NCBI GenBank assembly: GCA_964016885.1
Contig: OZ024741.1
Span: 70,680,001 to 70,744,000, forward strand
Length of the DNA stretch: 64,000 nucleotides
Direction of reading: 5' to 3'
Source: Eledone cirrhosa
Taxonomy: Eukaryota
A program made the position numbers and the translations under genes. The notes beneath the pieces are model-generated. The model did no database searches. It had not been told where the DNA came from and saw only the letters and a program-made list of their open reading frames with translations. Within the stretch, counting starts at the first letter, position 1. The number at the start of each line of letters is the position of its first letter. Below are positions 1 through 64,000 of this stretch, one piece after another.

Positions 1-439
1 GCTCATATCAACACACCCACCATTATCTGTCTTGTTGTTTGTTTTATCAATCAATATTTTATAGAGTTGCAAAGAACCCTTTTGACACAACACTGTTTTT
101 TTAACCTGCAGTATGTCTAATGCTACCTGCAGTATTATATCAAAAGCACAAATATACACGGATATGCATATTGGAAGCAGTGATTTATGTACAAACATAA
201 ATAGAACTAGTCACATATTAAGTGAATGAGCGATCAAAACATGCAAGCATAGTGCAGGTTATATTGTTGTAGAAAAAAGTTTCACTTTTAAGGAGCTTGC
301 CTCTTCTTACTGCGAATTTCTTATATTGGTTTAGAGCATTTATACACTGGGTTCTGACAATTAGATGTGGCATAAATTAAGGATACACAACTAAGAAAAT
401 TGGTTGATTACTTTATTGGTCAATAATGATTAATTATTA

Positions 440-900
440 CACTGGTCAACAAAATTTTGCTTTTTTTCAGCTGACCTAAGTTAGAGATCTGTTGAGTAAT
501 TTAGGGCTGCTGAGTTTAAAAAGGACAATACTTTTTACTATCACGTCAAGTTTCTTAAAAGTGATGGGTACTTTACAGTATGATCTTCATAAATGGAGAC
601 TATAGATAGTTCAAAGAAGAGTCTAAAATGTGTATTATTCCATAATGGAAACTTGTTTTGTGCAATTCCTACTAGTCACTCTATGCACTTAAAAGAGAAG
701 CATGAACACATAAAAATTGTGATAGATTTACTCAGGTATGATGAACAAAAATGGAACATATGTGTAGATCTGAAAATGGTTCACATTTTACTTGGCCAAC
801 AAGGAGGGTATTTAAAATATCCGTATTTCCTGTGTATCAGATAGCCGAGCAAAAGACAAAATTGGGAACAGGAGCACTGGCAAGTTAGAAAAAGTTTGAC
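440..900 (+). mobile_element. Internally deleted DNA transposon remnant, probably CMC/Chapaev3-like
   Basis: Terminus CACTGGTCAACAAA...CTATCACGTCAAGTT is followed by ORF 593-844, IDSSKKSLKCVLFHNGN...CVDLKMVHILLGQQGGYLKYPYFLC. This matches from memory the IDSSKRSLK.VLLHNGN...DLK...LLGQQ.GYTKYPCFLC transposase family. The reading frame ends at a stop. Confidence 0.6.
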
Positions 901-1700
901 TGTAGATAATTATCTATTATGTAATTATGTATTGATATGAAAATGCATACTATATTTAACTCTGAAAATGGAGAAATTTTGATGTTTTCCAGCATAATTT
1001 ATGAGTTCTTAAATTTCACTGTTAAATCTTATTTTTCAATTGAGCAAGTTTAGATAACAAGAATCATTATTACTGGAAAATGTTTTGAATACTATTAAAT
1101 AAACATGTAATCAGAATCTATATAATTTTTAAAAGAGCAATTAAACATGTGTTGGCGGGTCTCTTTTTTACTTTTACACTTTAACCTACAGAAATGTATA
1201 TTCTCTGGGCAATACCAAGTGATTTCCAGTTGTGTAGATCAGCATATTAGAACACTAGGAACAGAGTTATATTACACTGTTAGGCTTAGATTGTGTATCC
1301 TAGGAAATAATGTTTCTTATGTATTTTTTCACTTTTAACACAATATATTTTCCAAATGTCTCTGTTAGTCATAGTTTTCTTACTCTAAAGCAATAATGGC
1401 TTATTATTCAACAAGAAAAAGCCAACACATACTAATTGGTAACATGGTCAAAGTCACCGATATCAATTATTTACTGATTAATTGGTACAACTCTGGTATC
1501 AATGTTATGTAGATGAGTTTATAATTTATTTATGTTAATGATAAAGGTAAGAGAGAGGAGAAATATTCACTTCCATGATATATTAGTTGGTTTTAATTTT
1601 TCCCTTAGTTACTCGATTAATATTTTCTTTATATATTTGGTTGTTATTAAATGTATTTCTCTCTATATTTTATTTATACATATATCTATATATATATTAG

Positions 1701-1877
1701 CGGAACTGAAGGAGAAGGCTGATGCCATATCAAAGCAAGCAGAGAAGACATCAAATTACAGTGATGCCTTATCTAACAGAGCCAAGGATATCACCGATGA
1801 AATGGAAAAATACAAGGACTTAAGAAGCATTGATTTCAAAAAGATAAAACAAAAGATTAATATGAGCCTTTCTCAAG
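1701..1877 (+). CDS. LanA: Laminin alpha chain exon (coiled-coil domain; first visible exon)
   Basis: Acceptor ...ATATTAG|CG, phase 1. Peptide ELKEKADAISKQAEKTSNYSDALSNRAKDITDEMEKYKDLRSIDFKKIKQKINMSLSQ is heptad-like. Donor AG|GCGAGT (GC donor, phase 1) matches the phase of the next exon. Confidence 0.7.
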
Positions 1878-1904
1878 GCGAGTTACTTTTATTTCTATTT
1901 TTGA

Positions 1905-2130
1905 CTGGGTGGTTAAGAAGTTTACTTTGCAATCATAAGATCTTAGGTTTGATCCCACTGCATGGCATCTTGGCCACTTTTGTTATATATTGTCCTGCAG
2001 ATTTGGCTTAGGAATTATGTTAAGAGTACATGTGTCTGTTGAATAGCCAGCTGCATACATGTTAATTTGCAAGCTGGATGTTCAGTTGATCATACAACAG
2101 AATCTTTTTTGTTGAAACTGATGGAGAACC
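1905..2130 (+). mobile_element. Degenerate tRNA-derived SINE
   Basis: Head GGTGGTTAAGAAG...GGTTTGATCCCACTG has A/B-box-like motifs; the body resembles the SINEs at 10160-10420 and 10640-10960. Confidence 0.55.
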
Positions 2131-2650
2131 TATCATCATCATCAGGTTATTTTGACTTCAATCCCTTTTATTGATGGGCAGGTAGGTATTGCTATGTTAA
2201 TGCTACAGCTAATAAACCCTAACCAATCAAGCATGCACTTTATGCAAACAAGCACATCCAGCAGACATTTTATGCACAAAAATATATATGCTATAGCTTA
2301 TTCTTAATTTAGTTCCAAGTTAATAGAAAACCCTGAAGCATTAGTGTCTGGCATTCTCAAACATTTATTAAGATTTGTGACTTGATCCCAGCTTAAAACA
2401 TATATGAGACATATATATGTTTATTACATATAAACATATCATATACACTTCTATTATGAATCAAAGTATGTTAGTGTTACTGCTAATTGATCCCAGCCAA
2501 GCATGCACAAAATGCAATATTTTATTTTAATCTCAATACTGAGTGAGTTAACAGCACTGATGAATTAAGAAAAAACCTGAAATGTCATTCTAACATGACT
2601 ACTGAGGTAGCTATAATATGACCATTATTTAAAATACTAACATTGAGATG

Positions 2651-2700
<50 letters not shown>

Positions 2701-2884
2701 ATAGAAAAAAACGAGGAAGTTTCGTTTACATATAAAATATATTTATTGTGCACATTTCACAGAGGATGTATGTGTATATATGAATGTATATGTGCACCTG
2801 AGCACTTTACACAATAATTTCATTATATTATATATATATATGAATGTATGTATGTATATATATGTAAATATATATATGAATGTA

Positions 2885-2941
<57 letters not shown>

Positions 2942-2953
2942 CTATGTATGTAT

Positions 2954-4200
2954 AATAATGAAATTATTGTGTACAGTGCTCAAGTGCACTACAACTCATC
3001 AAAGGTGCATGTATAGTACATAGAATAATGTACAAATGTCAGGAAAATGAACAGTGTACGAGTCATGGTATACATGTGTGTATGGAGGGGGAACATCAGG
3101 TGTAGTGTTGAATCTCAGGAAGAATGGAGGTTTTAAAGGATGCAGTGTCTCGACAGCTAACAACTGATGCAGGTAGTCTGTTCCATGCTTCAGCAACTCT
3201 GTGTGTGAAAAAATGTTTCCAAAAGTCATGGGAGCTGTGCTGTTTTCTGACTTTGTAGGCATGCCCACGTGTGTTGGACACATGGAAATCAAAAAGTGCT
3301 CAGGGTTGTTGTTGACAAGATGGTTAATAATTTTGTGGGTGTTTACCAAGTCAGTTGCCAGATGTTGGAGCTTCAATGTATCCATGCCCAGGGAAGCAAG
3401 GCGTTCAGAGTATGGTAGATGCTTGATGGAGGGTATTCGCTTGGTTGCAGGTCTCTGAACAGTTTCCAAGTAGTCAATGCTCTAAGCAAGAGAGGGGTTC
3501 CAGACAGGTGATGCAAATTCTAAGTGTGGCCATACCATAGCTATATACAACTTTAAATAGATAGCTGAAGAGCGGCTGACAATGGTCTTGCTGAGTGATG
3601 TTAAGACACCCTCAGCCTTGACAATTTTAGAGACGTGCTTCGTCCAACTCTGCTGACAGTAATGCCCAGGTCACGTTCACAAGAAGACTTCTTGATATTA
3701 GTGTTGTGGAGGGAGTATGTGGACACTGGGTTTTTACTTTCAAAATGCATGGTGGTACACTTGTCCTCAGCCAACTTGAGTTGCCAGTCCGTGATCCATT
3801 GTTACATTGTGTCCAGGTCTGATTGCAGAAAATATCTATTGTGTTCAGGATCTGTCCTTTTTATCTCAAGGTACAGCTTGATGTCATCTGCATATTTCAG
3901 TACTGTGGCATTCTTTAAGTTGGCATCTATGTCATTAATATATGCCACAAACAAAATGGGGCCAAAAACAGATCCCTGTGGTACATCAGATGACATCTCA
4001 TACAGTGAGGAATGCTGTCCTAGAACCATGATTACCTCTCTTCGACTGAGAATGAAGGACTTCAATCAGTTAAAATGATCATCCTTCACATCCATTGCAG
4101 AGAATTTTGCCATAAGTCTTTTGTGTGGCACAGAATTGAAAGCTTTAGCAAAGTCAAGGTAAACAACATCCACCCATGAGCTGCCAGCAGTGATCCGGGT
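2954..4200 (-). mobile_element. 5'-truncated CR1-group LINE (RT C-terminal part and 3' UTR)
   Basis: Minus-strand peptides VPQGSVFGPILFVAYIND, LKYADDIKLY and TRGHAYKVRKQ...FFTHRVAEAWNRLP. The (ATT)n-type tail is at about 2954. Closely similar to 49453-50640. Confidence 0.9.
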
Positions 4201-4422
4201 ATGTATATATATGTACATATATATATGAATGTATATGTATATATATAGTAATAAGAATATTTATATTTATATATGTTTGATATAACTATAAATATGTAGG
4301 GTAGTACTAAGTACTAGCCAGTTACCGGTATGACAAAAGGCTCAATGCAAATTTTCAAGTGTTTTACAGAGCCGAGATACAAAGTGTTAAAACGATCAAA
4401 TTTTAGTTTAGAACATTTATTT

Positions 4423-4467
4423 GCTGACAATTGTTTCTTCCAGAGGGAAGTCTGGAATCATCGGAGC
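4423..4467 (-). ncRNA. Minimal hammerhead ribozyme-like motif (Penelope-type), variant core
   Basis: Minus strand reads GCU-CCGAUGA-UUCCAGA cuuccc UCUGGAA-GAAA-CAAUUG-UC-AGC: helix I GCU/AGC, a 7-bp helix II, palindromic helix III and a GUC triplet. Confidence 0.55.
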
Positions 4468-4544
4468 ATAAAGAATATCGAAACATGTTACTAAAATCCT
4501 AGTCATTTATGTATGTATCCCTAGATGGATTGGTCGTTTTAACA

Positions 4545-4623
4545 CTTTATATATATATGTATATGTATATGTATATATATATATATGTATATGTATATGT
4601 ATGTATATATATGTACATATATG

Positions 4624-4654
<31 letters not shown>

Positions 4655-4777
4655 GTATATGTATATATGTATATGTATATGTATGTATATATATGTACAT
4701 ATATATATATGAATGTATGTGTATATTTATATATATATATGTATATGTATATGTATGTATATATGTATGTGTATATT

Positions 4778-4808
<31 letters not shown>

Positions 4809-5065
4809 ATATATGTACATATATATATGTATGTATGTATATATATGTACATATATATATATATGTATGTATGTATATATATGTACATATATATATGTAT
4901 GTATGTATATATATGTACATATATATATGAATGTATGTGTATATTTATATATGTATGTATGTATATATATGTACATATATATATGAATGTATGTGTATAT
5001 TTATATATGTATGTATGTATGTATATATGTATGTATGTATGTATATGTACATATATATATATATA
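4545..5065. repeat. (TA)/(TATG) compound microsatellite
   Basis: Directly visible; it is the source of the spurious Y/I/M/C-rich ORFs here. Confidence 0.95.
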
Positions 5066-5143
5066 AATGTATCTGTGTATATAAAGACATTTTTTCCAAT
5101 TCCAACCCGTCCGTCCCGTCAATCTATCTAATTTCTCATTCTT

Positions 5144-5179
5144 TCTTCTGATGAAGGACTAGCGTCCGAAACGTTAAGA
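5144..5179 (+). ncRNA. Minimal hammerhead ribozyme-like motif (Penelope-type)
   Basis: UCUU-CUGAUGA-a-GGAC uagc GUCC-GAAA-CG-UU-AAGA: canonical core, 4-bp helix II, ACGU palindrome and helix I UCUU/AAGA. Confidence 0.6.
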
Positions 5180-5319
5180 CCCTCTTCCTGCTACATCAAG
5201 TGTTAACCTAATATATTCCTGCCATATACTGTACCGATTGTGTTGTTATTTCTGTTTACCTTTTACATACATATATATGTATATATGTATGTATATATAT
5301 ATGTATATATATATATGAT

Positions 5320-5657
5320 GGAGGCACATGGCTTAGTGGTTAGAGCATTGGCCTTGCAATCGAAAGGTTGTGAGTTCAATTCTCAGACCGGGTGATGTGT
5401 TGTTTCCTTGAGCAAGACACTTTATTTCACATTGCTCCAGTTTACTCAGCTGTAGAAATGAGATGATAGGGACTGGGGTCCCTATCATTCCACTGTAAAG
5501 TGGTCGTGTAGGCGCCACGGAAAAAAAGCACCCAGTACTCACTGTAAATGAGGTTGGTGTTAGGAAGGGCATCCAGCTGTAGAAATCAAGCCAGAATCAG
5601 TTCCCGTCCCACTCTTGCATGCAGGGAAAAGCGGATGTAAAATGATGATGATGATGA
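5320..5657 (+). mobile_element. tRNA-derived SINE with RTE-LINE-derived 3' tail
   Basis: A box TGGCTTAGTGG and B box GAGTTCAATTC, central CCTTGAGCAAGACACTT, then GGTGTTAGGAAGGGCATCCAGCTGTAGAAA...(GAT)n, which is shared with the RTE 3' UTR. Confidence 0.85.
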
Positions 5658-5680
5658 TATATATAAATGTATATATATAT

Positions 5681-5982
5681 ATATAGAAATTACATGAATC
5701 AAAGTTCTGTTTAAATCATTTATTTGCTTACAATTGTTTCTTCCAAACCGAGGTTTGGAGTCTTCGGAGCAATTATTCAGTGTTTTTTACATACTTGACC
5801 TCCTTTTCAACACAAGAGACATATAGAAACATATGTATATATTGACCCACAGTGGGTTGACATCCATCATAATAATATAGCATGGCAATTTACATACAAA
5901 GATTGCAGTCATCGGTTTGGAAGAAACAATTGTAAGCAAATAAATGATTTAAACAGAACTTTGATTCATGTAATTTCTATAT
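5681..5982. mobile_element. Penelope-like inverted-repeat remnant containing a hammerhead motif
   Basis: About 70-bp perfect inverted repeat (5681-5751 / 5912-5982). Minus-strand hammerhead-like motif at 5726-5770. Confidence 0.6.
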
Positions 5983-6138
5983 AACTACTCTGTAAAACAA
6001 CTGATGTTGTTACATTGAGCTATTTATCTTACTGGTAATAAGATAGTAATAAATTACTGTCTTTCACTATTTAGGGTTTAAAATATATATAACTATAAAA
6101 GGTTTTAGTATATACATAACCATAAATAGTATCCTTAA

Positions 6139-6178
<40 letters not shown>

Positions 6179-6184
6179 GTATGT

Positions 6185-8375
6185 ATCATCATCATCATCA
6201 TCATCATCAACGTTTAACGTCCGTGTTCCACGCTTGCATGGGTTTGGACGGGGGTTTTCCCACTTGACGCAAGAGTGATTGTCTTGCTCGCATAGGACTG
6301 TCTGGCAGGTTTTCTACATTTGGATGCCCTTCCTAACACCACCCACATTTACAGTGTGGGTCTGGGAGGTTTTTACCGTGTTGCCTACACGGCCACATTA
6401 CAGCGTGGACTGTGTGTTTTTTTGTCGTGACACCTACACGATCTCATTTGTTTCGGCCTGGATGGTGTGGCACCAATATAACTTTACATAGAAGGGGGCG
6501 GTGTGGATGGGGTGGGGGTGGTGGGACGGGGGTGTATTTTGTTAGAGATGCCTACTGACTGTAGTAGGTTTTACTTTGTATTTAGGTAAGGCGGGTCTTC
6601 TCTATTACTGAGTACCGCCAAAGGTCTCGGTCCAGTGACATTGTCTTGGTGAGGTGTAAGTGTGTGAGGTCGGAGTTTATCAGCTCGTCCCAGGTTTTTC
6701 TGGGTCTGCCTATTCCGTGGCTACCGTCTATCTTTATTGCCCTACACTTTGTTATACAGCTATCGTCCTTCATGCGCATCACGTGACCATACCAACGTAG
6801 CCTTCTCTCTAGTAAACAACATCTGATCCCTCTTATTTCTAATTTTTTCCTTAGTTCGTTTATGCTTTGTCGTTCACGTATATTACTATTACACATCCAG
6901 CGGAGCATGCAAGCTTCGTTTCTCTCTAGTCTGCGTATATCCTCTGCACACAATGCCCAGGTCTCACTGCCGTGCAACATTGTTGTTCGTATGCAGGCAT
7001 CGTACAACCTGCCTTTCATTTTTAGGGAGAACCCTTTAGCGGCTAATAGTGGTATAAGCTCTCTGAACTTTTTCCACCCAGTTCTGACTCTAGCTACTGT
7101 ACTTTCAGAGCACCCTCCCCCACTGCTGATTTTGTCACCCAGGTAACGGAAGCTGTCCACTATTTCTATAGAACCCTCTGCGCAGTTGAAAGAGCTAGTG
7201 TTTTGTGGGCACTTGCTGCTACTTATTGCCCCAGAACACCGGCCACATGTAAAATCTATGTTCTTAGTTAGCTTACCTGTGATCCCACTACATCTTTTAT
7301 GCACCCAAACTTTGCATTTGGGACACAAAATGGAATTTCTAGCTACGCCTTTCCTACACTCTGCACATGGCCACTTCCCGGAGGGGACCGCCGCCTTATT
7401 TTCTTTCTTACAAACTAGAACTTTAGTCTTAGCCAGGTTAATTCTAAGGCCTTTTGATTCTAGGCCGTGCTTCCATGTTTGGAATTTCTTCTCTAGCTCG
7501 GCCATTGATTCAGCTATGAGCGTTAGATCATCTGCGTATAGGAGTTCCCATGGGCAGCCGGTCTTGAACTCCACTGTTATAGCCTGGAGGGCAATAATAA
7601 ATAGTAGGGCGCTAAGAACAGAGCCCTGATGAAAACCAACTTTTACACTAAACTCTTCACTATATTCGTTGTTAATTCTAACCTTGCTGACTGTTTCTTT
7701 ATACATGGCTTGTATAGCTCTCACAAGCCATTCATCAACACCTAGTTTTCTAAGAGCCCACCAGATAATGGAACGGGGGACTCTGTCGAAGGCCTTCTCC
7801 AAGTCGACGAAAGCTAAGTATAGGGGTTTACTTTTAGCTAGGTACTTCTCCTGTAGTTGTCGTACAATGAAAAGAGCGTCTGTGGTACTTTTTCCTGACG
7901 CAAACCCGAACTGCATTTCATCTAGATCAATTCGCTCTCTGATTAGTTGCGCTATTACTTTTTCCGTGACCTTCATGACCTGGTCGATTAATTTAATGCC
8001 TCTATAGTTACTCCTATCTAGGGCATCTCCTTTACCCTTATAACAGTTAACGATGATGCTGCTACGCCAGTCCTTCGGAACAACCCCATTCTGTATGACT
8101 TGGTTGACTATCTGGGTGACCATGGTGTGTCCCACCGTACCAGATGCCTTCAGCATCTCGGCAACTATTTCCGAAGGCCCAGCCGCCTTGCCCGTCTTCA
8201 TATCTTTGATTGCCTTACTTATTATACTACCCTCGACTAACACTGCTGGTCCCTCTATTGGGTCGATGTGGGGGAGACTGTCTTTCTCCCATTTATTCTC
8301 CTCATTTAGTAGCCTTTCATAGTGACACTTCCAAGCTACCTTCTTATCGGCGTCGGTGATGGCAAGTACGCCGTC
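6185..8375 (-). mobile_element. 5'-truncated RTE-clade LINE, young copy with uninterrupted RT ORF (6582-8375)
   Basis: Motifs QFGF, FVDLEKAFDRV, GFHQGSVLS, LLYADD, RLRWYGHVMR and GRPRKTW over about 600 codons without a stop. The 3' UTR ends in (GAT)n, and both ends lie in (TA)n. Confidence 0.95.
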
Positions 8376-8634
8376 ATATATATATAAATGTATGTATATA
8401 TATATATATAAATGTATGTATATATATATATATAAATGTATGTATATATATATAAATGTATGTATATATATGTACATATGTATGTATGTATGTATGTATG
8501 TATCATCATCTTTGTTTAACGTCCATCTTCCACGTTAGCATGGGTTGTATGGTATGTATGTATATATATGTATACATATATATAAATGTATATATATATA
8601 TATATATGTACATATGTATGTATATAAATGCATG

Positions 8635-8669
<35 letters not shown>

Positions 8670-8927
8670 GTATATATATAAATCTTCCCCCTTGCTGTCG
8701 ATCCAAGATTTGACTACTGTGATTTTACGGATTAACGGTGAAATATATTTCTTTAATGAAATATATACAAGGAGGATTAATCATTTAAAAAGGTAATATT
8801 TGAAGCTCTAGTTAAACTTTAATTAGTTACTACCTAGCTATGTGTGATTACACACTTTACAAATTATCCCTTGTGATTGTTTCATGTGTTTATTTTAAAT
8901 ATATGTATGTCAATCAATTTCTAGTTG

Positions 8928-8959
<32 letters not shown>

Positions 8960-9106
8960 GTATATATATATGTATGTATGTATATATATGTGTGTATGTA
9001 TGTATATGTGTGTATGTATATATATGTATGTATGTATATATATGTATGTATGTATATATATTTATGTATGTATGTATATATATGTATGTATGTATATATA
9101 TATGTA

Positions 9107-9270
9107 TGGTGTTAGGAAGGGCATCCAGCTGTAGAAATCAAGCCAGATCAGTTCCTGTATGAGCAAGGCATGGTCAGCCGACCAGACACTGCCCACAACA
9201 GGACAACCCGTCTAACCCATGCTAGCGTGGAAGAACGGACGTAAAACGGTGATGATGATGATGATGATGT
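9107..9270 (+). mobile_element. RTE/SINE 3' tail fragment
   Basis: GGTGTTAGGAAGGGCATCCAGCTGTAGAAA...CCCATGCTAGCGTGGAA...GGACGTAAAACG(GAT)n. Confidence 0.8.
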
Positions 9271-9501
9271 ATATATATATGTACATATGTATGTATCTAT
9301 GTATGTATATATATAAATGTATATATATATATGTGTGTGTATGTGTTTGAGTGCGTGTATATGTATTTATATTTATGTTCTTGTATTTGCACATGTTTTT
9401 GTGTCAATAAATATATCAAAGATGTATTATACAAATATATGAATGCTACACCCCTTCACACGAGAATATATAAATATATAATATTTCTCTTTATCCTACA
9501 G

Positions 9502-9647
9502 CCAATATGAAAGTGCCTGATATCATATCTAAAGTGGCAAATATGAGCAATGAAATGAATTTTTTGAAATCAATGAGTAATAAATCTCAGATTGACTTAA
9601 GTAAACTGAAGAAGCAAATTCAATTGGCAAGATCTGCGGCAAATGCA
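9502..9647 (+). CDS. LanA: Laminin alpha chain exon (end of coiled coil)
   Basis: Acceptor TTTCTCTTTATCCTACAG|, donor |GTATGT, phase 1 to 0. Peptide ...IDLSKLKKQIQLARSAANA is typical of the laminin alpha helix just before LG1. Confidence 0.88.
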
Positions 9648-10159
9648 GTATGTTACCTTCTTTATTTCTTTGTCATAATTATACCTGCCAGTATATGTAT
9701 GTGTATGCATGTTTGTATAAATGTATGCATGCTTGTAATTATGTATGGACATACTTAGTATGGTTGAATGAACTTATGTGAGCTGCATGAAAAGGCACAG
9801 TCCATGAAATGAATGGAGTAAACTTGCTCTGTGATATTTGTGGTCATATATATCTTTTCAAAACTGTCCTGATAAGTCACCAATGCATTCATTAGGCCAG
9901 AGAAAAAGTTGACTACAGTATGTTTATATTAGATTGCACAGCATTCAGTTCATGTAGGAAGGTTTACAAATCTATTGGTGGATTAAAAATACATTTTTAT
10001 ATATCTGAATACACCTCAGCATACTGATGTGTTCATAGCAGCTTCATTTGTAAGGTCTACAAAAAGTGTCTAAAGGGTTTAAAGAAATAGGCTCCTATAT
10101 GTGATGGCCTTCTCTGGATACCAATGGACAGCTGTTATGCGTGTGTGTTTGTGTGTGAT

Positions 10160-10420
10160 GGTCTAGTGAGTTCCATTCCTGGTGGCATATTGTGTCCTTC
10201 AGCAAGACGTCTTTATTTCACATGGCTCCACACTCCACTCGATTGGCAAAAAGGAGTTGTACTGTTAAAGGGTCAGCCTTGTCATGAACTGTGCCACTGA
10301 ATCTTCCTGAACATTATATTACAGGTGCAAGTGTCTGAGGAATGCTTGGCTACTTTTCAAGAGGAGGCTGTTACATTCATTGAACAACTAGATTGCTTGT
10401 CATCAGAATCGGCTGAGGTC
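10160..10420 (+). mobile_element. Degenerate SINE
   Basis: GTGAGTTCCATTCCTGGTGGCATATTGTGTCCTTCAGCAAGAC...; homologous to 10640-10960. Confidence 0.7.
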
Positions 10421-10426
10421 TAATCA

Positions 10427-10981
10427 TTTAGCATTTAGACCGGCCGGATCTGACCAGAATTCTTTCACCTCTTTCTGTTCAAACTGGTCAGAACTGGCCG
10501 TTCATACTGACATTAAGGTATTGAGTTCAAAATAAAAAAAAACAGAATCTCGTTGATTCAATATTACGTGAGATAATTATGTAAGATATAGCCTTTACCA
10601 CAAAAATACAAAAGTATATATAGAGTAATGTAAACGCAAAGGCAAATGGTTTTGTGGTTAGGATAGTTGGCTCACCATCGTAAGTTCATGAGTTCAATTC
10701 CCGGTGGCACATTGTGTCCTTGAGCAAGACACTTTATTTCACGTTGCTCCTGTCCACTCAGCTAGCAAAAGTGAGTTGTGCCTGTAATTCGAATGGTTAG
10801 CCTTGTCATATTCTGTGTCGTACTGCATCTCCCTGAGAACTACAGTAAGGGTACGCATGTCTGTAGAATGCTCAGCCACTTGCATGTTAATTTGATGAGC
10901 AGGCTGTTCCATTGATTGGATCAACTGGAATACTCTTCGTCATAACCGACAGAGTGCCTCCTAAAAATGCTAAAGAGTTAA
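10427..10981. mobile_element. piggyBac-type MITE interrupted by a tRNA-SINE (about 10640-10960)
   Basis: Left end TTTAGCATTTAG... and right end ...AAATGCTAAAGAGTTAA match the intact MITE at 39785-39987. The SINE sits between them. Confidence 0.7.
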
Positions 10982-11097
10982 AGATGTCAGTCATACTACC
11001 GAAGATTTAACATAACTATATGAATTGATTGAATTATGAATACCATGTATATTAATTAGATACATCTTTGTAATTGCTCTGTTTTTTTTCCTATCAG

Positions 11098-11265
11098 ATT
11101 ATTGTTAGTTTGAAAATGTTTCCTAACACCACTCTACGACTACGCAACCCTTCTATACCCTTTTCTTATTCCAACAACAAATTACAAATGTACATTAATC
11201 CAACATCTAGTAATGGGTTGTTGGCTTATATTGGCAATCCAATGGACTCCTCCCCTTTGAATAAG
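11098..11265 (+). CDS. LanA: Laminin alpha chain exon (LG1 start)
   Basis: Acceptor TTTTTTTTCCTATCAG|, donor AAG|GTATGT, phase 0 to 0. Peptide IIVSLKMFPNTTLRLRNP...NGLLAYIGN. Confidence 0.9.
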
Positions 11266-11410
11266 GTATGTTACTGCTGATGTGATTTTCTATTTTTGTA
11301 TTTTTTATTACACACACGTACACACACACATGCGTACACACTCATAATTACATCATGGTTTCTAACTGGTATGGCCTGTTCTACCCAATGGTAAGCCAAG
11401 CAACAGAAAT

Positions 11411-11455
<45 letters not shown>

Positions 11456-11497
11456 TAGCGAGGTTTTTTATATGAAATCGTGTGCCGAAACAGATGT

Positions 11498-12238
11498 TAT
11501 ACTTGGGGAGGGTCATATTTGCGTAATATTGCCAGAATTAGTAACATAGACAACATATAAATTAGAATAATATCTAAACATAGGAATGACCCAGCAGATA
11601 GGCAAATCAGAGAGGCCAGTGAAATAGAAATTAGAAGACCAAAGCTAAACAGAAAGAATGAGTGGAACAACAACAACACCCAAACAAACAACACTGACCT
11701 AAGAGAAGTATAAATAGGTAAATAAAATAAAATAAAATAAGATAAATAAATACATACACAAGCACAATAACAACAAGCACATAAACACACACTAGTCACC
11801 CAGCAGACACAACACTATACACACTAGTCACACAGCACACATAACACTATACACACACGCAAACGCATGCGCAAAGAAGACAAAATAAAATAAGATAAAC
11901 AAACAAGCAAATAAATAAATAAATATATAGACAGACTGAATAAAAAATGGCGTAGACATACAACACAACAGGAGGAACAAAGAATATAACACCACTGACG
12001 ATGTTGCAGATGTGCAACGAAAGATTTATGTAAATTATGTAAACTATATATATGTGTTTGTGTCTATATTGTATCTGTATTATTTTTGACCGTCGGTCAG
12101 TCAATGGCAACATTGAGGACCGAGTAAGTTAGATCGCAGATATAAAAGACAGCGAGAAACGAAAACCAACCAAACAGTGAGTGTGTTCTGTTATTAATTC
12201 TGGCAATATTACGCAAATATGACCCTCCCCAAGTATAA
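11498..12238 (+). mobile_element. Penelope-like element remnant (GIY-YIG C-terminus, hammerhead, inverted terminal duplication)
   Basis: About 43-bp perfect inverted repeat (11498-11541 / 12195-12238). Peptide IRIISKHRNDPADRQIREASEIEIRRPKLNRKNEW. Hammerhead CUGACGA-u-GUUGCA gaug UGCAAC-GAAA at about 11995-12022. Confidence 0.7.
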
Positions 12239-12704
12239 AAATATATATATGAAATATCGATGATCGTCGGCAAATCACTGATGAGGGACTCATTTTATTA
12301 CATGTTATCCATGTGCTACCTGCAGTATTTTTCTCTATATTTTATTATATATATATATATATATATAAAAGTCATCAAAATGGGAAAAAATCCTGGTAAA
12401 TGAAATAATTATGAATAAAAACACCAGGATTTTTTCCATTCTGATGACTGAAAGCAAATTTGTTTATTTCAAGAAACCATATATATATATATATATATAT
12501 TTTACACAAAGAGAACTGTGTTACACAGTGAGATGTGTGTAAAGAATTATTACATCTTTACACACATCTCACTGTGTAACACACTTCTCTTTATGTAATA
12601 TATATTTGCATTTGAGCTCAGAAGGAAATTCTCTATTCTTCTTTGAGTTAATACTATTATTATTATTACAGTGAACTACGGAATATTCTTAATTCCGATC
12701 TTTG

Positions 12705-12749
<45 letters not shown>

Positions 12750-12753
<4 letters not shown>

Positions 12754-14250
12754 TCATCATTATTATCATTTTACGCCCACTTTTGCCTGCTTGCAAGTGT
12801 GGGATGGTCCTTCGTCATCTCTGCTGTGAGCTTCAGCGATCTGAGGTCAGCTCTCACTACCTCTGCCCATGATTTTCGTGGTCTTCCTCTACTGTATCTT
12901 CCTTCCACTGGGATTTCTTGGCATTTCTTTACTCAGCAGTCATCCTCCATGTGCATCACATGTCCACACCAATGCAGTCTTCTCTCCCGCACACTACCGT
13001 TTATCCCTCTTATACACAGTTTCTCTCTCAACTCATCTATGCTTGGTCGTTCACTCACATTGACAATGCACATCCATCAGAGCATGCTTGCTTCATTTTT
13101 CTCTAGCCATCGCATATCCTCCAAAATTGCTGCCCATGTCTCACTACCATGCAGCATCGCGCATCTCACACAGGCATCATATAACTGGCCTTTCATTCAT
13201 AGGGAGAAACCCTTCTTTCTCAACAAAGGAAGCAGCTCCCTAAACTTCTTCCAACCCGTCCTTATTCTAGATACTATGGCCTCGGAGCATCCTCCTCCCT
13301 TGCTAATCTGATCACCTAGGTATCAGAAGCTATCAACAACCTCTATAGATCCTACCTGCATTTGAAAAATGCGTCTATCACTGCGACTTCTACTGTCAAA
13401 TTTCCCTGTACATCTACTGCATATGCAGTTTTTCTTACCTGTTAGTTTGCCTGCTATCTCACTACATCTTTTGTGTACCCAAAATCTGCATTGTGTACAT
13501 TCTATAGAATTTATGCCAGCTCGTTTTCTACATATCGAACATGGCCATTTCCCTGATGGAATCAGAGTTTTGTCCTCTTTTCTACTTATCAACACTTTAG
13601 TCTTAGCTAGATTCACTCTCAGTCCTCTTGATTTCAACTGCTGTTTCCATAGCCAGAATTTATTCTCTAGCTCCTCTACTGATTCTGCTATAAGTACAAG
13701 ATCATCAGCATAGAGACATTCCCATGGGCAGCCAGTCTTAAACTCCTCTGTTATGAGTGGGCTGAGGATGGAACCCTGATGTAAACCTACTTGTATCTGG
13801 AACTCCTCACTGAACTCCATTCCTACTCTCACTTTACTGACAGCACCCCTGTACATAGCTTGCACTGTCCTCACAAGCCATTCCTCAACACCTAGTTTCC
13901 TTAGGGACCACCAGATGACAGATCGGGTTACTCTATCAAAGGCCTTCTCTAGGACAACAAAAGCTAAGTGGCTTATTCTTCTCTAAGAACCTCTCTTGTA
14001 GTTGTCTCACTAAGAAGAGGGCATCTGTTGTGCTTTTCCAGGCACAAAACCAAACTGCATCTCATCTAATTTGACCATTTCTCTAATTAGTTGCGCTAGT
14101 ATTCTTTCTGTCATTTTCATAACCTGATCCATCAGTTTTATGTTCCTACAATTGCTCCTCTCCAGAGCATCTCCTTTACCTTTGTAGCAATTTATAAGAA
14201 TACTGTTACACCAGTCTTTTGGTATGACTCTGCCATATATAGCTTGATTG
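12750..14250 (-). mobile_element. Degraded RTE-clade LINE fragment
   Basis: Peptides IPKDWCNSILINCYKGKGDALERSN, QFGFVPGK, GLHQGSILSP, LYADDLVL and KWPCSICRK; frameshifted. Related to 6185-8375. Confidence 0.9.
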
Positions 14251-14322
14251 TATATACACATATACTTATATATTTAGATAGAGAGAGAGACTATATTTTC
14301 TTTTTTTGTTGCATTATTTTAG

Positions 14323-14450
14323 GATTTTCTTGCTTTAGAATTGCAAAATAACAAAGTTTCGATGAAATACAACCTTGGAGCTGGCACAACTGTTATTGAA
14401 AACCAACTTACTATTAAACCAAATACCTGGCACTATATTGAAGCCAATAG
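14323..14450 (+). CDS. LanA: Laminin alpha chain exon (LG1)
   Basis: Acceptor TTATTTTAG|, donor AG|GTGAGA, phase 0 to 2. Peptide DFLALELQNNKVSMKYNLGAGTTVIENQLTIKPNTWHYIEANR carries LG motifs. Not in the ORF track. Confidence 0.92.
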
Positions 14451-15089
14451 GTGAGAGAGTCTTTGTATATTATTTGATATAGATATCATTGTATTCTGCT
14501 ATGTAGGGCAGTGGAGTGGTAGCAATGGTAGATTACTTGACTGTATATCTTGCATCATCATCTTTTTATATGCCTTTTTTCATTCTGATGCAAGCGAAGG
14601 AAGATATGAAATCAGAGATCAGTGGATTTTAATAAGGCTCCCAAGGGCCAGGTGGTGGCATTAAACTGGGTGGTGGATTAAGTTTATCCCCATATATATG
14701 TATGTATATATATATATGTATATGGTTCAGTGAATGGTGGTGGTACCAAAATGAGCACTCAATGCACTGCAGAGTATATATATTAAGAAAATTCAATGAA
14801 GTTTCGTTTACATGTATTTATTTGTTTATTTTGTATCAATCTGTTACACTCATTTCACAGAGGATTGGTCATCATAAAAGTTATGGACCTGTCTCCTTTA
14901 CTGAATCTGATATATTGATTTGGAAGTGCTATGCATCAGTTTAAAATTGTCAAGGAATAAATAAATTGTTTTTGTTACTGTTATTGTTTTCTCTTAAGTT
15001 ATTATCTTCAGATTGTTTTCTAAGATATTGATGTAATCATCATCATTTTATGGTGGTATGGGTTTGACGAGTCATTATAGATAATCATT

Positions 15090-15425
15090 CATCATCATTC
15101 AGCCCCATTGCTCTCTGTGGAGCATAGGCCATTTACAACTCTCCGCCATCATACATTATCCTGGGCTGCTGTTGCCATTCTACTTCATGGCTATAGTTTT
15201 CCTAATTCAGCCTCAGTTTCATGGCTCCAGCTGCCACTGGTTCCTGTCCCACTCGCTCCCACAGATCTGCGTTTCTGATCTTCTCTAGCCATTTGATATT
15301 CTAGACACCTCAGACAGGTGTTGAAGAATCTTCTGCTGCATCTTTTTTGCTGTCCTTCAAGTTTCACATCTATACAGCAGTACTGCCTTCATTGTAAAGT
15401 TGAAGATTGAAAGTTTAGTTCTTAT
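15090..15425 (-). mobile_element. Old RTE-type LINE 3' fragment
   Basis: Minus strand encodes a KLSIFNFTMKAVLLY-like RTE C-terminal motif and ends in (GAT)n. Confidence 0.55.
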
Positions 15426-15828
15426 AAATAAAGTCAATATTAAATCTGAATTACTCTCCTTTTAGATATCTTGGTTGACCATATCTCATTCAATACATTT
15501 CATTTTGACAAGGTTTCTGCAGCTGGATATCTTTCCTAATTCCAACCCAAACCCTTACTTTGACTGATAAGTCCTCTCTACTCTTATTTAGTATGATTTC
15601 TACAGCTGGATGCCCTTCATAATGTCAACCACTTTACAGAATGAACAGTGCATTTTATTGAGACACTAGCATTAATGGGGTCTTTGCTATGACTAAAGAG
15701 TCCTCTCTACCTTTATTTGTCATGTGTTCTAAGGCTGGATGCCCTTCGTAAGGAACACCAATTTGTAATTTTCCTTTTCTTTTTTTTTGTTTATTTATTT
15801 ATATATTTATTTATTTACATACATATAG

Positions 15829-15979
15829 GATTGGTTCTTTTGTGGAACTTCTTGTTTCCAATGTAAATGAAACAGGAAATGTAACCGGCAAGTCAAACAG
15901 TGCCTACTCTTTGCTGGAACTTAATCCTGAAACTACATATTTTTATGTTGGAGGTTTCCCTAAAACTATGAATAATAAG
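15829..15979 (+). CDS. LanA: Laminin alpha chain exon (LG1)
   Basis: Acceptor ACATATAG|G, donor AAG|GTATGG, phase 2 to 0. Peptide IGSFVELLVS...YSLLELNPETTYFYVGGFP. Confidence 0.92.
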
Positions 15980-16296
15980 GTATGGCCACTTCTCTTGAAG
16001 GTTTTATCTCTAAAAATCAGAAATAATAAATAAGATAACAAATTCAAACCTTAAATTCATTACTATATATGGCAAGTCATTAGAACATCAGATTGAATAG
16101 TTATTGTGGATCTCTATGCTTTGAGTTCAAATCTCATTGAGGTCAACATTATAGTAAAATAAATAACTTTGCACATGGAACATAACTAAATGAAAGCTTC
16201 TTGAATAGAATTATATTTGAAAGATTTAATTTGACTAAAGTAAAATTTTGTATTATAAAACCAAAAGAAATCCCAGGATGCTTGGTATTGAAAGAG

Positions 16297-16631
16297 TTAC
16301 TCATTACTCTTTTCTGGTTTCAGTCATTAGACTGTGGCCATGTTGAGGCACAGCCTTGAAGGGTTTAGTCATATTTTTAAGCCTGGTACTTATTTCAGCA
16401 ATCTCTATTTGTCAAACTACTAAGTTACAGAACATAGACAAACAACACAAAAATGGACAGACAGACAGACACACACATATATATATAATATGGGCTTCTG
16501 CACAGTTTATGTTTCCCAAATTTCACTCACAATTTGAAGCTATAGTAGAAAACATTTGTCCAAGGTGCTCACACTGAGACTGAACCATGTGGCTGCAAAG
16601 CAAACTCTTTAAGTGCACAGCTATGCCTGTG
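16297..16631 (-). mobile_element. SINE with a tail homologous to the CR1-group LINE at 29230-33508
   Basis: Reverse complement GGCTGTGCCTCAACATGGCCACAGTC...GACTGAAACCAGAAAAGAGTAA resembles the LINE end GGCGGTGCCCCAGCATGGCCTCAGCC...GGCTGAAACAGGTAAAAGAGTAA. Confidence 0.7.
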
Positions 16632-16722
16632 TCTAAATATAAATTTAATTAGCATTGGTACAGTCTAATGATTGAAACCAGTTAAAGAAAAAATTATAAT
16701 TTTTTTTTTTTTCCAATTATAG

Positions 16723-16847
16723 ATCCCCATGGATATTACCCGAGCTAGATATCATGGAGCAATAGAAGGTTTCGCTTTCAATGATTACATCCTGGGACTG
16801 TGGAATTTCATATATGGGAAAAATAATTTTGCCGGATTCCGGAACAG
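16723..16847 (+). CDS. LanA: Laminin alpha chain exon (LG1 end)
   Basis: Long polypyrimidine tract then TATAG|, donor AG|GTATTT, phase 0 to 2. Peptide IPMDITRARYHGAIEGFAFNDYILGLWNFIYGKNNFAGFRNR contains the GLWNF motif. Confidence 0.92.
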
Positions 16848-17844
16848 GTATTTTATAATTATTGTGAATTCACTGCTTTCAACATTTTCTTGAACAGATG
16901 GCAAATTGGCAAAGTTGTTAGAACACCAAATTAAATGCCTTGATATTTATTCTGGCTTTCTCTGTTCCAAGTTCAAATCTCACCAAAGTCAACTTTGTCT
17001 TTCAAAATTTCAGGGTCTATAAATAAAGCACCAGTGCAAGGGTTGGTGTTTGGTGGAATTGTTAAGAGCCAGGCTCAGAGTCAGGATGTTTTATGGTACC
17101 TGATCTGGCTCTATGCATTCTGAATTTAAATGTGACTTCCGTCTGCCACCCAGTGTGACTCACAGATAATATCAGCAATGGAAAGACGAATGGAAATTTA
17201 GTTTTATTGGCCTAATCTGTTTATCAGCTTCTTTCCTTTTTGTCAGTATTTAGAACAAAGAGACAGCAAAAGGCAAAATCTCCCTATTTCCAAGTTGCAA
17301 ACTCCTCACCAGGAATGTAACTTACAGTAATACCTTCTTCAATGGTAGCCTGGGGAAATTGGCCTCAGACCCAGTCTTCATTACCCGACAAGTTGAGGAT
17401 TCCATGGATTCCATGCTGATAAACATCTGGTATTCTGGACTCCTGAATCACTTCCCTAATCTCATCAATCTGGATGGAGATGGCTATCTGCAAAACAAGC
17501 TGCATGAAGTAGACAAGCTTTTTCAGTACATCTCTCTCACCATCCTTCAGGGTAACACATTTGCTATTGCATTTGCTGGAACCATAAAACATGTGTATGG
17601 CATGTTGGGATCATGAAATTGATAATTGTAGCAATGAATGCAATAGGCTTTAAGTATGGTATTATTTAAATTTGTGGTTAAAATCTAACAACAATGTTCC
17701 TTGTATAAAATTACAAAATTAATATATTTTTTACTGTGTTATGTCCTAAAACAGGCACTTAACCCCATTTACTAACAATTAAGAAATTTCATGTTTTTGT
17801 AATTAATGTCTTTATACATTTCTTTACATTTTGAATTCCTGCAG

Positions 17845-18182
17845 AGCTGGGACAGCATCTACTGTGAACGATGGTTATCGCTTCCATGCCACGAGTTATG
17901 CCAAATTGAAAGTTCAAGATTCATTTCAAGCTAAATTTACAATATCAATGTCATTCAAAACCTCTAAACCCAATGGATTATTAATGTTGATGTACCATGA
18001 CAATGACAAAGATTTTGCTTCTCTTCACCTTCAGGATGGTTATTTAGTATTCCAATTTGAATTAGGAAGTGGGCGTCTCATTCTTCAGACAAAAGAGACT
18101 TATAATGATGGAAAATGGCATAAAGTGGAGGTCAAAAGGAAGGATGCTAAAGGCATACTGATGACTGATGATGAAAAAGAAA
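17845..18182 (+). CDS. LanA: Laminin alpha chain exon (LG2)
   Basis: Acceptor TTCCTGCAG|, donor A|GTAATT, phase 2 to 1. Peptide GYRFHATSYA...ISMSFKTSKPNGLLMLM...DFASLHLQDGYLVFQFELGSG...YNDGKWHKVEVKR. Confidence 0.93.
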
Positions 18183-19339
18183 GTAATTCAGATATTTATT
18201 TCTCTTTCTCTGTGAAGTGAAGTTCTCAGTGTAATTTTGTACTTTTGTTGGTAATACTCAACTTTTAGCTATGTAAGATCATAGACATATAATCCTTTTA
18301 ATACCAACCCAAAACTGGCTCTGTTTCTATGAAACCAGCCATGTATTTTAGAGGGCTCCTATTTAAATTTATATCTTCCAATATAATTTTATATGTGAAC
18401 CTTTTATTACATTACATTACAAATGCAATCTTAATAATGAAATAATTAATAATTTAAGTAAATTCCTGATCTGTCTGTCTATCTGTTTTGTTCGTTTATC
18501 ATGCTCACATCATATAGCAGAAATTTTGTCAGTATGAGAGCTGATGAGGCAGATGAGTGTGTGTGAACTTGTCTAGTCTAGCCTTCTTTTATTTCTATGT
18601 ACACGTATAAACAGACAATTGTACATATTTGACAAGGAGAATATATAACGTTCGTTAATGCATATGAGCGAAGAAGAGCCTAGAGTAAAGTTTAGGTTTC
18701 TTTTCTACATTAACAGGTGAAGTTTAAACTGCATTTCAAAATAATTCACACACAAAGAGGTCCTTTTTTAAAGGTAGTGGTATGCTCGACTGGTTAAGAT
18801 GATGATAATAATGTTGTTGTCATGTTGATTATAAGAATATTCAAAATACAATAAATTAGGGTCGATAGTGTAAAAATACAAACACATGTACACCAGATCT
18901 GAACACAGAGGAGCTGAACTCCCACTGTCATTGGCTCCATCTCTGTGACCCTCCCTATCACTATTATGAACAAATGGGCTCCCACGCGTTGGCGAACCCA
19001 CGGCCCCAGCAGACAAAATAGAGTATTTCTTCTTGTTACTTCTACATGCCAACACATTTCTCCTTATTCCCTTCCTCTCTCAATCATTTCTATATTTCAT
19101 CTGCTTGTCACCCACCTCACAGATTTTCTCTTTCTCAACATCTAAGCACTGATTTCTGTTCTCTAAGGTATATTTACCTGATGCTGTGTTTGACTGCATT
19201 TGGCTGTTTTAGCAGCTATTCATGTGTTGAGTTCTCTAATTTTTCTATGAATTCAAATACACTCAGTTTCATCTTGAACCAAGACAACAATGTTTATTTA
19301 TTTACCTTCAAATTGAGTGTATTTCATTAGAAATATAGT

Positions 19340-19695
19340 AATGATTGAGTTAAGAATCATTACATTACTGAATGTGGAACAGTAGAAAAGACAGGAAAGA
19401 ATAGAAATGTGAATGGTTCACTGGATAATGGATTGTTACTTAGAGTACAAAACAAATAAGGAATAGAGCCACTAATGAATCTTGTGAAGAGAAATAGAAT
19501 AAAATAGTTGAGTTATGTATTGAGGAAGGATGGAAGTGATTGGTGAAAGGAGTGTTGAAAATGAATGCAGAGGACATAGAGGAAGAAGGCTAAGAAAGAC
19601 ATGGAAAAAATGATAGAGAAAATATAAGCCGGTGTTGGTAAGTGGAGATGCAGAGGATAGGGCAAAATGGAAAAGTTTGTCATAGAGCCTGCAAG
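19340..19695 (+). mobile_element. Old RTE LINE 3' fragment
   Basis: Degenerate RNRIK.LSYVLRKDGSDW and RGRRLRKTW motifs of the RTE C-terminus. Confidence 0.5.
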
Positions 19696-19958
19696 GTTAA
19701 CTCCTACTTTAGCGGCGAATTAACCTTAAAGCATTTGTTATTGTATATCAGTGCCAAAATATAACAATACATACACAACGGGTTTCCACACAGTTTCATT
19801 AACTAAATTTCACCCATAATTTGAGGCTATGTTAGAAGACACTTGCCTAAGGGGTCGTGCCATGGAAATGAACCCAAAATCATCTTGTTACAAAGTGAGT
19901 TTGTTAAACACAGAGCCATTCCTGTGCCTATTCAATTTTATTAAAATTTCTTTTTCAG

Positions 19959-20043
19959 AATTAGAGAATAATTCTCCTGGTTTTATGAAGAAGCTCTCAG
20001 TGAACCATTTTTTCATTGGTGGATATATAGTGTTACCTCCTAA
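19959..20043 (+). CDS. LanA: Laminin alpha chain exon (LG2)
   Basis: Acceptor TTTCTTTTTCAG|, donor AA|GTAAGG, phase 1 to 2. Peptide LENNSPGFMKKLSVNHFFIGGYIVLPP. Confidence 0.85.
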
Positions 20044-20796
20044 GTAAGGAAAAAAATTATAATTTCTTATCTGCACTACATCTGCATGGCCTTTCTCAAA
20101 TATTCAATGTTTTTTTATGTTCATCTGATTTCTTGTTCCTGTTTTCCCTGTTTGAATCATAAATTACCATCATCATCATCCTTAACATTATCATAAACAT
20201 CATTGTCATAATCTTGCTTAATGTTGTAGTCATCATTATTGTCCTTAACATCATTGACATCGTTATAATTATCCTTGTTCTCCAGCTCATTATCTTTCTT
20301 ATCATCATCAACATTATCACAGTTATCATCATCATCATTGCTTTAATGCTCAATCTTTGGTGCTAGAAATATTTTTGGCATACCTATAATATAGTATGTA
20401 ACTTCTCATTCATCAGCTTGTATCATTTTCTCTGTCTATGAGAACTGAAGTCTGCACGCTTGACCAAACTACATTATCACAGAAACAAGAACAAAAAGAA
20501 TAATGAAGAGTGACCTCTGTAGTTAGGTGGTGGTGTTAAAATTGGCAACAGAACACATCCACCAAACAAACATGTGAAGTTACAACAAACATTCTGTTAA
20601 GAAAACAGAGAGAAAGTGTGCTTAACACTTGATGGAGTAGTAGAGATGCTAAGCTGACCACTTTAATATGGGGTGGATATCATTTCACTCCAGGTCAGAA
20701 CATAGATGATTCTTTTGTAGAAAGAGAGAGAGAGCGATAGTGTGTGTGTGTATGTGTGGGTGTGTGTGATTGAGACATTGAAGGAATCTCCCCCAG

Positions 20797-21435
<639 letters not shown>

Positions 21436-21734
21436 GCCGCGCCATCGAGGCCGAAACAAATGAGATCGTGTAGGTGTCACGACAAAAAAACACACAGTCC
21501 ACGCTGTAATGTAGCCGTGTAGGCAACACGGTAAAAACCTCCCAGACCCACACTGTAAATGTGGTTGGTGTTAGGAAGGGCATCCAACTGTAGAAAACCT
21601 GCCAGACAGTCCTATGCGAGCAAGACAATCACTCTTGCCTCAAGTGGGACTACCCCCGTCCAAACCCATGCAAGCGTGGAACACGGACGTTAAACGTTGA
21701 TGATGATGATGATGATGATATATATATATTATAT

Positions 21735-21794
<60 letters not shown>

Positions 21795-21799
21795 AATAT

Positions 21800-21872
<73 letters not shown>

Positions 21873-22848
21873 TATATATAATATATATATATTTATATAT
21901 ATGTAGAAAACCTGCCAGACAGTCCTATGCGAGCGGGATATCACTCTTGCCTCAAGTGGGAAAACCCCCGTCCAAACCCAAGCAAGCGTGGAACACGGAC
22001 GTTGATGATGATGATGATATAATATATATAATATATATAGTAATATACGTGAACGGCAAAGCATAAACGAACTAAGGAAAAAATTAGAAATAAGAGGGAT
22101 CAGATGTTGTTTACTCGAGAGAAGGCTACGTTGGTATGGTCACGTGATGCGCATGAAAGACGATAGCTGTATAACAAAGTGCAGGGCAATAAAGATAGAC
22201 GGTAGCCACGGAATAGGCAGACCCAGAAAAACCTGGGACGAGCTGATAAATTCCGACCTCACACACTTACACCTCTCCAAGACAATGTCACTGGACCGAG
22301 ACCTTTGGCGGTACTCAGTAATAGAGAAGACCCGCCTTACCTAAATACAAAGTAAAACCTACAACAGTCAGTAGGCATCTCTAACAAAATACACCCCCGT
22401 CCCACCATCCCCACCCCATCCACACCGCCCCTTTCAATGTAAAGTTATGTTGGTGCCACAACATCCAGGCCGAAACAAATGAGATCGTGTAGGTGTCACG
22501 ACAAAAAACACACAGTCCACGCTGTAATGTGGCCATGTAGGCAACACGGTAAAAACCTCCCAGCCCCACACTGTAAATGTGGTTGGTGTTAGGAAGGGCA
22601 TCCAGCTGTAGAAAACCCGCCAGACAGTCCACGCTGTAATGTGGCCATGTAGGCAACACGGTAAAAACCTCCCAGCCCCACACTGTAAATGTGGTTGGTG
22701 TTAGGAAGGGCATCCAGCTATAGAAAACCCGCCAGACAGTCCTATGCGAGCAAGACAATCACTCTTGCCTCAAGTGGGAAAACCCCCGTCCAAACCCATG
22801 CAAGCGGGGAACACGGACGTTAAACGTTGATGATGATGATGATGATGA
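21436..22848 (+). mobile_element. Cluster of three 5'-truncated RTE LINE 3' ends (21436-21720, 21903-22017, 22040-22848) separated by (TA)n
   Basis: Near-identical to the reverse complement of 6185-6890 (MRMKDDSCITKCRAIKIDGSHGIGRPRKTW...KTRLT*). The last copy has a roughly 115-bp internal tandem duplication in its 3' UTR. Confidence 0.92.
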
Positions 22849-23829
22849 TTATATATATATATATATTATATATATATAAGAACAAAAGATGGTTAAAGGA
22901 GTTCCATGTATTTTATTATGCGCATTTCAAAAACAAACATCATCATGCAATAATATTTGTGTTTTCATCAGATAAAACAGGAGGATATGATATGAAGGCT
23001 AAAAAACACTTGTGGATAGTGCAGTTTTAAATCAACATATGAGAAGTAGTTTTAGATTGATGTGATATTGGGAAAAATATTTTATTTAGAGGGGGGTGGG
23101 TGGAAAGGATGAAAAAAAGAGGAGGAGATGAGAATGAAGGTGAGATGAGAGGGAGGAATATAATGAGGAAGGATGAGATAGGAGGAGAGATGGGTGATAG
23201 AGAGAGAGAGAGATAGTTTTTATAACTGAGAAAGATATATTGTTTTACATAGAGAGGTTGAAAACCGTTGGAAGGTAATGTATAAATTAAAAGAATTTGA
23301 AAATTAACGAAGGGAAAAATATGTGCGACGAAGGAGAGGGAGTTAATATGTATTTAGAATAATGAGTTTGATGATAGAGAGACTAGAATAATGAATTGCG
23401 GATGAATATTCTAACGTCAAAAAAAAGTGTGTATGTTTACAAGTATTATGGAAATTTGAAAATTAACGAAGAGAAAAAAAAATTAAGGTTTGTGTATTGA
23501 AGGATTTGAGAAAAATAATGTGAAGTTAAGGTTTGTATATTGAAGGAATTGATAATATGTGCGAAGAAAGAGTTAATATGTATTGAGAATGAGTTAGATG
23601 ATAGGGAGAAAAAAATAATGAATTAAGGATGAATAATCTGGCGTCAAAACAAATGTATATGTTACGAAGGATTTTACAAGGTGAAAATAGAGTAAGGGTA
23701 ATGAGTAAACAAGTATTATAGAGTGTATAATACCCTTTGAAATAAGGTAGGAAGATAGGTATATTTTAAAAGAGGTGTATGTATATGTGCCTTTGAGAAA
23801 AAGATTCTAAATTGATAAAGAATTGAATA

Positions 23830-24209
23830 TTAGCTGTATACTTTGTGAAATGTTTTATGGAATTTATGCAAGCAGATAGAAAACAAGTCAGTTCGTCTAT
23901 TTATTATAGAATCTAGATTAGAGATAATGGTAAATTTTTCATTTAGGCAGAGATTGCAGATTTTAGATAGAGAGCTGTTCAAGTATGAAGACACAGAAGA
24001 AACCTTCTTCCAAAAGATGGTATATTTAATGTTTTTGTCTTTCAAGGACCATATGAGTTCTGAGAGAGCCGTGTTGGTTCTTTTAAGTTTGTATTTAAAA
24101 GATGAATGATGATTATAGAGACGAGCTTTAAAAGAGGTGGAAGTGGAGCCAAAATAGGTGAAGGAATTGATGTTAGTTATAACTTTACATTCATAAATAA
24201 AGTTTTTAT
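23830..24209 (-). mobile_element. Penelope-like element, C-terminal GIY-YIG endonuclease fragment
   Basis: Minus strand IYECKV...TYFGSTSTSFKARLYNHHSSF...TALSELIWSLKDKNIKYTIFWK...CNLCLNEK...INRRTDLFSICLHK, cut off by the N gap. Confidence 0.8.
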
Positions 24210-24409
24210 NNNNNNNNNNNNNNNNNNNNNNNNNNNNNNNNNNNNNNNNNNNNNNNNNNNNNNNNNNNNNNNNNNNNNNNNNNNNNNNNNNNNNNNNNNN
24301 NNNNNNNNNNNNNNNNNNNNNNNNNNNNNNNNNNNNNNNNNNNNNNNNNNNNNNNNNNNNNNNNNNNNNNNNNNNNNNNNNNNNNNNNNNNNNNNNNNNN
24401 NNNNNNNNN
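24210..24409. other. Assembly gap (200 N)
   Basis: Run of n. Confidence 1.
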
Positions 24410-27820
<3,411 letters not shown>

Positions 27821-28399
27821 ACTCCAGTCCGCTGGCGTCTAGAAGTCTTATATTTTTATGTGAGCTGATAGAGGACAGTTTAAGGATTTACAGAAACCCA
27901 AGAAGCTAGATTTACTATCTCTCTAGCGGGTCCGGGTATGCTTTTTACATTCATTTGATTTATTGATTTATTGATAATTTATCTGAGTGTCCCGAATCTT
28001 CCATATCGCAATTTTTCAGCCGTATGGTTGATTGTAGACATATTCTACGTGTGACGGTATTTTAACGATAGTTATAGCTCTGATTTATCTGAATTATGGA
28101 GCCCTCTGCCGCTCATCTCGAATTTTGTTTATCGTGAACTCGTGCGCCGATTTTTCGATACTCGAATTTTCTACTCTATTATATTATATATATATTATAT
28201 TATATATATATATTATATTATATATATATATATTATATTACATATATATATATTATATATATATTATATTATATATATATATATTATATTATATATTTTT
28301 TTTTCTAGTCGATCGACTTTCGTCAAATCGGACCGAGGAAACTATGTTTCCGTTGGTCTTTCCAATTGCTAATACTATCTATCGGTCGCAACTCCAGGT

Positions 28400-28523
28400 A
28401 GAAGGAGCAACGTGAAATAAAGTGTCTTGCTCAAGGACATAACGCATCGCCTGGTTCAGGAATCGAACTCACAACCTCACGATTGTGAATCCAATACTCT
28501 AACCACTCAGCCACACGCCTTCA
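28400..28523 (-). mobile_element. tRNA-SINE head
   Basis: Reverse complement GAAGGCGTGTGGCTGAGTGGTTAGAG...GAGTTCGATTCCTGAACC...CCTTGAGCAAGACACTTTATTTCACGTTGCTCC. Confidence 0.8.
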
Positions 28524-28584
28524 CTTATTATATATATTATATATATATATATATATTATATTATATATATATTATATATATATA

Positions 28585-28627
<43 letters not shown>

Positions 28628-29536
28628 ATATATATTATATATATATAGGCTTGGCACTTGTTGGTATAAGACGTGGTTTTCGTCTCTCCAGATTTGAAAT
28701 TTTAATATTTTAAATCGACAGTAATCGGATTTATGTATGGTTTTAAAATTTTCAGAGGACAAGGAAAACATACCAAAAAGATAAGTTTTTGTGCTTTGAC
28801 GCAATTATTTTGAAGTATATTTTACATATATTACCGTTTTAAACATGTTTATTTTCACTGTGATACCTTCTTAGAAGACAACACACACACGTGCTTTCTA
28901 TTTTTCTTGACTACCATACAGAGCATACGTAATCTAATTTTAGTTTAACTTAAACAGATCTTGTATTATTTTGATTTTTCTGAGTAACATAATTTAATTT
29001 AATATAATCTTGTTTAATTTGGTATAATCTTATCTGTATTTGACTCGATTTCGTTTTCTTGTTTGATATGCTGATATTACAATAACTTCGTATATTTGTA
29101 AACAAACATTTACATTCAACTTATATACAACTTACATCGTGTTTCTATATCTCTATGATTCCGGTTTCTTCCATTCATTAATTTAATTTAAAATTTATTT
29201 TTATATTTATGAACTGCTATTGCTCACGCTGTCTCTATCTCTCTCCTTCCTTCCTCTCTCTCTCTAGATCAACGAGCTCTCTCTCTCCCTCTCCCTAGAT
29301 CAACGAGCTCTCTCTCTCCCTCTCTCTATCTCCTCTCTCTCCCTCTGACCTTCCCCCCCACTCTTCCCGCTATCTCTCTCGCTCCCCTCTTCTGTCTCCC
29401 CCTTTTCTTTTCTTTTCTTCTGTTTCTCTTTCTTTTTCTCGCTGGAGTTATATCTCTATCTCCCTCCCTCATTCTGCCCCTCTCTAACCTCTACCCTACA
29501 CTTCCCACTGTCTCTCTTTCTCCCCTCCATAGCGAA

Positions 29537-30478
29537 ATGGACTGCATGCAGGAAAAAGGTGAAATCAGGAGTCAACAAAACTGGTCAAAGATGGAACTAG
29601 CGGTTTTGATCAAGGGGTGGACCATGGCTGATGGGTCTCCACCAAGCAAAAAGATGGCGGAGAACCTGAAGAGCCATGGGTTTCTGAGGACCCTGGCACA
29701 GATAGAGAGAAAGAGAAAAGAAATTGAGAAGGCGTATGTCCTCATAGCGCCTCATATGGCGATGCTAAGCCGTGTCCTCAGGGAGGAGAAAACCGAAGGG
29801 AGGGATGAGGAGAAGGAGAGGGAAAAGGAAGAGGAAAAAGAAAAGGAGGAGAGCACAAGCACGGACCTGAAAGAAAATGATATACCCTCCGCCACAGGCA
29901 GGGAGGGCATGCCGGGCAACCAACAAGCTAAGGGCAAAGGTGAAAAGCGAAATCACCTTCCGAAGGAGAACCAAGCGCAGAGGGACCAGTGGACAACTGT
30001 TCAAAGAAAGAACAGAAAGCACCGAGACACTGGGAGCAAAAAACCCCAAGTAATGTGCAATTTTTTCAAGAACGGGACATGCTGGCATGGAGAGACAGGG
30101 ATGGGATGCAGATTCGCCCACCCTAGGTCTCAAACGAACTATGCCCATCATACTCGCGCAACATGCCCCAGCCAAAGCCGAAATAAGCCGCTCCAGAAGT
30201 ATGCTGATGTCGCGTGTGCTCCACCAACAAGGAGAAGGCACGCACATGCCGACGAGATACAGATGGCAGCAGCAGATCAGAAAAATTTTTTAGTGATGGC
30301 AGAGAAGATTGTGGGACAGCTGACCTGGCTGCATCGTCTCCAGAGCCAGGGTCATCCACACCAGCACTCGAGACCACCGCAGTTAAGGGACCCAGAGTGG
30401 CCGCCGCTGACACCAGACCAGGTGTCATACCGACAGCCATTACTGGCACCCCAAAAGTCACACCAGTGCTGCTGCTGA
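29537..30478 (+). CDS. LINE ORF1 protein with CCCH zinc finger
   Basis: Intact 313-aa ATG-initiated ORF containing CNFFKNGTCWHGETGMGCRFAHP (C-x7-C-x8-C-x3-H). Confidence 0.8.
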   Translation: MDCMQEKGEIRSQQNWSKMELAVLIKGWTMADGSPPSKKMAENLKSHGFLRTLAQIERKRKEIEKAYVLIAPHMAMLSRVLREEKTEGRDEEKEREKEEEKEKEESTSTDLKENDIPSATGREGMPGNQQAKGKGEKRNHLPKENQAQRDQWTTVQRKNRKHRDTGSKKPQVMCNFFKNGTCWHGETGMGCRFAHPRSQTNYAHHTRATCPSQSRNKPLQKYADVACAPPTRRRHAHADEIQMAAADQKNFLVMAEKIVGQLTWLHRLQSQGHPHQHSRPPQLRDPEWPPLTPDQVSYRQPLLAPQKSHQCCC

Positions 30479-33432
30479 ATGTCAGGGGCCTGGTGAAACT
30501 CAGCAACATGAGTAAAATTTCCTACCTGGGAGACTTAGCCATAAGCAATCAAGCACTATGCATGGCACTAACCGAAACGCACCTGACAAGCAGTATAGCA
30601 GATGCAGAAATACATATACCGAAATATACTGTATTTCGTTCGGACAGGAAGGAGAGAACTCATGGTGGGGTTGCTCTGTATATCCGTGAAGATGTCACAC
30701 CAATTGTACTGTTGACACATTCAAACTCAGTCTGTGACACACTGATAATACATATGAAGCAACTACAGATGGTAATATGTGTCACATATCGGCCGCCCGA
30801 TGCCCCCAGTCATGAGGGTAAATTTGAGCATAGCCTAAGTAGGATAGAAGAGGTCCTTGACAAACTGGACCAGGGTCTCAACATCCTACTGCTGGGAGAC
30901 TTCAACCTACCAAAGGTCAAATGGCCTGAGGGCCACCTCCTCCCTGGAATGACGTCAATAGAACAGAGACAGACGGAATCCCTGCTGGCCCTCACACACA
31001 GGCTGTTCATGGAGCAAGCAATACTCCTCCCAACAAGAGGCGAAAATGTCCTGGACCTCTGTTTTACAAACAACGAAGTGCTCATCCACAATGTAAAGGT
31101 GACACCAACAATTCTCTCGGATCATAACTTAGTAGAGCTAATGATATGTGGTCCAAGAGAACCAACAGAGACAAAACCACCAAGAAGCTCCGGGATGCTA
31201 TCCAACCTTAACTTCTACAAGGCTAACTGGAAAAAGATTAAGAGTGAAATCTGGAAGCAAACATGGAGTGAAAACACTGCCACACAAGACACTAACACAC
31301 AATTTCAACACTTCATGACAACGATACACACCATATGCAAAAAGTGTGTCCCGGAGAAAGAGGCAAACAGACACAAAAATCTTATTCCCAGAGATAGGAA
31401 AATCCTTATGAGACGTAGAACTAAACTCTCAAACCAGTTGAATAGTCAACAAAACAAAAACAAGAAGGAATCCCATTTGAAACGTGCACTACTTGACACC
31501 GAGATTGCACTCAAACTTTCACATGAGAATGAGAGGGCAAAGAAAGAGAACAGGGCCATAGAAAACATTAAAACAAACCCTAAGGCATTCTTTAAATTTG
31601 CGAAAGAAACTGCCTCAGTACACTGCAAGATTGGACCACTCTTCCACACGGACGGTTGATTAACCGAAAATCCCCAAGAGATATGTGAAATACTGAACGA
31701 ACAGTACAAAAGTGTCTTCACATGTCCACTGAGGCACATGCAAATAACGAAGCCAGAGGAGTTCTTTGATGCCACAACACTACATCAAGAAATGGCAACC
31801 ATCAACCACATAGACATAACGGAGGAGGATGTAGTGTACGCCATTGATGAAATTAGAACAGACTCGGCTGCTGGACCAGATTGATTCCCAGCAGTTCTCC
31901 TAAAAATATGTAAGCGGGCCTTAGCAACTCCACTGAAGATGCTCTTCAGAAACTCCTTGGCTAGCGGTGTACTGCCCAGGGAGCTGAAAGAAGGCACAAT
32001 ATGCCCTATCCATAAAGGAAGTAGTAGAGCGGAGGCCAAGAACTATAGGCCAGTCTCCCTGACGTCGCATATCAGTAAGGTCATGGAGCGAGTCGTCAGA
32101 AAGAAACTAATCACTTTCCTCGAAGAAAATGACCGCCTGACTAGCACGCAACATGGCTTCCGCCCAGGAAGAAGCTGCCTTACACAGCTGCTACATCACT
32201 ACGACTGGGTACTGAGACAACTACTAGACAGCTCACATGTGGACATGATATATCTTGACTTTGCGAAGGCCTTTGACAAGGTCGACCACGGAATGATATG
32301 TCACAAGCTACACGGACTCGGCATAACTGGAAAAGTAGGTGAGTGGCTGCATGGCTTCCTAAGGGACAGAAGCCAGGCAGTCGCAGCAAATGGGGCCCTC
32401 TCAAAGGAAACACCAATAATAAGTGGGGTGCCCCAGGGGACAGTCCTGGGACCACTACTGTTTTTGGTGGCTCTCTCGGACATGCCCTCTGTGGTGCATG
32501 CAACAACATCCCTCACTAGCTATGCTGATGACACTAAGGTAGCACAGGCAATCAAAAACCCGGCTGACGCTGCCCTTTTGCAGCAGGATCTGGATGCCAT
32601 ATACAGATGGGCGGAAGAAAACAACATGCAGTTTAATGCTGGCAAATTCCAAGCCCTACAATACAAACCTGCAAACACAAATATAGTGGAACGCAGCTAC
32701 ACGGGACCGGGAGGGACCGATATCCCCGTGTCAAAATCGATACGAGACCTGGGCATAGACATGAGCGATGATGCATCTTTTTCTTCACACATCATGAAGG
32801 TGGCGACAACAGGTAGACGATTCGCTGGCTGGATCTTGGGGACTTTCCTTACAAGAGATCGAGACACCATGTTGACACTGTGGAGGACTTTTGTCCTAAG
32901 CCGCCTGGACTACTGCTCCCAGCTGTGGTCACCCCATAGTGTCAAACTAACCACGGAGCTTGAGGCAATCCAGCGAAGCTACACCAAGAGGATTGCCAAG
33001 ATGAGGGAGACAAGCTACTGGGAGAGGCTGAAGGAACTGAACCTCTACTCCTTGGAGCGAAGACGGGAGAGATACACAGTGATCTACATGTGGAAAATCC
33101 TGGAGGGACTAGCACCAAACTTTGGCATTGGGAGCTGGACCAACCGTCGAACAGGACGTCACTGTGTGGTGCCAAAGGTCCCGTCTTCCACATCTAGAAT
33201 AAGGAGCAGGTATTGCAATAGCCTGGGATTCAAGGGCCCTCAACTCTTCAACAGGCTGCCGAGGCATCTGAGAGACTTGCATGACGTGGAGGTGGATGTC
33301 TTTAAGAAACATCTCGTCATCTTGTTATCCAGGATCCCGGATGAGCCCACAGCAGGACATGAGGGAAACCTAAGGGCAGCAGCAACAAACTCCCTCCTAC
33401 ACCAGTGGCCAACCTATACAGGCTGGAGATAA
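30214..33432 (+). pseudogene. LINE ORF2 (APE endonuclease and reverse transcriptase) with two in-frame stops
   Basis: Endonuclease motifs LLNVRGL, LTETHL, YRPP, LGDFN, LDL and SDH. RT motifs QHGFRPGRSC, YLDFAKAFDKV, GVPQGTVLGP and YADD. Confidence 0.93.
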
Positions 33433-33506
33433 AATGTGTAGCAGCAAGGGCGGTGCCCCAGCATGGCCTCAGCCGGATGGCTGAAACAGGTAAAAGAGTA
33501 AAAGAG

Positions 33507-33540
<34 letters not shown>

Positions 33541-33678
33541 TATATATATTATATTATATATATATATTATATTATATATATATATTATATTATATATATA
33601 TATTATATTATATATATATATTATATTATATATATATATTATATTATATATATATATATTATATTATATATATTATAT

Positions 33679-33716
<38 letters not shown>

Positions 33717-33719
<3 letters not shown>

Positions 33720-35025
33720 CCCTCTAGTTGATGAAAATGGCACACTTCAAGATAATGCCAAAACCATGTGTTAGATACTGCAGAAACAATACTGCTGTTT
33801 TCAGCAATCCTGATATGGCCGATCTGCGCTGTATCAGTGATGATCTCTAATACACTATATCGGACATAATGTTTGGCGCCCCCGATGTCTTAGCGGCAAT
33901 AAACAAAATTAAACAACAATTCAGCAGTAGACCCCGACAGGTTCCCTGCTTGTGTCCTGAAGGTGTGTCGACACCAACTTGCATCTCCTCTTGCTAATCT
34001 GTGGAGGAACCTACTGGATACTGGCTATATTCCTGAAAACTTTCTGTCCCAGTCCGTTGTCCCAGTCTTCAAAAAGGGAAATAAGTCCCTTGAAGTGAAC
34101 TACCGTCTGATCTCACTCACCTCTCATATTATCAAGGTACTTGAGAGGGTGGTCAGATCACGAATAACCCACTTTCTTGAAAGCAATGGCCTGCTGAACT
34201 CCGGCCAACATGGGTTCCGTAATGGAAGGGACTGCCTAACGCAGCTCCTGTATCACTTTGACGATGTTTTGAGAGCCTTGGGAGAGGGCTCCAACACTGA
34301 TGTCATCTACCTTGATTTCAGCAAGGCCTTTGACAGGGTTGATCATAAAATTCTACTGAAAAAACTATCCATTATTGGTGTCTCTGGAAAGTTACTACGG
34401 TGGATCAAATGTTTCCTGACAGGCAGAACCCAACATGTTGTAGTCGAAGGAGTAAAATCAAGCACTGCCAAAGTCAGCAGTGGCGTCCCACAAGGTACTG
34501 TGTTGGGCCCACTTCTTTTCATCATCTACATTGACATTACTGAGATCATCAAGCACAGAAACATAAGAATCTTCGCAGATGATACCAAGCTCCAAAGGGT
34601 CATCAATGAGGTGGGTGACCGGACTTGCCTTCAGTCAGACCTACTGGCTGTTATCCAATGGGCAGAAAAGATGTTGAATGAGGATAAGTTTGAATTAATC
34701 CACTTTGGAAAAAAGGATGCCCTGAAACTACCATACTCTCTTCCTTCGGGTGAAACTTTAGTGGCATCCAACAACATCAGAGACCTGGGAGTAATTGTGG
34801 ACAACAACATAAGCTGGGCCACTCATATAAACAGCAAAGTTGACATGGCCTGCAGAATGTGTTCCTGGATTCTCAGAAACTTCCAGTCGAGAGATAACCA
34901 CACTGTTATCCTTCCCTTCTCCACTTTTGCCCGACCCCACCTTGAATACTCTTGTCCATAGTGGTCTCCCCACATGAAACAAAGTATCATGAAAGTTGAA
35001 GCACCCCAAAGATCAATTATAAAAA

Positions 35026-35027
<2 letters not shown>
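33717..35027 (+). mobile_element. CR1-group LINE RT fragment, truncated at both ends by (TA)n
   Basis: ORF 33963-34961 contains QHGFRNGRDC, YLDFSKAFDRV, GVPQGTVLGP and FADDTK. Confidence 0.92.
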
Positions 35028-35088
<61 letters not shown>

Positions 35089-35089
<1 letters not shown>

Positions 35090-35132
35090 GCGCAAGGATG
35101 ACACGCAAATTCGTGAAGCATTCCATATTTTT
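35089..35132 (+). pseudogene. U6: U6 snRNA 3' fragment (retrocopy)
   Basis: TGCGCAAGGATGACACGCAAATTCGTGAAGCATTCCATATTTTT matches the conserved metazoan U6 3' end, with one G>A change in GAAGCGTTCC. Confidence 0.9.
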
Positions 35133-35523
35133 AAGTACAAAGTGAAACCTACTACAGTCAGTAGGCACCTCTAACAAAATACACCCCCGTGCCACTACTC
35201 CCACCCCATCCACACCACTCCTTTCAATGTAAAGTTATGTTGGTACCACAACATTCAGCCCGAAACAAATGAGGTCGTGTAGGTGTCACGACAAAAAAAC
35301 ACACAGTCCACGCTGTAATGTGGCCGTGTAGGCAACACGATAAAAAACCTCCCAGTTCCACACTGTAAATATGGTTAGTGTTAGGAAGGGCATCCAGCCG
35401 TAGAAAACCCACCAGACAGTCCTATGCGAGCAAGACAACCACTCTTGCCTCAAGTGGGAAAACTCCCGTCCAAACCCATGCAAGCGTGGAATATGGACGT
35501 TAAACGATGATGATGATGATGAT
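35132..35523 (+). mobile_element. RTE LINE 3' UTR fused to the U6 fragment
   Basis: TAAGTACAAAGTGAAACCTACTACAGTCAGTAGG...GGACGTTAAACG(ATG)n, homologous to 22342-22848. Confidence 0.9.
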
Positions 35524-35710
35524 GGTGGATTGGCAGTATCGGTAGAGGGTTGGACGCCATGCTTTGACGCATAGAGTTACGACCCTTGCGATTCTGAGTT
35601 CAAATCCCGCCGAGGTTAACGTTGCCTTTCATCCTTACGGGGTCGATAAAATAAAGTACCAGTAATACACTGGGTAATTGCTGGCCTTGTGCCAAAAGTA
35701 GAAACAATTA
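35524..35710 (+). mobile_element. SINE with Nin/Deu-like central domain
   Basis: GAGTTCAAATCCCGCCGAGG...GCCTTTCATCCTTACGGGGTCGATAAAATAAAGTACC; many copies elsewhere in the window. Confidence 0.85.
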
Positions 35711-36014
35711 TATATATATATATATATTTTGAGTATATGTTGGTTGTATACCAACACCTCAGTATGCAGGCTGGAGCACTCGACGAAGTGCGCAGGTTGG
35801 TTTGGTTACTCCGGAGTAATGTAAAATAAAGTTAAATAAAAAGTCAAATGTTTAAAATAAATAATATATCGTTTGAATTCATATGATTCCAGTTCCTCAG
35901 TGAAATAACAACCCAACCAGGAACTGGGCATATCAGAGTATTGACAAAATTATACACCTCAACAACATATGTACTTCAACAACATATGTACTTGTCTATA
36001 CCACACTAATTCGG

Positions 36015-36069
36015 ACTGCCCGAAGAGGTCACAGCCAGAGATGGCTGTCACTGAAATATATATAGCAGT
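36015..36069 (+). ncRNA. Minimal hammerhead ribozyme-like motif (Penelope-type), variant core
   Basis: ACUGC-CCGAAGA-GGUCACAGCCA gaga UGGCUGUCACU-GAAA-UAUAUA-UA-GCAGU, inside a roughly 36-bp inverted repeat (35822-35858 / 36085-36121). Confidence 0.6.
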
Positions 36070-36114
36070 AATAAACGAAGCTAAATTTTAAACATTTGAC
36101 TTTTTATTTAACTT

Positions 36115-36175
<61 letters not shown>

Positions 36176-36374
36176 AATATATATATAATAAATGTAATCT
36201 GTGATTTTCGAATATTAATAATAACGTTCGATTAGTTTGCAATTATGCAAACAAGCCTCAATTTTCTTTTATATTCTGCCCGCCGAAATGCGATTCTCGC
36301 TGAATCTTTATTTGTATATATATTATATATATTTACTGGATTTTAGTCTTCACATTTATTATTATTACTATTAT

Positions 36375-37556
36375 GGAGGACTGGGCATGCCATGGCTGAT
36401 GATGCGTAAACATCCGCTGAGGCTGCGACATCTCTGTGCTTCCTTGATGGTGAACAGGTGTGGTTGCCGTTCGCCAGGCACATTTTCCCACACCTCGTCT
36501 CCTTGACAGAGCTGCAGTCCTGGGTCAGAAAAAGACCAAGGGATAGCGCTTGCAAACTGGAATGTCTCCAAGCACTCACTGCCCTCTGCCAGCTGGGCAC
36601 CAGTATCGGTGGAACATCCACCTCGGCATTCTATAGAGGACTAGTGGATGGGGAAGAGCGACGACGTTCTCGGAGAGATCCTGGGCGTCGAAGAAGATCA
36701 GCTGTTTGCTCTCTTCCGGAGAACTTTCAGCCCAGGGTCTATGGATAACTTCCAAAAATCCCTGGCCTGGCAGTGCTACCGGGGAGCGCTGCCGGTTCGA
36801 GATAAGCTCTACAGGCACGGAAGTGCCGTCAGCCGAGCCTGTCCGAGATGCGCGCAGAGCGACGAAACCGTCGTGCACGCACTCGTTCAGTGCCCGAGCA
36901 TTGCTGACTTGTGGAGCTATGTCGAACAGTTGCTGCCGCATGTAGGACTGATCCGGTTATTGACTGAGTCTATTGTGCAGATGATCTCGCTGTCTTCCTT
37001 CGAGGAGGAAGGGCAGGCGGTTTTCATCTGGCTGGTGGCCATGGCGAAAGAGATTGTGTGGTGGACAAGGTTGAAAGGGTTAAAGACAGACATTTTCCTC
37101 TTCGGCGAATCCCTAATTAACTTTTTCAAGAGGAAAATCAGGGTGGAGAGGCAAGTGCTGCTTACTAGCAAGTTTGTTGAAAGGTGGGTGAATGTAGCGA
37201 GAATGGTTCGAGTGAACGGGACCGCTCTGAATATACGTCTGTAGTTTGAGAAATGGAAAAATTGAGAGAGGGCGCTTGCCCTGGTGGTCAGAGTGGCTGT
37301 GGTCTTTTGTGTGGTTTTCGCCACGAGTAACCCTCGGAGGTTTCCCCCCCTATTGGGGAATTTTTCATTGTTTCAATTTTCATTTTTATTGTTTATATAT
37401 ATATATGTTTCTATGTTTTTTTTCTTTTCTTATATAAATAATAAAAATATTACACACACAAAACCCACATCGTACCGTCCTGTGCCATCTGTAATCTTTT
37501 TCTTGATGTCAGCCCTTGTGGCCAATAAAGAAATCATTATTATTATTATTATTATT
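36375..37556 (+). mobile_element. L1/Tx1-clade LINE 3' fragment (zf-RVT region)
   Basis: GGLGMP motif and LAWQCYRGALPVRDKLYRHG...CPRC...ETVVHALVQC; AATAAA followed by an (ATT)n tail. Confidence 0.85.
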
Positions 37557-37774
37557 AAACTTTGCCTTTCATCCTTCCGGGGTCGATAGAATAAAGTACC
37601 AGTAATGCATTGGGTAATTGCTGGCCTTGTGCCAAAAGTAGAAACAATTATTATTATTATTAAAATAAAGAATCCATTATTATTATTATTATTACTATAT
37701 TATATATATATTATATTATATTATATATATATTTATTGGATTTTAGTCTTCACATTTATTATTATTACTATTAT

Positions 37775-38285
37775 TGTTCTTTGAGTCTCAGTCATTAATG
37801 TTATTTAACTGGAAAGTTTGTTGAAATGAATATCAAGCCACTACCTGCAGCCTCAGATATTCAGGACGTATCGGAGGGTTCTTGCTGTTCCCAGCAAGCA
37901 TGCCTTTTGAAGTGTCCCAAAAAGCGGGGCACGACCAATTTTCTTTAACCATCCTTGGAAACTCTTTGAGATAGTACCTAGTGTGTCTATGACAATCGGG
38001 ACCACTTTGACCTCATGGCAGTTCCAAATCCTTTTTACCTCCCACTTTAAGTCCTGGTATCGGTTAATTTTCTCCCTCTCCTTCTCTTGCACTCTCGTGT
38101 CGAATGGGCAGGCTACATCCACAATCAGGCACAATCTTTTTCCCTTGTCCAAAACCACCAGGTCAGGTCTATTGTGTTCCAGTTTCTTGTCCGTCTGTAT
38201 CCTAAAATCCCACAACACTTTCACCTGATCGTTTTCCATCACCAACTCTGGCTTATGCTCATACCACTTCTCAGAATGTGGTAAA
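37775..38285 (-). mobile_element. R4/Dong-clade LINE 3' fragment (restriction-like endonuclease)
   Basis: LWDFRIQTDKKLEHNRPDLVVLDK...IVDVACPFD...EKINRYQDL...LQKACLLGTARTLR, flanked by ATT/TAA repeats. Confidence 0.88.
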
Positions 38286-38495
38286 TTGTTTACTTTTATA
38301 TTACTATTATTATTATTATTATTACTATATTATATATATTATATATATATATATATTAATCATTATTATCAATTAACGTCCATCTTCCACGCTTATATAT
38401 ATTATATTGTATATATTATATAATATATATTATATATACTAAATATATATATATATTCTATCATTTAAAAAACATGTTCCTTACCCTTTTTTCAG

Positions 38496-38595
38496 GTTTA
38501 TGCCACAGCTAATAATGAAGCTCATGAATTCACTGCCAAAATAGATTCCAAACACAACATGACCATTTGTGATGGTAACTGGTTTAAGGTTGAAT
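38496..38595 (+). CDS. LanA: Laminin alpha chain exon (LG5)
   Basis: Acceptor CCCTTTTTTCAG|, donor T|GTAAGT, phase 0 to 1. Peptide VYATANNEAHEFTAKIDSKHNMTICDGNWFKVE contains the CDG.W motif of LG5. Confidence 0.9.
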
Positions 38596-39146
38596 GTAAG
38601 TTCCATTATAATTATAATTTGAAAATCATAGAATGCCAGGGTAAATGCCAGTATAATATCTATTTTAAGTAAGGTAGCATTTAGCGCCTTCATTACCATA
38701 TATCTAATGCAAAACACTGTCTAAATTTTTCAAATGCTTTTTAAGATAATCAAACACCTGAAGAGCTTTGTTAATGTAACATGTCTTCACATTATTATAT
38801 CGGTGTTTTGCATAAAATTATAATAGAGGGTTTTTAGATAAATACAAACACTTTAAAATAAACAGTTTGTATCATAGAACCAGGATGGTTTCAGATGTCT
38901 TGGATTCAAAGTGTTAAAATGTTTTAGATTTAAAAAGAATCCCAGTTGACCAAAGGAATATAGTTTGTGTGTATCAGTGTTAGTGTCTCCCAAACAATAT
39001 ATCCTGGTGGTCACTCAACAATATTTTCTTGATATATCTAATTCAAAATAAAGGTCGCTGCTTCTTCTCTTCCCTTCTATTACATTATTTCATATATTTA
39101 TTCTTTTACATTTTCTGTATTCTAATTTTTAATTTCTCTTCCATAG

Positions 39147-39269
39147 TGGGAAAATATAAGCAGCTCCTCACATTGTCTGTGACTGGCTTCAAAAGAAATG
39201 ATATATTTGGTCATAGAGGTGTTAGTGAGACTAAAACAAATGATCCACTCTATATTGGAGGCATACCTG
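39147..39269 (+). CDS. LanA: Laminin alpha chain exon (LG5)
   Basis: Acceptor TTTCTCTTCCATAG|, donor G|GTAAGA, phase 1 to 1. Peptide GKYKQLLTLSVTG...ETKTNDPLYIGGIP. Confidence 0.92.
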
Positions 39270-39784
39270 GTAAGAGAACATTTTCTTGGTTCATTTTATT
39301 TATTTGTGGTGCAGCTAACTAGAAAAATAAATTAGACAAATCATTAAACTCTATTAGTGATGGGCTTTTTCCTGTAATACAAAAATGTATAGTTTCATAT
39401 AATCTAGAGCCTATTACTCTGCTGAGCTTACAAACAATTTAAATTATGATATTAGTTTTAAGAAAATCTAATAATCAATTTACTTGATGCTGTTCACACT
39501 GAGATCATTAAACATGGCTGGCTTCCCATCAGAGCTGGAACCAGAAGTGTTAGACTGAGGTGGTAGCCAAAAAAACAGACAGTACCACAATTTTTCTGTT
39601 CCAAGACAGTAAGCCCTTTATCTGGGATGTGAGCTGTTGCAGTACTTTCTCCAGTGGCAACCTGCTGAATACAGCATCAAACTCGGGTTTCATTGCCCAA
39701 CAGGCTAAGGAGTACCAGCTGTTCTTTGAAAGATTTCTTGTTGGATCCATAGTGGTAAAAACATCTGATGTCCTATGTGCTTAA

Positions 39785-39987
39785 CCCTTTAGCATTTAAA
39801 CTGACCATATCTGGCCAGAATTCTCTCACCTCTTGCTGTTCAAACTGGCTATAACTGGCTGCTCATACTTAAGGTATTGTTCTCAAAATAAATAATATCA
39901 AAATCTCATAGATTTGATATTATGTGAGATAAAGTGTTTACCGTGAAAATACAATAGTAAATATAAATTAATATAAATGCTAAAGGG
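39785..39987. mobile_element. piggyBac-type MITE
   Basis: TTAA|CCCTTTAGCATTTA...TAAATGCTAAAGGG|TTAA: 14-bp perfect TIRs and a TTAA target duplication. Confidence 0.85.
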
Positions 39988-40492
39988 TTAACCCACTTTA
40001 AATGAGTTTGATTGGCTCTTTTGGTGCATCTTTTTTGCCATCTTCTGGAGTAACCCATTCACCATTACCCGTAAGGATGAAAGGCAAAGTTAATCACGCC
40101 GAGGTTAACTTTGCCTTTCATCCTTATGTGGTTTATAAAATAAAGTACCAGTAATGTACTAGGTAATTGCTGGCCTTGTGCCAAAAGTAGAAACAATTAT
40201 ATCCATGAGGACTACGAAGCAACCAAAAGATTATATCTCTGTGTCAGGTTGATTATGAAAAATGTTACTTTGCAAGATATAGGAGAAACCTTTTGGTGAT
40301 TTATCAATATAAGCCACATTGTCTGTAAAAGGTAGGCTTGTTGATGCATTGAAACTAAAATGCATTTTTGTATGTAATGAATTAAAAGAAGAAATGGAAT
40401 GGAGAAATAGTTAGTAATTATGTTTGAAAGCTAAAAATTAATATCGCCTATAAAATTAATATTAAATTATCTAACCTGACTTTCTCTTTCAG

Positions 40493-40635
40493 CTGGCCAT
40501 TCCATTGATGGAATTACATCATTAGAACCTTTTATTGGCTGTATCAGAAATATGGTTATCAAGGGCAAGCCATATCAGTTACACTCTGGTGTATCCAATG
40601 GGAATGTTCAATTGGGTTCATGTCCAACTACATAA
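40493..40635 (+). CDS. LanA: Laminin alpha chain terminal coding exon (LG5 end and stop)
   Basis: Acceptor CTTTCTCTTTCAG|, phase 1. Peptide GHSIDGITSLEPFIGCIRNMVIKGKPYQLHSGVSNGNVQLGSCPTT* has the GCIRN...CP end typical of laminin alpha chains. Confidence 0.93.
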
Positions 40636-41325
40636 ATGGAGATTTTCCTAACTAAAAGCTTGGTCAGTAAACCAGCCTGTTTGTAACTAATACATCAAGC
40701 ATTCTCATTTCTATGTTGATGAAATGCTTCTAGCTTTGTTATATAGAATATCCACATTTGTTTCATTTAATTAATATCTATAATTACAGAATTGGTTATA
40801 CATTATTGTTGAAGATAATGATGATAGGGATTATGATATTTCTTTGTATCATTTAATAACACAAATATAACTATTAAATGAGAACAATAGCTTCCTAGAA
40901 ATCTCTATAAAAACAAATACAAAATGCTTTTGTATATGTTTTTAATAAAAATGATAATTATTATTATTATTATTATTATCCTTATTATTAGTACTACTAC
41001 TACTATTACTACTACTATTGCAAGATCAGCAAATATGAGCTACAGAAGATGGGGCTACTATGAGTTCTCTCTCTACAATGAAAACCTCTATTGCCTTAGG
41101 TTCAAGGCCTGAACCTGGCAGTAGTGAAACAGAACTGATCTAAACGGAATAACACAATAATAATAATAATAATATTTAAAACAGGATTAAAACAACCACC
41201 CCAATGAGCTTAATGAGATTTCATAAATAGTTGTCAAAACAAATGCATAGGACAAGAAAATTAATATATTATACATGGTTGAGGATGATTGAATTTTTTA
41301 ACCAATCTGTAAATCTAGATAAAGA

Positions 41326-41331
41326 AATAAA
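41326..41331 (+). promoter_or_regulatory. Candidate polyadenylation signal of the laminin gene (alternative AATAAA at 40944)
   Basis: AATAAA followed by a T-rich tract about 700 nt after the stop; usage unverified. Confidence 0.4.
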
Positions 41332-41353
41332 ACATTTATTTTGTTTATATATA

Positions 41354-42544
41354 CAAGGTATGTTCAATATGTAATGAGAACATTTCAGGGAAGAGATTAT
41401 ATATTTTCATAAGCTTACAAAACTTTGTCTCCTTTAAAACAATGACACTTCACATCTATACACATATGCAGGCATCTTCCCCACTCATGAAAGACATCCT
41501 CCAATCCTTCTGCAGTCCAATCAGGAATTCGCTGATGCTTCCTTCAGTTCCTGTGTTGATTCCAATTTGATTCCCCTGAAGAAGTCACACGGAGCTGTAG
41601 GATGGGTGTTGTACCAGTTTCATTCCCTTGTTGGTCATCCAGGTGGTCACCAGCATTGACTTGTAGTATGGGACATTGTCCTGGTAGAAACCCACTCTCC
41701 ACTGCTGCAGCCTCTCAGAACATCACAGTAATACTCCTTATTGATGAAGCCATTCAACATGACTTAGCCCCTGAGAGTTGAGGAATGGAATGACTATGGT
41801 CTTCTCTTGCAACCTGCTCATTTTTGTCTTCTTGGGCCTGGGGGGGAGGACACATGCTTCCACGGGGCACTCTGACATTTGCACTCAGGGTCATAGGTGA
41901 GTACCCAACTCTCTTCACAAGTCAATACTTTATTCAGGAAACAAGAATCAGACTATTATATCGAGAATATTAGTGCAACATTCCAAACAAAACTGTCTCT
42001 GATCATCCAAGATCTTTTGCAAAGACTTGGCACAGACTTCATGAAGCTCCAGATTTTGGGTAATAATTGTCTCCATTGAACCAGTACTAATGGCAACAGA
42101 TTCAGATATTATTCTCACACTAGCTCAATGGTTTTGCATCAATTCCTCAGTGTGTTCTTCCTTTTGTGCACATTTTGGTGCTCCAGATTTGCATTCATCC
42201 TTCAGAAAATCGTTTTTAAAAATCTGTAGAAATTTGCTTTGTTCAACAATTCATCTTCAGAGGCCTACTCTAACATTCTATGGGCTTCTTGTTTTGTTTT
42301 CTTAAGTTTAACACAAAATTTGATGGCATAATGTTGCTCTGTGTTTCCTAGCATCTTGCCACATGATAAATCACTTCACAGTGGTTCCACCACATATACC
42401 ACTGCACTCCAGCCTAAGCAGGTTGCCAGTTAGTCACTTTATACATTATGATGAAATAGTATTCTTCATGATGAAATAGTATTCTAATTGAATGATATTT
42501 ATTACTTCTGAAATTTTTTCATTACTTATTGAACATACCTCCTG
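41354..42544 (-). mobile_element. Degraded mariner (Tc1/mariner) DNA transposon
   Basis: Imperfect TIRs CAAGGTATGTTCAATATGTAATGAGAACATTTCAG / CTGAAATTTTTTCATTACTTATTGAACATACCT, with TA on the left. Minus-strand GEESWVLTYDPE and WKHVSSP..PKK transposase motifs; about 1.2 kb. Confidence 0.85.
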
Positions 42545-42602
42545 TGTGTGAGTGTATATAAATATAAAATATGTAAAAAAACCTGTAGAGTAAATATTTA
42601 TT

Positions 42603-42717
42603 ATATGTATAGATTAAAGTTTAAGCTAAGAATCGCTGCTTTCACCCTTTTACATAGAAGATCCTGTAAAAGGGCGAAAGCAGCGATTCTTTGCTTAAAC
42701 TTTAATCTGTACATATG
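42603..42717. repeat. About 52-bp-arm near-perfect hairpin
   Basis: ATATGTATAGATTAAAGTTTAAGCTAAGAATCGCTGCTTTCACCCTTTTACA, a 10-nt loop, then the reverse complement. Confidence 0.9.
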
Positions 42718-44029
42718 AGAAATATATATATATATACACACATACTTGAATGAAATAAAATGGATATAACAGGAAAAATGTGTTTGTGTTATTAAATAAA
42801 TCATTACTGAAAGGAGAAAGAATGGGGTGGACTGTAGTCAGTTATATCAGGCCTAGTACTTAGTACATGTTTTTTCAAAATCAAAGTTGGTCATTGCAGG
42901 GTTTGAGTGCAGAATATAATTGAATATAAATAGATATCTGGTAGTCAACTGATTCTGTGAAGGTACATGGCTTAGTAGGATTGGGCTCATGGTAGTGAGG
43001 TGGTGAGTTAAATCTCTGGACCATGTCATGTGTTGTATCCTTGAGCAATACACTTTTTTTTCACATTGTTCAAATTCGCACAGTTGGAAAAAATGTTGTG
43101 ATGATATCAGTGCCAATCTGTATGAGCCTATGCAATCAATTACCTAGTACAATATTGCAGATATGGAAGTATAGATTTGCATAAGCAAATGGCTTGTGGC
43201 TCAAGGAAGCAAACCCATGGTCAGTTAGTCATGGGTTTTAACCCATGGCCAGTTGTGGCTGAAGGGAGCTCTTTACTGTGGATTCTGTCATCCAACTTAC
43301 AGTATCTAATTATGTCCCTTTATGCTGTGCTTGTCTTGTTGCACACTGTGTCACCTCAAGGATTATATTAAGGGTACACATGTCAGTGGAATACTTAACC
43401 ACTAACTAAAACACTCATCAAAACAGGTGGAGCTTCTTTCCATTTGAATATTCAGCTTAAAGTCTCAAATATTACAATAAAGTTACTGAATTGTCTTTAT
43501 TATAATAATTAAAGTAGTATTTCATTCTCTTGGAGATCAATAACTAAACACCAGCCATTACTGGGGATTGACTAATTTTATAATTGTAAATTTTATCATC
43601 TTGACGACAAGTGAAAGAAGCAACATCTCAAAGAGAATATTCCTACAATATATATAGGTACATGACTTGCAATTTGTTGGAAAGAGAAAGTTGATTACAT
43701 TGACCTCGGTATGGGACTATAACTTTATTTTATTGACCTTTGAGAGATAAAAAGCAAAGTTGAACTTGGCAAAATTTGAAATCAGAATGTAAAGAACCAA
43801 AACCAATATTGCAAAGCAGTTTTTCAATGCACTAATAATTTTGCGAATGCATCACCCTCTTTATTTATTCATAAAATAAATGAATGAGTATATTTGGGGG
43901 AGGGAGTAACTAAGAAGAACTCTTGGAGTATAAGTAAAAAAAAAACTTCTGAAAACAAATATCTGAGGTTCAGTCACTTTAGAAGGCTTTACATATTGGT
44001 GTTAACTTTTTCATTACAATATCTCAAAT

Positions 44030-47000
44030 GAAAGACACTGCCTATCAGTCTCAAATATGTTGTGACTGTGTTTAGGATAATAGCAAAGTATTCTTTCCAC
44101 CTCAAGAGGATGTACCTCTTTGAAGAGATGAGATCTCCAGGCATGTTCCTAATAGCAGGTCTGGACGGTTACTTCTTATTACAAAGTTGGCAGATGGTTT
44201 GCCAGAATACTTTATTTGCTGATCTGACGTCAGATTCCAGCTTAACCACTAAATATCCCCATGTCTTCAATTTGGATGCCTTTACTACTGTCTCTGCTGT
44301 GACTTTTCATGACTGCTTGTACCACAAGTGCAAGAATGAGGTTTTATTTCTAAGCCAAGCCTTGTAGGTCTCCATCTTTGATCTCTTGATTAAATCAAGG
44401 GGTCTTCCTGCCACACCAAGCCACTTTCATGTGCATCATTTAATAGCTAAAGCAGAAACTGCCAAACTGAACAATCACCTCTCCATTTCAATGTCCTCAG
44501 TTTGTTCTGAATTTGGATGCAATAATATTTGCATACCTGGTTCTGACTTCTTTATTATGTAGGTTGACCTGGACCTGTCAGTTTTGTGGACTTTCTTAGC
44601 TTTAGGTAGTCTCTAGTTGCAGATAGCTAGATGGTGATCAGTTGACAGCTCAGCCCCTCTCTTAACATGAACATCCAGCATATAATCAAAGAGATCAGAG
44701 ACAATAACAAAACCAATTGTTAATCTCTGTCCCTGATTCCCCTTATACCATTTATATTTATGGATGTCTTTGTGCTGGAAGGTGTTCATAATAGAGAGCC
44801 TATTACTAAAATAGCAGTCTTATAATGCCTCTCTATTTGTACTTAGATCAGGATCCTTATTTCTCCCAATCACTCCTGTCCATGTCAGGTGGTCAGTGTG
44901 AACATGTGCATTGAAGTCTCCTATTAGGATATATGAACCAGTTTTAACTAGATCTAACTCTGCTTTAACTTTATCAGGATCTGTATTCAGAGACTTTGTT
45001 TAGTGCATAAACTTGCACCATCCACAGAGACCTTTTTTTCATCCAAAGCATCAAGAGTTAAATCCTCCATCCTAATGGGATTCAGTCCACAACACATTCT
45101 GACAGCTGGGGCTTGTCAGTAGCCCCAATCCTGTCTGTGCAGTCATTTCTAGTGTGACACCTCCATCCAAATCTACAGTACCAGTGCCATGGATCTTTGT
45201 TGAAGAAACCTTGACTAGTAGCATCTAACCTCCTTCACTAGTCCCTGTTCCTTACCTGTAAAGATTGGGATGTCCAGGTTCCAATGGTTATGGTTTGCTC
45301 CCTTCCAAATCCTCCTTGGGGTTTCGGCATACACAATCTTTGTGTGTCCATGCCTCTCAGGACAGATCACAGGCTCATTGACTGTTCTTACAGAATGTGA
45401 TGAAAACTGCCATATATATTTCGTTTCGACTCCTCTACCTAAGGCCTGAATAGGTCCTGTGTTTACCTGCGTGAAAGATGATGTGGCCTGATTCTTTTTG
45501 TTGCTTCCACCCATATTGCAGTTTTGGAGGTGGCCTTTACTTCCCTCATCCTTAAGAGAGTTTTCTTAGGAGCTAAAGGTGTCACGCATTACTCCATCTC
45601 CTCTTATAGTTTACTGCTGTTGGACCGGAGCTGCTTATTCATCTAGCATGAGCCCACTTATATTGCAACCAACCATCAAGTTTGCAGTTACAAGAGCAAT
45701 TAAAGAGAGTAAATGTGTCAAGTCCTCTAGGGAGGATGAAATTAGGCCTGAGATGTTAAAAGTCTTAGATAAAGAAGGTACTCGCTTGTGCCGGTTGGCC
45801 TGTATATCTGGAAAGACACCTAAGCAATGGCAATCAGGAGTGATAATCCCAATTTTCAAAAAGGGAGACAAAAGAGATTGCTCCAATTATAGAGGGATGT
45901 CTTTGTTAGGCCTCCCCAGTAAAGTCTATGCTAAGTGTCAGGCAAAGAGATATAGGGACATTGTTGAGTCCAAGCAGTGTGCTTTCACCCCAGATGCAGC
46001 ACAGCTGACCAGATATTCACACTGAAGCAGGTCATTCAGAAATCATGGGTGTATTGCCAAGAGGTGTATACTTGTTTTGTAGACGTTGAAAAGGTATACG
46101 ACAATGTTCCATGGGACTTGCTGTGGAAGGTTCTGCATGTGTATATAATTGATAGACAGCTTCTTGTTGCCCTCATGTCTCTATATGAATACCCTAGTAT
46201 TTGTATTAGGATAAATGGTGCTAAATCAAAACCATCTAATGTGGGAGTTGAGCTCTGCTATGGGTGCATACTGTCATCTCTTCTGTTCATAATATTCATG
46301 AACAGGGTTGATATGTGCAGTCAGGTTGGAAGTGGTATCACAACAGGTAAGTGTAAGATCAGTTGGCTGGTAGTTCCAGATAGCATGGTGTTACTTAACT
46401 CGACAGAAGGTGATCTCTGACATGCACTTGATACGTTTGATGCAGAATGCTTCATGGCTGGAATGAAAATCAGTGCTGTGAAGACTGAAATACTTGTCTT
46501 CTCAAAGAAGCCTGCGGAGTACACTATATGTAAATGGAGTTCCACTAAGCAGGTGCAGAAGTTTAAGTATTACAGGGGTATGTCCATGAGTGATGGAAGG
46601 AATAAGATGCAAGAATTGTAAGAGCTGGTGCAATATGCACCAGCTTCATCATTTGGTAATGAGAAAAAGGGAGGTAAGTGTAAAAGCCAAACTTGTTATT
46701 TTCAATTTAGTATTCGGGCCAACCTTTACCTATGGTCATGAATCTTGGGTAATGACCCCAAAAATACAATTATGAATACAAGTGGCTGAAATGTGATTCC
46801 TCTGAAGGATCTTTGGAGTAACATTACTCAATATAATGCATAGCTCAGAGATCAGAGAGTCACTCCAGGTAGATCCACTACTACTCCGAATTGAGAGATT
46901 ACAACTCCAATACTATGGGCATATGGTTAGAATGTCTCAGGAAAGAATTGCGAAATAGATTTTACAGGCAAAATCAGCTGACAGGAGACTCAGGGGTAGA

Positions 47001-47100
47001 TCACAGGCAAGATGGTTGGATAACATCTGTAAGCTCAGCTGGTCTCATTTGGAGATCCAGTCGGATCAATTGGAGACAGCTGCTTCTGACAAGACCCGCT
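44030..47100. mobile_element. Degraded RTE LINE with inverted 5' half (EN/linker on minus, 44030-about 45670; RT on plus, about 45670-47100)
   Basis: Minus: FTGKEQGLV, IGDFNAHV, ANKVFWQTI, RWKEYF. Plus: DEIRPEMLK, WQSGVIIPIFKKGDKRDCSNYRG, FVDVEKVYD, FTYGHESWVMT. Confidence 0.8.
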
Positions 47101-47306
47101 TTTTACATCATAAAGTACATACAAACCAGCAAGATTTCAAATGTGAATACTGTGATCGCAGATTTCAAAGATCATATGACCTTGTTGTTCATGTTAGGAC
47201 ACATACTGGAGAAAGGCATTTCCGTTGCAAGGAATATTCCAAAGCTTTTGTGACCACTTCTCATTTATCTGAACACAAAAAGATGCACGTAGAGAAGAAA
47301 ACTTGA
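47100..47306 (+). pseudogene. C2H2 zinc-finger gene fragment
   Basis: HHKVHTNQQDFKCEYCDRRFQRSYDLVVHVRTHTGERHFRCKEYSKAFVTTSHLSEHKKMH: one intact finger, a TGER linker and a second finger with C>Y. Confidence 0.75.
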
Positions 47307-47364
47307 TGCAAATATCAAAACTCAAACCTACATGTGGTGAAATATGTGACATCAAAGTCGATGT

Positions 47365-47645
47365 CTGGTGACCGTTTATGGGTTATTGATGGTTCAAATG
47401 TTTAATAACTGTAGAATAGTTACTACAGATTGAAACGTTTAGTGACCATTGCATGGTTATTACTAGTTGAAATGTTTAATAGCCAGGGTACGGTTATTGA
47501 TAGTTAAAACATTTTGTTAACAGTGAAACAGTTATTGATAGTTCAAATATTTGGTGAAAGTGGAATGGTTATTATAAATTCAAATATTGGTAACTGTGGA
47601 AGGGCCATTGATAGCTGGAATGTTTAGTAACTGTAAATGGTTAAT
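47365..47645. repeat. Degenerate 37-bp minisatellite, 7-8 copies
   Basis: GGTTATTGATAGTTCAAATGTTT...-like units start at about 47381, 47418, 47455, 47492, 47530, 47567 and 47603. Confidence 0.75.
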
Positions 47646-49452
47646 ACAGGTTGCAAAAAAAAACTGATTTCTTTTGGCAACGCAAAAAATATTTTCCCCT
47701 TAAGGAATAGATACAGACTGAAAGATACGTATTTTATAGTCTCTGTGTTGAGTTTGTATAATAATTAGAACTGACCATTAAAGCTTCCGATTTGATAAAA
47801 GTTGTTATACACTCCAGTACAACCTTATGTCACAAGAAAGAACTAAGGAGACTCTATATGAACACTTGATATGTTAAAGATAAGAGCCAAGTCTTACTCA
47901 AACCAAATTCACATTTTCTTTAAAATAAAGTATGCATTGAATAATGAAGCCTATATATTAAAAACAACAAGCTGGTCATAGCTGGAGTGCAGTTGGTCAT
48001 GAGCATTCTTCATAAAAGCTTACCTGGGGCTAAACAACAGCAACCACAACAACAACATGTTAAAACTTAACGTTCTGCACCACATGAAACTGCATTGAGA
48101 AGACATTCTTAAAAAGTACGAAAAAGCACCAAGGGGTCTGGTCTCTTTTCCTATTTACTAATAATGTAGTTTTTCTCAAGTTTACAATAATCCTTTTTGA
48201 TTCTAAATTCTGTTTTCAAAGCAAGAATTTCTTCTTAAGCTCTTCTACGCATTCACCTATGAAAACCAGGTCATCAGAATGTAGAAGTTCCCATGGACAG
48301 CAAATTTTGACAATAATCTGTCTACTATTAAAAATAATATAAACATTTGAATTGAATAACGTTTTTTGGTTTGTTTGTTTTTAGATATTTTGCTACATCA
48401 TTACAGTATTAAGAGTTAATACTGCATTTCCATTGAAATGAAATATACTTTGTACAATTATTTAAACAAGGGAGATCACTAACACTGCATTTGATAAAAG
48501 GGAGACAACTCTATATAGATTTGAAAAACTGTCCGTGAGACATACATATACACCAGGTCCGAACACAATGAAAACCAATTCACACTGTCTCCGTCTCTTC
48601 CGCTCTTCCCATTACTCACTATTATGAGCAAATTGGGTTCAGGATCTGGCCACCCCGCGGCCCCGGTGGACTAGCCATCCCACTGCTAGGGTGGACAGAA
48701 TAGAGAATGCGTTTCCCCCCGAGGATGGCGACGGAAACGCTCTGGAAGAGCCATTCCAGCACGCGAGGCTTACACCTGCGGGTAGCCAATTCTGTGCCAA
48801 TGGTGTGAGTAGGGAGGTGGCCCTAGGGCCAAGGGCACCAGAAGTTTGCATTAAGCCTAAGATTGATATGCAGGGAAAAGGAACCAAATCTTTTTGAAAT
48901 CAAACTCTCTCGTCTTTAAAGAAAAAGGAGTTACTTTCTCACATTCTAATGACGGAAACGTTTGTAAAAATATTTGTATATTTCAGAGTGAAGTATTACA
49001 CTATAGGAACGCATTTTGCCATATGACTGCTTGATAAGGAATGACCTAGAGCTAGATAACAACAATGAACCAGCGAAAGAGACACTGCATGATTATTAGA
49101 GCTGTTAGAAAGGGCAGCCAAAGTTATCTAAAGTCACACCTAAAAACATATACATTATATATATAATCCAAAAATATATTATGACTGAAAATGAATGTTG
49201 GGATTGTCATGGTTGGAACATCCTTAATTATAGGTCTTCCCTATCAGAATTCGCCAGAGTCTAGGGAATAAAAATCTACATACTTCACATTGTGTTCAAT
49301 TTTACAAGGTACTGCTGCTGCTGCTGCTACTACTACTACTACCGCTGAGAGAAGAGGGAGTTAATTTAAGTGATATAACGAGTCTCAATGTTACTGTTAA
49401 ATAGTAAAACAGTTTAAAATGTTCACGAATGTTCATGTCTTAATATGTATGA

Positions 49453-52400
49453 ATAATAATAATGAAATTATTGTTACAGTGCTCAGGTGCACTACAACTC
49501 ATAAAATGTGCATGTATAGTACATAGAATAATGTTCAAATGTCAGGAAAATGAACAGTGTATGAGTCATGAAATACATGTGTGCGTGTGTATGGAGGGGG
49601 TGCATCAGGTGTAGTGTTGGCGAATTTCAGGAAGCATGGAAGTTTTAAAAGATGCAGGTTGTTTGTTCCATGCTTCAGCAACTCTGAGCGTAAAAAATGT
49701 TTCCAAAAGTAATTGGTGCTGTACTGTTTTCTGACTTTTTAGGCATGCCCACGTGTGTTAGACACATGGAAATCAAAAAGGTACTCAGGGTTGTTGTTGG
49801 CAACATGGTTAATAATTTTGTGGGTGTTTACCAAGTCAGTTGCTAGACGTCAGAGCTTCAATGTATCCATGCCCAGGGAAGCAAGGAGCTCAGAGTATGG
49901 TAGATGCCTGATGGAAGGTATTCGCTTTGTTACACGTCTCTGAACAGTTTCCTGGAGTTCTGAGCAAGATAGGGGTTCCAGACTGGTGATGCAAATTCTA
50001 AGTGTGGCCACACCGTAGCTATATGCAGCTTGAAATAGATAGCTGGAGAGTGGCTGACAAAGGTCTTGCTGAGTGATGCTAAGACACTCTTGGCCTTCTT
50101 GAAAATTTTAGAGTTGTGTTTCGTCCAACACAAATCACTGCTGACAGTAATGCCCAGGTCACGTTCACAAGAAGACTTCTTGATATTAGTGTTGTGGACG
50201 CTGGGTTTTTTCCTCCCAAAATGCATGGTGGTACACTTTTCCACAGCCAACTTGAGTTGCCAGTCCGTGATACATTGCTGCATTGTGTCCAGGTATGATT
50301 GCAGGAAAGATCTATTGTGTTCAGGATCTGTCCTTTTTATCTCAAGGTACAGCTTGATGTCATCTGCATATTTCAGTACTGTGGCATTCTTTAAGTTGGA
50401 ATTTATGTCATTAATATATGCCACAAACAAAAGGGGGCCAAGAACAGATCCCTGTGGTACACCAGATTACATCTCATATGGTGAGGAATGCTGTCCTAGA
50501 ACCGTGACTACCTCTCTTCGACTGAGAATGAAGGACTTCAACCAGTTAAAAAGATCATCCTTCACACCTATTGCAGAGAGTTTTGCCATAAGTCTTTTGT
50601 GTGGCACAGAATTGAAAGGGTGGATGTTGTTTACCATGAGTCGCCTTCAGTGAACCGGGTGATGTCTTCAAGAAACTCAATAAGTTGATCACAGCAGCTG
50701 GAGTTAGGGATAAATCCAAATTGCAAGGGCCAAATAAGACTGTGAGAGTTCCAGAAGTTCCAAAGGGTTTCTCTGACACAGGATTCCATCAGTTTAGCAA
50801 TGCAACTAGTAAAACTGATTGGATGATAGTTGACAGCCGGTGCGGTTACTCTTTTTGAACAGAGGAATGACACTGGCAGTTTTCCACTGCTCCAGAATAG
50901 CACCATTGTTAAGACAGAATTGAAAGAAGAGTGAAAGCTGGTGCAGAAGGAAGTACCCACCACGTTTGAGAAGCAGGTGCGTAACACCATCAAGACCAGG
51001 AGAGGCATGGTTGCATTTATTCTTAAGGTGACACCGCAGCATTGCAGGTGTAAATTTCATAGATGTTATAGAATTTGATGTCAGAGGTGGTGGAGATGGT
51101 ACATTTTGGTCTTTAACAGTGAAAATGCCTGCATAGCATTCAGCAATGAGTTTTGCGCATTCCTTGGCGTCATCAGTAATTTGGTTTGTGTGGGGATTGC
51201 GAAGAGGACCAACTGGAGAGTGAGGTCTCTGCTTTGAGTGTACATATTTTCAGAACACCTTACTGTCAGGGTTGGTTGCTATGCGCTGTTCAAATTCAAG
51301 CACTGCCTTTTTTTGTCACCTGCTTGAGATTGGATGATTTATTTCGCTTTTTCCTATTGATATCTGATTTATGCAGTTTGTACTCATGTCAGCATTACGA
51401 TGTTCTTTTCTGGCAAGACGGACTGCTGCAGTCTCCCAAATTGCACTTTTGGGATGTTTTTTCTGCTTACGTGGCACCGATGCTGCACATGCTGTCCATA
51501 TTGAGTTCAGGATGTTCTGGAGTAGAGTGTTGACATTTCCAGAGTCGTAAAATTCAAGCTAGTTTGGACATTGCAGTTCGGTGCAGTAACAGTTCCAGTC
51601 TGCTTTATTCCAGTCAAAGTGAGCAGTTTGGAGATGGTTGTGGTTTTTGTTACTGCCCATGAAGGACAGATTGGCAATGATCATAGCATGATCAGAGTCA
51701 CCTAAAGTTTCCTCAATAGTAACACTAATAACCATTTCAGGAGAAGTGGTGAAGAGTAGATCCAAAGTGTTGTCTCCTCTTGTTGGGGAGGTGACTACTT
51801 GGGACTAGTTCGAGTCCAGCACTAGCTGAAAGAAATCATTTGCACTTTGCGGCCAACGAAATGTTTCCCAGTCAATCTCAGGGTGATTGAAATCCCCTGC
51901 AATAAAAACATAAGTGGCTGTTTTCCTGGCAGCAGCTCTAAGGATATCACAAAGCTGAGTCTCCTGATGGTAGTTTGGCGGGCAGTAAACAACTCCAAGT
52001 AGAAGAAGTCTTGACATGGTCATACATATATCGCAGAAAAATGCTTCTTGCAGTGATTGGTTCAAATCAATGCAAGAAATTGCTGAAAAGTTTAAACGAA
52101 CGTAGACCATTACACTACCACCACCACAATTATTGCAGTCTTTACGAAACAAGTTGTAGCCAGCTATGCTGAAAACCCCATCACAGAGTAAGGAATGTGC
52201 CCATGTTTCCGTGACTGTAATGAAGTCAGGGTCAATACTTTTGATGTAAGAATCAAATAGATGTATCTTGTTGATTAGACTACGTGCTTTTAAGGACAAC
52301 AACTTGTGCCTTGATTTCAGTCTATGATGATGTGTAGGGGATGGCAGGTTGTTCTGATTTAGTTTCCCAGAGTTTTTTCAGTTTTTTTATTGCAAGTTGT

Positions 52401-53780
52401 TGTGAGTACAGTGTTTTCAGACCAGCTGATATCTCTTTTCCATGTTTCACCAGCCTTAATAAACTTCCATATCTGCCCATCCTCACGTAGGCTGAAGCTT
52501 TCATGTTGTGCTGATTTGCGGTTTAAAGAAGCTGCAGCACATAGCTTTGGGCGTACATCAGGTGGAAGACCAAGGCATGTTCGGAAGGCAATCTGATTTT
52601 CATGCCTAGCTTTATCAGAGGCTAAACGATATAAACGTGCCTCAGAAGAGTTTAAAAAAAGACAGCCTAATTAGCCTGGGTTTCACACCTGGTCGGCCAA
52701 GGTAGAGAGCACCCTTCAGGGGAGCACAGCCTAGGTCTTTTGATGAGCTGGCAGTAAATGTCTGAAGAAGAACTATGTCTTCTGGTACACCAATGGCAAT
52801 TACTTTGTGGTTTACAGATTCAGTGGCTTTTTCAATGAGTCTAGATTCGGCAAGAGCTACGGGGAGATTTTTTAACAAGGCACTCCAGTAAGAGTGAGGT
52901 TCTACACAAACGCTTGATTTGATTCCTGCTATTTCTCGGCTTAAAGCAGAAATCATTTGCCGTATTTCCGCAAACTCCGTATTGATGGTCGATTTTTGTT
53001 GTTGTTCTTCTTCTTCTTCTTCAACAGGAATGGTAGGGGAAGACAGTCGTCGGTGGTGGTTGTTGAGAAGTAATGGGGAAGGAAGACATGGGTTGCTGTT
53101 GTTGATGATGTTCTTCAACAGGAGTAGTAGCAGAAGCTACGGTCGTTGGTTTTTGCCGTTGTTCAGGAACAATGGTAGAGGCAGACATACAAACCAGGCA
53201 CTGAAAGGACCAATTTGGTAGCTGGGCCATTTCCCAGAGCCCATCCACCATAGAAATATGGTGTTTCTTTTTCTGACCTGGGATCTTTTGAAAGTTTGTG
53301 GCACATTGAAGGCAAACAGAAACGCGACATTTGTCACATTCAACCCAACGATTTCGGAAGGAGTTCTCTGGTTCTGTACATAGATGACAGACGTGATTTT
53401 CTGGGCAATGTTCTACTTTGGAACATCGCCCAGTTTTATCACACACTTCATCCATGGATATTACAATAGCAATTTTGTTCTGTCTGTCCATCCGTACAGT
53501 AGAACAAAATGTAAACAAATAGATATGCTGCGTAACTTTAGCACATTTGTTAACGAGATAAATAAAATGTTTCTTTGTGTGTTGTTTTTGTAATTTTGTT
53601 TCTGTTTTCCTATGTATTGTGTGTCTGTATGCAAAAAGATCTGCACACGAATATATAATTTTATATATATAATTAAAAGGTGTATGTGGGTTAGAAACGA
53701 AGTCAATGTTCAGAGTGGTTTTATAATGTACGTAAGTTTGGCCGGTATAGTATCTCACAGTGTGGTTTGTTTTCACTTTG
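49453..53780 (-). mobile_element. Near full-length degraded CR1-group LINE (PHD-finger ORF1, EN+RT ORF2)
   Basis: ORF1 from about 53491 contains CHLC...WVECDKC...CLQC...FQCLVC, is frameshifted twice and ends ...WKRDISW...TLGN* at 52359. ORF2 contains LKARSL, VTETW, AGDFN, GDSDH, VPQGSVLGP and YADD. The (ATT)n tail is at 49453. Confidence 0.93.
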
Positions 53781-53784
53781 TGTG

Positions 53785-55903
53785 TGTAGCGGTTGTCTCC
53801 CTTGTTTGGATTAACATCTGGACGGGAAGTGGAACCCTTTCTGTAACTTCCGGCAGAGCCCTATAAAACGAATAGCTCTCGGTTCTCTGCCTCTCATTGC
53901 CCTTTCGGCACCAGGCCAAGAGCCTCTCATTTGGCCAACAGGCGCCTGGCCTTAGCCAGGCGTCCTCTGCCAGCCGCGTTTGCCTGGCAATCAAAACGGT
54001 AACGACTAACTTTGTTTCATTCTATCATCTATTTCTTTGACATGTCAACTATACTATCTACCATTGTTAATTAAATATTATACACACAAACAATGTATTC
54101 CTTGTTGCATTCATACAACCCAGTATCTTCGCTATATTGGTAACCCTGACGTGATACGAACACGCAGCCGTTCATCGCTATAAGTGGTCACCCCGAAAAA
54201 AGAAAAAAATAGCAGATCTGGTATTGTGTGAGTAACATTACGAATACACAGCAAATTTATCGACAAACTATGAAAATACTCAAAGAAACGGACACACGCA
54301 CATGTGGAATTCGCGTTCAGACAGACTTTTTCTCTCACGCATCAACTAACTGTCGCATTTCCCGATATATATTCTCGTTTCTTACAACGAACACTTTCAA
54401 AACAAAAAAAAATAAAAAACATTTCACGATATATATATATGTTTCTCGTTTCTTACAACGAACTCTTTCAAAACAAAAAAAAAAAGAAATTTGATATTCT
54501 TTAAAAAACATTTCAACAGGAACATTTATTTTCGATGAACCATTGCCTTTTTTTTTCATCGTTTTCTTCATCGTTCAAGTTTTTTTTCCAAAGTTCACAC
54601 CAATAATTATGCTGAGTGAAGCCTTTCTTTTTCATCATTGTCACTTTCACACTTGCACTATCATTTTCTCGCGCGTTAGAAATATTATTTTTTGAACCTT
54701 GTATTGGCACGTGTAGGCAGCACAAATTCTCGACTCACAGAGATAGCCGCACGCCAGAGATAACGTTTCTCGCCAAGGATTCTTCAGCCTTAAGCTATAT
54801 TCTCCTATTTGCCGGTTTAAAAATTTACTACGTAAATTTGCCGTTGAAAACTGCGCATTTATTCAGAATGCTTATTTCTTTGGTCGTTGGCCTCTTGACC
54901 TTTCCAGGTCAACGCATTCTCAACATCGACCATCAACTTCGGCTGCTATTTCTAGCACTTTGCGCAACTCATTTTTTCTGAAAAAAATTTTTTTTACTGT
55001 GAATTTAAACACCGAATACGCTCACTCAGCGAGACAACAGCAGCAGCAACAGCAATATAACAGCAACAGCAGCAGCAATACAGCAGCAACAGCAATACAG
55101 CAGCAACACCACCAGCAACAGCAACAGCAATACAGCAGCAACAGCAACAGCAATACATCAACACAGCTTCACCAACAACCAAAGCCAGAGAATTTATTTT
55201 TGCAGCACTCTTCCTGTGAGAAAATCCATTCGGAGGTTGGAAATTTCACGATATACCACAGAACAGAAACCACCTGCATTCATTCTCTGGAACACACTTT
55301 CTTTCCTTCTGTCATGTGATTGCACACCTGTGAACTATATTTGAACTTTGAGCCCTTCTCTTACTTTATTACATTGTATCTTTGGGTGATGGATAGATAG
55401 ATGTCCAGTCGTTCTCTGGCTAAGAGCGGTTGGCTACCTTGGTATCTATCATTGATTTTTGCAAACATTCTTTTGTCGTAATTTTCATGCCTGTTACAAC
55501 ATTCTCGCCAACTTGCTATATATTTTCATTCGATTTTTATATCCTAAAATTCTGGCGGGAGGTTATGTAGCGGTTGTCTCCCTTGTTTGGATTAACATCT
55601 GAACAGTGGAACCCTTTCTGTAACTTCCGGCAGAGCCCTATAAAACGAATAGCTCTCGGTTCTCTGCCTCTCATTGCCCTTTCGGCACCAAGCCAAGAGC
55701 CTCTCATTTGGCCAACAGGCGCCTGGCGTCCTCTGCCAGCCGCGTTTGCCTGGCAATCAAAACGGTAACGACTAACTTTGTTTCATTCTATCATCTATTT
55801 CTTTGACATGTCAACTATACTATCTACCATTGTTAATTAAATATTATACACACAAACCATGTCTCGTTTTGTTACATACATACAACCCAGTACTCTCGCT
55901 ATA
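53785..55903 (+). mobile_element. Non-autonomous LTR retroelement (Gypsy-type signals), about 2.1 kb
   Basis: LTRs at 53785-54136 and 55566-55903 (TGTAGCG...CGCTATA). PBS TGGTAACCCTGACGTGAT at 54138-54155 (tRNA-Trp type). PPT-like CTGGCGGGAGG before the 3' LTR, a TGTG target duplication, and no gag/pol ORF. Confidence 0.9.
55035..55180. repeat. (CAG/CAA)n imperfect trinucleotide repeat inside the LTR element
   Basis: Directly visible. Confidence 0.9.
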
Positions 55904-56494
55904 TGTGTATATGCGTATGTGGTATGCATCTATATATAAATCTGTGTCTATATTTTTGTTTATAGAGTTTGGGAAGTACTTACTGTGATCCCCAAGGGAT
56001 GTAGTAATTTTTTTTTTCATTCATGTCCACGCGTGGTTTGTAGGCGAAAATCAGATATACTTGGTTAAAGTAATGTTATGTTGAAACTGGTACTAATAGT
56101 CAGGGAACGGTCAAAGTATTTGTGATAATCAATATTGTAATCCATCTGACATGTGTTAAAAGGGCAGTTTTCAGCGATAATATTATATTTAGTTTGGGAA
56201 ACCGTGGTCTTTCCTCGTCGCCAACTTGTTTTCGGCTATTGTCTTTGTTCTTTTATTATTCATCCAAAAATTAACAGGAAGAAAAATCTAACAGTTGGTA
56301 GATTACCACAGCTTCTAGCAACGTTGCCACAGGAATAAATTAACAACTAAAATGTTAAACATAAATAATAGATTTCTTACACAGGTACATAGACAGAATA
56401 AAGTATCCGGAGAGACGGTTAAAATTAACAGAAGTCACTGCGAAGCGTCTGTCCACTTTTTCCGTCTATAGTGGTACATTACCTGACATTCTCA

Positions 56495-56543
<49 letters not shown>

Positions 56544-56849
56544 TCACTATTACTATAGTAATTTGCGTTGTGATGTACAGATTTCAAATTTATTATATTA
56601 GTTGTAGCGATGAAATTTTAATTGTTCACTGTTTTATTGGAATAGTGAGGGAACAATATTTCTCAGTGATGCACTGGCTATATAGTGAAACGCAAATCTC
56701 TCTCTCCCTCTCTCTCTGTGCTAGCCTTCTACGAAACACTTTGCCCAGATTTCCTCCTTAGAGAGTAACTTTCCAAGTTCAAACTCATGGTCAGACATAA
56801 CTTCTCAACACCAACAGCTAATCGACCTGTTTACGGAGTCCTTCCCTTC

Positions 56850-57719
56850 CATTGCGATCCCTTCCCCGTTGGCTTGGTGCTCCAATCACAGACCTTGCTT
56901 TCGAGTTAGACAATGTTAGACTCTCTCTAGAGTCCCGCGATCAGGCTGCGTTGCCCAAACGATTTGGGGGTCTTGGTCTTCGTAAGTGTTCGTCCCTCTC
57001 TCCCCCCTGCTTCCTTTCCTCCACCCTGGTGAGCAACATCCTCTCCTCCCCAACATGGACTAGTTTCAACAGGGAGTTGGATGAAGCTCTCCAACAATGG
57101 AGTGAGTTGGGCTTGTCTCTTCCAGAGAAGGTGGAGGACAGTTGAAGTTAGAGCTTGAGACAGCATAGGTTCGAAGGCCACCTTCGACTCCCTCTTCGTC
57201 CAGTCGGATCAGTTTGCAAGCTGCCGCTTACTATCTGCCAGCGCCAAGGTGACTGGGTTGATACCCTACTCGTGGCTAACGCTGGTGGCCTACTCAGCCT
57301 GGACGAACTTCGTGCCTCCATCGCACTCAGTGTAGAAGCTGACGTCTGCATGGGTTTGAGGTGCCGATGCGGCAAACTCCTCGATCCCACAAGCCTCCAT
57401 GCCTGAATGCTGGCCGCTTCGCGCGTCACACGAAGCTGAACCTCATTCTCAAGAGAGCTTTGGCCCGGGCGAACATCCCTCAATCTTGGAACCATCTGGG
57501 CTGTCCAGAAGTGACGGCAAAAGACCTGACGGTCTTACCCTGTGCCCCTGGTCGAGAGGCAGATGCCTTGTCTGGGACGTCACTGTTAGTGACTCCTTTG
57601 CTTCTTCCCATATCATGGATGCTGCGGTTAGAGCGAGAGCCACAGCCGAGCAGAGCAAGACCCTCAAATACAACGATCTGTCAGCCAGCTACATTTTCCA
57701 GCCTGTGCTTTCCTTCTGA
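56850..57719 (+). mobile_element. CRE-clade non-LTR retrotransposon fragment (zinc knuckle and restriction-like endonuclease)
   Basis: QAALPKRFGGLGLR, CRCG...H..C..GRFARHTKLN and LEPSGLSRSDGKRPDGLTLCPWSRGRCLVWDVT; frameshifted. Confidence 0.8.
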
Positions 57720-57916
57720 AAGAATCACGAGCAGTCTATAATTTTATTTAAGCATTTGTAGTGTTATTCATGTATATATTTAACACATATGTGTGATAAT
57801 TCATACTTTCCTCATATTTTTTTCCGTATATAACCATTTATACTTTAACTTTTCGGACATGAAAAGAACGAAACTGTATAAATAATCAGTCTCTATTACC
57901 TATATAATGGTTTTCG

Positions 57917-58463
57917 TGGTAAGAAATATAACTGTTTCTACTTTTGGCACAAGGCTAACAAATACCCAGTGCATTACTGGTACTTTATTTTATCGACCCC
58001 GTAAGGATGAAAGCCAAAGTTAGCCTCGGCGGGATTTGAACTCAGAATGACAAGGGCCATAACTCTATGCGTCAAAGCATGGCGTCCGACCCTCTACCGA
58101 TACTGCCAATCCACCGCTCTTTTGGTAAGAAATATAACTGTTTCTACTTTAGGCACAAGGCCAGCAATACCCAGTACATTACTGGTACTTTATTTTATCG
58201 ACCCCGTAAGGATGAAAGGCAAAGTTAACCTCGGCGGCATTTGAACTCAGACTGTAAATGGACGTAACTATGCTAGAAAACATGGCGTCCAACCCTCTAC
58301 GGATACTGCCAATCCACTGCCCTTTTGGTAAGAAATATAACTGTTTCTACTTTTGGCACAAGGCCAGCAATTATCCCAGTACATTACTGGTACTTTATTT
58401 TATCGACCCCGTAAGGATGAAAGGCAAAGTAAACCTCGGCGGGATTTTGGTAAGAAATATAAC
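57917..58463 (-). mobile_element. Three tandem Nin/Deu-domain SINEs separated by the same 16-bp direct repeat
   Basis: TGGTAAGAAATATAAC at 57917, 58123, 58326 and 58448 brackets three SINE copies. Confidence 0.88.
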
Positions 58464-59839
58464 GGGAGATAACTAGAGACAGAAAAATATTCACATGAGA
58501 TAACGAGCGATAAAAGAATGTTGAAGGGAGATAACTGTAATCGATTTCAGTACAAATGGTCATCTTTGAAAATGCAGAGAGCATTTACGGTGTCAATGGA
58601 CCAGCTTGCAATAACTATCAAATCTCCCCCAAACTACACACTATAGTCTTAAAAGAGAAAAGGAATATTACTTAATTAGTCATAAATTGATATTTTCCTA
58701 AAAAGAAATGACTGAATAGTCATGGCTGGAGTATCTTTGATCAGGATTTACCTGGAGCTAAACAACAACTATAGGTAAGTATTCAGAATGTGATCTTGAT
58801 TATATATCCATGAAGGCGAAATGGCAAAGCTTTGGTCAGAATACCTCGACTCTCTGCATTCTGAGTTCAAATCCATCCGAAGTCAAATTTTCATTCATCC
58901 TTCCAGAATCAATTATCACCCTCTCTCTCTCTCTCAAACTTTTAATTCGAAATGGTGCCTCATTCATGTGTAGTGTAGTTTCGGTCGAAACTTAAACATG
59001 TCTTAAGAATATTTCTGTGTCCAAAGTTCAGACTTTGGTTTCCTTTAAAAAGTTGCACTGCATTACATTTCCATCAATTTCAGTTTACCCCTTGGTATGT
59101 AAAATATATACCACATTTTCAACACACACACACACATATTATATATATATATATATATATTAGAGAGACTGTAAAAATTAACCTGAAAATAAAAAGTAAA
59201 TATTGGATCTTCTGGATTTCTTGACGTCCTTGTTAAAGTGTTTCTCGATCTTAAACACTCATCGGGCTGAAATATGTCTTGGTTTCATGTAAGCAACTGA
59301 AAGTACAAGACTCACCCCGAACTTGTTGAAAGATTTCCAAATCCTTCCTCCTGCTGAGTGAACTTGAGTAATATTAGATGAAGTGCAATATTCAAGGTTA
59401 CAACATACCACCAAATCTGGGGATCAAACCCATGACTTACCCATACCCTAACCCATGCACTTTCAATAAGGCCTTTGTTAAAAGCTTGTAAAACAGCTAC
59501 AACAAATGACTTGATGTCTATCTTGGTTTCTAATTTCATATATTCTCATTATAACATTTATAACCTGTTAGTCACACTTGGGGATCTAGCCAGATAATTT
59601 GGAGGCAGTTGCTATTGATAGAATCTTCTGGAAGGCATGTCTGAATACTCTGCTCCCAGCATCACCCACCTACAATTCTCTTAGGAATAAGAGAGTAAAG
59701 AAGGAAAAGCTCAATATATTCTACTCTTTACAATTGTTTCTGTAAGCTGTTAAAATCAATTTCTCTGAAATGATAAAATCTAAAGTATTTTGTCTGTGGA
59801 AGAGCTCAAACGATTTTGCCAGTGAACAACACTATATAA

Positions 59840-60945
59840 TAATAATTGTTTCTACATTTGCACAAAGCCCGCAATTTGAAGGGAGGGGGTAAAGTCAATT
59901 AACTTATCCCCAGTGCATTACTGGTACTTTATTTTATCGAAAATGTAAGGATGAAAAACAAAGCTAACTTCGGTGGGATTTGAACACAGAAAGCAAAGCC
60001 TTTTGTCTGATGCTCTAACGAATCTGCTAATTCCCCACCTTCAATATAATAATAAAAATAATTGTTTTTACTTTAGGCATAAGGCCAGCAATTTGAAGGG
60101 GAGGGGAAAGTCGATTCAATCAACCCCAGTGCGTGACTAGTACTTTATTTTATCGACCCTGTAAGGATGAAAGACAAAGCTAACCTTCACGGGATTTGAA
60201 CTCAGAACGTAAAGAGCCATAACTCTATGCTGCAAAGCATGTTGTCTGATGCTCTAATGACTCTGCCAATCCAAACAAAATCAAGGTAATTCCTGTTGTC
60301 ATTGGAGTGTTGGGCTTGATGCCACTAAAACTGAAAGGGTTTCTTAAATAAATAGACCACAACTCACTAATTGCTCTCCTACAAAAGACTGCCTTGTTGG
60401 GCACTGCTCATATACTCATGAAAGTACTGTCTGTTTAAGGTCTTTGTTGAGACCAAACAAGCAGTAGAAGACCCGTAAATATCCTATTTACTATGCAAAC
60501 TATACATAATAATTGTTTCTACTTTTGGCACAAGGCCAGCAAATTATCCAGTACATTACTGGTACTTTATTTTATCGACCCCGTAAGGATGAAAGGCAAA
60601 GTTAACCTCGGCGGGATTGAACTCAGCATGGCAAGGGCCATAACCCTATGCGTCAAAGCATGGCGTCCGACCCTCTACCGCCAATCCACCGTCCTTGAGT
60701 TGTTTTATTTATACATAATAATACTAATGATTTTTACTATAAGCCCAAGGCCAGAAATTTTTGTGGGGAGGGGAAAGTCGATTAAACCGACCCCCAGTGC
60801 ATTACTGGTGCTTTATTTTATCAACCCTGTAAGGATGAAAAGCAAAGCTAACCTTGCTGAGATTTGAATTCAGTATATAAAGGGACGTAACTCTATGTTG
60901 CAAAGCATGTTGCCCGACGCTCTTCCGATACTGCCAGTCCACCAC
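59840..60945 (-). mobile_element. Cluster of four Nin/Deu-domain SINEs plus a + strand R4/Dong 3' fragment (about 60270-60480)
   Basis: Repeated GGTACTTTATTTTATCGACCC...GTAAGGATGAAA. The + strand reads VIPVVIGVLG...LQKTALLGTAHILMKVL. Confidence 0.8.
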
Positions 60946-61431
60946 TCTCATACATAATAATAATAATAATTGTAATAATATATAATATATATATAAAAAA
61001 TAAAACAACTCTGATAACAAAACATAGTTATGTGGTTAGTTTACCAGATTTTTTTTTTTTTTCCTTTTTTTTTTTTACACAAAATTCAGACTTTTTAAAT
61101 AACACAATGGACAGAAGACACCACCAAATATTAGTTTTGTATTTTTTTTCTTGGTGGATTTCTTTTTGTTTTTTCCTTGAATAATTTACTGGCCAGAAGA
61201 TTCTGACCACTGGAGTTTGTTTGTTCATTTATTTGATTTATATTTAACAGTTTTTGGTCAACTGGAAGAATCAGTTACCATTAACTTAACGTTGGGGTCA
61301 GTTTTATATTTTAATAATTCTTCAGTTTGTTATTTCTTCAACATTAAGTCAGTGTAAGAAGAATCAAGCTTACAGAGAGATATATAGAAAGAACTAGCAG
61401 AGAGGGGCATGCAGAGAAGGAATAGAGATAG

Positions 61432-61475
<44 letters not shown>

Positions 61476-61684
61476 AGAGAGAAAGAGAGGGGAAATAACA
61501 GAGAGAGATATATAGAAGTTGTATCAGAGAAACAGCAATTAAGAAAAATAAAGGGATAACAGAATGGAGAAAAAGAGAATAAGAGAAAATCAAGATTGAA
61601 AATAATTCAGAGATAGAGAGAGAGATTTGGTAATGTTGTTGATAATGTAGTTTGGTCAGGGAACAAGATATTGCCAGCCAGGAA

Positions 61685-62110
61685 AAATATGTATTCAAAT
61701 AAAATACATGGTTGAGGAGGGTGGGTTCAAATACAAGATGGGCATGACAGAATTTGTGTTCAACAATGGGATGACCAAGGAATGGGTGTATTCAAATAGA
61801 AGATATGGCCAGGGATGAGGGATGTTTTCAAATACAAAATACAGACAGAAAAAGGATGTGTTTAAATACAAGATTGGCAAAGAAGCAGATGTGTTCAAAT
61901 ATGAGTTGAGCAGAAAATGCCATGTTCATGTATGATATAGACAGGAAAGAGAGTGTGTCCAGATAAAAAGATGGGTGGGAAGAGAGTGTGTTCAAAGACA
62001 GGATACAAATAGGGAATGGCAGAGCTTCAAACACATGATAGAGACAGGAGAGGGCAGAAGTTGAAAGAAAAGTTGGGCAAGGAAGGGCATATGTCCAAAT
62101 TCAAAAGAAA
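61685..62110. repeat. Degenerate minisatellite of about 33 bp with conserved GTGTTCAAATAC core
   Basis: TTCAAA-type core at about 61694, 61726, 61759, 61791, 61827, 61861, 61894, 61925, 61958, 61991 and 62026. Confidence 0.7.
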
Positions 62111-62334
62111 GCGAACAATTGTGGATTCAAAAAACAAATTGTGGACAAGAAGGAATTTTATGAATAAAAAAATCTAATATATATATGTGTGTGTATATAT
62201 ATATGCACAGTATTGGTGTGATTGTATTAATATTAGTCATGCTTTGGAATCTTACCTAACATTCAGTTCCTCTTTGAAACAACTTACAAAAGTTAGGAAG
62301 TTATAAGGTCTCTCATCCTCAAAACAACAACAAT

Positions 62335-62393
<59 letters not shown>

Positions 62394-62396
<3 letters not shown>

Positions 62397-64000
62397 AAGG
62401 CTAGGGAAGCACCTAAATGATTGTGTAGTACAAGACATTCCAAGCTGGATGGTTGAAAGAAAGACAACTTTGATAATGAAGGACAAAAAGAAAAGTCCAT
62501 TAGTTTAAAATTACAGGCCAATTGATGCTGGGATTTGCTTTGGAAGCTATTGACTGGTATCTTTGCTGCAAAAGTGTATGAACACTTGCTTCAGAATGAA
62601 ATGATACCTGTCGAGCAGAAGGGATGTAGGAAAAATTCCCAGTGAACCAAAAACCATCTTGCGATCATGAATAACTGCAAAAGATGTCTACAGAATTTAT
62701 GTATGGCTTGGATAGACTCTAAGAAAGCCTTTGGCATAGCCCCACATTCATGGATATCGAAATTTTTGAGAATATTTGGGATAGCAGACTGTAATATTAA
62801 TGTAATGGAGTCTAGTATGCCTTTGTGGAAGACAAACCTGTGTGCAGGAAATAAACATCTGGGTGTGCCAATATAAGAAGAGGAATATTTCAAGGAGATT
62901 CCTTCATACCATTGCTTTTTGTGATTGCCATGATTCCATTATCAAAGGTCTTATGACATACAGATATTGACTATCAGATGGAAAACAGAGGATCTGAGGT
63001 CAATCATCTACTTTTCATAGATGATGAAGCTCTTTGGCAGGAATGAATCTCAGGTTGACTAGTTGGTCAAAACTGTCGACTGGTGTTGTGGGGACATTGG
63101 GATGGAGTTTAGTATTACAAAGTGTGCCACCCTAACTATGATAGAGGTAGGCATGTACATAGTGGTGGGACTAAGTTACCTGATAGAGAGTTGATTTATG
63201 ACCCTGAGGGGTATAAATATCTGGGTATTTTGGAGCTTGATAAAGTTCTAAATTAGAAGATGAAAGGAAAGTTGAAGGAAGTTTATTTAAATAGGTTAGA
63301 ACTATTACTGAAAACGAAATTGAATGAGAACTTAATTACTGCTATCAATGTCTGAGCTGTGCCAGTAATTGGATATTGTGTGAATATTTTGAATTGAACC
63401 AAAGAAGAGATAGAAAAGTTGGATATACTAATGTATAAGAAAATACTTAACAGTGGCACATTGCATCCAAAGGCAAATGGCATAAGGTTATGTATACTAT
63501 GTATACCACAGAACTTAGGAGGTCAAGAACTTGTAAATGTGAAAGATTGCATGGTTAATGAATGCAGATTCTTATACTTGTATTTGGCCAGTAGTAAAGA
63601 AGAACTTTTAATGTTGCCAAAAGCAGAGACCTATGCATTGATACTATTGAAAGTAAAGAAACTTTTTAAAAAAGAGACTGCTGGTGGACAAATGAGCACA
63701 ATGGAGAATATAGAATTACATGGTGAATTTGAAAGAGAAACAAAGGAAGTAAAAATAGGATCTTCATGAAATTGGTTGACAAAAGGTGAGCTTAAAAGAG
63801 AGACAGAAAGTTTATTAATAACTGCTCAAGATCAAGCACTAAACACAAATGGGATAAGGAATATGTATAAGCCAGATGAAACAAATGAGTGTAGGTTATG
63901 TGGGAAGAAGGTGGAAAGTGTGACACATACTGTGAGTGCCTGTGGCATGCTTGCATAGAGGGAATATAAAAGATGTCACAATAAAGTGTATTTATACCTT
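62394..64000 (+). mobile_element. Degraded R4/Dong-clade LINE (RT to zinc knuckle), preceded by a (TAA)n array
   Basis: EQKGCR, MAWIDSKKAF..PHSWI, RGIFQGDS, NHLLFIDD, YKYLGILE and ETESLLITAQDQAL...CRLC...H..SAC. (TAA)n at 62336-62393. Confidence 0.88.

Follow-up and report, generated by a model that had tools for sequence, protein, structure and literature searches.

A phased slippery heptamer at the ORF1/ORF2 junction of a probable CR1-lineage LINE from Eledone cirrhosa points to expression of ORF2 by -1 ribosomal frameshifting

For LINEs other than L1 and SART1, the way in which ORF2 is translated is largely open. The question is raised by a decayed element on the minus strand of a 64,000-nucleotide stretch of Eledone cirrhosa DNA (contig OZ024741.1, positions 70,680,001 to 70,744,000; hereafter, the window), whose ORF1 ends on the heptamer G GGA AAC and whose endonuclease frame lies at -1. 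A sequence-only reading of the window had proposed that ribosomes shift frame at this heptamer to express ORF2. We evaluated this proposal in the window, in other copies of the element, and in related LINEs. The features concerned are the following (window positions).

49452-53788, minus strand: the element, a decayed but near full-length LINE, probably of the CR1 lineage (family A, subfamily A1), from BLASTN with the intact copies L093 and L261 (74-86% identity).
53024-53491, minus strand: 5' part of ORF1, a Cys/His-rich zinc-finger region, PHD-like by eye, with only weak Pfam matches (ZZ, C1) below cut-off.
52645-53136, minus strand: middle part of ORF1, a long helix and an RRM (RRM fold in the L093 model), in a frame different from that of the 3' part.
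52359-52670, minus strand: 3' part of ORF1, a C-terminal domain and an unstructured tail ending in TLGN and the stop, from translation, copies, and the L093 model.
52378-52380, minus strand: TGA closing the ORF2 (-1) frame upstream, 16 nt of overlap from there to the ORF1 stop; same place in 27/29 anchored copies.
52362-52368, minus strand: slippery heptamer G GGA AAC, the final two sense codons of ORF1, kept in copies and in L151.
52359-52361, minus strand: ORF1 stop TAA abutting the heptamer (TAG in L151).
52303-52361, minus strand: linker translated in the -1 frame, from heptamer to endonuclease, containing a CTG at 52347-52345 (a rival start, missing in L151).
52298-52353, minus strand: stem drawn in the sequence-only reading (arms 52353-52343 and 52310-52298), unsupported by folding and pair conservation.
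52274-52326, minus strand: predicted +36 stem, so called because it begins 36 nt past the heptamer (base arms 52326-52318 and 52282-52274), partly decayed here, from folding and the A1/A2 comparison.
51808-52302, minus strand: APE endonuclease domain of ORF2 (Pfam PF03372, E 1.4e-9, and PF14529).
49930-51249, minus strand: reverse transcriptase (RT) remnants with stops and frameshifts, from translation and from PF00078 on intact L093.
30283-30292, plus strand: companion site in family B, where two heptamers in tandem, A AAT TTT and T TTT TTA, are in phase with ORF1 and ORF2 lies at -1, found in 30/30 loci.

We first established the junction itself. The heptamer (52368-52362) and the stop codon (52361-52359) were verified at the end of ORF1. 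On the minus strand of the window copy, the ORF1 frame reads ...GAA AAA ACT CTG GGA AAC TAA and the ORF2 frame reads ...AAA AAC TGA AAA AAC TCT GGG AAA CTA AAT CAG...; the TGA of the latter and GGG are separated by three codons, and LLSLKARS, with which the endonuclease starts, lies 22 open codons past GGG, just as the sequence-only reading had described. The first ATG of the -1 frame (52110-52108) is codon 89 of the 190-codon open frame and is located downstream of the ETW motif, which bears out the claim that no ATG precedes the interior of the endonuclease. G GGA AAC, which had been called a canonical X XXY YYZ site, figures among the highly shifty sequences in the account of PMC5009743. 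An ORF1/ORF2 junction with a phased heptamer is thus real in the window copy.

We then looked into the identity of the element. In intact L093, Pfam found PF03372, PF14529, and PF00078, so that ORF2 contains an APE endonuclease and an RT, the two domains by which the ORF2 of CR1-group LINEs is defined (PMC13343379); Pfam detected no protease domain in ORF2. The best named matches of the RT half were RT proteins of birds and turtles, at 33-40% identity, plus one record labeled as a MAG, and CR1 is described as the dominant LINE of birds (PMC11835228). The homologue search with ORF1 returned two proteins, the single named one being an octopus protein. The middle and 3' parts of ORF1 lie in different frames in the window, since this copy, whose degradation had been recognized at the outset, carries private indels: a 1-nt insertion near 52662 faces a gap in 27/30 aligned copies. 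The frame ending in GN and the stop is the true ORF1 frame, as it is unbroken from the RRM motif GRPGPKPRLIRLSF to this end in other copies, among them L008, L015, L017, L022, and L026-L028.

An AlphaFold model of L093 ORF1, made from four sequences (mean pLDDT 49; about 70-88 in the RRM region), contains a helix (248-271), an RRM (308-385), and a small domain (392-431), and leaves the final 13 residues, ending in GN, unstructured with pLDDT under 50. Its RRM matches that of human L1 ORF1p (2w7a; Z 8.0, rmsd 2.6, 80 aligned) and generic RRMs equally well. The ORF1 of family A is thus predicted by the model to consist of a coiled coil, a single RRM, and a CTD (Tnp22-like), as in ORF1 type IIC of CR1-lineage LINEs, which is described as a PHD followed by a Tnp22-like coiled coil-RRM-CTD (PMC4120745). 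Family A and the type IIC elements of that paper share a Cys-rich finger, a long helix, an RRM, a small C-terminal domain, and an APE-RT ORF2, but the PHD of type IIC found no Pfam confirmation here. The N-terminal Cys/His-rich region gave sub-threshold ZZ and C1 matches in the window copy and none on L093, so that Pfam gives weak zinc-finger matches, but no confirmation, for the label "PHD" of the sequence-only reading.

To look beyond a decayed copy, we searched the 3.0-Gb assembly at the DNA level and scored the best 40 of 1309 candidates, which gave 30 loci (the window copy and 29 others at 90-92% identity). Among these closest copies (best 40 of 1309 candidates scored), 26/30 have an intact heptamer, followed by TAA in 25, and the -1 frame opens at the identical TGA in 27/29 anchored copies. 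GGGAAAC TAA was also present in 29/30 further A1 loci, and heptamer plus TAA in 82/90 matched family A loci (two loci having been fetched twice). Such sharing within a subfamily is no evidence of selection, since it is inherited by descent. The frame relation holds in intact young copies as well, where ORF2 lies at -1 without an early AUG. Young A1 copies with a complete ORF1 exist (L242, 409 aa), and in the intact A2 copy L093 an ORF1 of 455 aa is overlapped by 49 nt by an ORF2 of 957 codons, stop to stop, at -1, with its first Met at codon 101; this 957-codon frame is present in L091-L098. Each of two intact ORF1s (455 and 409 codons) contains only one other in-frame strict heptamer, which, together with the survival of the site in distant relatives, speaks against mere chance.

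The first AUG in family A copies lies 41-60 codons past the motif-I Asn of the endonuclease; in young A1 copies, its distance from the start of the open frame is 70 or 89 codons. In an alignment with human L1 ORF2p, the ETW motif of L093 falls at E43, a residue with a catalytic role, and the first Met of the ORF2 frame comes after this motif; a start at the first AUG would therefore yield a dead endonuclease. An AUG at or near the ORF1 stop and ahead of the endonuclease, as needed for stop-start coupling of the SART1 type, is absent in family A. Two copies, L261 (reverse complement, from 1390 on) and L262 (identical to L248), carry 1381-codon ORF1-ORF2 fusions, created by indels where six A precede the heptamer. 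We rejected the idea of a fused subfamily: the two indels differ and are therefore separate mutations or assembly errors. No naturally fused longer homologue was found among 7973 candidates, a result that weighs little.

Comparison with more distant relatives was more informative. Between A1 and A2, heptamer and stop are identical at 10/10 bases and the flanks at 33/45 and 35/45, which taken alone is weak. Between A2 and L151, a metagenome relative (among the best 80 of at least 504) with 54% identity in the endonuclease, heptamer and stop agree at 9/10 bases, the stop being TAG, and the flanks at 13/45 on either side. The ORF1 of P0001 (61% identity) ends in SVGN, and the tail residues preceding GN vary, with indels, among family A, L151, and P0001. 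The heptamer, whose conservation the earlier proposal depended on, is therefore kept from the closest copies to L151 despite unalignable flanks, and is conserved beyond its surroundings. L151 has an ATG two codons ahead of the motif-I Asn. Two rather close ORF2 relatives, P0028 and P0037 (48-50% RT identity), carry before the endonuclease a Met-started leader of 100 residues with an RGCRxG motif; given this leader, some members of the lineage probably use an AUG of their own to start ORF2.

We then asked whether other LINE families of this genome have similar junctions. Beside families A and B, a Pfam search (150 scored, 30 loci) and two DNA searches delineated families C, D, E, and F, whose endonucleases are 22-42% identical between families, except for C and D (72%). 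In families B, C/D, E, and F, ORF2 lies at -1 with an in-frame heptamer, and in B, C, E, and F no undamaged copy has an AUG ahead of the motif-I Asn. Family C has a TTTTTTAG site in 5/5 loci and its sister D in 4/11; in the old and damaged family E, C CCA AAA occurs two codons upstream of the ORF1 stop in 6/20; in family F, T TTT TTA occurs two codons past the stop of the -1 frame in 17/20. The sequence-only reading had drawn its generality from two families, the second represented by the site at 30286; the family B heptamers are present in all 30 loci examined, and the other families are likewise phased. Judged from these sequences, invertebrate CR1-group families with non-esterase ORF1s carry several heptamer types at their ORF1/ORF2 junctions. 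The fold downstream of the family B site is not significant (z -0.07).

The family B element itself (29122-33432, plus strand) is young, with 40/40 scored copies 99-100% identical at the junction, and in the window copy its ORF2 is broken between 31659 and 31885. It may lie within an intron of a laminin-G-type gene: by motif, the open frames at 17807-18220 and 38984-39322 (plus strand) resemble laminin-G domain exons. The window also contains 5'-truncated copies of family A (2951-4204, minus strand) and family D (33716-35033, plus strand), a 650-codon RT frame of another LINE type (6582-8534, minus strand), presumably RTE-like from its motifs, with pieces again at 13323-13982 and 22018-22344, and a 3.4-kb (TA)n array (24410-27820) adjoining a gap of 200 N.

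The survey was extended to further lineages by a metagenome scan, which gave at least 595 stretches, with 504 relatives among the matches listed; the best 80 and five in-genome representatives made a set of 85. Seven were dropped (five with a broken endonuclease, two without the motif), as were 10 more with an upstream ORF under 100 codons, including L151, and the 68 sequences left fell into 52 lineages at 70% endonuclease identity, mostly metagenome contigs. In these lineages (best 80 of at least 504 relatives), ORF2 was at -1 relative to ORF1 in 43 cases, at +1 in 8, and in frame in 1. In 26/43 of the -1 lineages (again from the best 80 of at least 504), the overlap contained a strict heptamer in phase with ORF1; the other frames had 3 and 6, and the expectation from the ORF1 bodies was 3.5. 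When G_GA heptamers were allowed, a class added after it had appeared in the data, the count within the same best 80 of at least 504 reached 39/43, versus 6.7 expected; such heptamers occur naturally (PMC5009743). Clustering at 55% left 13/19 lineages with a strict heptamer and 15/19 with G_GA included, for 2.2 and 3.0 expected (best 80 of at least 504). None of 200,000 simulations attained the observed counts, a figure that overstates the significance: most of the heptamers come from two clades of the endonuclease tree, with 24 and 8 rows, so that the lineages do not count as independent cases. Family A is weakly placed on this tree.

The position of the heptamer is telling. Among the best 80 of at least 504 relatives, it lies at a median of 12-16.5 nt past the stop that closes the ORF2 frame, and the overlaps have medians of 112-204 nt and a maximum of 451 nt. 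Since the heptamer stays near the ORF2-frame stop despite long overlaps, it is the heptamer, and not the ORF1 stop, that marks where the ORF2 frame becomes open. With the ORF1 protein motif [FWL]xVVG as an independent anchor, chosen without regard to DNA, a slippery heptamer of one of four types was found at one position in 25/25 anchored lineages (best 80 of at least 504), and EN, KN, or GN dipeptides elsewhere in ORF1 spell a slippery heptamer in only 6/153 cases. Both frames encode varying residues there (EN, GN, KN, LN; GK, KK, FK), and the sisters L210 and L213 (support 100/96) have G GAA AAC and U UUA AAC, respectively. An AUG precedes the first endonuclease motif in 16/43 of the -1 lineages and 6/8 of the +1 lineages (best 80 of at least 504). 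Four -1 lineages, L177, L194, L204, and L208, are without any listed heptamer; they form one weakly supported clade of the endonuclease tree (80/69) and may use a noncanonical site or reinitiation. As a side observation, the first Val codon of VVG is GTG in 25/25 lineages (L152-L223, e.g., L158, L166, and L213), for a background of 245/870, so that GUGGU is fixed about 13 nt past the heptamer. GUGGU is a candidate RNA-level stimulator, or else a constraint from the ORF2 frame.

We then analyzed the RNA downstream of the heptamer, where classical frameshift stimulators usually start after a spacing of 5-9 nt. The imperfect stem that the sequence-only reading had offered as a stimulator can be drawn and begins 8 nt past the heptamer, but its fold is at chance level (-8.6 kcal/mol, z -0.59, 54/200 shuffles equally good). 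Pair conservation was scored on the 72 gap-free sequences among 80 family A junctions (56 A1, 16 A2): pair 21-66 is a C.A mismatch in 53/56 A1 and 16/16 A2 copies, two more pairs are broken in 28/56 and 18/56 young A1 copies, and no pair covaries. This stem was accordingly abandoned. Another predicted stem, at +36, has 15 bp in A2 and a 9-bp base in A1. Its z score is -5.5 in L091 (A2), with an A2 median of -7.4 over a shorter folded segment (16/16 at or below -2); in A1, the median is -2.0, and the window copy scores -2.6. A2 and A1 differ at two of its pairs, one being A-U versus G-C and the other G-C versus G-U, so that a single compensatory event between the subfamilies provides suggestive support; the L151 junction folds differently. 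The +36 stem is not a classical stimulator, as it is too distant to touch a ribosome positioned on the heptamer. A pseudoknot between +7..+14 and the loop of this stem was rejected: it can form in both subfamilies but is invariant, and 48 and 409 of 1000 shuffles were as good in duplex energy. In 40 lineages (best 80 of at least 504), the 60 nt past the heptamer folded no better than shuffled sequences and showed no common structure (mean z -0.30; 3/40 at or below -2). Neither in family A nor across these 40 lineages did we find a supported 3' hairpin or pseudoknot a few bases downstream.

Altogether, the frame relation, the lack of a usable AUG, the conserved phased heptamer, and its recurrence in several families uphold the earlier proposal, without its stem, and from them we infer that -1 ribosomal frameshifting at G GGA AAC probably produces an ORF1-linker-endonuclease-RT fusion in family A. 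Most ribosomes would terminate at UAA and release ORF1p. In a minority, the tRNA-Gly and tRNA-Asn paired with GGA AAC would re-pair on GGG AAA, and these ribosomes would continue via CUA AAU CAG to a product of about 1,400 residues in L093 (455 + 941). The fusion would stay uncleaved, since no protease domain was found in ORF2, and through its ORF1 portion the enzyme could stay anchored in ORF1p oligomers bound to the same RNA. The pause might come, as a guess, from slow termination at the abutting stop, perhaps with distant help from the putative +36 stem. We put forward tentatively, and slightly on the doubtful side of even, the broader proposal that -1 shifting is the default mode of ORF2 expression in two-ORF CR1-group LINEs across animals, whatever their ORF1 type; it would yield an uncleaved ORF1-endonuclease-RT fusion without a classical adjacent structure and would be driven by the abutting stop or by a short RNA motif located downstream, namely GUGGU for the largest surveyed clade and the +36 stem for family A.

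Other routes to ORF2 have to be weighed against frameshifting. Ribosomes might terminate at the ORF1 UAA and restart, aided by a stem, at a near-cognate CUG 12 nt past the stop, releasing a free ORF2p as in L1 and SART1. The linkers of A1 and A2 indeed have CTG as codons 7 and 16, the real-looking +36 stem with its compensatory pair lies downstream of the ORF1 stop, where SART1 requires a structure (PMC10275272), the start of L1 ORF2 is thought to be AUG independent (PMC5009743), and L151 offers its ATG close to the motif-I Asn. L151, however, lacks the CTG while keeping heptamer and stop, and reinitiation accounts neither for the heptamer nor for the preponderance of -1 over +1 (43:8; best 80 of at least 504 relatives), nor for those relatives in which the open ORF2 frame reaches back to a heptamer as much as 450 nt upstream of the ORF1 stop. 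We consider this route, the foremost alternative to frameshifting, unlikely.

It is also conceivable that the heptamer is a by-product of protein constraint, on Gly-Asn or on a double-coded overlap, with ORF2 made in another way. Constraints on the protein can fix bases where overlaps are double-coded, and in the largest surveyed clade the site sits within the ORF1 C-terminal domain, next to the conserved FxVVG, with both frames coding. This explanation is nonetheless quite improbable, as slipperiness is kept in 25/25 lineages while the residues vary in both frames, the background is 6/153, and in family A the site terminates an unstructured, indel-rich tail. A last possibility is that splicing, or polymerase slippage in the A-run immediately before the heptamer, brings the two frames together in the RNA. 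A1 has six A between TGA and heptamer, and it is there that indels fuse the ORFs of L261 and L262, yet these indels differ and come from only 2 among 109 listed matches, the six-A run is kept in neither A2 nor L151, and a spliced fusion RNA, once copied back, should have founded a subfamily, none of which was seen. Joining at the RNA level is very improbable, the least likely of these routes.

Frameshifting as proposed for family A resembles -1 frameshifting between gag and pol of retroviruses and LTR elements (PMC5009743) in its canonical heptamer in the upstream frame, its enzyme ORF at -1, and its excess of structural protein. It differs in that the element is a non-LTR one, no protease domain was found in ORF2, no hairpin or pseudoknot is supported 5-9 nt downstream, and the stop abuts the heptamer. 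TRE5-A and TRE3-A of Dictyostelium are said to need a -1 frameshift for ORF2 and are likewise APE-type non-LTR elements with two ORFs, APE, and RT; these elements are amoebozoan, target tRNA genes, and have a C-terminal zinc finger, and the description we relied on names no slippery site (PMC5911963). L1 and SART1 share with family A a bicistronic LINE RNA and a low ORF2 level, and SART1 a structure downstream of the ORF1 stop (PMC5009743, PMC10275272). They differ in having an AUG located at the ORF1 stop or beyond it; in family A, no AUG precedes the catalytic motifs, and the slippery heptamer is kept.

We found no report of -1 frameshifting in CR1 elements in the open full-text literature, where older subscription papers and Repbase notes are mostly missing. 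Some early descriptions of CR1-group elements reportedly mention overlapping frames. The main text of PMC4120745 contains neither "frameshift" nor "overlap," that of a 2026 survey of CR1 (PMC13343379) does not mention frameshift, slippery, overlap, or start codon, and the frameshift discussion of LINE-type elements in PMC5009743, as far as its text was covered, is confined to HeT-A, TART, and L1.

If frameshifting is confirmed, the enzyme of CR1-group LINEs would be a fusion with ORF1p and not a free ORF2p, which would explain cis-preference and the ORF1p:ORF2p ratio in a simple way. The annotation of ORF2 starts in repeat databases would change, and CR1 retrotransposition assays would have to keep the junction intact. 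These junctions would also add a large group to the natural -1 sites of cells, apparently one that does without classical stimulators.
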